A stretch of 64,000 bases of DNA from positions 621-64,620 of the forward strand of contig NZ_JABURL010000049.1 of the NCBI RefSeq assembly GCF_014762705.1. The letters are read 5' to 3'. The stretch is from Cyclobacterium sp. GTDB lineage: Bacteria > Bacteroidota > Bacteroidia > Cytophagales > Cyclobacteriaceae. The notes under the pieces were generated by a model that had not been told where the DNA came from, made no database searches, and saw only the letters and a program-made list of their open reading frames with translations. The position numbers and the translations under genes are program-made. Below are positions 1 to 64,000 of the stretch, piece by piece (within the stretch, counting starts at the first letter, position 1; every line of letters starts with the position of its first letter).

Positions 1-1
1 A

Positions 2-655
2 TTATTTACATTCAATACCCCTGATTCGGGGTTAAAGTTGTTAAAGGGAATAAGTGTACCTCATGGTAAAATCAGGTTTGAGGGGACAAAACTCCAATAT
101 TCAGGACCAATCCTCATTACCCATTGGGGGATTTCCGGTCCGGCCGTCCTGAAACTTTCCGCTTTTGGAGCCGATTGGCTGTATGACCATCAATATAAAG
201 CTAAGGTATTAATCAATTGGGATGAAAGCTTTACCGAGTTCGGATTAAAAACAGCATTAAATGCCTTTAAGCAGGCCCACCCAAAAAAAAATATCCTAAA
301 AAATGCACTTTTTGACTTGCCAGCAAGGTTATGGCAATATTTAGTCGCTCATGCCGCTATTGAGGACAATTTGATTTGGGGAGAAATAAGCAAAAAAAAA
401 ATCAATAAATTGATAGAAAACCTATTCAACTTTTCATTAATAATCTCAGGAAAAACTACCTTTAAGGAAGAATTTGTCACCGCGGGGGGAGTGGATCTCC
501 AGCAAATCGATTCCAACACCATGGAAAGCAAGTTGATACCAGGATTGTTTTTTGCAGGAGAGGTAATTGACGTGGATGGGATAACCGGAGGATATAATTT
601 TCAGGCAGCCTGGAGTACCGGATTTCTGGCTGGGAAATCTTCAACTAAATTATAA
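2..655 (+). CDS. HI0933/BaiN-like NAD(P)/FAD-dependent oxidoreductase, C-terminal part (5' end outside window)
   Basis: The frame is open from the window edge; the track ORF at 38 is only an internal start. The C-terminal GLFFAGEVIDVDGITGGYNFQAAWSTG tail is typical of HI0933-like flavoproteins. Confidence 0.7.
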   Translation, partial: LFTFNTPDSGLKLLKGISVPHGKIRFEGTKLQYSGPILITHWGISGPAVLKLSAFGADWLYDHQYKAKVLINWDESFTEFGLKTALNAFKQAHPKKNILKNALFDLPARLWQYLVAHAAIEDNLIWGEISKKKINKLIENLFNFSLIISGKTTFKEEFVTAGGVDLQQIDSNTMESKLIPGLFFAGEVIDVDGITGGYNFQAAWSTGFLAGKSSTKL

Positions 656-657
656 TT

Positions 658-1005
658 ATGGAGAAAAAGTATAAAAATATTGATTTCAAAAAAATTGAAG
701 AAATGGTAGAAGATGATGTGGTTTTTAGAAATCAATTGTTAGATGCCATTCATGTTGCAGTTGAAGAACTCCAGACTACCTATATCAGAGGAATAGAAGA
801 GGAGAGCCTACCAACGATCAAACAGGCAAGACACAAAATCAAACCTACCCTGGGTCTGTTTGATTTGGAAAAATTAGCCATTATCATAGGGAATGGAAAG
901 CGGTTAATGTTGGAAAAAGGTTTTGCTGATGGCATTGAGGCGCATAAGAATGAATTCCTTGAAGCAACAAATGATGTCCTGGAGGAAGTGAAGGCATACA
1001 GGTAG
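658..1005 (+). CDS. small Hpt-like (histidine phosphotransfer) domain protein
   Basis: 115-aa helical protein. The QARHKIKPTLGLFDL segment resembles the Hpt H-box (HxLKGsa..lG). It starts 3 nt after the upstream stop and lies upstream of an orphan receiver gene. Confidence 0.4.
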   Translation: MEKKYKNIDFKKIEEMVEDDVVFRNQLLDAIHVAVEELQTTYIRGIEEESLPTIKQARHKIKPTLGLFDLEKLAIIIGNGKRLMLEKGFADGIEAHKNEFLEATNDVLEEVKAYR

Positions 1006-1092
1006 TAGTTGCTTAAAACCTTTTTGTCCAAATACGGTTTGAATTTTTGTTATATTGAGCGGATAACAGCCAATGATTTTATTAATATGTAG

Positions 1093-1120
1093 TTGAAGTG
1101 AAAGGGATGTAATATCTTTG
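1093..1120 (+). promoter_or_regulatory. candidate Bacteroidota sigma-A promoter (-33 TTG / -7 TAnnTTTG)
   Basis: TATCTTTG at 1113-1120 matches the TAnnTTTG -7 consensus. A TTG at 1093-1095 lies 17 nt upstream of it, and the motif is about 80 nt upstream of the 1200 start. Confidence 0.35.
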
Positions 1121-1199
1121 CGGGATTGGGGTAAAGTTAATCTTTAAAAGAAAAACATACCTTAATTAATCCAATAAACGAAAACGTTCTGGTCCACAC

Positions 1200-1616
1200 A
1201 TGTGCATAAATCTGGTAGTAGTGGATGATAGTGATGTTGATATTTTAATTATCGAAGACGCTATCTCCGATATTTCATACCCTATTAAATTTAAGAGCTT
1301 TTCTCATCCCGAGAAATTTTTGAATTATATTGAAGGAATCAATCCGGAAATTTTTCAAATGGAAAAATTCATTATTATTTCTGATATCAACATGCCCAAA
1401 ATCAACGGGTTTGAAATGCTGGAGCGAATCAGGGCAAACGCACAACTGGCCTTGGTTCCAATTATCATGTTTTCCTCAAGTTCCAGTAATAGTGATGCCT
1501 TCAAATCTGTGTCATTGGGTGCCAATGCTTATCTGACAAAACCCCTTCAGATTGATGCCTATCAGCGACTGATCTGTACCACTATTGAGTTTTGGAAGAA
1601 TCATCATCATTCCTGA
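1200..1616 (+). CDS. single-domain response regulator (CheY-like receiver)
   Basis: VVVDDSDVD acidic pocket, ISDINMP phospho-acceptor Asp, PIIMFSSS and the YLTKP Lys motif. There is no output domain. Confidence 0.8.
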   Translation: MCINLVVVDDSDVDILIIEDAISDISYPIKFKSFSHPEKFLNYIEGINPEIFQMEKFIIISDINMPKINGFEMLERIRANAQLALVPIIMFSSSSSNSDAFKSVSLGANAYLTKPLQIDAYQRLICTTIEFWKNHHHS

Positions 1617-1627
1617 TGCATTTTATT

Positions 1628-2827
1628 TTACAATTTGGCCAAAGCAAGTTCAGTCACTTTATCTGCGATAGAAAGAGCACTGGTGGCTGCTGGAGAAGGT
1701 GCATTGATCACATGAACGGCTTGGATCGTCTCATGTATCGCAAAATCATCCAAAAGCCCTCCGTTCTTATCGCATGCTTGCGCCCTCACACCAGCACCAC
1801 CACTTTCCAGATCACTTTCCTGGATATCGGGTATCAATTGCTGAAGTGCCGCAGTAAAGGCCTTTTTTGAAAACGATCTTTTGTATTCTCCCAAACCCGT
1901 TTTCCAATACTTTCCCGCCACTTTTTGTAGCCCGGGCCAGGTAATGGCTTCCAAAAATTCCTTCAGGTTAAAATCGCTTTTGCGGTAACCTTCTTTTTTA
2001 AAAGCAAGTACAGCATTGGGGCCGGCTTCTACTCCGCCTTTCATCATTCGGGTGAAATGCACCCCTAAAAAGGGGAAATTTGGGTCTGGAACAGGATAAA
2101 TCAAGTTCTTTACGAGGTACTGCCTTTCTTTTTTGATTTTGTAATACTCCCCCCTGAAAGGAATGATCCTTATGGGCAAGGTCGTTTTTTCGTGGAGTTC
2201 GGCAATTTTATCAGCATATAAACCGGCACAATTGATCAGCACTTTGGTAGTCAACTCATTACTTGAAGTTTTAATAACGATTTTATTTTTTAAATTACTT
2301 ATATTCAGTACTTTATGACCAAGAAGTATCTTTCCATCCAGTGCCTGGAACTCTTTCCCATAGCTAAGGGCAACCGCTTTGTAATCTACAATTCCTGTTT
2401 GAGGCACATGCAATGCACCGAGTCCATTACAATAAGGTTCCAAATCCCTTAACTCATCCATGGTTATGGATTTTATGCCAGCCAGACCATTTTGCAAGCC
2501 CCTGTCCATTAAAAATTTTAACTGAGGCAACTGCTCCTTTTCAGTTGCAACCACCACCTTGCCGGTTATTTCAAATGGAATATCATGTGTTTTGCAATAT
2601 TGTACCAGCTGTCGGTAACCGTCAATGCAATTTCTGGCTTTATGACTTCCGGGCTTGTAATACAAGCCCGAATGGATCACTCCACTATTGTTTCCGGTTT
2701 GATGCCTGGCCAGGGCATCCTCTTTTTCAAGAATAGCTACTTTTAAATCAGGTTTCTGGATTTTTATTTTTAATCCTGTTGCGAGTCCAACAATGCCTCC
2801 ACCTATAATGGTAATATCGTATTGCAT
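1628..2827 (-). CDS. lhgO: L-2-hydroxyglutarate oxidase (FAD-dependent)
   Basis: N-terminal YDITIIGGGIVGLATG dinucleotide fold. The 399-aa length and overall sequence are typical of LhgO/YgaF. Confidence 0.8.
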   Translation of the reverse strand: MQYDITIIGGGIVGLATGLKIKIQKPDLKVAILEKEDALARHQTGNNSGVIHSGLYYKPGSHKARNCIDGYRQLVQYCKTHDIPFEITGKVVVATEKEQLPQLKFLMDRGLQNGLAGIKSITMDELRDLEPYCNGLGALHVPQTGIVDYKAVALSYGKEFQALDGKILLGHKVLNISNLKNKIVIKTSSNELTTKVLINCAGLYADKIAELHEKTTLPIRIIPFRGEYYKIKKERQYLVKNLIYPVPDPNFPFLGVHFTRMMKGGVEAGPNAVLAFKKEGYRKSDFNLKEFLEAITWPGLQKVAGKYWKTGLGEYKRSFSKKAFTAALQQLIPDIQESDLESGGAGVRAQACDKNGGLLDDFAIHETIQAVHVINAPSPAATSALSIADKVTELALAKL

Positions 2828-2933
2828 ATTTTTTGAATCTATAATGGCAAATATAAAGGGTAGGAAGGTAACTTCTTTATAGTTTTATCCACTAAATATT
2901 TGTATAGGCTTTAAGTCACCTTCATCCAGGCAC

Positions 2934-3626
2934 TTACCAAAGCTCGTCTTCCTGAGATGAATCCGAATCTTCCTTGAAGTAGGCGGCAAAATGAGCTTTC
3001 TCACTTTCTTCAACTTTAATTGCTGATAAATGAATTAACCTATTGATTTCTAATAGTTTATCATAGGTTGGTTGTTGGATATGGAAAGGGATTTTGTACA
3101 GCAGGTTCTTGTTTTTTTGCAAGTCGGAATCTGGTTTAAAGAGAAAGGGCCATAAGGTTTTTGAACAGGAATAACCAATAAAATCGACATGATAGTTGTT
3201 CAGATAGGATGATATCCTATCATTGATCTGGTTGAAAAAGCTTTCGGATTCTCCCAGCCTTACCCTGGATCCTGCCCTGGATTTACCCTTGGTTTTCAGG
3301 TATTTTATTTGACTTTTACCCTGTTTTTTTCTGACCATATAGGCTCTGAAAACTTTGTGGGAAATATTGATGCCATTTTCAAAATATCCCACTGCGGCCA
3401 TCCCGGCTCTCACCATGCACAAGATGTGATTTTTTTCTTCAAATTTTAATTGGCCTGTCTCAGGTGTATATTCTGCTGAGACAGGAAGCCTCAACTCGGC
3501 AATTCTTGCTTCTTTTAAAATGATGCGGATTTTATGTTTTGCCTCATCATATTCCAGAAACATACCCTTTTCCCCGGCCCATTCCAAAAAGTGCGCTATG
3601 TCTTCGGCTTTGCTCAGTGAGTACAT
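2934..3626 (-). CDS. Vms1/ANKZF1-type VLRF1-like (aeRF1-fold) putative peptidyl-tRNA hydrolase
   Basis: VRAGMAAVGYF...FRAYMVRKKQGKSQIKYL matches the VLRF1 signature (Y.VR.K.GgSQ with a catalytic Gln loop). It is 230 aa with no signal peptide. Confidence 0.45.
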   Translation of the reverse strand: MYSLSKAEDIAHFLEWAGEKGMFLEYDEAKHKIRIILKEARIAELRLPVSAEYTPETGQLKFEEKNHILCMVRAGMAAVGYFENGINISHKVFRAYMVRKKQGKSQIKYLKTKGKSRAGSRVRLGESESFFNQINDRISSYLNNYHVDFIGYSCSKTLWPFLFKPDSDLQKNKNLLYKIPFHIQQPTYDKLLEINRLIHLSAIKVEESEKAHFAAYFKEDSDSSQEDELW

Positions 3627-3803
3627 GCTTGTATTAAAGTTGAAATTGTCATGAAATTGTTTTGCTTATTGAGAGTATCAAATCCGGGGCATCCGGGAAA
3701 ACTAATCAAAATTAAAGTTAATAGGATCGTTTGATGCTGATGATCCTAAATTTTCATTTTTCAACAAATTTGGTACATTTAAGCAACCAATTTATAAAAA
3801 CCC

Positions 3804-4997
3804 ATGAATATTGCTATGCTTGGATCCGGGTTTATTGCCCGATTTTATGCGGATACCCTACATGCTCAAAGAAGGAGGGATCAAATCACCGCTGTATATT
3901 CCAGAAATGAAACTAATGCGAAAAGATTTGCCTCAAATTATGGATTGAAGGCATACAGCACCGATATGGGACAAGTCATCAAAGATGAAAGTATTGATGC
4001 TGTGATCATTGCCCTGCCCAACCACCTGCACGAAGAAGCTGTGATGGCCTGCGCCAAATATGGTAAAGCAGTTTTGTGTACCAAACCGCTTGGTAGAAAT
4101 GCCAGCGAAGCCAAGCGCATGTTGGATGCTGTTGAACAAGCGGGGGTTTTTGCAGGATACCTGGAGGATCTTTGCTATACCCCCAAGTTTCTGAAATCTG
4201 TTGATAGCGTACAGGCAGGCAGTTTGGGAAGGATATTGTGGACCAAATCAAGGGAAGCCCATCCCGGCCCTCACAGTGATTGGTTTTGGGACAAAGACCT
4301 TTCAGGCGGGGGAGCCATCATTGACCTGGGCTGTCATTGTGTGGAAATCGGAAGAAACTTTATCGGCAAATCCGTTCGACCTGTGGAAGTCATGTGTTGG
4401 GCTGATACCCAGGTACACCCTATTGAAGCAGAAGACCATGCTATCGGACTAGTGAGGTATGAAAATGGTGCCATTGGTCAATTTGAAGTCAGTTGGACTT
4501 TTCGCGGGGGCATGGATTTGAGGGATGAAGTCATGGGAACAGAGGGTACTATTTGGCTGAACAGCTTTTTGAGAACAGGTTTTGACATGTTTACTACGGG
4601 AAAAGGGGGGAAATATGTAGCAGAAAAAGCTGAGTCTGATTCCGGATGGTTATTTCCTGTGGGAGATGAAGCCCATGAACTGGGCTACCCCCACATGTTT
4701 ACGGATATGTTTGATGCCATGGAGCAGGGCAGAGCACCCCTGGAAACTTTTTATGACGGATATGTGGTGAATGCCATACTGGATGCTGCGCTTTTGTCGG
4801 CAAAAACCAAAAATTGGGAAAAAGTTATTTTGGAAGACTGGAGAGGAAAATCGGATTCCCTGCATGAAAAATCCTATGTTTCCTACGATGAAAAGTACTT
4901 CCTGATAAAAAAGGAGCTTTTGCCAAATGGTGACGAGAAATTAATACTAAAAGACAAAATAACGGGTGAAGTTAAGCAGGAAACGAAAAGAAATTAA
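3804..4997 (+). CDS. Gfo/Idh/MocA family oxidoreductase
   Basis: N-terminal Rossmann motif [11 protein letters not shown], an EKP-like CTKPL motif, and a typical C-terminal alpha/beta dimerisation region. Confidence 0.8.
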
Positions 4998-5141
4998 CCA
5001 TTGATACCTAAATGTGACAATCAATATAATTTACCCTGTTTTTCCGGAAAATTGTAGAAATAAAAGGCTACAATAGGATTATTTACCTTAATATTGCCCT
5101 TCAAAATTAATTGTTTTAAAGGAAAATATTGGGTTTGCGGT

Positions 5142-7352
5142 ATGGTTTGGAGTTTTACAGCAGGAGATTTTAGAGTCAGACAGTTCTGTTTGTTGCTTTT
5201 TGCGGTGATTTTGTCAGCCCCTGTTTTGGGTCAGAAAATCAATGATGCATACAGGTTACACATAAAACGGGCCAGTTCTCCGGTAGTCATTGATGGGAAG
5301 GTGGATGAAAAGGCCTGGAAAGATGCTGAAGTGGCCAGTGATTTTTACATGATCCTGCCCATGGATACCAGTTTTTCCCAGGTGGATACGGACGTCATGA
5401 TGACCTACGATGATGAACGGCTGTATTTGCTGGTGATCAACCACCATGCCGTCCCCGGACCCTATTACGTAGAGTCATTGCGTCGTGATTTTTCTTTCGG
5501 AAAAAATGATAATTTCCTCTTGTTCATGGACACCTTTGATGACCAGACCAACGGCTTTTCGTTTGGGGCAAACGCTGCCGGCGCCCAATGGGATGGTATC
5601 ATGTATGAAGGGGGAAAGGTGGATTTAAGCTGGGACAATAAATGGGTATCCAAGGTTCAGAATTATGATGACAGGTGGGTTTTTGAGGCCGCCATACCCT
5701 TCAAATCCATCAGGTACAAAAAAGGTATCAAAGAATGGGGGATCAACTTCAGCAGACTAGATCTGAAAACCACCGAGAAGTCTTCCTGGGCTCCTGTTCC
5801 AAGGCAGTTTCCTTCGGCATCCCTTGCCTACACGGGTATCCTTGTTTGGGATGAGGCACCTCCGGAAGCTGGTATGAATGTGTCCATTATCCCTTATGTG
5901 ATGGGGGGTAGTGTAAAAAACAATGAAGGTGGAATACCGACCGAATACCAGAACAGGGTAGGAGTAGATGCTAAAATTGCCGTGAGTTCTTCTTTAAATC
6001 TGGACCTCACAGTTAACCCTGATTTTTCACAGGTAGAAGTGGACCGGCAAATCACCAATCTGGATCGCTTTGAATTGTTTTTCCCCGAACGCAGACAGTT
6101 TTTTCTGGAAAACGGCGACCTTTTCGCCAATTTTGGCTATGAAACCATCAGACCTTTCTTTTCGAGGCGGATTGGTTTAAATGCTCCAATACAGTTTGGT
6201 GCCAGGCTAAGCGGCAAAATCAACCGCGATTGGCGTATTGGTGCCATGAACATGCAGACGGGACAAGTAGAAGAAACGGCAACCCCCGCACAAAATTTCA
6301 CGGTTATGTCAGCTCAAAGAAGAGTAGGACAACGCTCCAATATTGCTGCAATTTTTGTCAACAAAGCCAATTCAAGCCAGATTCCCGGCACCAACGGAAC
6401 AGACACGGAACCTGTTCCTGCTTACAATAGAAATATTGGATTGGAATACAACCTGGCCTCATCGAATAACCTTTGGACGGGAAAAGCACTATTCCTAAAA
6501 TCTTTTAGTCCGGTGGAATCAGGAGAGAGCATGGTTCATGCCGCCAATCTGAGGTATTCCAGTGGTAACCTGACCTGGGAGTGGAAACACGAATATGTAT
6601 CCCCGAATTATACTGCAGAAGTGGGTTATGTGCCCCGAAACGGTTATTACAGGATCAACCCCAACATGGCCTATCTCTTTTTCCCAAATAGTAAGAAGAT
6701 TCTCCGACATGGCCCCACTTTCAATACTTCCTTGTTTTATAATATGGATAGGGAGCAAACGGATAATATTACAGAACTGGGTTACACGATTAGGTTCAGA
6801 AGCCAAAGTAATCTGACTGCGAAATATACCTACAACAGGATATTGTTGCAACAGGCATTTGATCCCACCAACTTTAGCGGGGATACATTGGCGGCTTTTA
6901 CTGACCACACCTGGAATGCCATAGGTATGGAATACGTGTCCAAACCCCAAAGTCTCTTTACCTATACTGTCTCTTCCCAATACGGGGGATATTTTGCTCA
7001 GGGCGAAAGGTTTAATGTTTCCGGTGAGCTTGGTTACAGGTTTCAGCCATACGTAGGGCTTTCCATGACAGGGAATTATAACCAGATTGATTTGCCGGAG
7101 CCCTGGGGGAATACCAGATTTTGGCTGGTTGGTCCCAGGGTAGATGTAACCTTTACCAATACCTTGTTTTTCACAGCCTTTGCGCAGTATAATGAGCAGA
7201 TAGATAATATCAACTTAAATACAAGGTTTCAATGGCGGTTTAAGCCTGCTTCTGACCTCTACCTTGTATTCACGGATAATTACCTTCCAGCCCCGTTTTA
7301 TGTGAAAAACAGAACATTGGCCTTGAAATTTACTTACTGGTGGACCTTGTGA
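5142..7352 (+). CDS. CBM9-like / DUF5916 domain outer-membrane-associated protein
   Basis: Signal peptide (LLLFAVILSAPVLGQ), then a CBM9-like block (VIDGKVDEKAWKDA..DFYM) and a long beta-rich C-terminus. I prefer the ATG at 5142 over the TTG at 5094. Confidence 0.6.
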   Translation: MVWSFTAGDFRVRQFCLLLFAVILSAPVLGQKINDAYRLHIKRASSPVVIDGKVDEKAWKDAEVASDFYMILPMDTSFSQVDTDVMMTYDDERLYLLVINHHAVPGPYYVESLRRDFSFGKNDNFLLFMDTFDDQTNGFSFGANAAGAQWDGIMYEGGKVDLSWDNKWVSKVQNYDDRWVFEAAIPFKSIRYKKGIKEWGINFSRLDLKTTEKSSWAPVPRQFPSASLAYTGILVWDEAPPEAGMNVSIIPYVMGGSVKNNEGGIPTEYQNRVGVDAKIAVSSSLNLDLTVNPDFSQVEVDRQITNLDRFELFFPERRQFFLENGDLFANFGYETIRPFFSRRIGLNAPIQFGARLSGKINRDWRIGAMNMQTGQVEETATPAQNFTVMSAQRRVGQRSNIAAIFVNKANSSQIPGTNGTDTEPVPAYNRNIGLEYNLASSNNLWTGKALFLKSFSPVESGESMVHAANLRYSSGNLTWEWKHEYVSPNYTAEVGYVPRNGYYRINPNMAYLFFPNSKKILRHGPTFNTSLFYNMDREQTDNITELGYTIRFRSQSNLTAKYTYNRILLQQAFDPTNFSGDTLAAFTDHTWNAIGMEYVSKPQSLFTYTVSSQYGGYFAQGERFNVSGELGYRFQPYVGLSMTGNYNQIDLPEPWGNTRFWLVGPRVDVTFTNTLFFTAFAQYNEQIDNINLNTRFQWRFKPASDLYLVFTDNYLPAPFYVKNRTLALKFTYWWTL

Positions 7353-7362
7353 TAAAAGATGC

Positions 7363-8307
7363 CTACCAGGGATCCAATCCAAGCAGTTTTCGACCTAAAG
7401 GACTGAGGATGGCCGTTTTGTATTTTGTTTGTTCCCAGTTTCTGGGATCACCGGGAAAGGCGTAACCATCGGGGGCTACCCTGTTTTTCCAGGAAGATAT
7501 GCGCCAATCTCTCAGCTCCTGGTTTTCATTTTCTGCCGGCATCATCGAAATGTATTGGGCCATTCTGACCTTGTCGCGGCTGATATTAGGCCGGATACCG
7601 TGAGGTAATTTACTGTTAAAAATCAAAAGATCTCCCTCGTCCAGCTTTACCTTGGTCAATTCAAATCCGCTGATATCAGGTTTGAACCTGTCCCTGTCTG
7701 CCGGCTGGCTCTTTTTCCAGGTTTCATAATTCCGGTATAATTCCGGGATGCACTGAAATCCCCCGACATTCGGGTCGGTCTGTTCATTCAACGCTACCAA
7801 TCCCTGTACGTTCTGGGGATTTGTTTCAGGATCATAATCCCAGTGAATAAAGCCTTTGAATTCAAAATCAGGCCTGGCTGGCAGATTAAGATTGGCCCTG
7901 TCAATGGTCACCCAAAGCTCATCTATGCCCCATATATCCGTAAAAGTTTCATACACTTTTGGATATTGACGTATATCCCACAGGTACTGGTGATTGTAAA
8001 TTTCCACCATACCACTGTTGGTCAGTTCCTTCATTTTCATTTCAGGCTTGTCTTCCCCATACCAGGTTTCAGGATCCTTTGGGTTTTTCTCTTCAAATTC
8101 CCATAAGAGTTTGCTTAAACGGGTGGTTAAAGCTTTAGGTACTGCATTTTTTATAATTACATACCCATTGTCCACCCAAAAATCCCAATCATTTTCGGTC
8201 AATACTTTTAACGGTCGACCATTACTCCGGTCATTTAAAAACACCTTGCTCGATGTGGCAGTTGAGGGGTTGCCAGGAATATCTTTGTGGTTTTTGTTAA
8301 TAGCCAT
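7363..8307 (-). CDS. phytanoyl-CoA dioxygenase (PhyH) family Fe(II)/2-oxoglutarate oxygenase
   Basis: IHWDYD (HxD) and a distal LPHGIRPN His are consistent with the PhyH facial triad. Length is 314 aa. Confidence 0.65.
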   Translation of the reverse strand: MAINKNHKDIPGNPSTATSSKVFLNDRSNGRPLKVLTENDWDFWVDNGYVIIKNAVPKALTTRLSKLLWEFEEKNPKDPETWYGEDKPEMKMKELTNSGMVEIYNHQYLWDIRQYPKVYETFTDIWGIDELWVTIDRANLNLPARPDFEFKGFIHWDYDPETNPQNVQGLVALNEQTDPNVGGFQCIPELYRNYETWKKSQPADRDRFKPDISGFELTKVKLDEGDLLIFNSKLPHGIRPNISRDKVRMAQYISMMPAENENQELRDWRISSWKNRVAPDGYAFPGDPRNWEQTKYKTAILSPLGRKLLGLDPW

Positions 8308-8466
8308 GGTAAAATTTTTATCTTACAAGCAAAATATAGCATTAAAAATTTAATATTACAAAATCCTAAATTCTTAAGATTTTGCTGTTTAATCAATTTG
8401 ATCTGCTTATATTTCCATTAATGTAAATTAGTTTCAGGATCGTTTTTACATTGATTAGCTTGAAAC

Positions 8467-10986
8467 ATGAAACCTCAACCAATGAACTTATTTAAACGCT
8501 CAGGCCTGTTGCTTGTTTTTTACCTGGCCGGAATATACTTAGCTGCTCCATTCGCCCGGGCACAAAGTGGTTCGGAAATTTACCACCAGCTCCTAAAATT
8601 AAAAGAGACCAAACGGGTTTTGTACATTGCGGCTCACCCCGACGATGAAAACACCAGGTTGATAGCTTACCTTTCCAATGCCGTTAACGCAGAAGTGGGT
8701 TACCTGTCCCTTACCAGAGGTGATGGGGGTCAAAACCTGATAGGTAAAGAATTGGGAATACAGTTGGGAATGATACGGACCCAGGAATTATTGAAAGCCA
8801 GGGAAACCGATGGTGGCAGACAATTTTTTTCCCGGGCCATTGATTTTGGCTATAGCAAAACTCCCAATGAAACGCTTAATAACTGGAACCGTGAAAAATT
8901 GCTATCAGATGTGATATGGGTAATTAGAAATTTTCAACCCGATATCATCATTACCAGATTTAACACTACTCCCGGAACCACCCACGGGCACCACACCACC
9001 TCTGCTATTCTGGCAAGAGAAGGCTTCGAAAAAGCAGGAGATCCCAATGTATTTCCAGAACAAATGAAATGGGTAAAACCCTGGTCTCCCAAAAGAATAT
9101 TTTGGAATGCCTACAATTGGGGAGGGCAATACGAACCAAAAGCAGATAAAAAGTACCATAGTTTTCCGGTAGGTGAATTCAATCCATTGTTGGGTACCAC
9201 ATATTCTCAAATTGCTGCTGACAGCAGGACCATGCATAAGTCTCAGGGTTTTGGCGCTACTGCAGCCATTGGGGAAGGAAGTGATTTTATCGAATTGGTT
9301 GCAGGAGCATCTTTCGAAAGCGGACCCTTTGAAGGGATTCCCAATAGGTGGGAAAATCTGGATAAGGGCTCAACTATTCAGCATCAAATCCAGGATTTGC
9401 AGGAAGATTTTAATTTTATACACCCGGAAAAAAACTTATCAGAATTACTCGCCATCAAATCAGCCTTGAACGAAGTTCAGGAAAATTTAACCTGGGTCAA
9501 AGAGAAAAGACAGTTGATAGATGAAATCATTTTGGCGGCATTGGGTTGGAAATCATTATTCCTGGCCAATAAAGAGTTGTCTTACCCCTCTGAACAAATC
9601 AAGGGAAGGCTTTTGGTAAATCAGCCCTACAACACTGAAGTCAAATTACATGCTTTCAGGACATTGGATGCCACCTTTGAATTGGATGCCAGCGTGAACA
9701 ACAACAAACTTTTTGAATTGGAGATGGACTTGCAGATCCCGAAAAATCATCCCATTTCCCAACCCTATTGGCTTGAAAATGATCCTGAAAACAACCTGTA
9801 TGCAGTAGAAGAACAGCCCATGATTGGCAAAGCTTTTAATGACCCTGCTATATCGGGAACTTTGTATTTCGACATAAACGGACATTCTTTTGAAGTCAAT
9901 ATTCCCCTCCAGTACCGGTACACTGATCAGGTAAATGGTGAAATAATTCAGCCATTTACCATTGTACCACAGGCCTCAGTAGCGGTAGATATGGACAATG
10001 TATTTTTGCTTAACGGAAAGGAATCCATCATAGGGGTAACGGTGACATTCGAGGGTGAAATGAAGGAAGGAAAGTTGGGCATTGAAGGTTTGGATAGTGC
10101 CGCCTACCGGATAGAGGAAAGACTGGTAGATGAGGTCAATAACAGGTATTTTTACAAAGTGGCTTTATCCAATTCCAATGGGGAAGAAAAATCAAGTCAT
10201 ACGGTATATTTCCAGACGGAGGATGGGATGGTATTCAAACGGGGTATGAACCGCATTCTTTACGAGCATATTCCCAATCAAACCTTTTTTCCGGAGGCTG
10301 CTTTTAACCTGATCCGGATGAAAATGGACATAAGCAATCAGACCATTGGCTATATACCTGGTGCTGGTGATGATATTCCAGGGGTTTTAAGAAATTTAGG
10401 GTATACCGTTGAAATGTTGGAGAACGATAGCTTCGGGCCTTCGGTTTTCAGTAAGTATAATACCATAATTGTCGGTATCAGGGCATTCAATGTCAACCAG
10501 AATTTTGCCAACAGTATTACCGCATTGATGGAATATGTAAAAGAAGGCGGTAACCTGATCGTTCAATACAACACCAGTTCTCCTTTACTTTCCAGAAATT
10601 TCGGGCCCTTTCCCCTGGAGCTTTCCCGGAACAGGGTAGCTGTGGAAGATTCACCTGTGGAGATCCTGCTCAAAGATCATCCCCTAATGAACCATCCCAA
10701 TAAAATTGAACAAGATGATTTTTCCGGATGGGTGCAGGAGAGGGGATTGTATTTTCCCGGAAATTGGGATGACACCTACCAAACACCATTGCTGATGCAA
10801 GATCCCGATGAAACCCCTACTAAAGGCTCCCTTTTGTTTACCAATTATGGTCAGGGAAGTTTTACCTATTCCGGAATCTCCTGGTTTCGACTATTGCCCG
10901 CAGGAGTACCTGGAGCCGTTAAATTATTTGTCAACCTAATCGAACAAGCAGGTGAAGAAAGAGAAGGAATATCAGCATTGGAATAA
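8467..10986 (+). CDS. PIG-L/LmbE family deacetylase fused to a large C-terminal region
   Basis: Signal peptide followed by the LYIAAHPDDEN PIG-L motif and HGHH. The product is a large 839-aa multidomain protein. Confidence 0.7.
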   Translation: MKPQPMNLFKRSGLLLVFYLAGIYLAAPFARAQSGSEIYHQLLKLKETKRVLYIAAHPDDENTRLIAYLSNAVNAEVGYLSLTRGDGGQNLIGKELGIQLGMIRTQELLKARETDGGRQFFSRAIDFGYSKTPNETLNNWNREKLLSDVIWVIRNFQPDIIITRFNTTPGTTHGHHTTSAILAREGFEKAGDPNVFPEQMKWVKPWSPKRIFWNAYNWGGQYEPKADKKYHSFPVGEFNPLLGTTYSQIAADSRTMHKSQGFGATAAIGEGSDFIELVAGASFESGPFEGIPNRWENLDKGSTIQHQIQDLQEDFNFIHPEKNLSELLAIKSALNEVQENLTWVKEKRQLIDEIILAALGWKSLFLANKELSYPSEQIKGRLLVNQPYNTEVKLHAFRTLDATFELDASVNNNKLFELEMDLQIPKNHPISQPYWLENDPENNLYAVEEQPMIGKAFNDPAISGTLYFDINGHSFEVNIPLQYRYTDQVNGEIIQPFTIVPQASVAVDMDNVFLLNGKESIIGVTVTFEGEMKEGKLGIEGLDSAAYRIEERLVDEVNNRYFYKVALSNSNGEEKSSHTVYFQTEDGMVFKRGMNRILYEHIPNQTFFPEAAFNLIRMKMDISNQTIGYIPGAGDDIPGVLRNLGYTVEMLENDSFGPSVFSKYNTIIVGIRAFNVNQNFANSITALMEYVKEGGNLIVQYNTSSPLLSRNFGPFPLELSRNRVAVEDSPVEILLKDHPLMNHPNKIEQDDFSGWVQERGLYFPGNWDDTYQTPLLMQDPDETPTKGSLLFTNYGQGSFTYSGISWFRLLPAGVPGAVKLFVNLIEQAGEEREGISALE

Positions 10987-11058
10987 ACTGTACTTGCTTC
11001 AGTTGATCGTTTTGGGAATTTTGGTCGTTTTATTTTATATACTAACCGAAACTTTTTC

Positions 11059-12774
11059 ATGAGTTATCTGGATTGGGCCATCATGTTTGGCACCTTATTG
11101 GCCATAGCTGCCTATGGTATATACAAAACCTATGGTCCCAAAGACATGGAAAAGTATCTCAGGGGCGGAAATGACCTCAACTGGTGGACCATAGGATTGT
11201 CCATAATGGCTACGCAGGCTTCAGCCATTACATTTTTGAGCACTCCTGGACAGGCTTATGCAGATGGGATGCGGTTCATACAGTTTTATTTTGGGCTGCC
11301 GGTGGCCATGATCATTATCTCCGTTGTATTTTTACCCATTTACTATAGGTTAAAAGTATACACGGCCTATGAATTTTTGGAAACCCGTTTTGACCTGAAA
11401 ACACGCACTCTGACGGCCTTTCTGTTTTTGGTACAGCGCGGGTTGGCCGCCGGGATTACCATTTATGCGCCTGCCATTATTTTATCCACTCTTCTGGAAT
11501 GGAACCTCACGCTCACCAACTTCTTCATAGGGTTTATGGTAATCATTTATACCGTATCGGGAGGAACCAAAGCCGTATCCATCACACAAAAACAACAAAT
11601 GACCGTGATGATGGGCGGGATGATTTTAGCGGGTATCATTGTCATTCAAATGATTCCCGTCAAATTTACGGAGGCACTTCACCTGGCCGGAAAAATGGAA
11701 AAATTGAATATTGTCAATTTTGAGTTTGATCTTTCCGACAGGTATAATTTCTGGTCTGGTGTGACAGGAGCATTGTTTTTGTTTTTGTCTTATTTTGGCA
11801 CCGACCAGTCGCAGGTACAACGGTACCTTAGTGGGAGATCTCTTACACAGAGCAGGATGGGATTGATGATGAACGGCTTCCTGAAAGTCCCCATGCAATT
11901 TGTCATTCTTTTCATTGGCGTGATGGTTTTTGTCTTTTACCAATTTTTCCAGCCACCTGTAATTTTCAATACCATTCAGTTGGATAAACTCAAGCAAAGC
12001 GAATATGTAGACGATCTGTCCGAATTGGAGGAGGAGTATTCGGATGTTTTCCAAGACAAAACGGAAAGTATTCAGCAGCTACTGGGAGCCATTTCATCAA
12101 ACGATGAATCACAGACCAATCAATACCAGGAAGAAGTATTTGATCATTCAGCCAGACAGGAGGAGCTTAGAGAAAAGGCCAAGGCATTGATTGTCAAGAA
12201 TGATCCTTTGGCAGAAACCAATGATACAGACTATGTGTTCATGCGTTTTGTGATGGATTATCTGCCAAAAGGTATTGTCGGGTTGTTATTTGCTGTGATA
12301 TTTAGTGCAGCCATGTCATCTACAGCCTCGGAACTGAACGCCCTTTCTTCTACTACCACCATGGATATTTACAAAAGATCCATTAAAAAATCTGAAGATT
12401 CCAGGCATTATATGCTATCATCCAAATGGTTTACAGCGCTTTGGGGATTGTTTGCCGTACTCTTTGCTACTTATGCCACTTTATTTGAAAACCTGATACA
12501 GGCCGTCAATTTATTGGGGTCTCTTTTTTATGGGACCATATTGGGAATATTTTTGGTTGGTTTTTTCCTGAAGTGGGTAGGTGGAAGAGCCGTTTTTATG
12601 GCTGCCATCGTTACCGAGATATTGATCCTTACCCTGCATTATTTCAATGGAAAAACAGTGGGCGGTGTTGCCGTAGATGTAGGATATCTCTGGTACAATG
12701 CCATCGGCTGTATTCTGGTCATGGTGATAGCCGCATTTTTGCAATTATTCATGTCTCAAGCAAAAAAAGTTTAA
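11059..12774 (+). CDS. sodium:solute symporter (SSS) family transporter
   Basis: Multi-pass membrane protein with SSS-type motifs (GGNDLNWW, SGGTKAV, GTDQSQVQRYLS). Confidence 0.8.
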   Translation: MSYLDWAIMFGTLLAIAAYGIYKTYGPKDMEKYLRGGNDLNWWTIGLSIMATQASAITFLSTPGQAYADGMRFIQFYFGLPVAMIIISVVFLPIYYRLKVYTAYEFLETRFDLKTRTLTAFLFLVQRGLAAGITIYAPAIILSTLLEWNLTLTNFFIGFMVIIYTVSGGTKAVSITQKQQMTVMMGGMILAGIIVIQMIPVKFTEALHLAGKMEKLNIVNFEFDLSDRYNFWSGVTGALFLFLSYFGTDQSQVQRYLSGRSLTQSRMGLMMNGFLKVPMQFVILFIGVMVFVFYQFFQPPVIFNTIQLDKLKQSEYVDDLSELEEEYSDVFQDKTESIQQLLGAISSNDESQTNQYQEEVFDHSARQEELREKAKALIVKNDPLAETNDTDYVFMRFVMDYLPKGIVGLLFAVIFSAAMSSTASELNALSSTTTMDIYKRSIKKSEDSRHYMLSSKWFTALWGLFAVLFATYATLFENLIQAVNLLGSLFYGTILGIFLVGFFLKWVGGRAVFMAAIVTEILILTLHYFNGKTVGGVAVDVGYLWYNAIGCILVMVIAAFLQLFMSQAKKV

Positions 12775-12783
12775 AAAATAGAT

Positions 12784-12811
12784 GAGGAGCTTCTTTCAAA
12801 AGTAGCTCCTC
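12784..12811 (+). terminator. possible hairpin terminator after the SSS transporter gene
   Basis: GAGGAGCT (12784-12791) pairs with AGCTCCTC (12804-12811). The T run is displaced a few nt downstream, so this is weak. Confidence 0.3.
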
Positions 12812-13019
12812 AATAACCGTTTTTCTATAGTAGAAAAATTCGGATGCTGGCTGCTAATCCTTTACCAGGTAAATGCCTTAAATGGCAACCCATTTGAGAA
12901 TTAGGTCAAAACTCATTTTCAAAGATTTACTTGTCTGGGGGGATTTCTGTGTCTATTTTAAGGAAAATCCTTTTTTATCAAATAATAATTATTGGCTAAA
13001 ACCGAACTCCAGGACAAGA

Positions 13020-13868
13020 CTATTTTAAAGAAGAAATCAATCGTTCATTCAGGCTTACATAATCCGGGTTATTGGCTTCTCTGGCCAATTCCATGGATTG
13101 TTCTGCCGTTGCAATAGCTTCCATTTTCATACCCAGGGCAGCTTGAATTTTTGCTTTCAGGTGCACGATATAATATTTGGGGTCGGCATCTACAGATTTA
13201 TTGATCCATTCAAGAGCTGTATCAAGGTCTTTGTCATTGGTGAAATAATAGTTTGCTGCCTGAAAATAAAGCCCGGGGTTATCACTGTCCTGATCGATAA
13301 GCATTGTTTTGATTTGTTTCATGACAACCGGATCTACTTCAGTTTCTATCCTGAAGCCTATCTGACTCTTATCCCAGGCCAGCTGTAAGGTAGCACCGGA
13401 GTCTGTCAGCTCGGCAAATTGAATGGTCATGGATTCCACAGGCTTTTTTAGTTTGTTTACGGGAACAGTTACCCGTAAGGCATCGTCCTTGGCATCATAG
13501 CCCATAGCTCCCCATAGTTCGGTTTTATTGGAGAAAATCAGCGTCCACTGGTTTTTATTTGGTACAGTGTAGAATGCGTATTTACCTGCAGCTAAATTTT
13601 GTCCGTTTACCTTGATGTCTGTATCAAATTCAAGCGTTGTGGGATTGTTTGCTCCGGTTCTCCAGACTTTTCCATAGGGGACCAATTCACCAAAAATTTT
13701 TCTACCCTTTTTTCCAGGTCTGGAATAATCGAGATGAATTTCAGTTAACCCTACTTGTTGCACCACTTTACTGCTAGGGCTGGCCTGAGGCATTTTTATC
13801 TGAGAAAATCCATTTATGTGGATTAACGACAAAATTGTAATTAGAAAAAGCACATTTTTTGTTTTCAT
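13020..13868 (-). CDS. DUF2911 domain protein with C-terminal TPR-like helices
   Basis: Signal peptide plus VWRTGANNPTTLEF...GKYAFYTVPN...WTLIFSN, the characteristic DUF2911 block. Confidence 0.7.
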   Translation of the reverse strand: MKTKNVLFLITILSLIHINGFSQIKMPQASPSSKVVQQVGLTEIHLDYSRPGKKGRKIFGELVPYGKVWRTGANNPTTLEFDTDIKVNGQNLAAGKYAFYTVPNKNQWTLIFSNKTELWGAMGYDAKDDALRVTVPVNKLKKPVESMTIQFAELTDSGATLQLAWDKSQIGFRIETEVDPVVMKQIKTMLIDQDSDNPGLYFQAANYYFTNDKDLDTALEWINKSVDADPKYYIVHLKAKIQAALGMKMEAIATAEQSMELAREANNPDYVSLNERLISSLK

Positions 13869-14104
13869 AGAAATTTATAATTAGATTGTAGTTGTGATCA
13901 TCCGAAACAATTTGAGTTTACAGCACAGGTAAAATTACATGTTTATCGGTATTTAATTGTCAGGTAAATATATGCAATTGTAAATAAATGCTGTGTCATA
14001 TTAGCATTGACGTGGGAGATATTGTTTGGGGGGTTGGTATACATAAATGCTTTTTTGGAGATCGTTTTTGAGAATATTTTAATCTTTTAATCGAAATTCT
14101 TTCA

Positions 14105-15031
14105 ATGGGATTAGCAATTATTGCTCCAAATAAATCAGCAGAGGAAATCAACGCCTGGACAGGTGTTTTTAAAGAAATCAATCCTACATTAGACTTGCAG
14201 GTTTTTCCTGATATCAAAGATAAGGAGGCAGTGGAAGTGGTTGTACTTTGGCAGCACCCCAAAGGCATATTACATGATTTTCCCAACCTGCGTTTGGTCT
14301 GTTCCATGGGTTCGGGAGTCGATCATATCATGACAGATTACTACCCGGAAAACGTACCGGTTACACGAATAGTGGATCCGAGGCTGACCTTTTCCATGAC
14401 CAATTATGTGGTGATGGGTGTGCTCAATTTTCACCGTCAAATACTGCGTTATATCAAAGACAATCAATCCAAAACCTGGGACATGAGCCAGCCTGAGATT
14501 CCGGTTTCAGTAGGAGTGATGGGGGTTGGCGAATTGGGCGGCGATGTCCTGGATAAAGTTGCAGGTCTTGGATTTCCGGTAGTTGGTTATGGCAATTCGC
14601 CCAAATCATCTTTCAGACATCCTTACTACTATGGCAATCAGCTGCAGGATTTTTTAAATGAGGTGAATCTTGTTGTTTGCTTGCTTCCTTTGACACCAAA
14701 GACAATAGGGTTTCTGAACAAGGATTTCTTCAAAAAATGTCAAAAAGGAACCTACCTTATCAATGTGGCACGGGGAAAACATCTATTGGAAGAAGACCTC
14801 ATTCCCGCCATCAATGAAGGCTTTATTTCTGGTGCCTTGCTGGATGTATTCCAAAATGAACCTTTGCCAGCCGCACACCCCTTCTGGGAACATGATAAAA
14901 TTACCGTAACACCACATATTGCCAGCATCACCAACCATAAAGCTGCGGCCCCACAAATTATAGAGAATTATAACAACCTGATGGCTGGCAAACCCCTGAT
15001 CAATCAAATTAGTAAAACCCAGGGCTATTAA
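14105..15031 (+). CDS. D-2-hydroxyacid dehydrogenase, glyoxylate/hydroxypyruvate reductase A-like
   Basis: NAD-binding VGVMGVGELGG, catalytic-region NVARG, and the C-terminal TPHIAS motif. Confidence 0.75.
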   Translation: MGLAIIAPNKSAEEINAWTGVFKEINPTLDLQVFPDIKDKEAVEVVVLWQHPKGILHDFPNLRLVCSMGSGVDHIMTDYYPENVPVTRIVDPRLTFSMTNYVVMGVLNFHRQILRYIKDNQSKTWDMSQPEIPVSVGVMGVGELGGDVLDKVAGLGFPVVGYGNSPKSSFRHPYYYGNQLQDFLNEVNLVVCLLPLTPKTIGFLNKDFFKKCQKGTYLINVARGKHLLEEDLIPAINEGFISGALLDVFQNEPLPAAHPFWEHDKITVTPHIASITNHKAAAPQIIENYNNLMAGKPLINQISKTQGY

Positions 15032-15046
15032 ACCTATTAATTCTTT

Positions 15047-15883
15047 ATGAAAAACTTTACAATTCTTTGTCCTACAGATTTTTCAGAGTGCTCCCTAAAT
15101 GCCATTGAATATGCTGCCAAAATTGGTGAGAAATTGGGTGCAATATTAATATTGTACCATGTCCCTGATAGGGAGGACTACCAAAAACTTTTCCCCGGAA
15201 ACATGGTGGATGATAGCCTTCAATCAGCAAGGAGAAAATTAGACCGGCTTGTGGCAACCGTTTTGGACGAAAGTATCGGTAATGGTTTATCCGCTTGTAA
15301 AGGCATACTGCGTGAAGGAAAGACCATTCCCTGCATTTTGAATTATGCTGAAAATGAACAAGTGGATCTCATCATTATGGGAACGGAGGGCATCAATGAA
15401 GTCAAAAAGAACTATATAGGCACCAAGTCCAGTAAGGTTGTTTTGAAGGCTGCCTGTGATGTATTTATTGTCCCTAAAAAAGTTTTCTTTAAATCACCTA
15501 GAAAACTAGTCTATGCAACGGATTACCTGGAGGAAGACAAACTGGCCATTCAAAAAGTAGTTGAATTGGCCAAATTTTATGCTGCTGAAGTGGATGTGGT
15601 CCATGTCAGTAATCGGGTTAAATCTATAGATAAAGCCCAGCACCTGCTTATGGTAGAAGAGTTGAATCCTTTTATCCAATACGACAAGGTAAATTTTGTA
15701 TTGAAAAGCTACCGTGATGAACCCGGTCTTGGTCTGGAGAATTATCTGATTACCGCTAAAGGGGATATATTATTTACGCTCAGCATGAAGAAATCCTGGT
15801 TTGAACAACTATTTACCAAAAATCTCTCCAAAAAAATGTCTTATTTTATCAACAAACCCCTATTTGTAATCAAGAACCTTTGA
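15047..15883 (+). CDS. tandem universal stress protein (UspA family)
   Basis: Two Usp repeats are present (DLIIMGTEG...VLKAACDVFIVP). Length is 278 aa. Confidence 0.75.
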   Translation: MKNFTILCPTDFSECSLNAIEYAAKIGEKLGAILILYHVPDREDYQKLFPGNMVDDSLQSARRKLDRLVATVLDESIGNGLSACKGILREGKTIPCILNYAENEQVDLIIMGTEGINEVKKNYIGTKSSKVVLKAACDVFIVPKKVFFKSPRKLVYATDYLEEDKLAIQKVVELAKFYAAEVDVVHVSNRVKSIDKAQHLLMVEELNPFIQYDKVNFVLKSYRDEPGLGLENYLITAKGDILFTLSMKKSWFEQLFTKNLSKKMSYFINKPLFVIKNL

Positions 15884-16625
15884 ATTTTGAGCTTAAAAAC
15901 TGCTTGAATTCTTCTCTTGTTGTCTTTTTGGTGAATAAATCAGTTAAAATCGAAAAATAATGGCCCATACTCATGGGCTTTGGTTCATCTTCTTTGATAA
16001 AATGCGGTTCCTGGCTTGATGCTTTTTCCGGAGAAAGAGAATTCTCCGTATTTTGGCTATTTTCATAGCCGGACAACCTATCCGCTTCGGAAAAGCTTTT
16101 CCTCGATTTTTGCTGATAACCCAGTTTTTCTTCCACCAAACCCTTATTGTTGTAAGCAATGGCATCCTCAGGATCCAGTTCAATGGCTTTTTCATAATCA
16201 GCTATGGCTCCGGCCAAATCTCCGATCCTGTCTTTAAAGTAGGCCCTGCTGGAATAGCGGTAGGGATTGTCAGGATCTAAATTCAGGGCCTGGTCAAAGG
16301 CCTCCATGGCCTCTTGGTTTCTTTTCAGCAAATGAAGGACGACTGCGCGGTCGCTGATAAAAGTGGTATTAAAAGGCTCCAGAGCAAGCAATTTATCAAA
16401 ATCGCTGATCGCCATATCCAAGGCCCCTAAGCGGGATTGAACCCTTCCCCTATAGTGCAGTAATGTGGGATTCTGGCCATCTGCTTTTACCAATTTATCA
16501 AATATAAAAAGGGCCTCATTGAATTTCCCTTCTTTGTAATACGCAATTCCTTTTTCTATGCTTTCCACTATCCTCGATGTTGATCCATTATACATACAAA
16601 AATAATACAGGGATTGTTTCTTCAC
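15870..16625 (-). CDS. tetratricopeptide repeat protein
   Basis: Repeated A..Y/F..A..LDP TPR signatures. The start is uncertain (16625 or the ATG at 16595). Its 3' end overlaps the convergent usp gene by 14 nt. Confidence 0.65.
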   Translation of the reverse strand: MKKQSLYYFCMYNGSTSRIVESIEKGIAYYKEGKFNEALFIFDKLVKADGQNPTLLHYRGRVQSRLGALDMAISDFDKLLALEPFNTTFISDRAVVLHLLKRNQEAMEAFDQALNLDPDNPYRYSSRAYFKDRIGDLAGAIADYEKAIELDPEDAIAYNNKGLVEEKLGYQQKSRKSFSEADRLSGYENSQNTENSLSPEKASSQEPHFIKEDEPKPMSMGHYFSILTDLFTKKTTREEFKQFLSSKFKGS

Positions 16626-16688
16626 ACCCTGGATAATCCTTTATTCTTTCTATATTTACACTCTTGTAGAGATATTTTTAATTCAGGT

Positions 16689-17711
16689 ATGCCCAGTAAT
16701 CCGGAAAGTATTCTTAAAGACCTGGAAGGAAATAAATTTGCTCCGATATATTTTCTTCAGGGAGAGGAGCCCTATTTCATAGATAAAATTACCGATTTTA
16801 TTGAAAATCACGCTCTTCCTCCCCAAGATCGGGGATTTAACCAAACCATAGTATACGGTAAAGATTCCAGCATGGAATCTATCCTTACCCATGCCAAAAG
16901 ATTTCCCATGATGGCAGAAAGGCAGCTGGTCATCGTTAAGGAAGCGCAATACCTTCAGGACCTGACCAGGGAAAAGGGTGTACAGCAGTTATTGTCCTAT
17001 CTCCAAAATCCCCTGCCCAGTACCATTCTGGTGTTTGCCTATAAATACAAAATATTGGATGGCAGAAAGGCCCTGGCCAAAGAACTGGGTAAAAAAGCCG
17101 TATTGGTAAAATCGGATAAAATCCAGGAGTACAAGCTGGGTCCTTATATTGAAAAGTATATCAAATCAAAGGGATTTACCATTGAGCCCAGGGCATGCCA
17201 GGTTATTGCAGAATCTATCGGCAATAATATGGAAGTGTTAACCAATGAAATCGATAAAATGCTCATTAATTTTGATGAGCCCGTTCAAATCGATTCGGCA
17301 CACATTCAAAAATATATTGGTATCAGCAAGGATTACAATAATTTTGAACTTACAAAATCACTTAGCTATAAGGATGTTAATAAAGCCAATACCATCATCC
17401 GCTATTTTTCCCAAAATCCAAGATCCCATCCGATCATTCCTATTTTGTACTTGCTCTACACGCACTTTACCCGTTTGCTGTTGCTCAAAACAAACCAGTC
17501 CAGGAGCGATAACGAATTGGCAGGACTGCTCAAAGTGAATCCCTATTTTGTAAAAGAATACATCACTGCGGGAAAAAATTATCCTTTAGGCAAGATTATT
17601 GATATCATCGGATACCTGAGAGAAGCAGATTTACGTTCCAAGGGAGTAACTGGAAACAATCTGGAAGAAAGTCAGATACTTAAAGAACTCATTTTTAAAA
17701 TTCTTCATTGA
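16689..17711 (+). CDS. holA: DNA polymerase III delta subunit
   Basis: PIYFLQGEEPYFIDK...RQLVIVKEAQ is typical of HolA. I prefer the ATG at 16689 because the 25-aa N-terminal extension of the track ORF looks non-coding. Confidence 0.8.
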   Translation: MPSNPESILKDLEGNKFAPIYFLQGEEPYFIDKITDFIENHALPPQDRGFNQTIVYGKDSSMESILTHAKRFPMMAERQLVIVKEAQYLQDLTREKGVQQLLSYLQNPLPSTILVFAYKYKILDGRKALAKELGKKAVLVKSDKIQEYKLGPYIEKYIKSKGFTIEPRACQVIAESIGNNMEVLTNEIDKMLINFDEPVQIDSAHIQKYIGISKDYNNFELTKSLSYKDVNKANTIIRYFSQNPRSHPIIPILYLLYTHFTRLLLLKTNQSRSDNELAGLLKVNPYFVKEYITAGKNYPLGKIIDIIGYLREADLRSKGVTGNNLEESQILKELIFKILH

Positions 17712-17716
17712 TCAGA

Positions 17717-20700
17717 ATGATTAGAATGAACAGATTTATTTTGCTTTCGGTGCCCTTCATGTTGGCACTTCATACGTCCATGGCCCAAAGCACACAGCAC
17801 CAAAGGGATGTTACATCCACCTTTCAGGATGCACTGGAATTATTCCAGAAAGACCAATTCGCCTCTTCCAAAGAAGCCTTTGAAAAATTAGATATTGACA
17901 CTGAGGGTGACGGAAGGTCTGTTGATGTGGCTTATTATATCGGTCTCAATTCACTCAGGGGAGATTTTCCCGAAGGGCCTACCGTGTTGGAAGCATTTAT
18001 TTTAGATTTTCCCGGACATCCTTTGAGTCATGATGCTGCCTGGGAACTGGGTAATTATTTTTTGGCCAAAAAAGACTACCGCAAAGCCATTTCAAATTTT
18101 AATTTGTTGCAAAATGTACCTCTCATGGAGGACAGGCATCCCGAATATCTTTTTAAAACCGGATACAGCTATTTTCAACTTAAAAATTATTCACAATCTA
18201 AATATTATTTTGAGCGGGCTAAAAGGTACAGGGGGCCTTTCCTGGCCAGTGCGTATTATTATTCCGGCTTTAGCTCTTTTAAGGAAAATGAATTTGACCT
18301 GGCCGTGGCAGACCTTAAAGAAGCCGGAAAATCCAGCGAATACAGTTTAAAGGTACCCTATATATTATCAGCCATTTATTACCAGCAGGATAAACTCGAC
18401 AGCCTGATCCGTTATGCCGCCCCGCTGGTGGACAAATCCGGATTGGAAAATAAAGCCCAGATTCACTTGTTACTGGCAGAAGCTTATTACAGTGACAGGA
18501 ATTTTTCCCAGGCAGCACTTCATTACCAGTCATTTCTGGGTGAGAAAAAGGGGCAGTTGTCCAGAGATCAGAAATACAAGGCGGGTGTGGCCAATTATGA
18601 AACAGCTCAATATGAGGCTTCCAGCAATTTTTTCAAAGATGTGGCCCTGGTAAATGATGACCTGGGCCAGGTATCAAGTTATTTTTTAGGTCATGCCTAC
18701 ATTCAACAGAAAAATTTACCCTTTGCGGCCAATAGCTTTAGTTCTGCTTATAAGATGGATTTCAAGCCTGGTATTAAGGAGGAGGCATTGTTTAACTATG
18801 CCAAAGTTAATTTGGAAATGGGCAAATTTCAGGAAGCCGTTTCCGGATTAGACAATTACCTGGAACAGTATCCCCGCGGGGAAAAGGTAAATGAGGCGGA
18901 AAGTTTATTAAGTGACGCTTTGATCAATACCAGTAACTACCTGCGGGCCATTTCCCATATAGAAGGCATGCAGCAAAAATCAGATCGGATCAAATCTGCC
19001 TATCAAAAGGTGGCATTTTATCAGGCGATGACCTATTTGCGGGATAACAATTATAACGGAACACTGGATCTCCTGAATAAATCCATGCGTTACCCTATGG
19101 ATAAAGGTCTGCTTTACCAAGCCCAATATTGGAAAGGGGAGGTCAACGCCATCCATAATAAACCGGATGCTGCCATACAGGCTTATGAACGTTTGTTGGC
19201 CATGAGCCCCCCTGGAAACGATCCAAGTCTAATAAAAGCACATTATGGATTGGGTTATGCTTATTTCAATGAAGGGCAATACGAAGAAGCAGAAACCCAG
19301 TTTAAAATTTATACCGATAAACTTAGAAATAATAATGAAAAGCAGCAATATGATGACGCCTTGCTAAGGTTGGGTGACGTCTATTATGTGCAAAAGAAAT
19401 TTGATGCTGCTTCTGCTACCTTCAGAAGGGCCGTAAATGAAAACAACCAGTTTAGCGACTATGCCTATTTCAGGGGAGGAGTGGTAGCCAATTTTCAGAA
19501 TGACAATACCGCTGCCATCCGGCAACTCGATCAGGTGATCAACAATTACCCCAACAGCCTTTATTGGGAAGATGCGGTTTTTCAAAAAGCCCAGATACAC
19601 ATGGAGGAACTCAATTACAGTCAGGGTAGAGAGGTCTTTTCCAGGTTAATTTCCTCCAAACCCAATAGCCCCTTTATTCCCTTCGCTCTGGAGGGAAGGG
19701 CGGTTGCCAATTATTCGCTTAAAGAATATGATAAAGCCATTGAAGATTATAAACAGATATTGAATCGCTTTCCCAATGCAAGTAATGGGGAAACAGCATT
19801 GGTGGGTTTACAGGAAAGCCTTTCCTTACAGGGAAGGTCTGAAGAATTTTCCACCTACCTTTCCGAATACCGCTCAACCAACCCCAGTAGCAGTAACCTT
19901 CAGAATGTGGAATTTGAAGCCGCAAAAAGCCTGGTTTTCAATCAGTCATTTGCACAAGCCATCAAAGCACTTGAAGGGTTCATGAGAAATTATCCCCAGG
20001 CTTCCCAGGTCCCTGAAGCCAAATTTTATTTGGGCGATGCCAATTTGAAAATGCAGCATGAGGACAAGGCATTGGCATTGTTTTATGAACTGGAAAATAC
20101 CACAGATGTAAATTTGAAAAACAGGGTGTTTCAAAAAATTGCTACCATTGAATTTGAAAGGGGTAATTTTTCCAAATCCATTCCCTATTTCCAGTTTACT
20201 GCGGATAATGCAAGAAGTATAGCAGAAGAATATGAAGCTTATTTTGGTCTGATGATTTCTCATTATGAAACAGAAAAATACCAAAGAGCTATTGATAATG
20301 CCGATAAGATCCTTGAATTGGGCAATATCACTCCCGATGCGGAGCCCAATGCCTGGCTGATCAAAGGGAAATCCCTTCAGGAGATCAATGACAGCTCAGG
20401 AGCAACAGAGGCCTTTCAGGCATTGGTGGAAAATTATAAAACCATTCAAGGGGCAGAAGGCCTGTATGAGCTGGCCCGCATGAAAACCGAGGCAGGTCAA
20501 TATACTGCTTCCAATGAATTGATTTTTGAGCGCTCACAGCCTTTCAGCCAGTATGATTACTGGTACGGGAAGCAATTTGTACAACTGGCTAAAAATTACC
20601 TGGCAATGGATGAAAAATTCCAGGCCAAAGCAACTTTGGAGTCCATCATAGAAAATTCGACTGACGCCGAAGTCAAAGGGGAGGCAGAAAAGTTATTAGC

Positions 20701-20725
20701 AACAATCAACGAAAGCGGAGAATGA
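17717..20725 (+). CDS. large secreted tetratricopeptide repeat protein
   Basis: Signal peptide and about 1000 aa of TPR-like repeats. It begins within a few nt of the holA stop. Confidence 0.7.
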   Translation: MIRMNRFILLSVPFMLALHTSMAQSTQHQRDVTSTFQDALELFQKDQFASSKEAFEKLDIDTEGDGRSVDVAYYIGLNSLRGDFPEGPTVLEAFILDFPGHPLSHDAAWELGNYFLAKKDYRKAISNFNLLQNVPLMEDRHPEYLFKTGYSYFQLKNYSQSKYYFERAKRYRGPFLASAYYYSGFSSFKENEFDLAVADLKEAGKSSEYSLKVPYILSAIYYQQDKLDSLIRYAAPLVDKSGLENKAQIHLLLAEAYYSDRNFSQAALHYQSFLGEKKGQLSRDQKYKAGVANYETAQYEASSNFFKDVALVNDDLGQVSSYFLGHAYIQQKNLPFAANSFSSAYKMDFKPGIKEEALFNYAKVNLEMGKFQEAVSGLDNYLEQYPRGEKVNEAESLLSDALINTSNYLRAISHIEGMQQKSDRIKSAYQKVAFYQAMTYLRDNNYNGTLDLLNKSMRYPMDKGLLYQAQYWKGEVNAIHNKPDAAIQAYERLLAMSPPGNDPSLIKAHYGLGYAYFNEGQYEEAETQFKIYTDKLRNNNEKQQYDDALLRLGDVYYVQKKFDAASATFRRAVNENNQFSDYAYFRGGVVANFQNDNTAAIRQLDQVINNYPNSLYWEDAVFQKAQIHMEELNYSQGREVFSRLISSKPNSPFIPFALEGRAVANYSLKEYDKAIEDYKQILNRFPNASNGETALVGLQESLSLQGRSEEFSTYLSEYRSTNPSSSNLQNVEFEAAKSLVFNQSFAQAIKALEGFMRNYPQASQVPEAKFYLGDANLKMQHEDKALALFYELENTTDVNLKNRVFQKIATIEFERGNFSKSIPYFQFTADNARSIAEEYEAYFGLMISHYETEKYQRAIDNADKILELGNITPDAEPNAWLIKGKSLQEINDSSGATEAFQALVENYKTIQGAEGLYELARMKTEAGQYTASNELIFERSQPFSQYDYWYGKQFVQLAKNYLAMDEKFQAKATLESIIENSTDAEVKGEAEKLLATINESGE

Positions 20726-22401
20726 ATCAGATAAAATCGTTTTTTGTAGGATGCACCCTGTTGGGGATGTTAGTTTCAAGCCTGGCAAAGGGGCAGGACC
20801 AGCAGGAGCCAGACCGGGGAGAAATCAGGGATACCGAATTCATTATCCGGAAAGACAGGGTATTGAGCCTACCCAGGAAATCAAGGGTTTTTGAAAAAAG
20901 CCCGGTTCTTCCTCCGGTAGCGGCAACCACTAATTACAATTACCAGGTAAAGGATTTCTTTTTTCCCCTGGAACCGGTTGTTTTGGAAACCCAGGCCTTT
21001 CAAAAACCGCTTCCATTGCCTGTATATGACCAAACACTGGGTCGCGCCAAACTTGGATTTGGAAATTATTCCTCCCCATTACTGCAGCTTGATATACATA
21101 ATTTACCAGATCCTGAAAAATCCTATGGCCTGCATTTGAAGCACCAGGGTTTTTATACAGGGCCCGTGGATGGGGAAAATTCTGCAGAAGATCATACAGA
21201 AGTAGGATTGAGCGGCAGTTTGTACAAGGATTTTGTAGAAATTTATGGCAACCTGGATTTTCAGAGAGACATGTATCATTTTTATGGCTACACCCCTGAT
21301 CCCGAAATAACCATACCTTCAGATAGTATCAAACAAGTTTTTAATACGCTCAAAACTACTGTAGGGATCAAAAGAATTGATCAATCTGAGCCATTTGATT
21401 ATGGTGCCAGTCTTTCATTGAGGTTATTCAATGACCGGTATGAGGCCAGGGAAACCGAAACACTGGTAAAAGTACGGGCTCTTTTCAGGGCCAATGAAAA
21501 CCTTAAGGGCGGAATAACGTCCCAACTTGCTTTTACCTCTCCAACGGATGTTAATTATGAAGCGATCAACAGAAACTATTTCAAATTGCATCCTTATGCC
21601 ACGTATATCAAAGATGGAATCCATGTAAAAATCGGTGCCAATGTAATCCATGAAAATGATATTGTCCCGAATAAACTGAAAGAATTTTACGTTTTTCCGT
21701 CGGTTTCTCTTTCGTATCATCTGGTGCCTGCCTTTGGGATTTATGCCGGATATGAAGGCGATGTAAAACGAAACACCTATTTTGATTTTGTACGGGAAAA
21801 TCCTTTTTTGGGTCCTTCCGAACAACTCAGAAATACAGTGCAAAATTTTCAGGTTGATGCGGGGATTTCAGGAAAAGCCAATGATGAAGCCAATTACAAG
21901 GCAGGGTTCAGGTATGGGGATTTCACCAATATGCATTTTTATGGTAACAATGTCGCAGACAGTACCAGGTTTCAGCTTATTTATGACAACAATACCAGGG
22001 TTTTGGAATACCATGCCGCATTGGATTATAAATTTGATCTATATTACCAGCTGCAGGCAACAGCCCATTATTACCAATACACCCTTGATGAAATATCCAC
22101 TGCATGGCATAGGCCAGAATGGAAAATTCAGATCAACAATACCTTTACACCGAATGAGCAATGGACGCTTCACGCCAACCTGAATGCGATGGGGGGGATT
22201 CAGGCCATTAATCTGGCTACTGACAGACAGCGAAAATTGGATCCGATTTTGGATTTACACGTGAGTGTGGATTATGCATTTACAAGCAGATTTTCAGCCT
22301 TTATTCAAGGAAACAACTTATTGAACCAATCCTACGAACGATTCAATTACTATCCGGTGAGGGCCATACAAGTTCTGGGTGGAATCGGATTTAAATTCTG
22401 A
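20722..22401 (+). CDS. putative outer-membrane beta-barrel protein
   Basis: Signal peptide, alternating beta-strand pattern and a C-terminal aromatic residue (GGIGFKF). Its start overlaps the upstream TPR gene stop as ATGA. Confidence 0.55.
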   Translation: MNQIKSFFVGCTLLGMLVSSLAKGQDQQEPDRGEIRDTEFIIRKDRVLSLPRKSRVFEKSPVLPPVAATTNYNYQVKDFFFPLEPVVLETQAFQKPLPLPVYDQTLGRAKLGFGNYSSPLLQLDIHNLPDPEKSYGLHLKHQGFYTGPVDGENSAEDHTEVGLSGSLYKDFVEIYGNLDFQRDMYHFYGYTPDPEITIPSDSIKQVFNTLKTTVGIKRIDQSEPFDYGASLSLRLFNDRYEARETETLVKVRALFRANENLKGGITSQLAFTSPTDVNYEAINRNYFKLHPYATYIKDGIHVKIGANVIHENDIVPNKLKEFYVFPSVSLSYHLVPAFGIYAGYEGDVKRNTYFDFVRENPFLGPSEQLRNTVQNFQVDAGISGKANDEANYKAGFRYGDFTNMHFYGNNVADSTRFQLIYDNNTRVLEYHAALDYKFDLYYQLQATAHYYQYTLDEISTAWHRPEWKIQINNTFTPNEQWTLHANLNAMGGIQAINLATDRQRKLDPILDLHVSVDYAFTSRFSAFIQGNNLLNQSYERFNYYPVRAIQVLGGIGFKF

Positions 22402-22535
22402 TAAATTCGATATTATAAAAGCTACAGCAAATTTGCAGTTAGTATTGAAGGTAATTATTCTTTAATAATTTGATGCAATATTGGCGATTTGAAGGTTTTA
22501 CTTTAGCTTAGCGGATTAAATCAACCATTTTTGAG

Positions 22536-23216
22536 ATGTCTGAAAATAAATCCAAGGATCATAACAGCCAATCCGATAATGATGAGGACTTTGGGCTTCC
22601 ACCGGTAAATGTAAGCCCATTAAAAAGAGATGCACCAAAGGCTGTTGTACCCGAGCAGGCCGCACCCTTAACCCATGAAGCAAGTACACCCGGGTCTGGT
22701 ACAACATCCAGCCCTGGAAAGAAAGAAAAAAAGGACCGTACCAATTGGGTGATTTTGTTCATTTTGCTTTTCATTTTTATCATTGGATATGGTGTATACC
22801 ATTTCGGTCTTTTGGATGATTTCAACAGGAATACCCCAGATACCGCTTCAGAAGAAACTACAGCTCCGGCCATGGAAAGGCCCGATCCTGAACCAAGCCC
22901 TGAACCGGAGGAATCCATTGCCGAAACAGAGGAACAAGAAGAACCGCCAACACCACAGCTTACAGAAATTGAAGGTAGAGAAGGCCAACCCAGGTATTTT
23001 TTGGTAGTGGGGAGCTTCATTGATGATGACCTTGCCAGAGATTATTCCAACCGACTCAATAATTCCGGATTAAATACGTTTTTGGTTCATCCCTACGGCA
23101 ATATTCATTTTTACCGGCTGGCTGTTGGGCAATATGAAAATTTAGATCTGGCATTGGAGGCCATGGAATCCTCTCAAAATGATTATGAAGAAAACTTATG
23201 GGTTTTGAAATACTAA
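22536..23216 (+). CDS. SPOR domain protein with an acidic/Pro-rich linker and one TM segment
   Basis: The C-terminal YFLVVGSF...ARDYSNRL...YRLAVGQYENLDLA matches the SPOR fold pattern. A TM helix WVILFILLFIFIIGYGVY is present. Confidence 0.7.
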   Translation: MSENKSKDHNSQSDNDEDFGLPPVNVSPLKRDAPKAVVPEQAAPLTHEASTPGSGTTSSPGKKEKKDRTNWVILFILLFIFIIGYGVYHFGLLDDFNRNTPDTASEETTAPAMERPDPEPSPEPEESIAETEEQEEPPTPQLTEIEGREGQPRYFLVVGSFIDDDLARDYSNRLNNSGLNTFLVHPYGNIHFYRLAVGQYENLDLALEAMESSQNDYEENLWVLKY

Positions 23217-23217
23217 T

Positions 23218-23919
23218 ATGATCTTATTACAAACTTTGTCAACAGCTGACGGACAGCAAGCAGTGGATTCCCTTGCCTTAATGGAAGGGAATGGATCAAC
23301 GGATATTGGGTTATTGGAATTATTGATAAAAGGAGGGTACATGATGATACCCCTTTATCTTTTATTCATTTTAGCCATCTTTATTTTTGTTGAGCGCGTA
23401 CTTACACTTAAAAAGGCTTCTAAAACACCTAAAGGGATGATCGATCAGGTCAAAATGATGGTGCAAAGTGGCAATATTGAACAGGCAAAAATGATTTGCC
23501 AGGGGGAAGAAACTCCGGTAGCCCATATGATCGCTAAAGGATTGGAAAGAATCGGGAGTCCTTTGAAAAACATTGAAGTAGCCATAGAGAATGTAGGAAA
23601 AATAGAAATATACAAATTGGAGAAAAACCTGGGACTTCTCGCGACAGTTTCAGGAGCAGCACCTATGATAGGCTTTCTGGGCACAGTGGCTGGGATGATC
23701 AGGGCCTTTATCGGAGTAGCTCAGGAGGAAGGGATGGTTTCTCCCAAACTTTTGTCTACGGGGATCTATGAAGCCATGATTACCACTGCAACCGGCCTGG
23801 TAGTTGGTATAGTTGCTTATTTAGGTTACAATTATTTGGTTACCCAGGTATCCAAATTGATCCACAACATGGAATATACCACCATAGAATTTATCGATTT
23901 ACTTCAGGATAAGAAATAA
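23218..23919 (+). CDS. exbB: MotA/TolQ/ExbB proton-channel family protein
   Basis: Three TM helices with the conserved APMIGFLGTVAGMI and AMITTATGL motifs. Confidence 0.85.
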   Translation: MILLQTLSTADGQQAVDSLALMEGNGSTDIGLLELLIKGGYMMIPLYLLFILAIFIFVERVLTLKKASKTPKGMIDQVKMMVQSGNIEQAKMICQGEETPVAHMIAKGLERIGSPLKNIEVAIENVGKIEIYKLEKNLGLLATVSGAAPMIGFLGTVAGMIRAFIGVAQEEGMVSPKLLSTGIYEAMITTATGLVVGIVAYLGYNYLVTQVSKLIHNMEYTTIEFIDLLQDKK

Positions 23920-23920
23920 A

Positions 23921-24313
23921 ATGGCTTTACAATCTAAAAATAAAATAGAAGCGGCCTTCAGCATGTCCTCCATGACGGATATCATTTTCCTTTTGCTGAT
24001 ATTTTTTATGCTCACCTCTTCCTTTATCACTCCTTCCGGATTGCCGGTAAACCTTCCCTCAAGCGAAAGTTCGGATATAGTGATGCAGGAAATTACCGTC
24101 AGTATTACAAAAGACCTGAGGTATGCGGTCAATGACCGGCAAGTGAATAGAAATGAAATTAAAAGTGAACTTACTGCGTTACTAAATAAAAATAAAGGAT
24201 ATGTGGTTTTGCATATCGATAAGGAAGTGCCAGTGGAATACCTGGTAGAGATAGGAGGTATTGCCGCCGCATTGGAAGCCAATGTCACCATAGCAACGCA
24301 ACCATTTAAATAA
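23921..24313 (+). CDS. exbD: ExbD/TolR biopolymer transport protein
   Basis: N-terminal MTDIIFLLLIFFM TM helix followed by a periplasmic domain. It lies immediately after exbB. Confidence 0.85.
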   Translation: MALQSKNKIEAAFSMSSMTDIIFLLLIFFMLTSSFITPSGLPVNLPSSESSDIVMQEITVSITKDLRYAVNDRQVNRNEIKSELTALLNKNKGYVVLHIDKEVPVEYLVEIGGIAAALEANVTIATQPFK

Positions 24314-24316
24314 ATC

Positions 24317-25270
24317 ATGGAAGTTTGGGAAGACCAAAGGGAAGAAGCAACCACTAAAAGAAAGGCCATCATCATTACATTCATCATGAATGTGTTGTTA
24401 TTGGCCGGTATTTATTTTATTGTGGTTTGGAAGCAGCCGGTTCCTCCCATGTCTCAATTTGGGCTGGAATTGAATCTGGGCTTCTCTGACCTGGGAAGTG
24501 GTGAAAACCAAACCACAACGGCACCTTCCAGTAGCGAAGAACCTGCCACTGAGGCAGCTGCCCCGGGCGAACCGGCTCCCCAACCTTCAGAAAACATAGT
24601 ACCGGCAAGTCCTCCGCAGTCCAACCCAGCTCAGGATACACCAAAACCAAGTCAGCCTCAGGTACAGGCTCAATCCAATGTTCCCAGTCCGGTTAAAGCC
24701 GAAGAACAACCCAAGGAGGCAAAGGAGCTTCCAAAAGAAACTACTGAGCAACCAACAGCGTCTCCTGAAAATCAGGTAAAGAATGAGCCTACTCCGGAAA
24801 AGGTAGAAGAAAAAAAACCTACTGTTGATCCCAGGGCCATTTTCGGAGCTGGCGGTACCAAAGGTTCTTCCAATCAACCCGCCACCGGAAGTCAGCAAGG
24901 CGAGTCCAGTCAAAGGGGCGATGAAGGTAATCCCCAGGGTACAGTAGACGGCCGGTCAATCCTGCAATCCGGTAGGGGTAATACAGGGGATGGTTCAGGG
25001 TATAACCTGGATCTGGCAGGTTGGGATTTTGCTTCCAGACCCAATATTCAGGACAACTTGTCCAATAGAAATGGAAAGATTGTTTTTCGGATTACGGTAA
25101 ACGACGACGGCAGAATTGTTCAAGCGATTCCACTTGAATATAATGTCAGCAATGAAGTCTTGAATTATTACCGCACAGTGGTCAATGGATTGTCCTTTAA
25201 ACGGCAGAGTGGAAACCCCACCGCTGAATATTCTACCGGAAGAATTACTTTTATTATACGGGTTGACTAA
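24317..25270 (+). CDS. TonB-like energy transducer with a long Pro/Glu/Gln-rich linker
   Basis: N-terminal TM helix, about 150 aa of low-complexity P/E/Q/K linker, and a compact C-terminal domain (GKIVFRITVNDDGRIV). It follows exbBD. Confidence 0.65.
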   Translation: MEVWEDQREEATTKRKAIIITFIMNVLLLAGIYFIVVWKQPVPPMSQFGLELNLGFSDLGSGENQTTTAPSSSEEPATEAAAPGEPAPQPSENIVPASPPQSNPAQDTPKPSQPQVQAQSNVPSPVKAEEQPKEAKELPKETTEQPTASPENQVKNEPTPEKVEEKKPTVDPRAIFGAGGTKGSSNQPATGSQQGESSQRGDEGNPQGTVDGRSILQSGRGNTGDGSGYNLDLAGWDFASRPNIQDNLSNRNGKIVFRITVNDDGRIVQAIPLEYNVSNEVLNYYRTVVNGLSFKRQSGNPTAEYSTGRITFIIRVD

Positions 25271-25279
25271 GTTGAATCC

Positions 25280-26584
25280 ATGAATTATCAGGAATCCCTT
25301 GACTTTTTATACCATGCCCTTCCCATGTTTCAGCGGGTTGGTGCACCTGCTTTCAAAAAAGATCTCAGCAATACCCTGAAGCTTTGTGAAAGGCTGGGGA
25401 ATCCTCAAAATAAATTTAAAAGCATTCATATCGCAGGCACCAATGGAAAGGGTAGCTCGGCACATGCCCTTGCAGCTGTTCTGCAGGAGGCTGGGTACAA
25501 AACTGGTTTGTATACCTCGCCACATTTGAAATCATTCCGTGAAAGAATTAAAATCAATGGAATAGAAATCCCTGAAAGCGAAGTAATTGCTTTTGTGGAG
25601 GACCATCAATCTTACCTGTCAGCATTGAAGCCCAGCTTTTTTGAGATGACCGTTGCACTGGCATTTGATTATTTTTCAAAGGAAAAAGTTGACATTGCCG
25701 TCATAGAAACAGGGATGGGGGGACGATTTGACAGTACCAATGTGATCCTACCCATCCTCAGCCTGATTACCAATATAGGCATGGACCACATGCAATTCCT
25801 GGGCAATACCCTGGATAAAATCGCTTTTGAAAAAGCGGGTATCATCAAAGCCGGGGTACCTGTCATTATAGGGGAAACTCATCCCCAGACGGCACCTGTT
25901 TTTAAGAAAAAGGCCGAAGAAAACCATTCTCCGATCTGTTTTGCAGACCAATCTGTAATAGTGACATTTGATGGAGTGGACCAAATAGCCGACCAGGATT
26001 TTAAAGCAACCTATCAAATACAGCCAGCTTTTGGAAAACTCAGGACGATCACCCTTGATTTGCTGGGGAAATACCAGATGAAAAACCTTCCTGCTATCCT
26101 TAAATCTCTGGAGCGACTGAAGGAAATGGGTATGGACATCAGGGATGAAGATATAGCAGAAGGCTTGTCAAAAATAAAGGTTAACACCGGATTAAAGGGG
26201 CGTTGGCAAATATTAGGAAAAAATCCTTTAACCATCTGTGATACAGGTCACAATACAGATGGATTTAACTCAATATTTGCACAACTTAATGAATTTAATC
26301 CGGAAAAGCTTTTTCTGGTGCTTGGTATGGTTGAGGACAAAGATCATGACCAGATTCTTGCTCTTTTACCAAAGGATGCCGTCTATATCTTTTGTCAGGC
26401 GGACCAACCCAGGTCCCTTCCTGCGGAAAAATTGATGGAGAAGGCAAGAAGTCATGGATTAAGGGGAACAAGTATACCCGATGTCAACCAGGCGCTGGCA
26501 TTCGCCAGGGAAAAGGCAGGTAGCAGCGATTTGATTTTTATTGGTGGGAGTACATTCGTGGTAGCAGAATTAAATGAGTTATAA
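25280..26584 (+). CDS. folC: bifunctional folylpolyglutamate synthase / dihydrofolate synthase
   Basis: HIAGTNGKGS P-loop, and ETGMGGRFDSTN, which is typical of Mur-ligase-family FolC. Confidence 0.9.
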   Translation: MNYQESLDFLYHALPMFQRVGAPAFKKDLSNTLKLCERLGNPQNKFKSIHIAGTNGKGSSAHALAAVLQEAGYKTGLYTSPHLKSFRERIKINGIEIPESEVIAFVEDHQSYLSALKPSFFEMTVALAFDYFSKEKVDIAVIETGMGGRFDSTNVILPILSLITNIGMDHMQFLGNTLDKIAFEKAGIIKAGVPVIIGETHPQTAPVFKKKAEENHSPICFADQSVIVTFDGVDQIADQDFKATYQIQPAFGKLRTITLDLLGKYQMKNLPAILKSLERLKEMGMDIRDEDIAEGLSKIKVNTGLKGRWQILGKNPLTICDTGHNTDGFNSIFAQLNEFNPEKLFLVLGMVEDKDHDQILALLPKDAVYIFCQADQPRSLPAEKLMEKARSHGLRGTSIPDVNQALAFAREKAGSSDLIFIGGSTFVVAELNEL

Positions 26585-26589
26585 ATAGT

Positions 26590-27255
26590 ATGGGAAGAAA
26601 AAAATTAGAACGATTCCGGCAAAATGAAGCCAATCCCCATGTGGTACAAGCCGGAAAGGAGATCTTTGAAACAATAAAAGGAAATTGGAAAACCCTGCAA
26701 TTTCAAAATGACCATCCTTTGGTAGTGGAGCTGGCATGTGGAAGGGGGGAGTTTACGGTAGGGCTAGCCCGTCAATACCAGGAGAAAAATTTTATAGGCG
26801 TGGATATCAAAGGATCCAGAATTTGGAAAGGAAGCAGCCAGGCCTATGCAGAGGGGCTGCAGAATGCTGCATTTCTACGTACCCAAATTGAATTATTGGA
26901 ACAGTTTTTTGCCCCCGGGGAAATCAATGAATTGTGGATCACCTTTCCCGATCCCAGACCCAGGGATGGTGATGAAAGAAAAAGGCTGACTTCACCAAGG
27001 TTTCTGGATATTTACAAAAAATTGATGGCAAGGGCTGGGAATATTCACTTAAAAACCGACAATACAGGGCTGTTTACCTATACCGCAGAGGTACTTTCTT
27101 CCAGGCCTGATATCCGGATCATCCGAAAAACAGCGGATTTTTACTTTTCTGAATGGAAAGATGAACACCATGGTATCATGACCCGTTATGAAAGCATGTT
27201 TATGGAAAAAGGGGAAACCATCAAGTACCTGGAGTTTTGTTTCACAGAAAGCTAA
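26590..27255 (+). CDS. trmB: tRNA (guanine46-N7)-methyltransferase
   Basis: VELACGRGEF SAM motif and FPDPRPR, the TrmB signature. Confidence 0.9.
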   Translation: MGRKKLERFRQNEANPHVVQAGKEIFETIKGNWKTLQFQNDHPLVVELACGRGEFTVGLARQYQEKNFIGVDIKGSRIWKGSSQAYAEGLQNAAFLRTQIELLEQFFAPGEINELWITFPDPRPRDGDERKRLTSPRFLDIYKKLMARAGNIHLKTDNTGLFTYTAEVLSSRPDIRIIRKTADFYFSEWKDEHHGIMTRYESMFMEKGETIKYLEFCFTES

Positions 27256-27881
27256 TCCTCTACTTCAAGGGCTTCCAGAATATCCGCCAATTCGTCAAAA
27301 TCTTTGATCCCGGGGCTGATCTCATGCCCCCCTTTCATACTGATTCCCCTGACTCCGGTGTAATTCAGGATTTCCTCAACATTATTCTCATCAAATCCAA
27401 AACCCAGCAGAACTTCACAGCTTTCAGAAAGTTCCTTAATGTGATTCCATTCTTCTTTCTGCAATTGTATTGAGCCTTCTGCCTCCAGGTTCAGCATTAC
27501 TTTATGAGTATCCAGGCTTTTTGAAAAAGAAAGGATATCTTCCCAATCCCCAACCTCTTGAATGGTGTAATTGTAAATAAGCCCATAACCAGAATTTTGT
27601 AGGAGTTGTAAGTGAAATTTTTCTTTTACCTGGATGTAGTCAAACCCCTCATATTGCTGGAGCGTTTCTAAAATTTGATCCGGGTGGCTGATATGAAACT
27701 CTGCCACATACTTCAGTCCTGACAACCAATCTGTGATCTCTTTGAATGCTGTGGGAGAAACATAGTATTCGCTATTTTCCTCCAGGGAAAACCCCATCAG
27801 GTTTACATACATGCCTGCACAATACCTGGCATCGCTGAGGTTATTCACATTACTTATCTTCACAAAAGTTTTTAAAGCCAT
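27252..27881 (-). CDS. phosphoribosylanthranilate isomerase-like (TIM-barrel) protein
   Basis: The N-terminal VKISNVNNLSDARYCAG resembles the PRAI K(I/V)CG..DA motif. It is divergent and not in a trp operon. Confidence 0.45.
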   Translation of the reverse strand: MALKTFVKISNVNNLSDARYCAGMYVNLMGFSLEENSEYYVSPTAFKEITDWLSGLKYVAEFHISHPDQILETLQQYEGFDYIQVKEKFHLQLLQNSGYGLIYNYTIQEVGDWEDILSFSKSLDTHKVMLNLEAEGSIQLQKEEWNHIKELSESCEVLLGFGFDENNVEEILNYTGVRGISMKGGHEISPGIKDFDELADILEALEVED

Positions 27882-27933
27882 TTTATTTTAGGGTAATATT
27901 TGCGTAATTTTCACGGGAATTCAAAGATAGAGA

Positions 27934-28623
27934 ATGTATATTTTGTTTAAAAGGCAGCCCTTCCTTCTGTGCTTGATTTTTATAGCCAGTTGTGAAATAC
28001 AACGGGAGGAACCGCAAGGAATTTCTTCTCCATTTTATCCACTATCAGTGGGTAATTTTTGGGAATACAGGGTTGCAGAGACAGTTTATTTTGGAGAAAA
28101 TGATTCTGAATCCCAAACTTTTTATTTTAGAGATGAAATGGTAGGTCAATATCTCAACGCAGAGAATGAGCTGGTGTATAAAATCCAAAGGCAATCTTCA
28201 ACGGATAGAAACAATTGGGCAAATGAAAGGGTCTATACCCTGTCTTTTAGTAAAAACCGCATCATTCGTCATTACAACAACCTTCAGGAAATCGTTTTGG
28301 TATATCCTTTGGGAATAGGTATGGAATGGGATGGAAATGCATTGAATAACGTTCCAAAACAGACTTTTTCGGTGGAAAGGCTGGGAGATTATATTTTGGA
28401 AAATTTGAGTTTCCCAGAGACGGTGACTGTCCGTCAAAGTGAAGAAGACGACCTGATTACCATAAGGGATAACAGGTATGAAGTCTTTGCGAAAGATATC
28501 GGTTTGGTCGAAAGTTACCATGAAGTGTTCAGGTATTGTTCCCGAAATGATTGCCTGGGAGAACAAATCATTCAGGAAGGCCGTTTTACTCATCTAAAAC
28601 TGATTGACTATGGCCAAGGGTAA
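27934..28623 (+). CDS. hypothetical lipoprotein
   Basis: Lipobox-like LIFIASC, a coding-like 229-aa ORF, and an overlap with the next gene. Confidence 0.5.
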   Translation: MYILFKRQPFLLCLIFIASCEIQREEPQGISSPFYPLSVGNFWEYRVAETVYFGENDSESQTFYFRDEMVGQYLNAENELVYKIQRQSSTDRNNWANERVYTLSFSKNRIIRHYNNLQEIVLVYPLGIGMEWDGNALNNVPKQTFSVERLGDYILENLSFPETVTVRQSEEDDLITIRDNRYEVFAKDIGLVESYHEVFRYCSRNDCLGEQIIQEGRFTHLKLIDYGQG

Positions 28624-30241
28624 AGTACTACTCCTCATATTTCTACTTTTTGGTGCTTGTTTTACCTTGTTTGCTCAGGACAGGTATGCGGTGCATTACA
28701 AGTATAAACCAACAAGGGATTACAGCCTGGACAGACCAGAAGAATTATTGACAGAGGCTGCCCTTCTTCGGAGAAACAGAGAAATGCTGGAAGCGGACAG
28801 TACGGATTTACCAGTTGCTAAGCAGTATACCCAAATAATTTCAAAGGAGGCTGAGGAGGTTTTGTACCACTCAAAATGGTTGAATGCCTCTGTGATTCGG
28901 GCCAATGAGAAGGCCATTGAAAGGATCATCGAACTTGCATTCGTGGATAAAGTGAGCTTGATAGGAAGGGGAGGATTTCCAAATGAAAATGAGGGGTCCA
29001 AAGCAATTCAGGCAAAACATTCCTCCAAAACCGAAATGCTAACCAATGAAAACAGTGCCTTTGAATTTCAAAACAATATTTTAGGTATTCCTGAGATGCA
29101 CCGGGCCGGCTTTAACGGTGAGGGAATAAAAGTGGCTGTTTTTGATGCCGGTTTTTTAAATGTGGATGAAATCAGTGGTTTGCAGCATTTGTTCAATGAA
29201 AACAGGATCCTCGCCACCAGGGATTTTGTTAATCCGGGGTCGACGGATGTTTTCCATACGGATACCCATGGTACAGGGTCACTTTCTTTGATGGCTTCTT
29301 ATGATCCCAGCCAACTTGTGGGAGGGGCTTATGCTGCAGATTATATCCTTTGCATCACAGAGGATGTTTATTCGGAATACAGGATAGAAGAGTACAATTG
29401 GGTCCGGGCAGCCGAATTTGCGGATAGCCTGGGAGTAGATGTGATCAACAGTTCTTTGGGCTACAACTTTTTCGATGATCCCAGCATGAATTATTCCAGG
29501 GATGATCTCGATGGTAGTACAGCAATTATTTCAATAGGGGCCAATATGGCTGCTCAAAAAGGAATTTTGGTGGTTTGTAGCTCTGGAAATGAAGGAAATG
29601 TCAGTTGGAAAACGATTACTGTTCCTGCGGATGCAAAAGATATTCTGGCCATAGGAGCGATCAACAATAGCCTAAACAAGGCTAGTTTCAGTTCCACAGG
29701 TCCCAGTAGTGATGGACGGATCAAACCGGAATTGGTGGCATTTGGGTCGGGAGTGACGCTTTGGCGGCGAATTGAAGGCACAAGTATTTCCAGTGGTACT
29801 TCATTTTCTTCACCACAGGTGGCTGCACTTGCCGCTGGCATTTGGCAGGCCAATCCGAAATGGTCCCGTTCCCTGCTTATGGATAAGTTATTGGAAAGCG
29901 GCTCCCAATCAGATCAACCCGATTTCGAGCTGGGCTATGGTGTACCGAATTATTTGAGAATCACCATGGACATGGATACAGGAACCCTTGTAGAAAAGGC
30001 CATAAAAATATATCCAAATCCCCTGGAGGAAAATGAATTAATGCTTGAGTTTGGGAGAGAGTTTAGCTGCCGCATGAAGCTGTATGATACGCAAGGCAAA
30101 ATGTTGAGTCTTTTATCTCTTCACAGGGTTGAAAACGAAGAACCTTATAAAATAGACATGGGAAACCTGCATCCCGGTATTTATTGGCTTGAACTAGAAG
30201 ATGATGCCGTAGCCGGTAGCATAAAGATGTGGAAGAAATAA
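28610..30241 (+). CDS. S8 family (subtilisin-like) serine peptidase with T9SS C-terminal sorting domain
   Basis: Asp/His/Ser triad blocks (VAVFDAGF, HGTG, GTSFSSP). The C-terminal IKIYPNPLEENEL... beta-sandwich tail is typical of Por/T9SS cargo. I prefer the ATG at 28610. Confidence 0.85.
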   Translation: MAKGKVLLLIFLLFGACFTLFAQDRYAVHYKYKPTRDYSLDRPEELLTEAALLRRNREMLEADSTDLPVAKQYTQIISKEAEEVLYHSKWLNASVIRANEKAIERIIELAFVDKVSLIGRGGFPNENEGSKAIQAKHSSKTEMLTNENSAFEFQNNILGIPEMHRAGFNGEGIKVAVFDAGFLNVDEISGLQHLFNENRILATRDFVNPGSTDVFHTDTHGTGSLSLMASYDPSQLVGGAYAADYILCITEDVYSEYRIEEYNWVRAAEFADSLGVDVINSSLGYNFFDDPSMNYSRDDLDGSTAIISIGANMAAQKGILVVCSSGNEGNVSWKTITVPADAKDILAIGAINNSLNKASFSSTGPSSDGRIKPELVAFGSGVTLWRRIEGTSISSGTSFSSPQVAALAAGIWQANPKWSRSLLMDKLLESGSQSDQPDFELGYGVPNYLRITMDMDTGTLVEKAIKIYPNPLEENELMLEFGREFSCRMKLYDTQGKMLSLLSLHRVENEEPYKIDMGNLHPGIYWLELEDDAVAGSIKMWKK

Positions 30242-30448
30242 GGAAATGCAGGTTTAATTTCTTTTTTTTGCATTATTCTCAAAATCCGCAACCTTTTTTG
30301 GTTTTGTTGATGAATAAACTGTTTGTTACAATCAAATGAGTGAAACCTGGAGGGTTTTTCCCTAAAATTATTAACTTACCATAAGAAATTCACTTCGGAT
30401 TTGAGGAAATGTCCTTTATTAATAATAACTGTTCCTAAACCATTTGTC

Positions 30449-31102
30449 ATGAATCCATTAATTGCCCCTTCCATATTGGCTGCTGATTTTGCCAACCTAC
30501 AGTCTGCCATAGAAATGATCAATAGTTCTGAAGCTGATTACATTCACGTGGATATAATGGACGGGGTTTTTGTTCCCAATATATCCCTGGGGATACCTGT
30601 GGTGGAAGCCATTCACCGTCATGCCAAAAAACCCCTTGATGTACATTTGATGATTGTGGAACCAGACAAATACCTGTCTACCTTCCAGAAAGCAGGGGCA
30701 TCACATTTAACTGTACATCTGGAAGCTTGCCCTCACCTGCACCGTACAGTGCAAGGCATAAAGGATTTGGGTTGCAAGGCAGGAGTGGCTTTGAATCCCC
30801 ATACCCCCGTAAGATTATTGGAAGATATTATCAGAGAGGTGGATTTGGTTTTGCTGATGTCTGTAAATCCAGGCTTTGGGGGACAAAAATTCATAGATAA
30901 TACCTATAAAAAGGTAAATGCCTTGTCTAAATTGATCGTTGAAACAGGATCACATGCAAGAATTGAGATAGATGGCGGAGTCAGTATGGATAATGCAGGC
31001 AAGTTATTTTCGGCTGGAGCAAATATCCTGGTAGCAGGTAATTTTGTGTTTTCTTCGAAAAGTCCAGCAGAAACCATTAAAAAGCTAAAAAACATCGTTT
31101 AA
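30449..31102 (+). CDS. rpe: ribulose-phosphate 3-epimerase
   Basis: IAPSILAADF...HVDIMDG.FVPN...MSVNPGFGGQ are canonical Rpe motifs. I prefer the ATG at 30449 over the TTG at 30401. Confidence 0.9.
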   Translation: MNPLIAPSILAADFANLQSAIEMINSSEADYIHVDIMDGVFVPNISLGIPVVEAIHRHAKKPLDVHLMIVEPDKYLSTFQKAGASHLTVHLEACPHLHRTVQGIKDLGCKAGVALNPHTPVRLLEDIIREVDLVLLMSVNPGFGGQKFIDNTYKKVNALSKLIVETGSHARIEIDGGVSMDNAGKLFSAGANILVAGNFVFSSKSPAETIKKLKNIV

Positions 31103-31213
31103 ATTCAAATTTTAGGGGTTTGGTATAATAAATGGCGTATTTTTTGCTTTTAAATTTGTGAAATAGATTGATTCTGATTTAATTCGTAGGTATAAAGCGT
31201 TTAATTAATAGAA

Positions 31214-31738
31214 ATGGAAATTATGAAAAAATTATTTGTATTGTCTTTCTTAATGTTGGGTTTAATTGGTTTTCAGGCACATGCCCAGGAAGAAGCTGTG
31301 GAAGAAATCACTGATGAAGAATTGGCAAAATTTGCGGCAGTAGAAGATTCTGTAATGGCATTTTACGAGCAAAAGAATGAAGAATTAATAGACATGATCA
31401 AAAATAATGAGGTGATTGAAGGAGCAGCTCGTTACAATGAAATCAAAGGCGCATGGGAGGATGAAGCGAAATTAACCGAAATCGAAATAACTGATGAGGA
31501 GAAGGCAGCATATGAAGAAATTCTTGAATTTATGGGCTCCCTCAGCAATGAAGTAAGGGATTTAAAAATCGGACTTATCAAAAATGATGATATTCTTGGT
31601 GTCGCCACTTATAACAAGGTAAACAAGGCCATGAAAGAAAATCCTGAAATCCAGGAAAAAGTCGATAGCATGATCGCCGAATTAAAAGAAAAAAGACAAG
31701 TTGAAACTGAGGACGAAGCAGGAACTGATGCAGGATGA
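31214..31738 (+). CDS. secreted acidic hypothetical protein
   Basis: Signal peptide (FLMLGLIGFQAHA), a Glu/Lys-rich helical body, and a strong terminator downstream. Confidence 0.55.
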   Translation: MEIMKKLFVLSFLMLGLIGFQAHAQEEAVEEITDEELAKFAAVEDSVMAFYEQKNEELIDMIKNNEVIEGAARYNEIKGAWEDEAKLTEIEITDEEKAAYEEILEFMGSLSNEVRDLKIGLIKNDDILGVATYNKVNKAMKENPEIQEKVDSMIAELKEKRQVETEDEAGTDAG

Positions 31739-31769
31739 CCAGTATTTTTTCAACAAATAATAAAAAAAA

Positions 31770-31793
31770 CCCTCTGGATAAGAGGGTTTTTTT
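31770..31793 (+). terminator. rho-independent terminator
   Basis: CCCTCT (31770-31775) pairs with AGAGGG (31781-31786) around a 5-nt loop, followed by T7. An A run upstream could allow bidirectional function. Confidence 0.8.
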
Positions 31794-31832
31794 GTTATAT
31801 ACGTTAAAGAAAAAGTATAAATGCTTTAAACC

Positions 31833-32822
31833 ATGAATTTATCAAAAGGAAAGGTATTCGTTATTGCCATTATTGGCCTTATTTTAGGCTTTATTACCCC
31901 AGCTGCCATGGCCCAGGAAGATATTTTTGGTATTGAGCGGAAAATAAAAGGTAGAAAAAGTGACAATGAGTTGGGTAACGTTTTCAGAAATATGGTCAGT
32001 AATTTTTCCTTTGAAATTTCTACCGGGGCTGCTTACCAGGACAATAGTTTGCTTTTTTTCAGTGATACGCCGGCGGATTATCCGATTCAAAGTATGGGAA
32101 TCGATGGTGCAGGGGAAATCCAGGCAGGCGATACATTGTCATTTGGAAATGGAAACATGGCTTATCCTTTGAACCTGGGTGTCAGGATCAATGTCTTTAA
32201 TTTCATCACATTAGGAGCGGGTTACGGTAGAGAATGGGGAAAATTACCTTCCTTGACTGGAGAAGGACGTGTTTTTGCATTTCAGGAAGAAAGTTTTGTT
32301 TATGATAAATTTTATGGCACCCTGGGAATTGTGCTTTGGGATGCAGGCAAAAGAAATTCATTTCTCAGATGGCGCTACAGAAAATTCTCCGGAAACAATA
32401 TTTATATGCAGTCTGAACTGAAGCAGCGGGCAAGACAGATTTACCCCTGGAGGTTGGTGGCAGAGGGAGAATTTGGATCAATGATGCTTCGAAAATCACC
32501 TGATCAAAATCTCACTGCTCCAGATCCTTACTATGGAATAGGATTAAGGTTGGAGTATGATTTTTCGGAATACAGCAGAGCATTTGTCAGACCCGCTGTT
32601 GAGTTACGTTCCTATGCCTATGGTTTGCCCGAAGTGCCGGAAATTCAAACCCTCAATCAGAATGTTTATTCCTTGCAGGTAGGGGTTTCCGTAAGTTTGC
32701 CGGGAACTAAAAAATGCAAGGTACCCGGATGCCGGGTAGTCATGAAACACCTGCACAATGGGGTGGAATACCGGGGAAGTTCCATCTGGCACAGACAAAA
32801 CAGGAAAGTCGGTCAATGGTAA
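31833..32822 (+). CDS. hypothetical secreted / outer-membrane protein
   Basis: Signal peptide (ITPAAMAQE) and a beta-rich 329-aa ORF. I recognised no motif. Confidence 0.5.
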   Translation: MNLSKGKVFVIAIIGLILGFITPAAMAQEDIFGIERKIKGRKSDNELGNVFRNMVSNFSFEISTGAAYQDNSLLFFSDTPADYPIQSMGIDGAGEIQAGDTLSFGNGNMAYPLNLGVRINVFNFITLGAGYGREWGKLPSLTGEGRVFAFQEESFVYDKFYGTLGIVLWDAGKRNSFLRWRYRKFSGNNIYMQSELKQRARQIYPWRLVAEGEFGSMMLRKSPDQNLTAPDPYYGIGLRLEYDFSEYSRAFVRPAVELRSYAYGLPEVPEIQTLNQNVYSLQVGVSVSLPGTKKCKVPGCRVVMKHLHNGVEYRGSSIWHRQNRKVGQW

Positions 32823-32996
32823 AATGCGAATAATTCCACTAATGCAAGCTGTTACATTCCAAATTTTTTTGAAAAACAATAAAATAACTCCATGAGAATA
32901 AATTGAATACCTTTAAATTAAAATATTAGAAAAATTATATTTTTCAAAACCTGTTCTTTTTGCTATCTTGCAGGTTATTAGCGAGAAATTTTAAAT

Positions 32997-35510
32997 ATGG
33001 CTCAAGGAGAGAACGAAAACATCATCCCAATCAATATTGAGGAAGAAATGCGTGGTGCCTACATCGATTATTCGATGTCGGTAATTGTTTCCAGGGCTTT
33101 ACCCGACGTAAGAGACGGTTTAAAGCCTGTTCACCGCAGAATTTTGTATGGCATGCAGGAGTTGGGTGTCACCCACAATAAACCTTATAAAAAATCTGCC
33201 AGAATAGTAGGAGAGGTTCTGGGTAAATACCATCCCCACGGGGATTCAGCCGTGTATGAAACCCTGGTCAGGATGGCACAGCATTGGTCATTGCGGTATC
33301 CGCTTGTGGATCCACAGGGAAATTTCGGCTCGGTGGACGGAGATAATCCGGCGGCCATGAGGTATACGGAAGCGAGGCTCAGGAGGATCGCAGAAGAACT
33401 ATTGATTGACATCAACAAAGAAACTGTTGATTTTCAATTAAATTTTGACGATACGCTTAAAGAACCTGTAGTTTTACCTGCAAAGATTCCTGCCTTGTTG
33501 TTAAACGGAGCTTCAGGAATTGCAGTGGGAATGGCTACAAACATGGCTCCTCATAATTTGGGAGAGGTCATCAATGGGATTATTGCCTATATTGATAACA
33601 ATGAGATCACTATTCCGGAGTTGATGGAGCACATCATAGCTCCTGATTTCCCTACAGGTGGGATCATATACGGTTACAATGGTGTCAAAGCAGCCTTTGA
33701 AACCGGTAGGGGAAGGGTGATCATGCGCGGAAAAGCGACCATTGAAACCAAATCCAACGGAAGGGAGATGATCATCATCAGCGAAATTCCCTATCAGGTC
33801 AACAAAGCATCCATGGTGGAGAAAACCGCTCAGTTGATCAATGAGAAGAAACTGGATGGAATTTCCGCTATCAGGGATGAATCCGACAGGCAAGGCATGC
33901 GGATCGTTTATGAATTGAAAAAAGATGCTGTTCCGAATGTTATCCTGAACAATCTTTACAAGCATACCCAGCTGCAGACCTCATTCAGTGTCAATAATGT
34001 GGCGCTGGTAAAGGGCAGACCATTTACCCTAAATTTAAAAGAGCTAATCGTCCATTATGTGAATCACCGGCATGAGGTGGTCATCAGAAGGACAGAGTAT
34101 GAACTTAGGGAGGCGGAAAAAAGAGCACATATATTGGAAGGCTACCTGGTAGCCCTGGATAACCTGGATGAAGTCATTCAGTTGATCAGAGATTCCAGAG
34201 ATCCCGAAACAGCAAGAAACGGACTGATGGAGAAGTTCGACCTTTCTGAAATCCAGGCCAGAGCCATTTTGGACATGAGGCTTCAGCGGCTTACCGGTAT
34301 GGAAAGGGAGAAAATCCAGCAGGAATACGATGAGCTGATGAAACTCATTGAGGAGCTGAAAGAAATTTTGGCGAATGAAGACAAACGCATGCAGATCATC
34401 AAAGATGAGCTCGTGGAAATGAAAACCCGTTATTCGGATGAAAGAAGAACGGAGATAGAACACAATGCCGAAGACTTCAATTATGAGGACATGATTCCCA
34501 ATGAGGAAGTGGTCATTACCGTTTCTCATCAGGGTTATATCAAAAGAACCGTCCTCACGGAGTACAAATCACAAAGCAGGGGTGGAGTAGGATCCAGAGG
34601 AGTAAGCACCAAGGAAGACGACTATACCGAATACTTGTTCACTGCCCTTACTCACAATTATCTTTTGATATTCACCGATCAAGGGAAGCTTTTTTGGTTG
34701 AAAACCTATGCCATACCAGAGGGCAGTAAAACGTCCAAGGGAAGACCCATCCAAAACCTGATCAATATTCAGAGTGGAGATAAAATCAGGTCCATCATTC
34801 AGGTCACTGATCTGACGGATGTGGATTATATCAATAACAATAATATCGTGATGGTAACCCGTAATGGAATCATCAAGAAAACCACCCTCGAACAATACTC
34901 CAGACCCAGGACAAATGGAATTATTGCCTTAAATATCAGAGAGGATGACCAGTTATTGAATGTGGAATTGACCAATGGAGATGCGCATGTTGTCATTGCC
35001 TCCAGCTCAGGAAGAGCGGTGCATTTTCATGAATCAGACGTTAGACCAATGGGCAGGACAGCCACAGGAGTCAAGGCCATCAATTTAGGGGAGGGAGATA
35101 ATCATGTAATTGGCATGGTTTGTGTTCAAAGAGAAGATGCAACCCTTCTGGTGGTGACAGAAAAAGGCTATGGAAAACGTTCCTATTTGTCTGAATACAG
35201 AATTACCAAAAGAGGTGGCAAAGGAGTTAAAGCCATGAATATCACCGAAAAAACAGGTGGATTGGTAGCCATCAAAGAGGTACTAGATACCGATGACCTC
35301 ATGATTATCAACAGGTCAGGGATCATTATCAGAACCCCGGCGGCTGGTGTCAGAGTAATGGGAAGAGCAACTCAGGGAGTCAGGCTAATCAGGCTAAACG
35401 ATACGGATAAAATCTCTTCAGTAGAAAAAATAGAGAATATCCTGGAAGAAGAACCCGAAAATAATGATTCCCAAGATCCGGAAAATGACATCAACCCAGA
35501 TTTAGAATAA
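32997..35510 (+). CDS. gyrA: DNA gyrase subunit A
   Basis: [33 protein letters not shown] (catalytic Tyr) and C-terminal beta-pinwheel repeats. Confidence 0.97.
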
Positions 35511-35544
35511 TAGTTTATAACCAAATAAGAACCACACTCGAAAA

Positions 35545-36756
35545 ATGAAAAAGTTAATTTTATCGTTGGCTTTGGTGAGCATTGCTGCTACAATTGCCTT
35601 TGGCCAGAAAAAGGTCGTCCGCTCAGCGGAAAAGAACTTAAGAAGGGGCAATATTGAAGAGGCCTATTCTGATATTAAAGCTGCTGTGAATGATGAAGAA
35701 ACTGGTAGCCAATCAGAAACTTATTTTATCAAAGGTAAAATAGAAACACAAATGTTTGAAGCTGATTCTTCCAATAACGAAGAAACTGTTGCAATAGGCA
35801 GGGAAGCGGAGAGCAGTTTTATGACTACTTTTGAGATGGAGGACATGGACTCTACCAGTAAGGTCAGTGAAGATCTTTTTAAGGAGGTCGTTCCTGAATT
35901 GCCTGCAAGCATGCAAGGAGAAGGTGTTTACCGATTAAAGAATGCTGCATTAAATAAAGGAGCCGAAAGGTATGATGCGGATGATATGGAAAATGCCTTT
36001 GAATTTTTCTCCTTGGCAGCCGACCTGGATCCAAAAGATACTTCCATGGTATTCAATGCAGGTTATACTGCCAACTCTATTGGAAACACGGAAGCAGCAA
36101 AAAAGTATTTTACCCAACTGCTGGATATTGAAGAATACAACAAATTAAATGCGTATTATTTTCTTATTCAGATTGCCAGTGCAGAAGATAAAGATCCAGA
36201 AGAAGCCTATCGTTGGGCGAAAGAAGCCCGTGAGCTTTATCCTGAAGACAAAGGTTTGGCAGAATTCGAAATCCAATTGTTATTGCAATTGGATAAAATG
36301 GATGAAGCTATGACATCAATAGAGAAAGCGCTGGAAACGGATCCGGATAACCCCGCAATCCGATTGAGATATGGCTACCTGAAAGAAAAATCAGGTGATA
36401 TGGAAGGAGCACTAAAAGAATATAAAAGAACAGTGGAAGCTGATCCCGAATTCTTTGAGGGCAATTACTATGCGGGAGCCATCTATCTGGATAAGGCCAG
36501 AAATATCATCAACGAAGTAAATAACCTTTCTGATGAGGAATGGGAAGCAAAATCAGATAGCATGCTGGCCGAAGCAGACGGACTGTATGAAGAGGCGTTG
36601 CCTTACTTTACAAAAGCCTCTGAATTACAACCGGAGAATACAGACATAATGGAAATCCTTTTCCGAATTCATAGCCAGTTGAAAAACGAAGCCAAGGCGG
36701 AGAAATACAATCAAATGCTATCTGAAATACTAGGAGAAGATTGGTTGACCAGATAA
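35545..36756 (+). CDS. TPR repeat lipoprotein
   Basis: Signal peptide and TPR-like repeats (A..YF..A..LDP). It sits downstream of gyrA. Confidence 0.65.
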   Translation: MKKLILSLALVSIAATIAFGQKKVVRSAEKNLRRGNIEEAYSDIKAAVNDEETGSQSETYFIKGKIETQMFEADSSNNEETVAIGREAESSFMTTFEMEDMDSTSKVSEDLFKEVVPELPASMQGEGVYRLKNAALNKGAERYDADDMENAFEFFSLAADLDPKDTSMVFNAGYTANSIGNTEAAKKYFTQLLDIEEYNKLNAYYFLIQIASAEDKDPEEAYRWAKEARELYPEDKGLAEFEIQLLLQLDKMDEAMTSIEKALETDPDNPAIRLRYGYLKEKSGDMEGALKEYKRTVEADPEFFEGNYYAGAIYLDKARNIINEVNNLSDEEWEAKSDSMLAEADGLYEEALPYFTKASELQPENTDIMEILFRIHSQLKNEAKAEKYNQMLSEILGEDWLTR

Positions 36757-36782
36757 TAGTATAAAATTAATACTTTTATTAA

Positions 36783-36815
36783 GGGCTTTCCACTAATGCG
36801 GAAAGCCCTTTTTTT
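36783..36815 (+). terminator. rho-independent terminator
   Basis: GGGCTTTCC (36783-36791) pairs with GGAAAGCCC (36800-36808), followed by T7. Confidence 0.8.
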
Positions 36816-38274
36816 ATTTCCAGCCGTCAGGAAAAGAAAGCAGGTTAAAATCCCAGGCCCAGGGTATATAAAATAAAGTTAGAATCAATATAAAAAGGAT
36901 CGATAAGAGGTTGAGGGCAAAACCTGTTTTCATCATTACAGGGATGGTCAGGTACCCGGAACCAAATACCACCGCATTGGGAGGTGTGGCCACAGGTAAC
37001 ATAAAGGCGCAAGAGGCTGACATGGTGGCTGCCACCATCAATCCGTAAGGGTGAACTCCCATGGCCAATGCTACAGCTGACAATATGGGCAATAACATGG
37101 AGGCAGTTGCCACATTTGAAGTGATTTCTGTAAGAAAATTAACGGCGGCTATAATGAAAAACAAAAACAACCAAAAAGGTACATTTTGTAACAAAATGAA
37201 TTGTTCGCCAATCCAGTTGGCCAATCCTGTTTCCTGAAAACCTTTTGCCAGGGCCAATCCACCACCAAACAATATTAAAATACCCCAGGGTATCTTTTCT
37301 GCTACTTTCCAATCCAGTAGTTGCTCCTTATTTTCATTTCCAGCAGGAATTACAAATAACAGCAAAACACCGATCAGGGCAATAATGGTATCGTCAAGGG
37401 ATGGGATCAAATCCTGTAATATAAAGCTGCGGCTGATCCAGGAGAAACTGACAGCCAAAAACACCCACAAAACACGCTTTTCCTGCTTGCTTATTGGTCC
37501 AAGTAGCTCAAGTTGCCTGTTAATCTCCTCTTTTCCACCTGCTATCTTAAGGGTTTTTGGAAACACAAATGCCCAATTCACCAAATAATACCAGCAAATG
37601 AACAATAATCCCAGAGAAATTGGTAACCCTACAAGCATCCACTCACCAAAACTGATCTCTATCCCATAGGTATTCTTTAACACACCCACCAAAATGATAT
37701 TGGTAGGGGTTCCGATGATGGTAGACAAGCCACCGATGGAGGCACTATAGGCTATTCCCAACATCAGGGATTGACCCAACTTAGTTCTGATGGAATCATT
37801 GGATTGGCTGACCTGTACCACTACTGCAATGGCAATGGGTAACATCATGAGTGAGGTCGCTGTGTTGGATATCCACATAGACAAGAAGGCTGTGGCCACC
37901 ATAAAACCCAAAATTATCCTCTCCAGGTTTGTTCCCAGGTAGGAAATGATTTTCAGGGCAATCCTCTTGTGCAGGTTCCATTTTTCAATACACACGGCGA
38001 TCATAAACCCTCCCATATACAATAAAACCATAGGGTCTGAGTAGGGTATTGCTGTGGGTTTGATATCCATCACCCCGGTAAAGGGAAACATTACCAAAGG
38101 AAGTAATGCCGTGGCCGCAATGGGTATCGCCTCCGTAACCCACCATATCCCAATCCAAAAAGTGATGGCTAATAAAGCAACTCCGGAAGCAGATAAACCC
38201 TCGGGCGTTGCCGTCAAATAAATTCCAAAAAAAACCAAAGGGCCTAAGAATAAGCCGATTTTTTGTGTTTGCAT
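36814..38274 (-). CDS. SLC13/DASS family sodium-coupled anion (di/tricarboxylate or sulfate) symporter
   Basis: 486-aa polytopic protein with the duplicated SNTAT / SNVAT hairpin motifs typical of DASS carriers. Confidence 0.8.
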   Translation of the reverse strand: MQTQKIGLFLGPLVFFGIYLTATPEGLSASGVALLAITFWIGIWWVTEAIPIAATALLPLVMFPFTGVMDIKPTAIPYSDPMVLLYMGGFMIAVCIEKWNLHKRIALKIISYLGTNLERIILGFMVATAFLSMWISNTATSLMMLPIAIAVVVQVSQSNDSIRTKLGQSLMLGIAYSASIGGLSTIIGTPTNIILVGVLKNTYGIEISFGEWMLVGLPISLGLLFICWYYLVNWAFVFPKTLKIAGGKEEINRQLELLGPISKQEKRVLWVFLAVSFSWISRSFILQDLIPSLDDTIIALIGVLLLFVIPAGNENKEQLLDWKVAEKIPWGILILFGGGLALAKGFQETGLANWIGEQFILLQNVPFWLFLFFIIAAVNFLTEITSNVATASMLLPILSAVALAMGVHPYGLMVAATMSASCAFMLPVATPPNAVVFGSGYLTIPVMMKTGFALNLLSILFILILTLFYIPWAWDFNLLSFPDGWK

Positions 38275-38512
38275 AATATCTATTAATCCTTAAGAATAAC
38301 CATAAAACATGGAAATCAAAAATATTTTACCCATAATTGGGCGGAAACACATTAACAAAAATTTAGTTATTCTCTTTGGGTTTCCATTTATGGATGTTAC
38401 AGGACAGTGCAGGATAGAATAAACCATTTTATATACTTTATTTAAGATTAATTGGAAAATTATAGTAATATTGAGCATTAAGATACAGCACATCACACCT
38501 AATAAAACACAA

Positions 38513-47870: not shown

Positions 47871-48024
47871 AGCAAATCACGGCAATTTTATAGATTCATT
47901 CCTGATTTGAACGTTGACGCTCTATCGGATGATTTTCATACGATCAGTTCATAAGTTAAAACAAATCTCAGGGTACCGTTTAAATATTACCCTATTATGT
48001 AGTGATAGATCCAAATTCCACCCG

Positions 48025-48492
48025 CTAATTCCCAAGTTTATAAACAAAATTTCTAACATCCACCACCTTGAGCAAATCTTGGATACCCGGGAACCTGGGA
48101 TTGACCAACAGGTTGTGTTCTTCCGGGTAAAAAGAGATATGCAACCGGGCTGATGGAACCTTTAAAAATGGAAACCTATTTTCTATCAGCCACAGTTTGC
48201 CGAAATCTTGTGTTGCTTTGTTATGTGGCAGCATGTCCCAGTTCTGTGGAAGGCTTTCCTTTTCAAGCGTACCAATCAGTTCACTTTCAAGGATTTCATA
48301 AATAACCACATACCATGATCCAAAAGTGGTAGAAGTACCTTTGATACAAAGGTATTCCAAAGCCGCCAACGCCGCCGAACTACCGGTGTAAATCATAGGA
48401 TAAGCCTTGGGATTCCACCTTCCCCCTGACAAAGAACTGCTGAAAGGCTCCCGGTGGTATTTTTCCGACATCATGCGGTAATAGGTAAACAT
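48025..48492 (-). CDS. RES domain toxin (NAD+-degrading RES family)
   Basis: GGRWNPKAYPMIYTGSS.ALAALEYL carries the R and E of the RES signature. The 155-aa gene lies 2 nt downstream of an Xre/DUF2384 antitoxin gene. Confidence 0.8.
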   Translation of the reverse strand: MFTYYRMMSEKYHREPFSSSLSGGRWNPKAYPMIYTGSSAALAALEYLCIKGTSTTFGSWYVVIYEILESELIGTLEKESLPQNWDMLPHNKATQDFGKLWLIENRFPFLKVPSARLHISFYPEEHNLLVNPRFPGIQDLLKVVDVRNFVYKLGN

Positions 48493-48494
48493 GC

Positions 48495-49034
48495 CTACAT
48501 GACATTTCCAAAGTGAAGGGCATCTATGGCCTCATGTACCAGGTCTATCCCCGTCATGGATACCATTAGGACCACAGGTTTGGCTTGACCTAAAGCCATA
48601 TTTGGCGTATTCAGCCAGGATTTTAAGCTGGATTCCCGACCAAAAATATCCATCCCCTTTTTGATCACTTCGTCCATTTTGAAAAACTGGTAGGAACCTG
48701 GTATCCCGATTTTACTGTCAGCAGACCACCTGGAGACAGTGCTTTGGGAAACAGCTGCCGCTTTGGCCAAATCAACCATTTTAAGCTCCAAAAAATCAAT
48801 AATCGGGGCAATCTCAGCATAAGTCAGTTTATCTTCCAGCTTTTGACCCACCTCAGTCAAACTCTTTGCAAATTTAAAAGCCTTTAAGAAATAACCATAC
48901 CCGTCCTTGACCTCATAACTGACTTGCTGGTCTCCCTTTTTGACCACAAAGGTATCAGAAATGCCATAAGGCTTTTCATAATCTCTGATATGGTCTTCAG
49001 TCCTAAAGGTTTTATATGTCTTGCTTTTTTTCAT
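48495..49034 (-). CDS. Xre/MbcA/ParS-type antitoxin (HTH + DUF2384 toxin-binding domain)
   Basis: HTH region (LAKAAAVSQSTVSRW) and C-terminal WLNTPNMALGQAKPV....G.D.V...IDAL.FG, the DUF2384 signature. Confidence 0.8.
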   Translation of the reverse strand: MKKSKTYKTFRTEDHIRDYEKPYGISDTFVVKKGDQQVSYEVKDGYGYFLKAFKFAKSLTEVGQKLEDKLTYAEIAPIIDFLELKMVDLAKAAAVSQSTVSRWSADSKIGIPGSYQFFKMDEVIKKGMDIFGRESSLKSWLNTPNMALGQAKPVVLMVSMTGIDLVHEAIDALHFGNVM

Positions 49035-49421
49035 TTGACATTCTAATATATTTCATTTGAAAGAATAAAACAAATTATTTCATGGTTTTTACTTTTCCCA
49101 ATATTTGATAGCAGGTTTGGTTTGGGCTGCTTTAGGAAGAATAATTTGAACAGGGGCTCCCTGGCCTTCGATATTTCCTTCTAAATCCTGCTATTTTTTC
49201 GTACGGATAACTAAAAATAAATCGACCAAGTTGCCATGGGCTTTAGCCCATGGATTCAAAAATAATATTGACATGATTTTGGCGGTATTGTTGCCTTTTT
49301 TTGCAACAATGCTGACAAAATCACTACGGAAAGAACTCGAATCCCGGTTTACCTGCAATAGCACGTGTTTTTATTGGTTTGAAATCATTTATGAAGAAAC
49401 AAGGCCTGGGTATACTAAACC

Positions 49422-50657
49422 CTACTCCCAACCCTTAACCTCACTACTCCGCCGATTGCCCGACTCATCCACCCAGTAGATATACCAAAGTCTGGCATCT
49501 GAAGGAATAGTGACCGTACCTTTGGCTGTATCAAGTGGTACAAGTTTCCACTCCCTTTCCGGACTCTTTTTGTCCTCTGTGGTGTAAGCGAGGTAAACTT
49601 CTTTTGGAGCAGGAGTAGTCGAATACCTGGCCTGACTCCCCTTTTGTTTCAATTTAATTGAATTAATAAATTCGGTTTTATTTTCCAGTTGGGTACTGAT
49701 AAAACGGTAAATCTCCCCGGGTTCTGCTCCGTGTAAATGGCTATGTTTCAGTTCCGGTATCATGGAATACTGTGCATTTCTGGCCAGATTGGCTGTTTTT
49801 TGCCAATTTTCAACGAAATAGGCAAAATCATTGGTACCATTAACAAAAAGCATGGGTACGGTTGCATTGGCCACATAACTGGAAGGATCCCAAAGTTCGA
49901 CCCAGCGCTGGGTAGCATCAGCTCCCAAGGAATCAAACTGATTGTCCCAGGCACTACCTTCGTGAAGATAGCCAGCGCCATACACAGGCACGGCAGCGCT
50001 AAATCGGTGATCTACTCCTGCTACCAGATTGGTCAGGTATCCGCCCCAGCTGATGCCAGTGATGGCTGTCTTATGCGGGTTTACTTCTGGAAAGGAACGG
50101 ATCAGGGAATGCGCACGGATAATATTCGATACGGAATGGAATTGCCACTGCGCGTTAAAATCCTCATCCAATCGGAAAAACTTGTGCCCATCGTCCTGTT
50201 TAGGTCCTCCGGCCTCGAGTCGGGTACCTTTGGAACCCCAGGGGTTGTCCTGCTGATTGCTGGGTATATTTCCGCTCAGGTCCATGGCGATAGCGGCATA
50301 TCCCCTTTCGGCCCATTCCAATGCCCAGATTCGAAAAGCCGTTCCTCCCCCACCGTGAACCAGTACGATGCCGGGATACTCCCCGGTTCCCGGATTTTTT
50401 TCACCCAATGTGGCCGGGCTGGCATAATAAGCGAATACTTCCGTCACCTTCCCTTCATATGCTTCACCGGTATAGGTCAGCGACCAGACCGAGTCAGTCT
50501 GGTTTACCCACTTAAAGTCCGGGGCTACAGACAAAGTCTCTAGTCCCCAGGGAATGCGGCCCTCCAGGGCCGGAGGAGGCATAATTCCGGTTTGGGCAAT
50601 AATAACAAGTCCCCTCAAAAAAAACAACGTTAAGCCGGTTAAAAGAGTGTTTTTCAT
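49422..50657 (-). CDS. secreted alpha/beta hydrolase (acetylxylan esterase / dienelactone hydrolase-like), copy A
   Basis: Signal peptide, HGGGG oxyanion region and a GISWGG nucleophile elbow. It is a paralogue of 58631..59863. Confidence 0.75.
   Translation of the reverse strand: MKNTLLTGLTLFFLRGLVIIAQTGIMPPPALEGRIPWGLETLSVAPDFKWVNQTDSVWSLTYTGEAYEGKVTEVFAYYASPATLGEKNPGTGEYPGIVLVHGGGGTAFRIWALEWAERGYAAIAMDLSGNIPSNQQDNPWGSKGTRLEAGGPKQDDGHKFFRLDEDFNAQWQFHSVSNIIRAHSLIRSFPEVNPHKTAITGISWGGYLTNLVAGVDHRFSAAVPVYGAGYLHEGSAWDNQFDSLGADATQRWVELWDPSSYVANATVPMLFVNGTNDFAYFVENWQKTANLARNAQYSMIPELKHSHLHGAEPGEIYRFISTQLENKTEFINSIKLKQKGSQARYSTTPAPKEVYLAYTTEDKKSPEREWKLVPLDTAKGTVTIPSDARLWYIYWVDESGNRRSSEVKGWE
49673..50319. 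repeat. 647-bp block 100% identical to 58882..59528 (direct repeat, offset 9209)
   Basis: I compared the two copies line by line and found every base identical across the block. Flanking parts of the two paralogues are only roughly 80-85% identical by eye. Confidence 0.9.
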
Positions 50658-50878
50658 GCTGCTAATGATTTATTTTATATTTCTATTTTCAGATCACCTG
50701 CCAATTCCATCTACAAAACATTTACCCCTGTAATTTACAATCAACAAGGAAGTTATAAAATTACTCACAGGATAGCAGTAAGTTATATACCCTTATGGCG
50801 GGCAGCAAACTACTTTTAGTATTGATCCAAAGATTATCAATAACTCTAGGCAAAAAAATCTCTTTCCACCTAGGCACC

Positions 50879-51382
50879 TTAACATAATGCAAATACCAAC
50901 TTTTCAATATCTTCGTTATCAACCTTGTAAGATTTCAGACCTCTTTTCATAACATCAATAAATATTAATTTTTCAGATTTATCAGGCTCCAAAGTGTTAA
51001 AATCTTCAATTGCATGTTTCCAAGCTGATATCTCCGATGTTGGAGTCTCTAACTCAATTTTATCATTGTCTTTATCTGCTATATGTCCAAATTCATGTAA
51101 TAGAATTGTCATAAACTCAGTATCTTCAAAATCAACAACATTTACAAACAATGACAGCGGCTTCTTCGGTTCCGCATCTTTATCCCAAACTATTTTTCCA
51201 CCAAAACTTATCTTATTCTGAATAATTGCGTCTCTGCTGCTTACTGGGACTATGCTTAATTCAAGTGACAATAACCAGTCAATTTTCTCAATAAGAAGGT
51301 CTTCGTATCGAACTTTATTTTTTAATTTACTTTTAAATTCTCTTATTAGGTTGTTTTTTTTACGTTCGAAGGCTACAGTCAT
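50879..51382 (-). CDS. small putative zinc metallopeptidase (HExxH)
   Basis: 167-aa ORF with TILLHEFGHIADKD (HExxH). No signal peptide. AT-rich island context. Confidence 0.45.
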   Translation of the reverse strand: MTVAFERKKNNLIREFKSKLKNKVRYEDLLIEKIDWLLSLELSIVPVSSRDAIIQNKISFGGKIVWDKDAEPKKPLSLFVNVVDFEDTEFMTILLHEFGHIADKDNDKIELETPTSEISAWKHAIEDFNTLEPDKSEKLIFIDVMKRGLKSYKVDNEDIEKLVFALC

Positions 51383-51894
51383 ATTTTTTTTATTAACTTT
51401 TTCTTAAAAGGTTATCTCTTAACAATATCTTTTGTAATCTGTGCATTAAAATTGACTCCATACTAAGGATTCTAAAAGTTGAGTCTGAAAATAATAGATC
51501 CGGTTCATAGATGACTGTACTTGATAGCAGAAATCTTGATGATCTCTGACCATCCACAAACAATTCAAGTTCAATCCAAAGATCATCTCTCAATCCTATT
51601 CAAGATTAGATTTAGCCACAAAAGCATAGTTGGTTTTCTCAACATTAATGTGACGACATAGGATATCATATATTCTGACTTTCCTATACCATTAACCACC
51701 TTGAAATACCTCCTTTATAGTTTAGATAACTTTGAAAAAGAGGACAATTTTCAACTATTAATAAAGCCATTTTCTGATTTTATTCTTATCTGATCGTAAT
51801 CGTAACTCAGATATTTCTGGTAATCTTCAAAACCTCTTTGGTGTAGAGAAAAGACTCAAGTTTGAAATGTAGATCCGGGGCATTTAACAAATTA

Positions 51895-53793
51895 TCATCC
51901 ATAATTTTGTTTGTTTGGTTCTGCTACTCTAGTTAAGTCATCTTCAATTAATTCATCTGGTTTGCTTAATCCGTAATATCTTCTTAATAATCGTTCTGGA
52001 TCACTTGACTCCAGCAACAAATCTTTTTCCTCTTCTGAAAGCTCACAGATTCCGAAATTTTTAATATAGTTTTTGCTCATTGATATATACCCGGACGAGT
52101 AGTCTTTGGTTATACTCTTTATGTAACCAAAGAATATATCTGATTCCATTATTCTCTTTAAAACTCTTAGCTCTCTAAGTGAATCAGACACTACCGCTAT
52201 TCCACTATAAAATAGCAATTTTTTATCTTTTGAAATTGTGAAAGTAGGACGTTCACTTAGGTGAGGAAAGAATAATTTGTATGAGTTAATATCAAGGGAC
52301 TGTCTACGGCCATATGCATACCATTTTTCGTATTCTCTTTGTCCTTTATCACGTGTGCTTAAAATCTCCCTATTACCGCACAAGTATTGGTAAGTATGAG
52401 GATATAATTCCTGAAAAACCTGTTCTTCTAGAATCAATATCTCCCTTTCGCTTTGCGTATAGGGAAAGATTATTTTCTCATTGTTAACCAATATATCCTC
52501 TTCACTTCTTGCTTTATTGGGGTTAACAATGTCACGACATATATCCTTTTCTATTTTATAGACCGATCCATTTTTGGTCTTTAATAAAAAATATCTATCA
52601 TCTTCTCCGAAAGGAAAAAACTTATAAATGTCATTTTTCAATGTTGCAATTCCGTTTCTTGTGGTATAGACGTCTTTAAATGGACGACCAACAGCCTCGA
52701 TTTTATTAACGTATTCAAGCTGATCCTTTGAATCAACCAAATTCCATCCATCATGATCGTGAAGTGTATCGTATTCGTAAGAAATGAACATTGAATCCTT
52801 GATCGATTCTATGCTATCAGGTGTTGCCTTTTTATATTTGATTTTACCTGCACTATTCTTTAAAAAACAAATGCATGTATATGTGCTACGGTTTTTGAAA
52901 ATTTGCTCTCCTCCAAAGTTGATTATTTTCAAGTCAACCTTGTTCCTGGAAAAATATTCTCTCAGTGATCTGCCATTGACACTTTTTATGAAAGTGTTTA
53001 CAGTTATAAACCCCAGAATTCCATCGGCTTTTAAGCTTTCAAATCCCAACTGAAAAAATGGAATATATAAGTCCGGATGACCACTTTTAGTAACCTCCCA
53101 ATTATCAATTAAATCAAGTGATTCCTGATCCATATTGCGAGAACATACATATGGCGGATTACCTAGAACTATGTCAAATCCACTAAAATCGGATGGATAA
53201 TCGCTCCAATCGAAGCTTAAAGCATTTCCTTTAAATAGGTTAAAATCAAATGACTCTTCATCTTCTCCTTCCGAAATTGCAAGAAGGCTAAGTAAGATTT
53301 TAGATCTTTCAATTGAAAATTCTTCAATATCTAAACCAAATAACTGGTTTCTAAATATTTCACTGAAAGGTCTTCCAGTAACATTATTCAACAGCTTTGC
53401 GCAAGACAGTAAAAAGGCTGAGCAACCACATGCAGGATCACATATTTTTATGTTTTCACGCTCTTTTTTATTCGATCTGAGAGACTCATTAATAATGTAA
53501 TCCCTAATGTATTTTGGTGTGTAAATTGCTCCATTTACTATCTTCTCTTCAGGAGATATTACGAACTCAAACAGTTCAATCAGCTGCTCAAAGTTATCGA
53601 GTATTTGTAAAGTATTGAACTCTTTTAGTGCTTCAAAATCTGCATCCTTACGCTGAATAAGTAAATTTTTGATAAACTTATTTTTAACTATTTTAATATC
53701 TTTTTGATACAAAAAGGATGATACGATCAAGCGGTTGATCTTTAAAGGATCAAAGGAATATGTACTGAGATATGAAAATACTTCCTTTTTCAT
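51895..53793 (-). CDS. Eco57I/type IIG-like gamma-class N6-adenine DNA methyltransferase (no nuclease domain)
   Basis: Motif X GAIYTPKYI, motif I CDPACGCSAFLL and motif IV LGNPPYV, followed by about 300 aa of TRD-like region. The ATG at 53793 forms an ATGA overlap with the upstream gene's stop. Confidence 0.8.
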   Translation of the reverse strand: MKKEVFSYLSTYSFDPLKINRLIVSSFLYQKDIKIVKNKFIKNLLIQRKDADFEALKEFNTLQILDNFEQLIELFEFVISPEEKIVNGAIYTPKYIRDYIINESLRSNKKERENIKICDPACGCSAFLLSCAKLLNNVTGRPFSEIFRNQLFGLDIEEFSIERSKILLSLLAISEGEDEESFDFNLFKGNALSFDWSDYPSDFSGFDIVLGNPPYVCSRNMDQESLDLIDNWEVTKSGHPDLYIPFFQLGFESLKADGILGFITVNTFIKSVNGRSLREYFSRNKVDLKIINFGGEQIFKNRSTYTCICFLKNSAGKIKYKKATPDSIESIKDSMFISYEYDTLHDHDGWNLVDSKDQLEYVNKIEAVGRPFKDVYTTRNGIATLKNDIYKFFPFGEDDRYFLLKTKNGSVYKIEKDICRDIVNPNKARSEEDILVNNEKIIFPYTQSEREILILEEQVFQELYPHTYQYLCGNREILSTRDKGQREYEKWYAYGRRQSLDINSYKLFFPHLSERPTFTISKDKKLLFYSGIAVVSDSLRELRVLKRIMESDIFFGYIKSITKDYSSGYISMSKNYIKNFGICELSEEEKDLLLESSDPERLLRRYYGLSKPDELIEDDLTRVAEPNKQNYG

Positions 53794-54542
53794 ATTAACT
53801 GGGGAAATATATCTTTTGCACTCCAACTGTTTGCCACATTTGTCTCAAATCCAAAATGTCTAGAGAGGCTACAGTAATATGGTTTGAGTATGAGCTCTTG
53901 AGAATGTCTCAGGAGTTTTATAAATCTTTGCTCACTTCTCAATTTTTTATGAATTCCCGGGCAAAAGTTTGATGTAACAAAGTCAATCCCAAGTATTAAA
54001 TCCATAGGATAGTGCTTTAACCTTGGACTTCCCATGAATAATGAGCTGCCGAAATTCTCCCCTGGCACTGATTTTAACCTGTGACCGCCTACATGAATAT
54101 GATATGCAGGGTGGACTTCATCTGATTGACTATTTTCAGGCTGTCGATCTAGGTGAAAGCAAAGAATGTGTTTAACATCTCTTTTAGTAAGTCCTTCAAT
54201 TGTAAGATTGAACTCAAGCAGTTGAAAAGGATTAAAGTCTAATTTGTTTTCTCTAAATTCTGCCTTGACGTCTATATCCAATGTAACCTTAATGCTTTTT
54301 AGTTTTCCTTCTTTAGGGTATTGTATCCCACTAATTGGTTCTTGTCTAAATACAAGATTTTTGACTCTATAACCCCAACTCGTAGGGGTTGCTAGTGGCA
54401 GGTCATTCTCGTTTTTTAAACTTGTTACTGCAGTTGTTATAGGGCTGGAATCAATAGTTAGCTTAGCCAATATTTCAGAGAGCACTTTGTACTGATTAGC
54501 CAAATTGATTCTGAATTTTTTATTTGATTGATCAATAGTCAT
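53790..54542 (-). CDS. hypothetical protein (250 aa), member of the coupled operon
   Basis: Coding-like ORF with ATGA overlaps at both ends. I recognised no motif. There is a His-rich stretch HPAYHIHVGGH. Confidence 0.6.
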   Translation of the reverse strand: MTIDQSNKKFRINLANQYKVLSEILAKLTIDSSPITTAVTSLKNENDLPLATPTSWGYRVKNLVFRQEPISGIQYPKEGKLKSIKVTLDIDVKAEFRENKLDFNPFQLLEFNLTIEGLTKRDVKHILCFHLDRQPENSQSDEVHPAYHIHVGGHRLKSVPGENFGSSLFMGSPRLKHYPMDLILGIDFVTSNFCPGIHKKLRSEQRFIKLLRHSQELILKPYYCSLSRHFGFETNVANSWSAKDIFPQLI

Positions 54543-55627
54543 TTGCTCAAACTTTCTGAATCTTGCTTAAGTCGCTCTTCATCTAGAGGATGCACTTCGA
54601 TTCCTTCCTTTTGAGCTTTTCTTCCTACAAAGGAAATCAGTGAAGCATAGGAATATTCCTGCCAAGGTTTAGGCTCCTCTCTCATATTTATCCGATAGCC
54701 TTCAAAAGGGTCTAAAGGATTTTTTGAAACTTGACATATTGTCCAAAAATCTGTACTCGAATTCAATTCTTCAGGGCTAGCGCTGACTATATTATTTAGT
54801 CTTAGTGATTGTTTAATAGCATCTACCCTTTCTTTCGCATTTAACACTGCCAATGACTTACCCGTAATCTTTTCAAAAGTTTCCACGATTAAATCTGACC
54901 ACCATCTAGGCCAACATTCCGAAAACACTCCCCTATATTTTTGATCATTGAATGTTTCGAATACTTTTTTGGTATCAGCTGATTTGGCTATGTCGATACC
55001 AAGCCTAGCTGCCAAAATGTTTTCATCTACTAATAATCCAATTGGTTGAACTAGGTCTTTAAAGATTACTCTAGCTATTTCATGCGAAGGAGGAGTTGAT
55101 TTCTTACTCATGAATCTTGAAAATACTCGTTCATCAATTTCAGAGACCTTCCTTTTTAAAATTTCTTCAAAATCACCTTTTTTATCGACAATAAGAGAAT
55201 ACCCGTTGCACATGCAAATTATCTTTTCAATTGTCTCGTCGTTTATGTCCTTTTTAAGGAAAGTCCAATCAAACAGATTATGGCTCGTGAAATCTTTGTC
55301 ATAAGTCTCTTTGATTCTAGCTTCCGTGGAACAGAGAATAATTGGTATATCTTTAATCTTTCCCTCAGTTGCGTAGGTCCTAATTGTCTGGGCTATAGTC
55401 GGTGCTTGATATTTTACTTGCTTCCCGTCTTCTTGAGGGCCATTCAATTGAAGGTCTAAAAGTAACCCATCATAATGACTCAGGCTATCTAACAAATTAC
55501 CAACCTCTGATTCATAGAAATCAGGTTTGTCCCATTTGATTTCAAGTTTGCCAGTGGATTCTAACTTTCTCTTTATTGGCAGAACAAGATCATCTTTTTC
55601 ATCATCTAGGTAGAGTATCTTTTTCAT
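54539..55627 (-). CDS. receiver (REC) domain protein with an uncharacterised ~230-aa C-terminal domain
   Basis: The N-terminus has KILYLDDEKDD (acidic pocket), GLLLDLQL (candidate phospho-acceptor Asp) and IPIILCST (conserved Ser/Thr position). The C-terminal two thirds carry no motif I recognise. Confidence 0.6.
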   Translation of the reverse strand: MKKILYLDDEKDDLVLPIKRKLESTGKLEIKWDKPDFYESEVGNLLDSLSHYDGLLLDLQLNGPQEDGKQVKYQAPTIAQTIRTYATEGKIKDIPIILCSTEARIKETYDKDFTSHNLFDWTFLKKDINDETIEKIICMCNGYSLIVDKKGDFEEILKRKVSEIDERVFSRFMSKKSTPPSHEIARVIFKDLVQPIGLLVDENILAARLGIDIAKSADTKKVFETFNDQKYRGVFSECWPRWWSDLIVETFEKITGKSLAVLNAKERVDAIKQSLRLNNIVSASPEELNSSTDFWTICQVSKNPLDPFEGYRINMREEPKPWQEYSYASLISFVGRKAQKEGIEVHPLDEERLKQDSESLSK

Positions 55628-57912
55628 TTTTCATCAAGTTTTGGAAGCTCTATTCTTATTGTCGTATTACACCCGTTAGAAGGATTATCTACCAAGACAT
55701 CCCCCCCGTATCCTTCAACTATATCTTTAATTATTTTGAGTCCTAAACCTGTTCCTGTTAATTCTTCAATTTCGTTGGAGGACTTTCCTGTTGGAGGACT
55801 TGTTGTGAAGAAAGCTTCGAAAACATGTTCACGATCTTTCTCTGGTATTCCTATTCCATTATCTGAAAAAGTGAAAAATATTTTACCGTTTTCAATGCCT
55901 CCTTCAATATAAATAATTCCCTTACGTCCTGTTTTTGAAATGGCTTTCTTAGAGTTAGTATACAGATTAAATAGTATTGATGACCATTCAGATTTATGCA
56001 TAGGACAAGTAAACAGGTTGTAGCCTTTGAACTCATACTTTAGTTCTATACCATTTCTAAGCAAATCAGGAGTAATAGCATTTTCAAAATCAAATACAAC
56101 ATCTCTTATTTCAATTGGCTCTAATTCTCTATTGATGTTATTTGATATTGCCTCTTTGAAGTAAGAAGTGTACACTGTTAGAGACTCAAGGTTCTTACTT
56201 AGTCTTAATCCAGCTTTTTTCCCATCTTCAGATTCAATTAGCGATAATAAAAATTCGGTATCATATTTAAATGCCGGTTCATAATGACCGATTTCATGTA
56301 CGAACTCCCCAATTGTCAACCCAAGCCCAGCCAATATTCTTAACAATTGAATTTCTCTCAGTAATTCCTGTTTATCTCTTTCAGCTTGCGACTGTTCCTC
56401 CTGCTGTGTTTCTTGATATTCATTTAGCTTTTGATCCACGGATTTCAACTTAACCGAGATATTTCCTTCACTATCTTTTGAAACGCTATCGAAAATTTGG
56501 CTGTCGGCTGTCTCTATCAATTCGCTGACATCCTTTTTAACATCTTGTAATAATTCTTTGGAAGACTTCTTTTCCCATTCTTTTTGACCCGCAGTTCCTT
56601 TTCTCTCCCTGATATGAGAAATTTTAATGGTCATATCTGTAAGTGCCTTGTAGACAAAATCTTGTAATTCTCCTAAGGATTGATTTATTAATAATCCTTC
56701 CCTACTCGATTGCTCCTGAAACATTTCACCTTTTGGGTCAACAACCTCAACAAATCCAAAGAAGTTGATATTACCGTGTGGAGTTATCAATGAATTTCGT
56801 CTTACCGATGCGTCTAGCCCAATCCAATCATCATCTTTTTGCCCATAAGGTGGTACTCTGAATCCATTTCGGTAAAGCTTAATTCCTCCATTTTTCCGAG
56901 CATTTCCGAGTATGTATGAGTTAACTGATTTTGGTAAATAGGAAGATTTGTTCGAGTTATAAATAAAGTAATGAGCCTTTAAATGGATGTTTTTAAGAGA
57001 TTCAAATGGGGTTTCTCTTTCTGATTTACCTATGAGATAAACTTCCTCGGCAATATTTAATTTATCACTGCTAAATCCGTAATATCCTTGACCATTTTCG
57101 TCTACGTACGCCTCAATGTCAGCAAGTGCATGCTGGAAAAATTCACTTTGATCATCAATTATCAATTCACCGTTTCTAAATATTGACACAAGGAATCCAG
57201 AATCATTTTCACTTTTTGAAAGTCTTTCGGATAGTGGATATGGTTGTAGCAACTCAGAAACATATCTAAATGATCTTCTAAGCATCGCTTCTGACCAACC
57301 ATCTCGTACTTTTTCAATAATTAGGGTTGTGCCTTCATCTTTTTGTTTTTGAATCTCTTTAACTTGATTTGAAATTAAAATCAGGTTGCTATCCATCTCG
57401 TATTGATTCCAATTAACAACCAATTTAAGAGCCATATTTGACTCCTTGGTCTGTGTGATAATTGTTAGTACCTCGCCAATTCTCTGTGTAGCAAATCGAC
57501 CTATTCCCTTCTGTCCAGCCCTGACTCGATTAAATTTTGGAGATTTTGGATTATGGATTTTATCACTCGATGAGATGGTCATGAAACCTTTGACAAGTTG
57601 ATCACGAGTCATACCATGTCCATCATCTTCAATTGTTAATTTTCCACCAGGTGTGAAACAATTCTCGAAGTACAAATCCACCTTTGTTGCATCAGCATCA
57701 TAAGCATTTTTGACTAATTCAGCGACTGCCGTTTCATGACGACCAACTAATTCGCGACCCAGCCGATTAATTACCCCAGCATCTACTGAGAATCTAATAT
57801 TTTGATTATCAAATGAGGAGAGTAAGGAGGAGAGTTCTAAAATCCTATTATAATTATTAGGCTCCTTTTGAAGTGTGTCCTCCAGAAGTTTCCTTACTTC
57901 AACCTCAGTCAT
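55624..57912 (-). CDS. cytoplasmic fusion of a MORC/MutL-type GHKL ATPase and a histidine-kinase core (DHp + CA)
   Basis: N-terminal half: AELVKNAYDADATKV, IEDDGHGMT and GQKGIGRFA (Bergerat fold, HATPase_c_3-like). Middle: coiled coil followed by an H-box, GEFVHEIGHYEP. C-terminal half: NLYTNSKKA, SDNGIGIP, VFEAFFTT and GTGLGLKI (N, G1, F and G2 boxes). No TM helix. The start at 57912 overlaps the HTH stop by 8 nt. Confidence 0.7.
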   Translation of the reverse strand: MTEVEVRKLLEDTLQKEPNNYNRILELSSLLSSFDNQNIRFSVDAGVINRLGRELVGRHETAVAELVKNAYDADATKVDLYFENCFTPGGKLTIEDDGHGMTRDQLVKGFMTISSSDKIHNPKSPKFNRVRAGQKGIGRFATQRIGEVLTIITQTKESNMALKLVVNWNQYEMDSNLILISNQVKEIQKQKDEGTTLIIEKVRDGWSEAMLRRSFRYVSELLQPYPLSERLSKSENDSGFLVSIFRNGELIIDDQSEFFQHALADIEAYVDENGQGYYGFSSDKLNIAEEVYLIGKSERETPFESLKNIHLKAHYFIYNSNKSSYLPKSVNSYILGNARKNGGIKLYRNGFRVPPYGQKDDDWIGLDASVRRNSLITPHGNINFFGFVEVVDPKGEMFQEQSSREGLLINQSLGELQDFVYKALTDMTIKISHIRERKGTAGQKEWEKKSSKELLQDVKKDVSELIETADSQIFDSVSKDSEGNISVKLKSVDQKLNEYQETQQEEQSQAERDKQELLREIQLLRILAGLGLTIGEFVHEIGHYEPAFKYDTEFLLSLIESEDGKKAGLRLSKNLESLTVYTSYFKEAISNNINRELEPIEIRDVVFDFENAITPDLLRNGIELKYEFKGYNLFTCPMHKSEWSSILFNLYTNSKKAISKTGRKGIIYIEGGIENGKIFFTFSDNGIGIPEKDREHVFEAFFTTSPPTGKSSNEIEELTGTGLGLKIIKDIVEGYGGDVLVDNPSNGCNTTIRIELPKLDEK

Positions 57913-58114
57913 TTGAATTAACTTTATTTGAAACAATTAATTCCTTGACATCTAAATCAAGTATATCAGCAATCGTATTCAAGTCTTCGAGAATAGGTTG
58001 GCTTCTATTCTGAACATATGAATTCGTAATGGTATAGCTCTTTCCAAGCTTTTCCGACAGCCACGTTTGCGTGATTCCTTTTTCTTCAAGAACAGCTTTT
58101 ATTCGATTCATCAT
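57905..58114 (-). CDS. XRE family helix-turn-helix transcriptional regulator
   Basis: The 69-aa sequence IKAVLEEKGITQTWLSEKLGKSYTITNSYVQN.SQP is the classic Cro/C1 HTH. It is the first gene of the operon. Confidence 0.85.
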   Translation of the reverse strand: MMNRIKAVLEEKGITQTWLSEKLGKSYTITNSYVQNRSQPILEDLNTIADILDLDVKELIVSNKVNSND

Positions 58115-58153
58115 CGTTAAATTTAAAAAGATTGGAAGTTAGTAATATTGTAT

Positions 58154-58163
58154 AGATATATCT
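58154..58163. promoter_or_regulatory. perfect 10-bp palindrome AGATATATCT upstream of the XRE gene (candidate operator)
   Basis: It lies 40-49 nt upstream of the XRE start codon in the AT-rich leader. The operator function is inferred only. Confidence 0.25.
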
Positions 58164-58630
58164 TAAATTTCACGATGTTTTTGATTTGTTAGACTGATTA
58201 ATTAGTGCTTGAAAAGCCGCACACATCTGCCATTCTCACTACCCTTCTCCTGCAGAAAATGCCGAAAAAGTGCACCCTTTTTCTTAGAAAAATTTAATCA
58301 TTTTTAATTGATGTTAAAAGGCCAACACCAAACTATTAATTCCGCTCTTTACTAAAGCAAATTAACATTAAGCAGACCAAAATACAGAAATTATAGGAAT
58401 TTGCAATCGTGCGGATAACAAAGAATAAATTAACCAATTAGTTCTATTAAAGTAAAAATCCGTAAAAAGGGGTATTTAACCGGATTTTGGCGGCAAAGTT
58501 GCTTTGGTCGCAATAATACTAACAAAATTCATATAGTAAGAATTTGAAATCGGGTTTAACTTTAAATAGTACCGGATTTTTTTTAAATTCGTTTATATTT
58601 ACAAAAATCTAATGCTGTGCCTTCTAAATC

Positions 58631-59863
58631 TTACTCCCACCCCTTCACCTCACTACTCCTTCGATTGCCCGATTCATCTATCCAGTAGATATACCATAAA
58701 TTAGCTTTTGCAGGTATGCTTACACGGCCTTTGGTTTGTTCCAGCGGTACGATTTTCCACTCCCTTTCCGGACTCCGTTTGTCCTCTGTGGTGTATGCAA
58801 GGTAAACGTCTTTCGGAGAAGGAGCAATCGAATACCTGGCCTGACTCCCCTTTTGTTTCAGCTTAATTGAACTAATAAAATCGGTTTTATTTTCCAGTTG
58901 GGTACTGATAAAACGGTAAATCTCCCCGGGTTCTGCTCCGTGTAAATGGCTATGTTTCAGTTCCGGTATCATGGAATACTGTGCATTTCTGGCCAGATTG
59001 GCTGTTTTTTGCCAATTTTCAACGAAATAGGCAAAATCATTGGTACCATTAACAAAAAGCATGGGTACGGTTGCATTGGCCACATAACTGGAAGGATCCC
59101 AAAGTTCGACCCAGCGCTGGGTAGCATCAGCTCCCAAGGAATCAAACTGATTGTCCCAGGCACTACCTTCGTGAAGATAGCCAGCGCCATACACAGGCAC
59201 GGCAGCGCTAAATCGGTGATCTACTCCTGCTACCAGATTGGTCAGGTATCCGCCCCAGCTGATGCCAGTGATGGCTGTCTTATGCGGGTTTACTTCTGGA
59301 AAGGAACGGATCAGGGAATGCGCACGGATAATATTCGATACGGAATGGAATTGCCACTGCGCGTTAAAATCCTCATCCAATCGGAAAAACTTGTGCCCAT
59401 CGTCCTGTTTAGGTCCTCCGGCCTCGAGTCGGGTACCTTTGGAACCCCAGGGGTTGTCCTGCTGATTGCTGGGTATATTTCCGCTCAGGTCCATGGCGAT
59501 AGCGGCATATCCCCTTTCGGCCCATTCCTGCGCCCATATTCGGAAGGCCGTCCCTCCCCCACCATGAACCAGTACGATGCCCGGAAACTCCCCGGTCTCT
59601 GTATTTTGTTCACCCAATGTTGCCGGACTGGCATAATAGGCAAATACCTCCGTCACCTTTCCTTCATAAACCTCACCGGTATAGATCAGTGATCGGACCG
59701 GTGAGGTTTGATTGATCCATTTAAATTCTGGTGCTTCCGATAATTTCTCCAAATCCCAGGGAATACGTCCCTCCAATGCCGGTGGTAAGGAAAGCCCGGT
59801 TTGGGCAGTGACCAGGCCTTGTAAAAGAAAGAGAGCTAAGCAGATCTGAATCAGTTTTTTCAT
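58631..59863 (-). CDS. secreted alpha/beta hydrolase (acetylxylan esterase / dienelactone hydrolase-like), copy B
   Basis: Same motifs as copy A. The signal peptide and C-terminal third have diverged, and the central part is identical. Confidence 0.75.
   Translation of the reverse strand: MKKLIQICLALFLLQGLVTAQTGLSLPPALEGRIPWDLEKLSEAPEFKWINQTSPVRSLIYTGEVYEGKVTEVFAYYASPATLGEQNTETGEFPGIVLVHGGGGTAFRIWAQEWAERGYAAIAMDLSGNIPSNQQDNPWGSKGTRLEAGGPKQDDGHKFFRLDEDFNAQWQFHSVSNIIRAHSLIRSFPEVNPHKTAITGISWGGYLTNLVAGVDHRFSAAVPVYGAGYLHEGSAWDNQFDSLGADATQRWVELWDPSSYVANATVPMLFVNGTNDFAYFVENWQKTANLARNAQYSMIPELKHSHLHGAEPGEIYRFISTQLENKTDFISSIKLKQKGSQARYSIAPSPKDVYLAYTTEDKRSPEREWKIVPLEQTKGRVSIPAKANLWYIYWIDESGNRRSSEVKGWE
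58882..59528. repeat. 647-bp block 100% identical to 49673..50319
   Basis: See the partner repeat at 49673..50319. Weaker homology extends from about 58409 to about 59900 (partner about 49200 to about 50700). Confidence 0.9.
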
Positions 59864-59942
59864 ATTTCGAATCTATATTTCAATTCTTAATTATTGGTTG
59901 AAAAAGCGACTTGAGTAACTTCTTTAATTGAGTGAGGCGAAT

Positions 59943-60467
59943 TCACTCATCTTCCCCCTCACCTAACCCACTCAAAAAGTCATCTATTGATTTGGTGTTT
60001 CTTCTTTTCTCCTCAGGGGTCATATTCTTATATTTCGCCATAGTCTTGTTCAGCTCTTCAAGTTGCGCTGCTATTTCCTCCTGGTCAAAAGAGAAAAATG
60101 TCATTTCATACAGGCAATGGGCAATGATTTCCAATTCCGTAAACTCCTTAAATGCACGCTCATCCACCTTCATGCCAAGCCAACTGTTCCAGGGAGTAAA
60201 TTCAAGGGCCAATCCATCGTTTCCAGATAACGGATCCACGCTTCCATCAGCGTGGTACCCATCTACATCCACATAATTTTCATCTTCTTCCCTGATTTCA
60301 ATCAGCCGGATGACAATATCGCTGGAAGGATCAGGTTTCATTTCCATTAGCTGGTTGAACACCTCTCTATATGCATCGATCTGCTCTTCCTGATCTGGAT
60401 ATAGCCTATTTAATTCTGTTTCAATGCTTAGCCAGTGTTGCCTTCGGATCAATTCGTGAAATGTCAT
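59943..60467 (-). CDS. hypothetical acidic cytoplasmic protein
   Basis: 174-aa coding-like ORF with no motif I recognise. Confidence 0.5.
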   Translation of the reverse strand: MTFHELIRRQHWLSIETELNRLYPDQEEQIDAYREVFNQLMEMKPDPSSDIVIRLIEIREEDENYVDVDGYHADGSVDPLSGNDGLALEFTPWNSWLGMKVDERAFKEFTELEIIAHCLYEMTFFSFDQEEIAAQLEELNKTMAKYKNMTPEEKRRNTKSIDDFLSGLGEGEDE

Positions 60468-60542
60468 GGTTGGGTTATTTTAAGGTTGTGTCTTCTTGTT
60501 TTATATTATTCTGACTCCCCTCCATTTTTCCACCTACTCTAA

Positions 60543-60607
60543 CCCCCCCTACTGTTTTAGGAGGTGGCTCGGGGGGTGGTTAATTGGGCTCGGGAGGTAG
60601 AAACACT
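60543..60607. repeat. ~63-bp direct repeat, copy 1 (degenerate CCCCCTCCTGTTTTAGGAGGGGG hairpin core plus a GGTGGTTAATTGGGCTCGGGAGGTAGAAACACT tail)
   Basis: Near-identical to 61284..61345. The 40-nt tail is identical, and the core has a few mismatches and a 1-nt indel. Confidence 0.85.
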
Positions 60608-60648
60608 ACCGTCTGGCGGTTCATCATCCTTTTGACCAACGGGCGATT

Positions 60649-61008
60649 TTATCGTTCCAAATACTCCCCTATCACCCTTAACACCCCTAAGATATCTTCC
60701 CTCACCTCCCTATTCTCAAAGCGCAACACCCGGATACCACATAATGTAAGGGCGGAATCCCTTTCCAAATCTGATTGATGTCCTTCTTGCGTATAATGTG
60801 GTGACCCGTCCAGCTCCACGGCAAGTTTCTCCTCCGGACAGTAAAAATCCAAGATAAAATCCCCGTAGCTGTGCTGCCTCCTAAACTTCTTACCCTTTAG
60901 ACGCCTTCCTTTTAATTGTAGCCAAAGTAGCTGTTCCTCTTTCGTGGAATTGTTACGCAGGTCTTTTCGGGTTTCTTTTAGTGATTTTTTATTGTTGAGT
61001 CTTGCCAT
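60649..61008 (-). CDS. DUF559 (Vsr-like) endonuclease domain protein
   Basis: EEQLLWLQLKGRRLKGKKFRRQHSYGDFILDFYCPEEKLAVELDG..H is the DUF559 signature. I prefer the ATG at 61008 (MARLNNKK). Confidence 0.8.
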   Translation of the reverse strand: MARLNNKKSLKETRKDLRNNSTKEEQLLWLQLKGRRLKGKKFRRQHSYGDFILDFYCPEEKLAVELDGSPHYTQEGHQSDLERDSALTLCGIRVLRFENREVREDILGVLRVIGEYLER

Positions 61009-61083
61009 GGCTGAAAAAAGAATTGAATTTTCTTTATTAAATTTTATTAATCCTCCCCTCCATGTTTCCACCACCCCCTTATT

Positions 61084-61106
61084 CCCCCTCCTAAAACAGG
61101 AGGGGG
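61084..61106. repeat. inverted copy of the 23-bp hairpin core (CCCCCTCCTAAAACAGGAGGGGG)
   Basis: Exact reverse complement of 61284..61306. It lies just upstream of the DUF559 gene. Confidence 0.85.
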
Positions 61107-61283
61107 CGAGAGAGAGCCTATTTTATCCTGAGAAGTGCGAAAATCACCTATTCCCAAGATACTAATATTCCGATTTATTTTCTATATCCCCATTTTGCCA
61201 TTTTGGACGGTTCTTTTATAATCTCTTTTCACCTCACCTACCACCGTGGCTTAAAGAATACCACTATTTTAAAACAACTAACT

Positions 61284-61345
61284 CCCCCTCCTGTTTTAGG
61301 AGGGGGCTCGGGGGTGGTTAATTGGGCTCGGGAGGTAGAAACACT
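61284..61345. repeat. ~63-bp direct repeat, copy 2
   Basis: CCCCCTCCTGTTTTAGGAGGGGGCTCGGGGGTGGTTAATTGGGCTCGGGAGGTAGAAACACT; see copy 1. Confidence 0.85.
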
Positions 61346-61427
61346 TTGTCCTTGTTACCAGTCTTAGACGATCACTCATAGTTGATTTGTTACCAAATGC
61401 CTCCAAAAAGGCATACGGAAATTCAAG

Positions 61428-62300
61428 TTAAAAATCTAACCGCAATACCATCTCTGCAATGCCTTCACTTGTCGCATACACCACACCTTGCTGATGCATA
61501 AACGTAGTTTCCGGCATATTGAGATGTATTCTTTCACCTTTCATAGTCGAGACCGGAAGGCCCAGTTCTTCAAAAATCAACCTTGTGGCCGCAAAATCCC
61601 AGATGCTGCCGCCTCCTTTTTCCTTCCTGGGAAATTTATAGTAACAGGCATGCTTGTGTGACAACACACCCAGGGCGTTCCGGACCGCACCAAAACCCAC
61701 ATGGTAAACCACATCCTTATAGTTTTGGGCATCGGCCCATTGCTTTGTCCGGTCTTTTAATGCCTCAAAATATCCGGCCGACTGCAGGCTTCTGTCCATA
61801 TAGATATGGAAGACGTTATCATCGCTCGAATTTCCTAATTTAAAAGGCTGACCATTCCCGGCTACACCTTCTCCTTTAATGACACTGTAACAAAAATCCT
61901 CATCAGGTATATAGACTACGCCGATCACCGGATCCCCGGATTGGGAAATAAGCGCAATAGAAACAGAATATCCCGCACGCTGCTCCGTAAAGGGCAAGGT
62001 ACCATCCAGGGGATCAATACACCAGAAATAGTCGGTATGTAAGCGGGATTGATCATCGGCGGCTTCTTCTGTCAGTAAGCCCAGATGGTATTGGGCAATA
62101 CCTGGCTTCAAATGCTTTAAAATAATTTCCTGCGCCTTAAAATCGACCTCAGTCACTACCTGCGAAGCCAACGAATAGCCCCCCTCCTTTTCATGTTGTT
62201 GATAGGATTGATCTACTTGCGATTGAATCAATTTCCCCGCTGCTGTGCTTGCTTTGATCGCGCTTTCGCAAAGTGTGATAAGGGTGTTTTTTGTAAGCAT
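61428..62300 (-). CDS. inositol monophosphatase family protein
   Basis: LTEE metal site and the WCIDPLDGT motif, characteristic of the IMPase/CysQ superfamily. Confidence 0.8.
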   Translation of the reverse strand: MLTKNTLITLCESAIKASTAAGKLIQSQVDQSYQQHEKEGGYSLASQVVTEVDFKAQEIILKHLKPGIAQYHLGLLTEEAADDQSRLHTDYFWCIDPLDGTLPFTEQRAGYSVSIALISQSGDPVIGVVYIPDEDFCYSVIKGEGVAGNGQPFKLGNSSDDNVFHIYMDRSLQSAGYFEALKDRTKQWADAQNYKDVVYHVGFGAVRNALGVLSHKHACYYKFPRKEKGGGSIWDFAATRLIFEELGLPVSTMKGERIHLNMPETTFMHQQGVVYATSEGIAEMVLRLDF

Positions 62301-63272
62301 TTAAACGTGATTTAGTTCTTCCAATACGGACTGCGTAAGTCGCCTGCTATAGCCATGCAGCTTCCAATGACCGGCACTCCAGCCATCCAGGAAGCGGTAC
62401 AGATCGGCCCAGGCGAATTTGTAGAGCTCCGTCCACTCCTGCTTAAGCAATTGAAAATCAATATGGTTATCCATAGTCATTTCAAGTGCATTAAAATAGT
62501 GGTTCAGCAGTTCCCCTGCATACGCTTCGCAGGCTTCTTCGGAAAAGCAACTGCTGATAAAGTAGGCAACATCCTTAATGCCACAGCCCTTGCCAACATA
62601 TTGAAAATCCACCGCTGCCACCTGATCTTCCGGGCCGAAACAGAAATTGGCCAGCTTGGCATCTCCATGTACCAGGGTCTGAAAAGCAGCTTCATTGAGC
62701 CTTTGATCGATAGCCGAAGCTGCCTGCTGCAGGGGTAAATGATTCATTTTCGCCCACTCATCGGGACGGGTTTCCAGGTGCCAATAGGTTCCCATTTCCC
62801 AAAGGCCTTTGGGCGGTACCTGTATAAATTTGGCATGGAAACGGGCCAGCCAGGTCAGGCAGTTTTTGGCAGCTGCCAGTGATACCGTCTCCGGTACCAG
62901 TCGGACAGGAAATCCTAAGGCATTGAGGTCTTCCATAATCAGTAAACGCATGCTTTCCTTCGTTTCAGCATGCAACAACTGAGGCACCTTACAATCCGGG
63001 CCCGTTAACCGGGCATAATGTTGGTACCAGTAGCTTTCCACGGCGTAGGATTTGATTTTTCGCTGATGGGACAAATCGGTATTCCAGCCCCGCGGATGGT
63101 TGCCGTCCTTGGGGAGTACTATATGCTTGACAATTACAGAAGGATATGCCCCTCCTTCCAAGGTATAGCGCTTAATGGATCCATATCCACTCCATAAGCT
63201 TTGCACCTCTTCGCTGCCTTTGATCGTCCTGGCCCGCGTAACGTGAAGAATTTGAGTGTCTATTGCGCGCAT
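62301..63272 (-). CDS. phosphotransferase (aminoglycoside/choline/ecdysteroid kinase-like fold)
   Basis: LVHGDAKLANFCF (HGD....N Brenner motif) and a downstream DFQY metal-binding motif. It abuts the IMPase gene with no gap. The ATG at 63272 is preferred. Confidence 0.7.
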   Translation of the reverse strand: MRAIDTQILHVTRARTIKGSEEVQSLWSGYGSIKRYTLEGGAYPSVIVKHIVLPKDGNHPRGWNTDLSHQRKIKSYAVESYWYQHYARLTGPDCKVPQLLHAETKESMRLLIMEDLNALGFPVRLVPETVSLAAAKNCLTWLARFHAKFIQVPPKGLWEMGTYWHLETRPDEWAKMNHLPLQQAASAIDQRLNEAAFQTLVHGDAKLANFCFGPEDQVAAVDFQYVGKGCGIKDVAYFISSCFSEEACEAYAGELLNHYFNALEMTMDNHIDFQLLKQEWTELYKFAWADLYRFLDGWSAGHWKLHGYSRRLTQSVLEELNHV

Positions 63273-63597
63273 GGAGGAAGTTTGCCTTTCTAGTTTTGTT
63301 GACTTAAATGCGAAGATCACTAATTAACCCTGCGAATCGAAAATAAATTTACCAAAATTCTACGCTTTTTCAGGTACTGTTCTCTGGAATCTGACCAATC
63401 TACAAAATCCCTCTTGCATCGATCGGGGCTGGCTTTCGCCCCTCAATTATATGGCTTTGGCAAGAACTTTATAGGTATAGCTCGTGGGAAACATTTGAAA
63501 TTTTTTACGTTATCCGCCTATCCAATCGCATCCGAATCCCCCTTTTAGGGGGCGAGGGGGATTTCAACGAGAACTTTAATATTTTATCTCAACAGCC

Positions 63598-63993
63598 TCA
63601 AAAACCTGTTTTAGGAACACCATTTCTACCTTCCCAGTCATCAATGAATGAGCCAATTTCCTGAAGAACAAAAGGCATAGATTTCTTAACATCGCTATCC
63701 AAAAATCTTAGAAAACATAAGCCCATTTTTTCCAAAATTAATTGTCTGCTTTGATCCTCAACGACAGATTCACCATCAAAATGGCTATCTCCATCAATCT
63801 CGATTACCAATTGCAATTTCCTGCAGTAGAAGTCTACAATATAATTTCCCAAAGGTTTTTGTCTATTAAAAGCATACCCTCGAAATTGACATGCCCGTAA
63901 TTATTGCCAAAGTAAAACTTCAGATAAGGTAGAATGAGCTCTTAATTCTCTTGAGAATTCTTTCAATTTCTTGTTGTAGGGAACAAAGTGCAT
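63598..63993 (-). pseudogene. DUF559 endonuclease gene interrupted by one in-frame TAA
   Basis: The minus-strand translation from the ATG at 63993 is MHFVPYNKKLKEFSRELRAHSTLSEVLLWQ*LRACQFRGYAFNRQKPLGNYIVDFYC.... The stop is codon 31 (63901-63903). The remainder continues in frame as track ORF 63598..63852. Confidence 0.75.
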
Positions 63994-64000
63994 GAATTAA

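Follow-up and report, generated by a model that had tools for sequence, protein, structure and literature searches.

In a 64,000-nt stretch of DNA from Cyclobacterium sp. (the window), two diverged alpha/beta-hydrolase genes, hydA and hydB, bracket an inserted island and share in their middle a core which is identical at every base (Table 1), and the sequences strongly support that this core was recently homogenised by recombination, that is, by gene conversion. The reading which we favour, with a probability of roughly 0.6, is that a xenologous hydrolase gene arrived together with the cargo of the island and that the core was converted afterwards in a non-reciprocal way.

Table 1. Positions of the hydrolase genes, of their repeated parts and of the island genes in the window
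Feature	Position	Strand	Description
3' flank of hydA	49199..49421		weak homology to the hydB 3' flank
REP-like hairpin element	49275-49322		inside the 3' flank of hydA
hydA	49422..50657	-	411 aa; secreted alpha/beta-hydrolase of Peptidase_S9/AXE1/DLH type (ORF and Pfam)
Identical core, copy A	49672..50319		648 nt, codons 113-328 of hydA (exact run)
Inserted island	50658..58406		7749 nt, between the start of hydA and the 3' flank of hydB
HExxH protein (HEFGH)	50879..51382	-	167 aa, low-GC cargo
Eco57I-type N6-adenine DNA methyltransferase	51895..53826	-	643 aa (Pfam Eco57I/N6_Mtase)
250-aa protein	53790..54542	-	conserved cassette member
Receiver-domain protein	54539..55627	-	362 aa; N-terminal REC fold and C-terminal domain
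GHKL fusion protein	55624..57936	-	770 aa from TTG; annotated 762 aa
HTH (XRE/HTH_26) protein	57905..58114	-	69 aa, first cassette gene
3' flank of hydB	58407..58630		diverged copy of the hydA flank; the duplicated unit ends and the island starts
hydB	58631..59863	-	410 aa; second hydrolase copy (ORF and sequence comparison)
Identical core, copy B	58881..59528		648 nt, in hydB (exact run)

A preliminary description of this DNA had reported two hydrolase genes on the same strand, as direct repeats 9209 bp apart, with diverged ends and different signal peptides. All of this was confirmed: the offset between the copies is constant at 9209, the mean identity outside the core is 82.0% in the 3' part and 77.3% in the 5' part (86/73/89% and 83/78/70% respectively, in bins of about 100 nt), and the signal peptides (first 20 residues) are 47% identical. 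BLASTN aligns 49415-50598 with 58624-59807 at 91.4% identity over 1189 columns. Upstream of the start codons no homology between the two copies was found. hydA adjoins an Xre-RES toxin-antitoxin pair, and hydB is contiguous with a DUF6557/p141 module on its upstream side. The homology announced for about 220 bp past the stop codons is present but weak: the homologous 3' flank of both copies, about 227 nt, contains two colinear blocks, 49275-49354 with 58483-58561 (74%) and 49199-49229 with 58407-58437 (84%). The REP-like hairpin element of the hydA flank is multi-copy in three related loci (L010-L012), and in Cyclobacterium salsum (L014) it sits after the first hyd copy.

The longest exact run shared by hydA and hydB is one base longer than the 647 bp given earlier, the perfect identity itself having stood. 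It encodes every catalytic motif of hydA, namely GISWGG (201-206), NGTNDF (273-278) and HSHLHG (305-310), and this would suit the idea that purifying selection on the catalytic core is enough to keep the copies identical, without any recombination. However, the dS between hydA and hydB in the core is 0.00 over 215 codons, whereas the same codons give 0.72-1.26 against every ortholog, and the flanks of the pair give 1.11 (5') and 0.57 (3'). Moreover, the core of the orthologs diverges 0.53-1.82 times as much as their flanks (90 ortholog pairs). At the observed flank divergence of 20.5%, one expects 70-122 differences in the core and there are none (Poisson P between 5e-31 and 8e-54, with an ortholog-based control of the rate). 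Hence selection as the cause of the identity is refuted, its probability being practically nil, and the recent gene conversion proposed in the preliminary description is strongly supported. Between loci, the longest identical run is 151 nt, when the near-identical pair L004/L013 (899 nt) is set aside.

One may also ask whether the identity was produced by the assembly, either because the assembler or the polisher fused near-identical paralogous segments, or because a repeat was mis-resolved, the true state then being a tandem array or an empty site accompanied by a 9.2-kb circle. Typical short-read inserts are shorter than 648 nt, so that the exact repeat exceeds them; the source is one Cyclobacterium sp. 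contig of 64,792 nt, and each copy of hyd is recorded on one contig only; and the integrated form would share one assembly graph with the empty site plus circle. However, segments differing by 15-20%, as expected without conversion, would not be merged by an assembler, and even under this explanation the core has to be far more similar than the flanks and a recent recombination is still required. The sequence is unique at the junctions of the island with the 5' end of hydA and with the 3' flank of hydB, and a natural two-copy architecture exists in the isolate genome of C. salsum. An artefact is improbable.

The single-copy empty site which had been predicted in relatives was found: hyd is single-copy, with the same synteny, in 13 of the 14 related Cyclobacteriaceae loci, the gene order being p290-(DUF6557)-hyd-Xre-RES-PAP. 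What lies downstream of hyd differs among them: L002 has a TdeIII R-M system, L007 a PLD-SNF2/MTase/SMC system, L011 beta-lactamase-family genes and L012 a Y1-transposase-like gene; on this comparison, the stretch downstream of hyd is a variable hotspot. The remaining locus, that of C. salsum, has two copies in the order hyd1-SusC/SusD-133-nt p290 fragment-hyd2 pseudogene, which are 82.8% identical without any identity tract; this two-copy state arose independently. A recombination breakpoint is located inside hyd when L014 is compared with L006.

The two genes are not young paralogs, as their flanks have diverged like orthologs of different species (dS up to 1.1), the native neighbour genes having a dS of 0.45-0.93 against relatives. 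This between-species level means that one copy is probably a xenolog brought with the cargo, or else an old duplicate. In the 5' part both copies have closer orthologs elsewhere than their paralog, the nucleotide identity being 77.3% for A-B, 82.0% for A-L001 and 80.9% for B-L013, and the protein identity 81% for A-B, 84% for A-P0003 and 86% for B-P0018. In the 3' part, the nearest relative of hydB is hydA (82%, versus at most 77% for orthologs), which may point to an origin in situ or to a conversion of older date. As a whole, hydA is the more ortholog-like copy and hydB is more divergent at both distal ends: its divergence from orthologs is 0.29 versus 0.18 for hydA at nt 151-200, and 0.29-0.37 versus 0.11-0.21 at nt 1101-1200. 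The region upstream of hydB is 94-96% identical to L005/L002, and this identity drops sharply near codon 4. A search of 5.8 billion proteins gave no donor lineage; nothing there exceeds 86% identity to any segment of hydB or 84% to hydA, and therefore the xenology is deduced from divergence only.

The old duplicate would correspond to a tandem duplication of hyd in situ, after which the island would have been inserted between the two genes and only the core would have undergone concerted evolution. Both ORFs are intact and under purifying selection (dN/dS about 0.12-0.22), and this history would also account for the homologous 3' flank carried by both copies and for the closeness of hydB to hydA in the 3' part. 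We consider it rather unlikely: with one copy in 13 of the 14 related loci and a flank dS of 0.6-1.1, which equals or exceeds the inter-species values of 0.45-0.93, it needs many independent losses. It also fits poorly with the 5' parts, each closer to the orthologs of other species than to the other copy, and with the island, whose composition (34% GC) is unameliorated.

The island is of the size formerly estimated (about 7.7 kb) and compositionally foreign, with 34.3% GC compared to 49% in the hyd genes and 42.3% in the window outside the island. Domain searches gave no integrase, transposase or recombinase domain in any island ORF, the window contains no tRNA gene, and neither junction or target-site repeats at the ends of the island nor microhomology or any other diagnostic signature at its junctions were found. 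Its cargo comprises a five-gene cassette (HTH protein, GHKL/histidine-kinase fusion, receiver-domain protein, 250-aa protein and Eco57I-type methyltransferase). This cassette recurs as a conserved unit on a Hymenobacter plasmid, in Haloflavibacter and in Parvicella-type metagenome contigs. The stop of the HTH gene falls a few nucleotides ahead of the start of the GHKL gene; this order is kept in L015-L018, and in L007 another defence cassette opens with a 68% homolog of the HTH protein. The N-terminal part of the GHKL fusion is a HATPase_c_3 domain, like the N-terminus of the BbrUII/HgiDII restriction enzymes, and its C-terminal part is a histidine-kinase HATPase_c. In the receiver-domain protein, the alignment shows the invariant residues D8, D9, D58, S100 and K125 of the REC fold, and its AF2 model (pLDDT 92) matches many response-regulator receiver domains in Foldseek (TM 0.70-0.78). 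The 250-aa protein, whose position is conserved in L015, L018 and L019, had no match in Pfam and other family searches; it is a candidate effector. The methyltransferase has a full-length PADLOC match to MTase_II (6e-106). The HExxH protein had no family match either; it is placed outside the conserved cassette and is unrelated to the gene which follows the methyltransferase in L015. The cassette yielded no identifiable restriction nuclease domain, so we call it R-M-like by association only.

The scenario which we infer would start from a single conserved secreted hyd gene bordering a recombination hotspot in Cyclobacterium. The 7.75-kb low-GC cargo, that is the five-gene cassette and one orphan gene, would have entered this hotspot with a second hyd copy already diverged from the first as between species, most likely a xenolog from another Cyclobacteriaceae lineage, which could have served as a homology handle for integration without any site-specific recombinase. 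Later, a non-reciprocal exchange would have overwritten 648 nt of one copy by the other, homogenising the whole catalytic core and leaving the signal-peptide/N-terminal and C-terminal parts diverged.

The identical block could instead be the footprint of integration itself, if one Campbell-type crossover, in a core that was shared or heteroduplex-repaired, had joined the resident hyd to a circular donor carrying hyd and the island; both copies would then be reciprocal chimeras. Direct repeats of a target gene around a cargo, without recombinase, are what insertion-duplication leaves behind; excision is predicted to bring back the ancestral synteny, and hyd is a demonstrable recombination junction in the genus. 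However, a common ancestry is then predicted for hydB-5' with hydA-3' and for hydA-5' with hydB-3', and instead hydB is more divergent at both ends, with a higher dN in its C-terminal part (0.18-0.22) than hydA (0.10-0.15). Furthermore, MEPS and mismatch-repair barriers make strand exchange inefficient between partners only about 80% identical, so that this explanation also needs 648 nt which were identical before integration. That the island was captured by way of a crossover in the core, as once suggested for this locus, does not fit and is quite unlikely; the divergence of hydB at both ends is better explained by a whole foreign or redundant copy and a later conversion.

Whatever was overwritten in the favoured scenario, the 648-nt perfect repeat, lying inside 1.2 kb of 91% homology, is now a plausible substrate for a RecA-type crossover. 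Such a crossover would release the island and a chimeric hyd as a 9209-bp circle, and would leave in the ancestral arrangement the single chimeric gene which had been anticipated: the predicted deletion product is in frame, encodes an intact 410-aa chimera and has the order DUF6557-hyd-Xre/RES as in relatives. Unequal exchange could amplify the island instead. The loss of the island, its frequency and its dependence on RecA are what we infer from this repeat; if the cassette is a functional R-M-like system, post-segregational killing could oppose the loss.

Intragenomic gene conversion is a known phenomenon, tufA/tufB being a further example. The conversion and concerted evolution of bacterial paralogs, generally attributed to RecA-type homologous exchange, likewise leave an identical tract with diverged flanks and orthologs (PMC8022953; PMC6053082, the latter a survey of prokaryotic paralogs), and for E. 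coli rRNA operons a rate of about 8.6e-6 per operon per donor operon per generation was measured (PMC8022953). In contrast to these cases, the identity between the hyd partners is only about 80% beyond the tract, they probably come from different species, they bracket foreign cargo, and a single tract is seen instead of a whole gene homogenised over the long term.

Furuta, Abe and Kobayashi 2010 (PMC2853133), with earlier H. pylori work, described R-M insertions with long target duplication which are similar in that a low-GC cargo of less than 20 kb without mobility genes lies between long direct repeats, a related genome having one copy of the repeat sequence at its empty site; the authors proposed that such cargo goes through a cycle in which it inserts, is amplified via the repeats and is released. 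Their target repeats measure 46-423 bp and are 93-100% identical mutually and to the target (PMC2853133). The hyd unit differs from them in its length (about 1.45 kb, a whole gene and its 3' flank), in being 100% identical only in its middle and 70-89% at its ends, in being compared between species, and in a cassette where a restriction nuclease was not identified. Integrase-mediated islands, whose insertion duplicates the 3' end of a protein gene or tRNA gene, also have their cargo between direct repeats which stem from the target gene. Unlike them, the present island has neither an integrase or transposase domain in its ORFs nor a tRNA gene in the window, and its repeats are whole diverged genes instead of short att sites.

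Homology-facilitated illegitimate recombination and Campbell-type insertion-duplication were reportedly described by de Vries and Wackernagel in 2002 and by Prudhomme in 2002. These processes (see also PMC3240628) resemble our locus in that foreign DNA enters by one-sided homology without a dedicated recombinase and, in insertion-duplication, in that the anchor is left as direct repeats; at the hyd locus no microhomology or junction signature was found, and it lacks the reciprocal chimeras expected from a crossover in the core. Finally, the two-component-like HK/RR pairs associated with R-M systems and paraMORC ATPases (Bellieny-Rabelo et al. 2021, PMC8011034; Iyer, Abhiman and Aravind 2008, PMC2292703) also combine an HK-like HATPase_c_3 protein, a neighboring receiver-like protein and a DNA methyltransferase. 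Our cassette differs from them by its additional conserved 250-aa protein and by its methylase, which is of the N6-adenine Eco57I type and not of the C5 type stressed in the HK/RR paper (PMC8011034), and its proteins gave no match, even at E = 10, to HEF_HK (PF19191) and Response_reg_2 (PF19192), the Pfam models by which the HK/RR family is defined. The locus is a new example of phenomena already known, a real but ordinary case of the gain of a bacterial gene island, of its homogenisation and of its possible loss.

For most of their length, the two hydrolase genes hydA and hydB (see the table) give a gap-free alignment in which the offset stays at 9209 nt (BLASTN: 49415-50598 with 58624-59807, 91.4% identity) and, provided that the contig is correctly assembled, one genome carries two homologous copies of the gene, hyd. 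The longest exact run between them, called here the core, extends over 648 nt (49672..50319 and 58881..59528) and includes all the catalytic motifs (GISWGG, NGTNDF and HSHLHG). The preliminary description had given a perfectly identical core of 647 bp: the block is indeed exact, and it is one base longer. Outside the core the identity is 89, 73 and 86% towards the 3' end, and 83, 78 and 70% towards the 5' end. Past the stop codons, weak colinear homology runs to about +227 nt and therefore the outer boundary previously placed at about 49200 and 58409 is correct, the homology being far weaker there than in the genes. No homology was found between the two copies upstream of their start codons, and comparison of the window with itself gave no further long repeats besides a 69-nt pair near 60.5/61.3 kb. 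The direct repeat with an identical core is thereby confirmed.

Coordinates of the features in the window
Feature	Coordinates	Strand	Description
3'-flank block 2	49199-49229 ~ 58407-58437		84% identity
3'-flank block 1	49275-49354 ~ 58483-58561		74% identity
hydA	49422..50657	minus	411 aa, secreted alpha/beta-hydrolase; Peptidase_S9/AXE1/DLH-type Pfam matches
p167	50879-51382		167 aa, HExxH (HEFGH) motif, low GC
methyltransferase	51895-53826		Eco57I-type N6-adenine; PADLOC MTase_II full-length match, 6e-106
p250	53790-54542		250 aa
p362	54539-55627		362 aa, predicted receiver-domain protein
GHKL fusion	55624-57936		770 aa; N-terminal HATPase_c_3, C-terminal histidine-kinase ATP-binding domain
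HTH	57905-58114		69 aa, XRE-type
hydB	58631..59863	minus	410 aa, secreted alpha/beta-hydrolase; Peptidase_S9/AXE1/DLH-type Pfam matches
DUF6557	59943-60467		upstream module
p141 (DUF559)	60649-61074		upstream module

For 90 ortholog pairs taken from related genomes, the divergence of the core relative to that of the flanks ranges from 0.53 to 1.82, with a median of 0.92. Given the 20.5% divergence of their flanks, hydA and hydB are thus expected to differ at 70-122 positions of the core, and they differ at none (P from 5e-31 to 8e-54 under this ortholog-calibrated expectation). Over the 215 codons of the core, dS between the two copies is 0.00, as against 0.72-1.26 for the same codons compared to every ortholog and 1.11 (5') and 0.57 (3') in the flanks of the two copies. 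Selection alone is ruled out as the cause by the zero dS and by the rates seen in orthologs, because selection acting on the protein cannot erase synonymous differences. The identical core has no reasonable cause other than recent homologous exchange, and the recent gene conversion or recombination proposed in the preliminary description is supported both by this contrast in dS (0 against 0.57-1.11) and by P values of at most 5e-31.

The identical core, or the integrated state itself, might also be an effect of assembly, the repeat having been mis-resolved or a bubble collapsed, and this point needs confirmation at the level of reads. An exact repeat of 648 nt is hard for short-read assemblers (the window is part of a single contig of 64,792 nt), the integrated form gives the same assembly graph as an empty site accompanied by a 9.2-kb circle, and the collapsing of bubbles could make a nearly identical core appear perfect. 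However, every one of these scenarios still requires recent recombination, because an assembler would not merge segments diverged by 15-20%, the level expected if no conversion had occurred.

Recent homologous exchange being accepted, one can ask which copy was overwritten. In the 5' part each copy is nearer to the orthologs of other species than to its paralog, and in the 3' part the nearest sequence to hydB is hydA (82%, against at most 77% for orthologs), these segments being short (250-280 nt). Compared to orthologs, the ends of the two copies show 72-85% identity; for the 3' part the figures are 80-83% for hydA, which resembles an ortholog, and 75-77% for hydB, which is distant from all of them. 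More generally hydB is more divergent from orthologs than hydA at both distal ends, and its C-terminal domain has a raised dN. The divergence of hydB at both ends lends indirect support to a one-way conversion in which a single copy would have been overwritten. These comparisons fit an ortholog-like hydA, adjoining Xre-RES, and a probably foreign or redundant hydB, adjoining the cassette, followed by non-reciprocal conversion; they seem to fit less well reciprocal chimeras born from a single crossover through the core. Segment identity and dN/dS are only suggestive as to which copy may be the resident and which the donor.

The flanks of hydA and hydB have diverged as much as hyd has between species: dS is 0.57-1.11 for these flanks and 0.45-0.93 for the native neighbour genes compared to the closest relatives. 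The comparison argues against a young duplication of hyd in situ, which appears unlikely, and an old one would need many losses among relatives. Neither hydA nor hydB was on record in exact-protein look-ups, and a search of the protein database for a donor or a conspecific gave at best 84-86% for any segment (at most 86% to any segment of hydB). Since this search gave no donor, xenology as well as the order and direction of events are what we infer.

Scanning one genome per species, we collected 14 related loci from Cyclobacterium and Pleomorphovibrio. The gene hyd is single-copy in 13 of them, typically in the order p339-p290-(p141/DUF6557)-hyd-Xre-RES-...-PAP, and the same genes flank the two copies of the window. 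This means that an ancestral single-copy locus exists; the comparison of related genomes for such an empty site, suggested in the preliminary description, thus has a positive answer with matching synteny. The DNA lying 3' of hyd varies with the species. Several genomes carry Xre-RES alone; C. lianum (L002, 12914-15053) has a TdeIII restriction enzyme together with a C5 methylase, and beta-lactamase-family genes are found in locus L011. Pleomorphovibrio marinus (L007, 11374-20165) has an HTH gene 68% identical to that of the island, and after it come genes for a 1118-aa PLD-SNF2 helicase, a 1231-aa Eco57I/TaqI_C methylase and an SMC-like ATPase. Other defence cargo is present at the same spot in L007 and L002.

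On the other side of hyd, the DUF6557/p141 module (59864-61345) shares 94-99% identity with its counterparts in C. jeungdonense and C. plantarum, with dS of 0.01-0.08, as compared to 0.45-0.93 for the adjacent core genes, and this identity collapses around codon 4 of hydB. Such values indicate a very recent transfer of the module between species. One can notice a 69-nt direct repeat on either side of p141 (60539-60607 and 61278-61345, 94%), with an inverted copy at 61084-61114.

The exception to the single-copy rule is the isolate C. salsum (L014, 4543-12750), where the order is hyd1-SusC-SusD-p290 fragment-hyd2-Xre-RES. The p290 fragment duplicates the 3' end of this gene over 133 nt (94%), and hyd2 is a pseudogene with a 7-nt deletion. 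The two copies are 82.8% identical along their full length, and no tract of identity or conversion was found between them. Identity to C. roseum is 91-100% over the 3'-terminal third of hyd2 and the Xre-RES region that follows it (L014, about 12300-13900), as against 71-87% for the 5' part of hyd2; this jump places a breakpoint of inter-species recombination inside hyd. We also considered a shared ancestry of the two-copy states of the window and of C. salsum: hydB shows no special closeness to hyd1, and any preference of hydA for hyd2 over hyd1 is marginal at most. As the copies are not specifically related, the two duplications look independent. A common cargo in C. salsum and P. marinus, which both have an ORF of 1118 aa, was rejected, SusC and the PLD-SNF2 helicase having zero DNA similarity. 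Variable DNA on both sides, a breakpoint within hyd and a module whose identity ends at hydB make hyd a recurrent recombination junction.

Directly 3' of hydA (48025-49034) are found a RES-domain toxin of 155 aa and an Xre/MbcA/ParS-type antitoxin of 179 aa. The pair is kept at this place in 8 related loci (the RES gene being in view in 7), and its dS of 0.17-0.35 is below that of the neighbouring core genes. A REP-like hairpin repeat of about 50 nt also lies 3' of hydA (49275-49322), with a degenerate copy 3' of hydB, and is found again in L011 (18898-19707), L012 (16044-16869), L010 (4921-4973) and L014 (5798-5882). In other Cyclobacterium it forms arrays with a spacing of about 375-400 nt, and in L012 a Y1-transposase-like (IS200-type) ORF adjoins hyd together with such arrays, which suggests a REP/RAYT-type system.

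The island itself (50658-58406, 7749 nt) has a GC content of 34.3%, to be compared with 42.3% elsewhere in the window and 49% in the hyd genes, and all its genes have the same direction. None of its ORFs matched recombinase, transposase or mobility families, no tRNA gene was found at the island or in the window, and at the junctions a target-site duplication, microhomology and a p290 fragment like that of C. salsum gave nothing above chance. The first five genes form a cassette (51895-58114) which is found in the same order on Parvicella-type metagenome contigs (71% and 68% identity) and in Haloflavibacter putidus, and also on a Hymenobacter plasmid beside a Piwi-domain (pAgo) gene. The gene p167 is outside this conserved unit; the 512-nt gap separating it from the methyltransferase gene holds only a 66-aa ORF. 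The GHKL protein has more than 3000 homologs, mostly in Bacteroidota and none in the phage collection, and its N-terminus resembles that of the BbrUII/HgiDII restriction enzymes (3e-24). In p362, the AF2 model (pLDDT 92) superposes on many receiver domains of response regulators (TM 0.70-0.78), the alignment of its family with CheY by hhalign is weak (E = 0.024) yet in register, and D8, D9, D58, S100 and K125 are invariant in the family; p362 is thus predicted to be a REC-fold receiver protein with a D-D-D-S-K pocket, and its C-terminal 220 residues gave no match. No match was obtained for p250 and p167 in sequence searches of Pfam, PADLOC, NCBIfam, PHROGs and PDB.

With PADLOC, only the methyltransferase is matched in full, the GHKL N-terminus and the HTH are matched partially or weakly, and p362 and p250 are without a match. 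Family searches of the island ORFs found no restriction nuclease domain in the cassette, and the reading of the latter as a defence or R-M system is therefore one by association. As a working model, the cassette would be a methylation-linked defence module, whose GHKL/kinase-receiver pair would control the restriction arm or form part of it. The closest described likeness is that of the predicted TCS-like/paraMORC modules associated with R-M (PMC8011034; PMC2292703), with which the cassette shares a histidine-kinase-like protein containing HATPase_c_3, a receiver-fold protein encoded next to it, and linkage to a DNA methyltransferase; it differs from them in that HEF_HK (PF19191) and Response_reg_2 (PF19192) give no match even at E = 10.

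What is directly observed is a repeated whole gene with its 3' flank bracketing foreign cargo, a 648-nt identical tract and single-copy relatives. The cargo, together with a diverged second copy of hyd, would have integrated through hyd homology without a recombinase, either by one-ended homologous recombination completed by an illegitimate join or by insertion-duplication close to the 5' extremity of hyd, and gene conversion would afterwards have homogenised the core. The perfect repeat may now allow a RecA-type crossover deleting 9209 bp. Such a deletion would leave, between DUF6557 and Xre-RES, an intact chimera of 410 aa (N-terminus of hydB, core, C-terminus of hydA), and the reciprocal chimeric hyd would go onto a circle together with the island. 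In model bacteria, RecA-dependent exchange already becomes efficient at repeat lengths well below this one. We infer the integration route, the place of conversion in the order of events and the RecA-type crossover; deletion of the island and its capture are both plausible, and the divergence of the segments does not favour capture by a crossover within the core. If the cassette restricts unmethylated DNA, post-segregational killing, a concept reportedly put forward by Kobayashi for the loss of R-M systems, could select against loss of the island.

It would be a long shot to see hyd as a portable homology handle, with cargo moving between Cyclobacteriaceae together with a hyd copy and without a recombinase, and recurrent conversion maintaining the long perfect repeat. 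The cargo would be here an uncharacterised histidine-kinase/receiver R-M-like system, and in C. salsum the SusC/SusD pair. This repeat could then let the defence island leave as a circle, multiply or disappear at appreciable rates, which would amount to an on/off or copy-number switch based on recombination. Kobayashi is said to have proposed R-M "life cycles" of this kind; to our knowledge, the release and re-entry they imply have never been shown.

Overall, the interpretation given in the preliminary description is partly supported. The case provides a clean and statistically unambiguous conversion tract between flanking copies of a core gene at a defence/cargo hotspot, for which relatives offer a matched empty site and the genus a second, independent case, and it illustrates the recombinase-free gain and potential loss of an island in Bacteroidota. 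It also points to a widespread uncharacterised cassette (HTH, GHKL/histidine-kinase fusion, receiver protein, p250 and N6 methyltransferase), which is its most promising by-product.

Among known types of insertion, the closest architecture is the insertion with long target duplication, for which the repeats published around R-M complexes measure 46-423 bp and are 93-100% identical (PMC2853133). As in that class, the direct repeats are longer than 30 bp and single-copy at the empty site (here in a comparison between species). Members of the class are shorter than 20 kb and carry R and M homologs without mobility genes; our island measures 7.75 kb and has a methyltransferase and no mobility genes, its sole pointer to the restriction side being the BbrUII/HgiDII-like N-terminal domain of the GHKL protein. 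The difference lies in the repeated unit, which extends here over 1.45 kb with ends only 70-89% identical, the core alone being perfect. A Campbell-type insertion-duplication in the core would leave reciprocal chimeras; hydB is instead more divergent at both distal ends, in a comparison to which the mosaic ancestry of hyd within the genus leaves limited power. With neither recombinase, att-like junction repeats nor tRNA gene, the island does not match an integrase-mediated one. The core tract is the standard signature of gene conversion, which has been measured at about 1e-5 per operon pair per generation for the rRNA operons of E. coli (PMC8022953). Since a standard conversion tract is associated here with a nearly known architecture departing from its class in one feature, we regard the island and its hyd copies as a new example of known processes, that is, not a new principle but an ordinary mechanism seen in a setting that is nicely resolved.

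Follow-up and report, generated by a model that had tools for sequence, protein, structure and literature searches.

Ambrosia of Pseudomonas aeruginosa, composed of AbrR, AbrA, AbrB, AbrC and AbrD, is an experimentally validated phage defence system, reported in a bioRxiv preprint (van den Berg et al., 10.1101/2025.09.30.679545), in which mutation of the receiver aspartate, the kinase, the methyltransferase or the nuclease each abolishes defence. Its expression is infection-induced, with reporters at the abrA and abrD positions rising; the D60A substitution abolishes defence, phage propagated on cells that express AbrA remain sensitive, and its authors favour transcriptional control, possibly with modification-targeting cleavage (10.1101/2025.09.30.679545). 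A related architecture was described earlier by comparative genomics only, as paraMORC-type kinase/receiver pairs (HEF_HK / Response_reg_2) that are tied to restriction-modification (R-M) systems, are significantly linked to genes of type II R-M and were proposed to be related to paraMORC ATPases (Bellieny-Rabelo et al. 2021, PMC8011034), themselves GHKL ATPases known as R-M components (Iyer, Abhiman and Aravind 2008, PMC2292703).

A DNA-marking module is combined with an exchangeable restriction module in the SspABCD-SspE / SspFGH and DndABCDE-DndFGH systems. Detocs employs a cytoplasmic His-Asp phosphorelay in phage defence, with the kinase DtcA, the buffer receiver DtcB and the effector DtcC, in which a receiver is fused to a purine nucleoside phosphorylase; the sensor domain of its kinase is unlike the one described below, and the system is not known to include a DNA-modification enzyme.

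Here we analyse a five-gene operon in a 64,000-nucleotide stretch of Cyclobacterium sp. DNA (the window). A preliminary description had presented it as a candidate new defence system, a claim not upheld in that form, as a related architecture was known in 2021 (PMC8011034) and a related system was phage-validated in 2025 (10.1101/2025.09.30.679545). By homology the operon is an uncharacterised relative of Ambrosia and not a wholly new kind of system; new here are a long receiver with an unassigned output domain, a protein family (orf250) in place of an HNH nuclease, and marking by an Eco57I-type methyltransferase (MTase) or by SspBCD.

Results

Five minus-strand genes, read from the window sequence, overlap stop to start:

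57905-58114, minus strand: XRE-family helix-turn-helix protein, 69 aa (HTH_26, 2.6e-7; HTH_3)
55624-57912, minus strand: soluble 762-aa kinase with a MORC/MutL/Hsp90-like GHKL ATPase, a middle domain, a coiled-coil linker and a complete histidine kinase (HK) core (Pfam, PDB sequence matches)
54539-55627, minus strand: receiver protein (REC), 362 aa (open reading frame)
53790-54542, minus strand: orf250, stand-alone 250-aa protein, candidate effector (synteny, conserved motifs)
51895-53793, minus strand: Eco57I-type gamma-class N6-adenine DNA MTase, 632 aa, with a C-terminal target-recognition region (Eco57I, 5e-28; N6_Mtase, 1.4e-14)

The XRE and kinase genes share the 8-nt sequence ATGACTGA (57905-57912), and ATGA overlaps join kinase to REC (55624-55627), REC to orf250 (54539-54542) and orf250 to MTase (53790-53793). 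The reading frames and all four overlaps are exactly as first reported, upholding a single tightly coupled operon, and the domain assignments made at that time were all correct according to Pfam, PDB sequence matches and Foldseek. None of the five proteins contains a transmembrane-like segment. The AT-rich island setting (31-37% GC, against 41-48% in the flanks) and the toxin-antitoxin loci (a RES-Xre pair and a Phd/YefM antitoxin) were likewise found as described, and of the DUF559 cassettes one gene was verified. The operon is not a classical R-M, BREX, DISARM or Detocs system, as had been proposed, since no PADLOC matches to their components were obtained, in the case of Detocs from any window protein.

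The kinase combines two ATPase modules:

57343-57735, minus strand: N-terminal Bergerat-fold ATPase domain, aa 60-190 (HATPase_c_3, 1.4e-24)
56683-56895, minus strand: middle-domain motifs YRNGFRVxPYG...DDW.GLD...SREGL, aa 340-410 (invariant alignment columns)
55627-56370, minus strand: HK core, DHp and catalytic ATP-binding domain, about aa 515-762 (ZraS alignment)
56296-56298, minus strand: codon of the phospho-acceptor His539, within the HK core

Its length is counted from an ATG that agrees with the N-termini of homologues. Pfam places HATPase_c_3 at aa 60-190 and HATPase_c at aa 645-758, and PDB sequence searches align aa 59-124 to MORC3/MutL/Hsp90 and the C-terminal third to the DHp+CA core of ZraS (1.2e-14). 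Invariant in 80 homologues are E65, N69, D72, D96, G98, G100, G133, G136 and G138 of the N-terminal ATPase, R404 and E405 of the middle domain, and H539, E540, N649, N653, D684, G686, G688, G720, G722 and G724 of the HK core. We propose that the middle motifs, which recur in AbrB (YR..FRV.PYG / REGL), may form a transducer-like element with Arg404 in a catalytic loop; SREGL resembles what we take to be its counterpart, the 'SRE' loop of the Hsp90 middle domain.

Alignment of the kinase with AbrB gave 28% identity (E=5e-36) over the available AbrB residues 1-399, and the two operons share a roster of XRE, N6-adenine MTase, soluble HATPase_c_3+HATPase_c kinase, receiver and one further small protein. 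The MTase gene, however, is last in the window and apparently first in Ambrosia, judging from the AbrA/AbrD CDS numbers; AbrA (448 aa) belongs to another family than the 632-aa MTase, with motif-level similarity only (E=6e-5); AbrC has 209 aa whereas the 362-aa receiver carries an unrelated 210-aa output domain; and AbrD is an HNH nuclease to which orf250 has no similarity. Ambrosia has been reported from Gammaproteobacteria only (10.1101/2025.09.30.679545), while the window family occurs mainly in Bacteroidota.

The HEF_HK pairs likewise consist of a soluble HATPase_c_3 + DHp + HATPase_c kinase and an adjoining divergent receiver without other known domain, but they are mostly proteobacterial, occur mainly with C5-cytosine methylases and Vsr/HNH_2, and were described without an orf250-like partner (PMC8011034). 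Neither the window proteins nor the plasmid relatives that fit that description matched PF19191/PF19192, so the missing match says nothing about kinship. As in paraMORC/MORC proteins and BbrUII/HgiDII, the GHKL ATPase is N-terminal, keeps its motifs intact and shares its operon with a DNA methylase gene, and the kinase N-terminus matches NF050001, the BbrUII/HgiDII restriction enzyme family (3e-24), and PADLOC REase_II PDLC03419. Only residues 2-172 of the 659 in the HgiDII-family profile are matched, however, and where those enzymes carry or link to nucleases and SF2 helicases, the window protein has an HK core as its C-terminal half and a receiver protein as its partner.

The receiver protein divides into two parts:

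55184-55627, minus strand: divergent CheY-like receiver domain, aa 1-148 (AlphaFold2 and Foldseek)
55454-55456, minus strand: codon of the phospho-acceptor Asp58, within the receiver domain
54542-55183, minus strand: C-terminal output domain, aa 149-362 (confidently folded model)

Sequence searches of the PDB and Pfam returned no match for the receiver domain. An AlphaFold2 model of the 362-aa protein (pLDDT 94.4) retrieved receiver domains including PleD, PhoB and PmrA with Foldseek (TM to target ~0.7). Asp58 is present in 80/80 homologues, in keeping with the essential receiver Asp of Ambrosia, and D9 in 79/80; D/E8, S/T100 and K/R125 are also conserved. Receiver hits dominated both Foldseek searches, which gave no domain-level match for the output domain, and this domain could not be aligned with the C-terminal part of AbrC or with those of plasmid-borne relatives. 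Its features are an HTH-like pair of helices at E202..LAARLG210, numerous Trp residues that are invariant and, at its end, a beta-rich sub-domain whose acidic cluster is conserved; D306, E/D309, E/D318, K320, W322, Q323, E/D324 and S329 are conserved.

Neither REC nor orf250 matched Pfam, NCBIfam, PADLOC or PHROGs; for orf250 PDB sequences also gave no match, and comparison with HNH nucleases including AbrD revealed no similarity. Judged by its sequence, orf250 is a new protein family, with 558 representative clusters of about 230-280 aa and no fusions among the 150 listed. Its motifs are H130-x-D132-(R/K)-H, E-x-H144-P145-x-Y147-H148-x-Q and P173-R174-x-x-H177-x-P179, with the following core:

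54099-54155, minus strand: orf250 motif core (conserved residues)

The AlphaFold model of orf250 had a pLDDT of 29, and sequence searches identified no nuclease or other effector chemistry in orf250 or the REC C-terminal domain. A cassette on a Bacteroides finegoldii plasmid (NZ_OY725905, 22.6-27.7 kb) encodes HK-REC-HNH-N6 methylase in the same order and orientation, with a 774-aa kinase bearing the same two HATPase domains and an Eco57I-type MTase last. Its kinase is only 27% identical to that of the window, over the N-terminal half, its receiver has 209 aa, and a recognisable 193-aa HNH endonuclease occupies the orf250 position. This order puts orf250 in the nuclease slot, where it may serve as the effector.

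Across 80 genome loci, kinase and REC are adjacent in every case, the complete kinase-REC-orf250 trio is present in all 78 that are long enough, and in these orf250 always lies between REC and MTase or between REC and the cassette end. The MTase follows the trio in 76 loci, and the gaps between genes have medians of -8, -1 and -4 nt. The arrangement far exceeds what chance would give: 76-78 of the 80 loci, in unrelated genomes, repeat the gene order and its close spacing. The hosts span at least five phyla, including Bacteroidota, Campylobacterota, Gamma- and Alphaproteobacteria and Bacillota, and all the ATPase, phospho-His and phospho-Asp residues that were checked are either invariant or replaced only conservatively. 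The XRE gene is a facultative member of the cassette. Strict synteny across phyla, the invariant catalytic residues and the kinase homology to AbrB sustain the earlier proposal of a coupling between a DNA-modification enzyme and a His-Asp phosphorelay.

Two loci (L070 and L076) lack the MTase; there sspB-sspC-sspD, for phosphorothioate modification (SspB 1e-100, SspC E=0, SspD 1e-91), abuts the kinase upstream on the same strand, and the trio comes straight after it, in the place where one would look for SspE or SspFGH. Two marking modules of different chemistry thus occur with the trio, an exchange that, by analogy, resembles that of restriction partners in Dnd/Ssp and BREX. Unlike Ssp and Dnd systems, the window operon relies on an m6A MTase, ssp genes being absent from the window, and PADLOC gave no matches that would relate the trio to SspE, SspFGH or DndFGH. 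HK genes beside ssp clusters without a nuclease have been remarked on by others.

The cassette is real and widely transferred. It is found in unrelated neighbourhoods and often adjoins integrases, transposases and other defence genes, such as pAgo on a Hymenobacter plasmid and type I/III R-M, with no defence neighbour recurring consistently across loci. Several loci lie among housekeeping genes, which would suit a non-defence role in epigenetic or DNA-repair signalling, the MORC/MutL-like ATPase-kinase reporting DNA state and regulating host genes via the receiver; MutL/MORC relatives do work in repair and chromatin control (PMC2292703), and no nuclease was identified in the cassette. We regard this role as very improbable, given the patchy distribution and horizontal transfer across phyla, the occurrence on plasmids, beside integrases and in the window's low-GC island, the linkage to R-M-type MTases or SspBCD, and the proven phage defence of the relative Ambrosia (10.1101/2025.09.30.679545).

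In the MTase, motif I (DPACG, aa 119) precedes NPPY (aa 212); 73 homologues all keep D119, G123 and N212-P-P-Y215, and no nuclease domain was found. The catalytic motif and a candidate XRE operator map as follows:

53149-53160, minus strand: MTase NPPY codons (catalytic motif)
58154-58163, minus strand: candidate operator for XRE, the 10-bp perfect palindrome AGATATATCT (40 nt ahead of the XRE start codon)

At least 16 of the 80 loci, and also L081, have an XRE gene immediately before the kinase gene; many others have none. The window XRE is probably a C-protein-like controller, for which AGATATATCT may be the operator; loci of its closest relatives (L026, L004) have palindromes with ATATCT/AGATAT-like half-sites, and in another XRE subgroup TTGCA-N5-TGCAA is found a short way upstream.

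C-protein genes classically show the arrangement seen here, an XRE gene that overlaps the gene after it, and the MTase matches a REBASE-derived type II model, PADLOC MTase_II PDLC03335, at full length (5.6e-106). Restriction endonucleases often being undetectable by sequence, orf250 could be one, paired with MTase and XRE in an ordinary type II R-M system that kinase and receiver merely modulate. We consider this improbable: kinase and receiver are never missing, the Ssp-linked loci keep them with orf250 and without MTase, the phosphorelay residues do not vary, nor do the two ATPase sites, and orf250 was seen only with this kinase, including its single plasmid match in the same cassette, with no fusions or other contexts among the 150 clusters listed.

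Discussion

Our tentative reading, to which we give slightly less than an even chance, is that these genes form a self-contained defence cassette, linked to DNA modification and of the Ambrosia/paraMORC-kinase kind, with the trio as a phosphorelay-gated, exchangeable restriction module. The MTase would mark resident DNA (m6A) and the kinase-receiver-orf250 trio would be the 'restriction' half. The kinase's MORC-like N-terminal ATPase would engage DNA, the GHKL module thus acting as a DNA sensor; foreign or wrongly marked DNA would trigger ATP-driven dimerisation of the ATPase and switch on the fused kinase core; His539 would autophosphorylate and pass the phosphoryl group to Asp58, freeing the receiver C-terminal domain and/or orf250 to act on invading DNA. 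XRE would be a C-protein-like repressor timing expression after transfer. A defence role for the window variant is, like these steps, an inference.

Constitutive marking would entail constitutive expression of the trio, because the MTase gene overlaps orf250, sspD abuts the kinase and the genes are co-oriented, and this would favour post-translational over transcriptional gating. Counting against this reading, Ambrosia, the only tested relative, is infection-induced, and AbrA methylation does not protect phage (10.1101/2025.09.30.679545); the searches of orf250 and the REC C-terminal domain that found no effector chemistry, and the lack of any consistently recurring defence neighbour, weigh on the same side.

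A rival reading follows the working model of Ambrosia (10.1101/2025.09.30.679545), with kinase, receiver and XRE controlling transcription: infection would be sensed, the receiver C-terminal domain would bind DNA and induce the operon, and MTase and orf250 would then act together, methylation being no standing self-mark. The abrA/abrD reporters, D60A and the sensitivity of phage from AbrA-expressing cells agree with such logic, as do the HTH-like helix pair in the window receiver and the tight transcriptional control suggested by XRE and the upstream palindromes. We nevertheless judge it rather unlikely for the window operon, where the receiver output domain is unrelated to that of AbrC and contains no recognised DNA-binding output domain, orf250 lacks HNH similarity, and kinase and receiver sit inside the translationally coupled operon that they would induce; XRE is missing from many loci, and the versions linked to SspBCD speak for standing self-marking of the kind known from Ssp systems. 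Under such transcriptional control orf250 might, for example, attack freshly MTase-modified DNA, or the pair might be toxic and cause abortive infection.

Operon Organization and Genomic Setting

Sequence checking recovered the five minus-strand open reading frames of the operon (51895-58163) at the coordinates assigned in the preliminary description, and the overlaps between them are exact: the XRE and kinase genes share ATGACTGA at 57905-57912, and ATGA overlaps at 55624-55627, 54539-54542 and 53790-53793 join the kinase, receiver, orf250 and methyltransferase genes. The ATG starts picked originally match the N-termini of homologues, unlike the longer TTG alternatives. The kinase and receiver proteins are 100% identical to Cyclobacterium entries at NCBI. 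A sigma-70 promoter scan gave no more matches than shuffled sequence, and a terminator search found none directly 3' of the methyltransferase gene. The first terminator-like hairpin (50846-50873) lies past orf167, which may be co-transcribed with the operon in view of its position between the methyltransferase gene and this hairpin; none of the 80 related loci described below has an orf167 homologue beside the cassette.

Genes of the operon and its surroundings in the window
47254-47529, plus: Phd/YefM antitoxin gene, followed by an apparent truncated YoeB-like toxin frame
48025-49034, minus: RES toxin (155 aa, PF08808) and Xre/MbcA/ParS-type antitoxin (179 aa, TIGR02293), a complete pair just outside the island
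49422-50657 and 58631-59863, direct repeats: two paralogous alpha/beta-hydrolase genes (411 and 410 aa) with Peptidase_S9/AXE1/DLH matches
50879-51382, minus: orf167 (167 aa), with an HEFGH (HExxH-type) motif and no family match, between the methyltransferase gene and the hairpin
51895-53793, minus: methyltransferase
53790-54542, minus: orf250
54539-55627, minus: receiver protein
55624-57912, minus: kinase
57905-58114, minus: XRE protein
59943-60467, minus: DUF6557 protein (4.5e-54), far side of the island
60649-61074, minus: DUF559 protein (Vsr-like endonuclease fold), far side of the island, the only DUF559 copy checked

The operon does lie in an AT-rich island, as first claimed, the segment at ~50.66-58.63 kb having 31-37% GC and its surroundings 41-48%. 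The hydrolase paralogues that bracket the island are 91.4% identical across 1189 nt; either tandem paralogues received the low-GC island between them, or their duplication is tied to acquisition of the island, and recombination between the two copies would remove the entire cassette. The apparent truncated YoeB-like frame (~47.53-47.67 kb, plus strand) reads ...EFTPHGWEDYQFWVKNDPVLTQKINTLI... before its stop, which suggests that it and the Phd/YefM gene are a decayed toxin-antitoxin pair.

Component Proteins

The kinase (762 aa) had been described as a soluble fusion of a GHKL ATPase with a complete histidine-kinase core, and both halves are borne out. Pfam places HATPase_c_3 at residues 60-190 and HATPase_c at 645-758; with a family profile, residues 59-124 align with MORC3, MutL and Hsp90 and the last third with the DHp and catalytic core of ZraS (1.2e-14), and the protein is free of transmembrane-like segments (maximum 19-residue hydropathy 1.30). 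Invariant in 80 homologues are the ATPase residues E65, N69, D72, D96, G98, G100, G133, G136 and G138, the residues R404 and E405, and the histidine-kinase core residues H539, E540, N649, N653, D684, G686, G688, G720, G722 and G724. Over its N-terminal 170 residues, the kinase further matches the BbrUII/HgiDII restriction-enzyme family in NCBIfam (3e-24) and a type II REase model in PADLOC.

The receiver protein (362 aa) has no match in Pfam, NCBIfam, PADLOC or PHROGs. An AlphaFold2 model from a 65-sequence alignment (pLDDT 94.4, pTM 0.90) was compared by Foldseek, which grouped residues 1 to ~148 with CheY-like receiver domains (PleD, PhoB, PmrA, Spo0A); this fold and the invariance of D58 substantiate the original domain assignment, and D9, D/E8, S/T100 and K/R125 are conserved among 80 homologues. 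The C-terminal ~210 residues adopt a confidently predicted fold, for which whole-model Foldseek against the PDB and viral models returned only receiver-domain matches and a sequence profile against the PDB found nothing. Conserved in this output domain are an HTH-like E202..LAARLG210 segment, W219, Y231, G233, R241-W-W243 and R267, followed in the terminal beta-rich part by S291, W295, C298, P304, D306, E/D309, E/D318, K320, W322, Q323, E/D324 and S329. The pattern P-L-D306...E318-P-K320 resembles a PD-(D/E)xK site; as K320 is conserved in only 72% of the 80-locus alignment, we treat the resemblance as a lead only.

Likewise, orf250 (250 aa) matches nothing in Pfam, NCBIfam, PADLOC or PHROGs. 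Its family comprises 558 representative clusters in a library of 1.84 billion proteins; the 150 of these that were listed are mostly of 230-280 aa, with a few shorter fragments, and include no fusions. Conserved positions are P76, D104-P105, H130, D132, H144-P145, Y147-H148, P173-R174, H177, P179, N192 and P221. Two profiles (73 and 138 sequences) returned only noise from PDB sequences, a Pfam scan of 73 family members gave nothing credible and no HNH match, and a model built from a two-sequence alignment reached a pLDDT of only 29. The best match was local (E=0.011), to the N-terminal KNRY/DYINA region of receptor tyrosine phosphatase sigma, and a tyrosine phosphatase reading was rejected because the Cx5R catalytic loop is absent. 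Five motif readings (2OG-Fe(II) oxygenase (HxD...H), HNH/His-Me, PD-(D/E)xK, HEPN and histidine phosphatase) were dropped for unsuitable spacing or likely secondary structure. From the conserved His/Asp/Arg pattern and the operon position we infer, as the most economical reading, that orf250 is an enzyme and probably the effector.

The methyltransferase (632 aa) matches Eco57I, N6_Mtase and MmeI_Mtase, and aligns end to end with PADLOC MTase_II PDLC03335 (5.6e-106). Motif I at residue 119 precedes NPPY at residue 212, which is invariant among homologues, and a nuclease domain is absent, in agreement with its earlier classification as a gamma-class, Eco57I-like adenine methyltransferase.

Conservation of Gene Order and Exchange of the Marking Module

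Scanning a single genome for each species yielded 167 loci with kinase relatives, and 80 of these were kept. Their hosts are chiefly Bacteroidota, joined by Campylobacterota (Sulfurimonas, Arcobacteraceae, Campylobacter concisus), Gammaproteobacteria (Marithrix, Competibacteraceae, Psychrobacter), one Hyphomicrobiales genome and Vallitalea (Bacillota). Gene order is conserved across these unrelated genomes: a receiver homologue follows the kinase at every one of the 80 loci, an orf250 homologue comes next at 78 (the contigs of the remaining two stop earlier) and a methyltransferase at 76, with median gaps between consecutive genes of -8, -1 and -4 nt. Full-length kinase homologues at 48-71% identity form at least 120 clusters (90% identity). 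The flanks vary by locus, 514 clustered flanking ORFs of the 80 loci including no recurrent partner beyond the core genes and the commonest flanking family being a tyrosine integrase (8 of 80). The XRE gene lies directly upstream of the kinase in at least 16 of the 80 and is missing from many. On this patchiness and the variable flanks, the core consists of four genes and XRE is a facultative fifth. Some cassettes are flanked by genes of other large NTPases, namely that of a 729-aa protein resembling PbeC/DndD/LmuB (12683-14872 in locus L070, Lewinellaceae) and that of a 967-aa protein with weak NACHT/AAA Pfam matches only and no PADLOC match (6082-8985 in locus L081, Urechidicola).

Two complete loci, L070 and L076 (Chitinophagales), are without the methyltransferase. 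At both, sspB, sspC and sspD lie directly upstream on the same strand and abut the kinase gene (PADLOC: SspB 1e-100, SspC E=0, SspD ~1e-90). These are the only relatives with sspBCD; the window has no ssp genes and so differs from Ssp phosphorothioate systems, in which sspBCD would adjoin. SspBCD carries out phosphorothioate marking and is normally paired, for restriction, with SspE or SspFGH (PMC8092258), and it is the SspE/SspFGH place that the trio of kinase, receiver and orf250 occupies at the two loci. Of all the evidence, this exchange of methyltransferase for SspBCD speaks most strongly for the trio as the "restriction" half of a system linked to DNA modification. Histidine-kinase genes adjoining Acinetobacter ssp clusters are mentioned, but not analysed, in two papers, next to sspE in one and at clusters with no cognate nuclease in the other (PMC7464106, PMC12421847).

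Relationship to Known Systems

The operon and domains of the preliminary description are confirmed; its reading as a candidate new defence system is supported in part, but the cassette is not without precedent, since kinase/receiver-R-M pairs (PMC8011034) and Ambrosia (10.1101/2025.09.30.679545) came earlier. Ambrosia, validated in P. aeruginosa by van den Berg et al. (2025, preprint), comprises an XRE protein (AbrR), an N6 methyltransferase (AbrA), a HATPase kinase (AbrB), a receiver (AbrC) and an HNH protein (AbrD); point mutation of conserved residues in every predicted functional domain abolishes defence, as does receiver D60A, and AbrA methylation leaves phage unprotected (10.1101/2025.09.30.679545). 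Against the sequences in Table S1 of that preprint (10.1101/2025.09.30.679545), the window kinase is 28% identical to AbrB over the part compared, residues 1-399 (E=5e-36), in an alignment that spans the GHKL and middle domains and takes in the YR..FRV.PYG and REGL middle motifs; it shares the soluble HATPase_c_3 plus HATPase_c composition. Both systems have an XRE regulator, facultative among window-type cassettes. The other components are farther apart: the 362-aa receiver aligns weakly with the 209-aa AbrC (hhalign, E=0.02, first 80 residues), the C-terminal halves being unrelated; the 632-aa Eco57I-family methyltransferase aligns with the 448-aa AbrA at motif I only (E=6e-5) and is not its orthologue; and the orf250 profile gives no alignment to the HNH endonuclease AbrD.

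Soluble HATPase_c_3 + DHp + HATPase_c proteins are known to adjoin divergent receiver proteins with 91.6% linkage, and such HEF_HK-type pairs are over-represented around type II R-M genes, chiefly those for C5 methylases, Vsr and HNH_2 (Bellieny-Rabelo et al. 2021, PMC8011034). The window kinase has this transmembrane-free architecture, including a DHp with His-Glu, and its receiver neighbor and methyltransferase linkage follow the same pattern. PF19191 (HEF_HK) and PF19192 (Response_reg_2) matched neither the window proteins, even at E<=10, nor plasmid relatives with the published architecture, so the missing matches say nothing about the window; narrow models, or their absence from the Pfam copy searched, may account for this. 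ParaMORC GHKL ATPases occur in R-M operons (Iyer, Abhiman and Aravind 2008, PMC2292703). In these ATPases an S5-type transducer domain comes after a GHKL domain with intact ATP-binding motifs; the window kinase family has invariant GHKL motifs and an R-M operon context. A figure of the DefensePredictor paper includes a predicted, unvalidated HATPase/REC system. We consider it likely that the cassette serves defence linked to DNA modification and is of a kind with Ambrosia and the paraMORC kinases.

The separation from BREX, DISARM and Detocs made earlier is upheld by PADLOC, domain and ORF scans, in which the partner components are lacking. PglZ, BrxC/PglY, BrxL, DrmA, DrmB and DrmC are absent from the operon and island, and partial PglX/DrmMI matches fall on the methyltransferase catalytic core only. 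Detocs consists of the DtcA kinase, the DtcB buffer receiver and the DtcC receiver-PNP effector; the window operon has one receiver protein, no PNP domain and no PADLOC match to a Detocs component. From the eight-gene MADS system (mad1-mad8), only mad2 is matched, partially and by the core of the methyltransferase, at 4e-19 with PADLOC and 0.084 with NCBIfam, the other mad genes being absent.

Plasmid-borne relatives bridge the window cassette and Ambrosia. Hymenobacter sp. PAMC 26628 plasmid NZ_CP014303 (1-4952) carries a four-gene cassette in the window's order with a full-length kinase orthologue, adjoining a Piwi-domain (prokaryotic Argonaute-like) gene and that of a 1118-aa DNA methyltransferase, a defence-island-like neighborhood. 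It is the sole plasmid with an orf250 homologue; phage records contain none, and phage and other plasmid records hold distant kinase relatives only. A Bacteroides finegoldii plasmid encodes, in the window's order, a kinase (774 aa), receiver (209 aa), HNH protein (193 aa) and Eco57I-type methylase (522 aa), which sets orf250 in the HNH position. An Enterobacter plasmid has a kinase followed by a 357-aa receiver-like protein. In Campylobacter jejuni conjugative plasmids, a kinase and then a 340-aa response regulator lie next to dcm; ~40 Campylobacter plasmid records hold this distant kinase relative, and in the one examined (CP132133, 5989-10454) dcm is convergent with the pair and a separate nuclease gene is absent. 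The C-terminal halves of the plasmid receivers are not alignable with the window receiver, and in the Campylobacter sub-type this half may be the effector.

Proposed Mechanism

In the mechanism that we propose, the marking enzyme would modify resident DNA and the kinase, through its MORC-like ATPase half, would engage DNA; on unmarked or foreign DNA, the ATP cycle would switch on the fused kinase, phosphate would move from His539 to Asp58, and the receiver output domain and/or orf250 would be freed to act. The full chain is a serious candidate that we place a little below an even call. Translation or position couples the marking genes to the trio, so that constitutive marking implies constitutive expression of the trio. 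This coupling, together with the SspBCD link, which points to standing self-marking, favors post-translational gating. The main rival is the transcriptional model of the Ambrosia authors, directly supported by experiment in Ambrosia itself, where reporter expression increases upon infection (10.1101/2025.09.30.679545); for the window cassette we find it rather unlikely. We tentatively suggest, as a possibility, that the trio is a general-purpose restriction module for m6A or phosphorothioate self-marks, in which the MORC-like clamp/kinase would turn engagement of unmarked DNA into a phosphoryl signal that licenses orf250, as a new His-rich effector family, and/or the receiver output post-translationally. 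A two-component system would in this case sense the state of DNA and act other than through transcription.

Were the trio a phosphorelay-gated restriction module, the Ambrosia finding would extend from Pseudomonas to a larger, more diverse, Bacteroidota-centred family, and the trio would be a candidate for the missing restriction partner of SspBCD clusters without SspE or SspFGH. It would also offer a testable case for MORC/paraMORC signalling, with the ATP cycle fused straight to a kinase, and a kinase-fused MORC-like ATPase bears on the reading of epigenetic marks by eukaryotic MORCs. Two new protein families would be defined, the 250-aa His-rich orf250 and the 210-aa receiver output domain; these, the Bacteroidota breadth and the phosphorothioate link merit follow-up.

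XRE Regulator and Candidate Operators

The XRE protein (69 aa), whose gene overlaps the kinase start, matches HTH_26 and HTH_3. In a classical type II R-M system with a C protein, an endonuclease is paired with the methyltransferase and the controller has a C-box operator upstream; in the window operon no endonuclease is recognizable, orf250 and the C-terminal half of the receiver match no family, and XRE with the palindrome upstream of it is a candidate controller and operator. A simple type II R-M cassette in which orf250 would be the endonuclease is improbable in our estimate, and a signalling role outside defence slightly more so. The palindrome upstream of XRE in the window is AGATATATCT (58154-58163). 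Nine related loci (L022, L023, L028, L030, L031, L035, L038, L042 and L047) have a TTGCA-N5-TGCAA palindrome ~10-30 nt ahead of the XRE start, and it is conserved in one XRE subgroup, whereas the window subgroup (window and L026) has ATATCT/AGATAT half-sites instead. The palindromes are likely operators, with different forms in the different XRE lineages that accompany one type of cassette.

Follow-up and report, generated by a model that had tools for sequence, protein, structure and literature searches.

What does a phosphorelay control when neither the output region of its receiver protein nor the protein encoded immediately after it resembles a known effector? This question is raised by two adjacent genes in a 64,000-nucleotide window of Cyclobacterium sp. 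(GCF_014762705.1, contig NZ_JABURL010000049.1, positions 621-64,620, forward strand), the window being the whole stretch of DNA that was analysed. An earlier note had described a 362-aa receiver-domain protein with an unassignable output region, followed by a 250-aa orphan, and had proposed the two as a candidate effector module. The ORF list contains the pair exactly as stated, on the minus strand, and we refer to the proteins as REC362 and X250. The motifs quoted for REC362 are found in ILYLDDEK (residues 4-11), GLLLDLQL (54-61) and IILCST (96-101), and the His-rich patch quoted for X250, CFHLDRQPENSQSDEVHPAYHIHVGGH, occupies residues 128-154. Both genes belong to an operon on the minus strand whose order is XRE regulator, paraMORC-GHKL/histidine-kinase fusion, REC362, X250 and Eco57I-type N6-adenine methyltransferase, with the following features in window coordinates:

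57905..58114, minus strand: XRE/Cro-C1-type HTH regulator, C-protein-like, 69 aa (Pfam HTH_26, HTH_3)
55624..57912, minus strand: paraMORC-type GHKL ATPase fused to histidine kinase (Pfam, NF050001, conserved motifs)
54539-55627, minus strand: REC362, whole ORF, 362 aa (ORF list)
55178..55627, minus strand: REC362 receiver (REC) domain, residues 1-150 (AlphaFold2, Foldseek, conservation)
55454-55456, minus strand: REC362 predicted phospho-acceptor D58 (invariance and model position)
54542..55177, minus strand: REC362 C-terminal output region, residues 151-362 (AlphaFold2 model, alignment)
54893-55087, minus strand: REC362 putative winged HTH, residues 181-245 (topology and LAARLGID)
53790..54542, minus strand: X250, 250 aa (homologue search, alignments, AlphaFold2)
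54081-54161, minus strand: X250 invariant His/Asp motif, residues 128-154 (alignments)
51895..53793, minus strand: Eco57I-family N6-adenine DNA methyltransferase, 632 aa from the ATG at 53793 (Pfam, PADLOC)

The five-gene operon is translationally coupled. Every gene junction is an ATGA overlap or an 8-nt overlap; the X250 gene is joined to both of its neighbours by ATGA overlaps, and the last 8 nt of the XRE gene (ATGACTGA) overlap the kinase start codon. The operon lies in a low-GC island of the window with a RES-Xre toxin-antitoxin pair alongside. The XRE protein scores against Pfam HTH_26 (2.6e-07) and HTH_3 (1.1e-04), and an HTH_26 gene is present at the equivalent position in L002, L003, L008, L036, L037 and L039. 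The kinase has 762 aa when read from the ATG at 57912 and 770 aa from the ORF finder's TTG at 57936. Its Pfam domains are HATPase_c_3 (residues 68-198, 1.5e-24) and HATPase_c (653-766, 6.3e-24), between which lies the H-box (codon at 56296-56298). Its N-terminal part is similar to BbrUII/HgiDII restriction enzymes (NF050001, 3.1e-24), and the PADLOC model REase_II matches the same GHKL module (4e-13). Among 21 homologues there is no variation in the H547-E548 H-box, in the GHKL motifs or in the N, G1 and G2 boxes, and by these marks the kinase looks competent.

Is REC362 a receiver at all? Pfam alone would not suggest it, as Response_reg (PF00072) gives no match to REC362 at E<=1 and at best E 0.069 among 43 homologues (2/43), while Response_reg_2 (PF19192) matches neither REC362 at E<=1 nor any of the 43 homologues at E<=10. 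The AlphaFold2 model of the whole protein (mean pLDDT 93.4) nevertheless places residues 2-148 in the order β1α1β2α2β3α3β4α4β5α5, a doubly wound (βα)5 arrangement, and the top Foldseek matches in the PDB are receiver domains (target TM-scores 0.70-0.78, lowest E 1.6e-05). A search of BFVD with this model returned the same kind of match. D8, D9, D58, S100 and K125 are invariant in the 43 homologues and sit in the model at the ends of β1, β3, β4 and β5, with T101 accompanying S100 at the end of β4. Judged by conservation and by the model, the N-terminus is a genuine but divergent receiver, as the earlier note had read it; the possibility raised there, that the N-terminus would not fold as one, is not borne out by AlphaFold2. 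Phosphotransfer from the kinase to REC362 is consistent with the invariant H547-E548 H-box and the intact catalytic domain.

The surroundings of the pair place it in a recognizable family of systems. Kinase-like and receiver-like genes are adjacent and linked to restriction-modification (R-M) genes here and in all related loci. In two sister loci, L025 and L032, a kinase homologous to that of the window over its full length (25% identity, E 1e-34) stands beside a short response regulator, an HNH endonuclease and an Eco57I-type methyltransferase, and L032 also has HTH genes just upstream. The closest published description is that of Ambrosia, an anti-phage system validated experimentally in a 2025 preprint (10.1101/2025.09.30.679545), which consists of AbrR (XRE), AbrA (N6-MTase), AbrB (HATPase/histidine kinase), AbrC (REC) and AbrD (HNH). 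All five proteins are needed for defence, and protection is lost in the receiver Asp mutant D60A, the counterpart of D58 in REC362. Likened by this description, both systems have five genes and share the XRE protein, the N6-adenine methyltransferase, the kinase with an Hsp90-like ATPase and the receiver. They differ in that the unrelated X250 family here replaces the HNH endonuclease, REC362 exceeds the Ambrosia receiver by about 150 aa and has a C-terminal subdomain specific to its family, and the gene order is unlike, the methyltransferase being last here. Because L025 and L032 encode short response regulators whose C-termini are helical tails without an obvious HTH, the equivalence of these proteins with AbrC stays putative. 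We put at about 0.7 the probability that REC362 is the response regulator, and X250 the effector-slot protein, of an Ambrosia-related five-gene variant of a defence-type operon. The earlier placement of the pair in a two-component-linked conflict system agrees with an operon that joins kinase, receiver and methyltransferase and has Ambrosia as its sister form.

How REC362 would pass the signal on depends on its C-terminal 212 aa, which are modelled with high confidence nearly throughout, the weaker spots being one 10-residue block averaging 82 and the final two residues at 87. The region has no match in Pfam, NCBIfam, PADLOC or among PDB sequences, and it is absent from the top 50 Foldseek matches in the PDB and BFVD when the whole 362-aa model is the query; the output region is thus still unassigned, with no known effector domain detectable by profile or PDB sequence search. 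The statement that it holds no DNA-binding motif fares less well: a search with HTH profiles likewise gave no match, but residues 181-245 show an α-β-α-α-β-β order in the model and carry the Xre-like signature LAARLGID. From this topology and the one motif, they probably form a winged HTH, and REC362 may therefore be a regulator rather than an enzyme. Besides the putative winged HTH there is a subdomain, some 120 aa long, in which a set of Trp, Arg, Cys and Asp residues is invariant, and the conserved segments of the whole region are LAARLGID, Y.G.F..W.RWW, FWTIC and PWQ.

The relay could instead be post-translational and Detocs-like, a doubtful but serious alternative. REC362 would then not bind DNA; phosphorylation of D58 would free its C-terminal domain to dock onto X250 and so activate it, or that domain would itself be the effector with X250 as cofactor, and transcription would be left to the XRE protein. 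Several observations fit such direct contact. The REC362-type C-terminal region and X250 occur together in every assessable locus, their translation is coupled by the ATGA overlaps, and the kinase and receiver genes share a transcript with those for the effectors. In distance matrices from 17 loci, which are not phylogenetically independent, X250 retains partial correlations of 0.58 with the receiver domain and 0.51 with the C-terminal region when the other parts are controlled for. Furthermore, the response regulators of the sister systems have helical tails only and so must act by protein contacts. Against this stand the winged-HTH-like look of residues 181-245 and the report that Ambrosia reporters are induced by infection and that its response regulator has a wHTH (10.1101/2025.09.30.679545).

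X250 is not the orphan it had been taken for. Whereas a word-indexed search yielded a single relative, a HMMER run over 1.84 billion representatives returned 558 clusters (E<=0.001), of which 358 reach E<=1e-10, and each related locus for which downstream DNA is available has a homologue directly 3' of its receiver gene; the family is strictly syntenic, and among the loci examined it was found only inside this cassette. X250 sits in the slot that the HNH nuclease occupies in the sister systems. H130, D132, H144, P145, Y147, H148, P173, R174 and P179 do not vary in either of two alignments; G152 and G153 are fixed in one of these and reach at least 90% conservation in the second. The H-x-D ... 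H-P-x-Y-H cluster with R174 is of a kind typically seen in catalytic or metal sites and is our candidate for one. The AlphaFold2 model (pLDDT 82.7, pTM 0.85) comprises two helices at the N-terminus, a sheet of five antiparallel strands and further helices at the C-terminus; residues 151-180, just past the His/Asp motif, have moderate confidence with block averages of 61-74. Foldseek against the PDB gave no significant fold match (best E 0.45), and the weak matches that recur, the Hsp90 cochaperone Aha1 and EndoG, are not significant either (TM <=0.26, E >=0.6). Family profiles from Pfam, NCBIfam and PADLOC do not match X250, which agrees, together with the PDB searches, with the earlier view that it has no known effector domain. 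Sequence profiles revealed neither a nuclease nor any other catalytic domain in X250 or the C-terminal region of REC362, and no ordinary housekeeping fold, which the earlier note had named as grounds for abandoning the idea, surfaced significantly in the profile and PDB searches for X250 or, with the whole model as query, for that region. The two are indeed the unexplained part of the system, and a new effector chemistry for X250 is possible.

We also compared X250 with specific nucleases. It has no match to an HNH domain in Pfam or PADLOC, and its identity as an HNH protein was rejected: hhalign against the HNH protein of L025 gave a probability of 1.8%, with no profile match or significant Foldseek match. 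An hhalign comparison with the Shedu-type paraMORC nuclease showed no similarity.

Such results could also describe a protein that is not an effector. X250 may be a regulator or adaptor, such as a phosphatase or phosphate sink, a reader of adenine methylation or a cofactor of the GHKL ATPase, in a system that has no dedicated nuclease, as proposed for BREX-like systems. The lack of a nuclease signature by profile, hhalign or fold search, the modest confidence of residues 151-180 and the recurrence of just Aha1 and EndoG among the fold matches are in keeping with this reading. We consider it rather unlikely, as X250 occupies exactly the HNH position, carries the invariant His/Asp and R174 cluster and evolves faster than any other component (mean distance 0.60), and as a candidate nuclease domain is found in no other protein of the operon.

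Could the operon be an ordinary Type II R-M system controlled by a C protein, with X250 the endonuclease matched to the methyltransferase and the kinase and receiver added on as regulators? The methyltransferase is clearly of the Eco57I type (Pfam Eco57I 5.1e-28, N6_Mtase 1.4e-14; PADLOC MTase_II PDLC03335 5.9e-106 over nearly the full length), contains DPACGCSA and GNPPY motifs and its own target-recognition region, and in nearly all related loci has the kinase, receiver and X250 genes as its neighbours. This enzyme and the C-protein-like XRE regulator would suit a Type II system, whose endonucleases are very diverse and often without a family match. In the same matrices from 17 non-independent loci, however, the kinase, REC362 and X250 form one co-evolving block (r 0.81-0.92), which the methyltransferase tracks only weakly (r 0.37-0.50). 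X250 distances follow the kinase and receiver (r 0.86-0.90) and not the recognition region of the methyltransferase (r 0.37, partial r -0.20). X250 was moreover found only within this cassette among the loci examined, none of PADLOC's REBASE-derived restriction-enzyme models matches it, and in Ambrosia the system's own methyltransferase mark did not protect phage (10.1101/2025.09.30.679545), which together make this explanation improbable.

The cassette is conserved, mobile and of defence type. It is spread over Bacteroidota, Campylobacterota, Chloroflexota, Acidobacteriota, Bacillota and Gammaproteobacteria, at least six phyla for the variant in the window compared to the Gammaproteobacteria alone reported for Ambrosia (10.1101/2025.09.30.679545), and in relatives it is found beside Tn7-like genes, in an integrative element with ArdC and, on a plasmid, as the neighbour of a pAgo gene. 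An epigenetic switch under two-component control, altering host methylation and expression on a cellular cue, for which one could cite the regulatory roles suggested in 2021 and the induction of that study's founding genes by plant infection (PMC8011034), is very improbable given this patchy spread over plasmids, Tn7-like genes, integrative elements and toxin-antitoxin neighbours, the low GC of the window's island and the phage protection conferred by the sister architecture (10.1101/2025.09.30.679545).

Returning to REC362 as response regulator and X250 as effector-slot protein, we infer the following course of events. The MORC-like ATPase module at the N-terminus of the cytoplasmic kinase would sense a DNA-linked or infection-linked cue, and the kinase would autophosphorylate on H547 and hand its phosphate on to D58 in REC362; conserved residues are in place for this chemistry. 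Phosphorylation would switch the C-terminal output, that is, the probable winged HTH and the family-specific subdomain, leading to more operon expression, to direct engagement of X250, or to both. X250, in place of the HNH nuclease, would then act on DNA, tentatively as a metal-dependent nuclease using H130, D132, H144 and H148, for which we see somewhat less than an even chance. The DNA mark would come from the methyltransferase, an exchangeable module. The fullest version, in which X250 is a DNA-directed enzyme or nuclease of new fold that replaces HNH and is switched on directly by the C-terminal subdomain of phosphorylated REC362, seems unlikely to hold in all its parts. If true, the cassette would be a restriction-like enzyme gated by a phosphorelay and given its specificity by an exchangeable methyltransferase. 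Phage protection by combinations of two-component and R-M genes has been demonstrated only recently, and their working mode is unsettled. The variant described here spans a far wider range of taxa than has been reported for Ambrosia and exchanges a recognizable effector for a conserved family with a clear candidate active site and no sequence-family or PDB-fold match. The role of X250, and whether REC362 controls by transcription or by contact, would bear on the way in which a phosphorelay is connected to immunity that targets DNA, and X250 could add a new enzyme family.

Parts of this arrangement are familiar from other systems. In Detocs, DtcA is the kinase, DtcB a buffer receiver and DtcC a receiver-PNP effector (bioRxiv 10.1101/2023.01.24.525353). 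Both Detocs and this operon appear to signal by phosphorelay, with the effector attached to or following the receiver, but here there is a single receiver gene and no second buffer receiver, no PNP or other Detocs effector, a GHKL ATPase module as sensor, and an included methyltransferase and XRE gene. A PADLOC search matched neither REC362 nor X250, and Pfam found no PNP domain in them. We rejected a Detocs-like context for the window, which holds instead a paraMORC-histidine-kinase/methyltransferase cassette with one receiver and no PNP. The paraMORC1-type GHKL proteins found in R-M operons with HNH endonucleases (Iyer, Abhiman & Aravind 2008, PMC2292703) share the N-terminal MORC-like GHKL module, a conserved C-terminal extension and the linkage to methyltransferase and nuclease genes; in our case the extension is a histidine-kinase core and X250 is in the nuclease slot. 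The BbrUII/HgiDII GHKL enzymes and paraMORC3/Shedu type I-D have an N-terminal GHKL module resembling that of the window kinase, yet there the ATPase is fused directly to a nuclease, as exemplified by L027 with its weak SduA_C-like C-terminus, whereas here a kinase core takes that place and REC362 and X250 follow separately.

[quoted passage not shown] In common with the window they have a soluble kinase made of HATPase_c_3, H-box and HATPase_c and a divergent receiver with no known output domain, amid R-M genes. They differ in the methyltransferase, mainly a C5 enzyme with Vsr compared to the Eco57I-type N6-adenine enzyme here, and in that PF19191 and PF19192 do not match the window proteins or their homologues; HEF_HK (PF19191) gave no match to the kinase at E<=1, and four other paraMORC kinases tested were likewise not matched. 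PF19191 itself appears among the current Pfam HisKA entries.

The 362-aa receiver protein (REC362) and the 250-aa protein encoded next after it (X250) are encoded midway along a minus-strand operon of five genes, which runs from an XRE regulator through a kinase, REC362 and X250 to a methyltransferase. This operon is an Ambrosia-like cassette that differs in its effector slot from the described HNH form of that anti-phage system, and we interpret REC362 as its phospho-switch and X250 as the effector-slot protein. The earlier note had proposed the pair as a candidate effector module, made of a receiver protein with an unassignable output domain and an orphan. Both ORFs are present exactly where it placed them and the motifs that it cited are found in both proteins, but the orphan status of X250 did not hold; the observation is confirmed in part, and its interpretation is partly supported.

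Genes of the operon in the window, in order of transcription
57905-58114, minus strand, XRE/HTH_26 regulator gene (69 aa)
real start at the ATG at 57912, minus strand, kinase gene
54539-55627, minus strand, REC362 ORF (362 aa)
53790-54542, minus strand, X250 ORF (250 aa)
real start at the ATG at 53793, minus strand, final gene of the operon, its product assigned as an Eco57I-family N6-adenine methyltransferase

The REC362 and X250 ORFs overlap each other, and because every gene junction of the operon is an overlap (ATGA in all cases except one of 8 nt), translational coupling across the whole operon is indicated. The stretch carrying REC362 and X250 has a GC content of 0.33-0.38, compared to about 0.42-0.45 on both flanks. 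No convincing C-box (an inverted-repeat operator) was found in the sequence ahead of the XRE gene.

The likeness to Ambrosia is one of gene content. The validated system consists of an XRE regulator, an N6 methyltransferase, a HATPase/kinase, a receiver protein and an HNH nuclease; all five proteins are required for defence, which is abolished in the receiver mutant D60A; infection induces the cluster, and the system's own methylation gives phage DNA no protection (2025 preprint, 10.1101/2025.09.30.679545). Two plasmid loci, L025 and L032, show this architecture with a kinase that is homologous end to end with that of the window (25% identity, E 1e-34), and their HNH gene stands at the exact position that X250 holds in the window. 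In earlier work, paraMORC GHKL proteins were tied to restriction-modification operons, HNH nucleases included (Iyer et al., PMC2292703), and kinases combining HATPase_c_3, an H-box and HATPase_c were described beside divergent receiver proteins amid restriction-modification genes (Bellieny-Rabelo et al., PMC8011034). The Pfam models of the latter study do not match the kinase or receiver protein of the window, which thus belong to a related family and are not members of that one. In DefensePredictor, mention of a predicted HATPase/REC system is confined to a figure legend, and neither the WASA Vibrio cholerae paper nor the BREX survey describes the present system. Other paraMORC-kinase loci (L028 2131-6596 and L031 4518-11245) carry response regulators of 340-438 aa, accompanied by dcm, vsr or genes for Type II endonucleases; these regulators likewise have unannotated C-terminal regions, in which similarity to that of REC362 was not detected.

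The kinase joins an N-terminal MORC-like GHKL ATPase (HATPase_c_3, 1.5e-24), which resembles the N-terminus of the BbrUII/HgiDII restriction enzymes (NF050001, 3.1e-24), to a C-terminal histidine-kinase catalytic domain (HATPase_c, 6.3e-24). Among 21 homologues there is no variation in the GHKL motifs, in the H-box at H547-E548, or in the N, G1 and G2 boxes. The GHKL module would serve as the sensor, and phosphate would then pass from H547 of the kinase to D58 of REC362.

Family scans of REC362 against Pfam, NCBIfam and PADLOC returned chance-level scores only, as did those of 43 homologues, none of which was significant against Response_reg and none of which matched Response_reg_2 at all. Nevertheless, the receiver call made from sequence is correct, because the AlphaFold2 model (alignment of 43 sequences; pLDDT 93.4, pTM 0.89) contains a confident (βα)5 domain at residues 2-148, the best Foldseek matches in the PDB are receiver domains (target TM-scores 0.70-0.78), and D8, D9, D58, S100 and K125 are invariant and placed at the canonical strand ends. 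The receiver, in which about 15 residues are inserted following β3, is missed by profiles owing to its divergence. When the REC362 family was aligned by hhalign with the L025 and L028 response regulators, only β1-β4 of the receiver were covered, at low probability.

Residues 151-362 are also confidently folded. With the full model as query, the best 50 Foldseek matches in the PDB and BFVD, dominated by the receiver domain, were all receivers and none came from the C-terminal region. A profile of this region found no real match among PDB sequences, and hhalign with a Shedu-like paraMORC nuclease was negative. Residues 181-245 may form a winged HTH, as suggested by their α-β-α-α-β-β order of secondary structure and an Xre-like LAARLGID segment; this assignment is read from topology and motif and not from a profile or structure match. 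A further subdomain follows at residues 245-362, with an invariant set of Trp, Arg, Cys and Asp residues. The output of REC362 would regulate by way of this putative wHTH, would activate X250 directly, or would do both. The main rival readings are divided over two questions: transcriptional control versus control by direct contact, and an enzymatic versus an adaptor role for X250.

A word-indexed protein search gave one relative of X250, which is presumably why it looked like an orphan, whereas exhaustive HMMER searching (E<=0.001) found 558 clusters, whose members are all about 250 aa long and show no fusion to other domains. Apparent orphans from word-indexed searches are untrustworthy for fast-evolving families. 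Both alignments keep H130, D132, H144, P145, Y147, H148, P173, R174 and P179 unchanged throughout; in one alignment the same holds for G152 and G153, which reach at least 90% conservation in the other. In the AlphaFold2 model (pLDDT 82.7, pTM 0.85), two helices at the N-terminus precede an antiparallel sheet of five strands, the last two of which bear the His/Asp residues, and helices also make up the C-terminus. X250 could be a metal-dependent nuclease, at somewhat less than even odds.

In line with the earlier note's reading of the sequences, neither protein shows a recognisable effector domain in Pfam, NCBIfam, PADLOC or PDB sequences: X250 and 39 family members gave chance-level scores only in the first three, and the X250 profile gave chance matches only in the last. 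Matches of X250 or the REC362 C-terminal region to a designed repeat protein, PTPRS and FASTKD4 were of this kind. Foldseek of the X250 model against the PDB returned nothing significant (best match E 0.45), and Aha1 and EndoG, being noise-level matches, were not taken as evidence. Comparison of X250 by hhalign with the HNH protein of L025 and with the Shedu-like paraMORC nuclease was negative. The specific interest lies in X250 and the C-terminal subdomain of REC362, both without detectable relatives of known function in the searches run.

Scanning genome contigs with a single sequence gave no locus. A narrower alignment of REC362 relatives, used since the wider one was too diverse, yielded 21 loci in species-representative genomes; contig look-ups and a plasmid search supplied more. 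In every locus with enough downstream sequence, the kinase precedes the REC362 homologue and an X250 homologue directly follows it. In most loci the methyltransferase adjoins on the downstream side; in L006, L021, L022 and L035 it lies upstream. In L002, L003, L008, L036, L037 and L039, as in the window, an HTH_26 gene lies ahead of the kinase. Hosts belong to the Bacteroidota, Campylobacterota, Chloroflexota, Acidobacteriota, Bacillota and Gammaproteobacteria; searches of GenBank phages and of the viral contigs in IMG/VR brought up no relatives.

Distance matrices from 17 loci show that kinase, REC362 and X250 correlate as one block (r 0.81-0.92), that the methyltransferase tracks them weakly (r 0.37-0.50), and that X250, the fastest-evolving part, does not track the methyltransferase's recognition region (r 0.37, partial r -0.20). 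These correlations argue that the methyltransferase is an exchangeable module and X250 not a classical endonuclease matched to its specificity, a reading that is suggestive only, given the small number of loci and their phylogenetic structure.

Tn7-like transposition genes adjoin the cassette in an Acidobacteriota genome (L035 13424-17427) and a Thiomicrorhabdus genome (L029 1780-2334), both with a TnsA-like gene and the former alone with Mu-transposase/TnsB-like and TniB genes; the cassette may travel as transposon cargo. In L037 it lies within an integrative element with ArdC, on a Hymenobacter plasmid (L026 1-4952) it adjoins genes for a Piwi-domain pAgo and a large DNA methyltransferase, and in L038 PIN toxins are neighbours.

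In the window, two paralogous α/β-hydrolase genes (Peptidase_S9/AXE1/DLH-like; 49422-50657 and 58631-59863) form direct repeats bracketing a low-GC island of roughly 8 kb. The two match at 100% identity over the central 600 bp and at 72-92% in the flanking parts, a pattern suggesting recent gene conversion or a possible recombination route to island loss. Downstream of the methyltransferase, across a gap of ~500 bp, a 167-aa ORF (50879-51382) bears a HEFGH (HExxH-type) motif; it has no family match and no counterpart by tblastn in L001-L032, and a terminator-like hairpin (50846-50873) comes after it. Adjoining the island are a RES-domain toxin (155 aa) and an Xre/MbcA/ParS-type antitoxin (179 aa) at 48025-49034, near a lone Phd/YefM antitoxin gene (47254-47529). 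Just beyond the island lie small endonuclease-like genes, a DUF559 gene (Vsr-like endonuclease fold) and a shorter ORF of the same family by eye (60649-61074 and 63598-63852).
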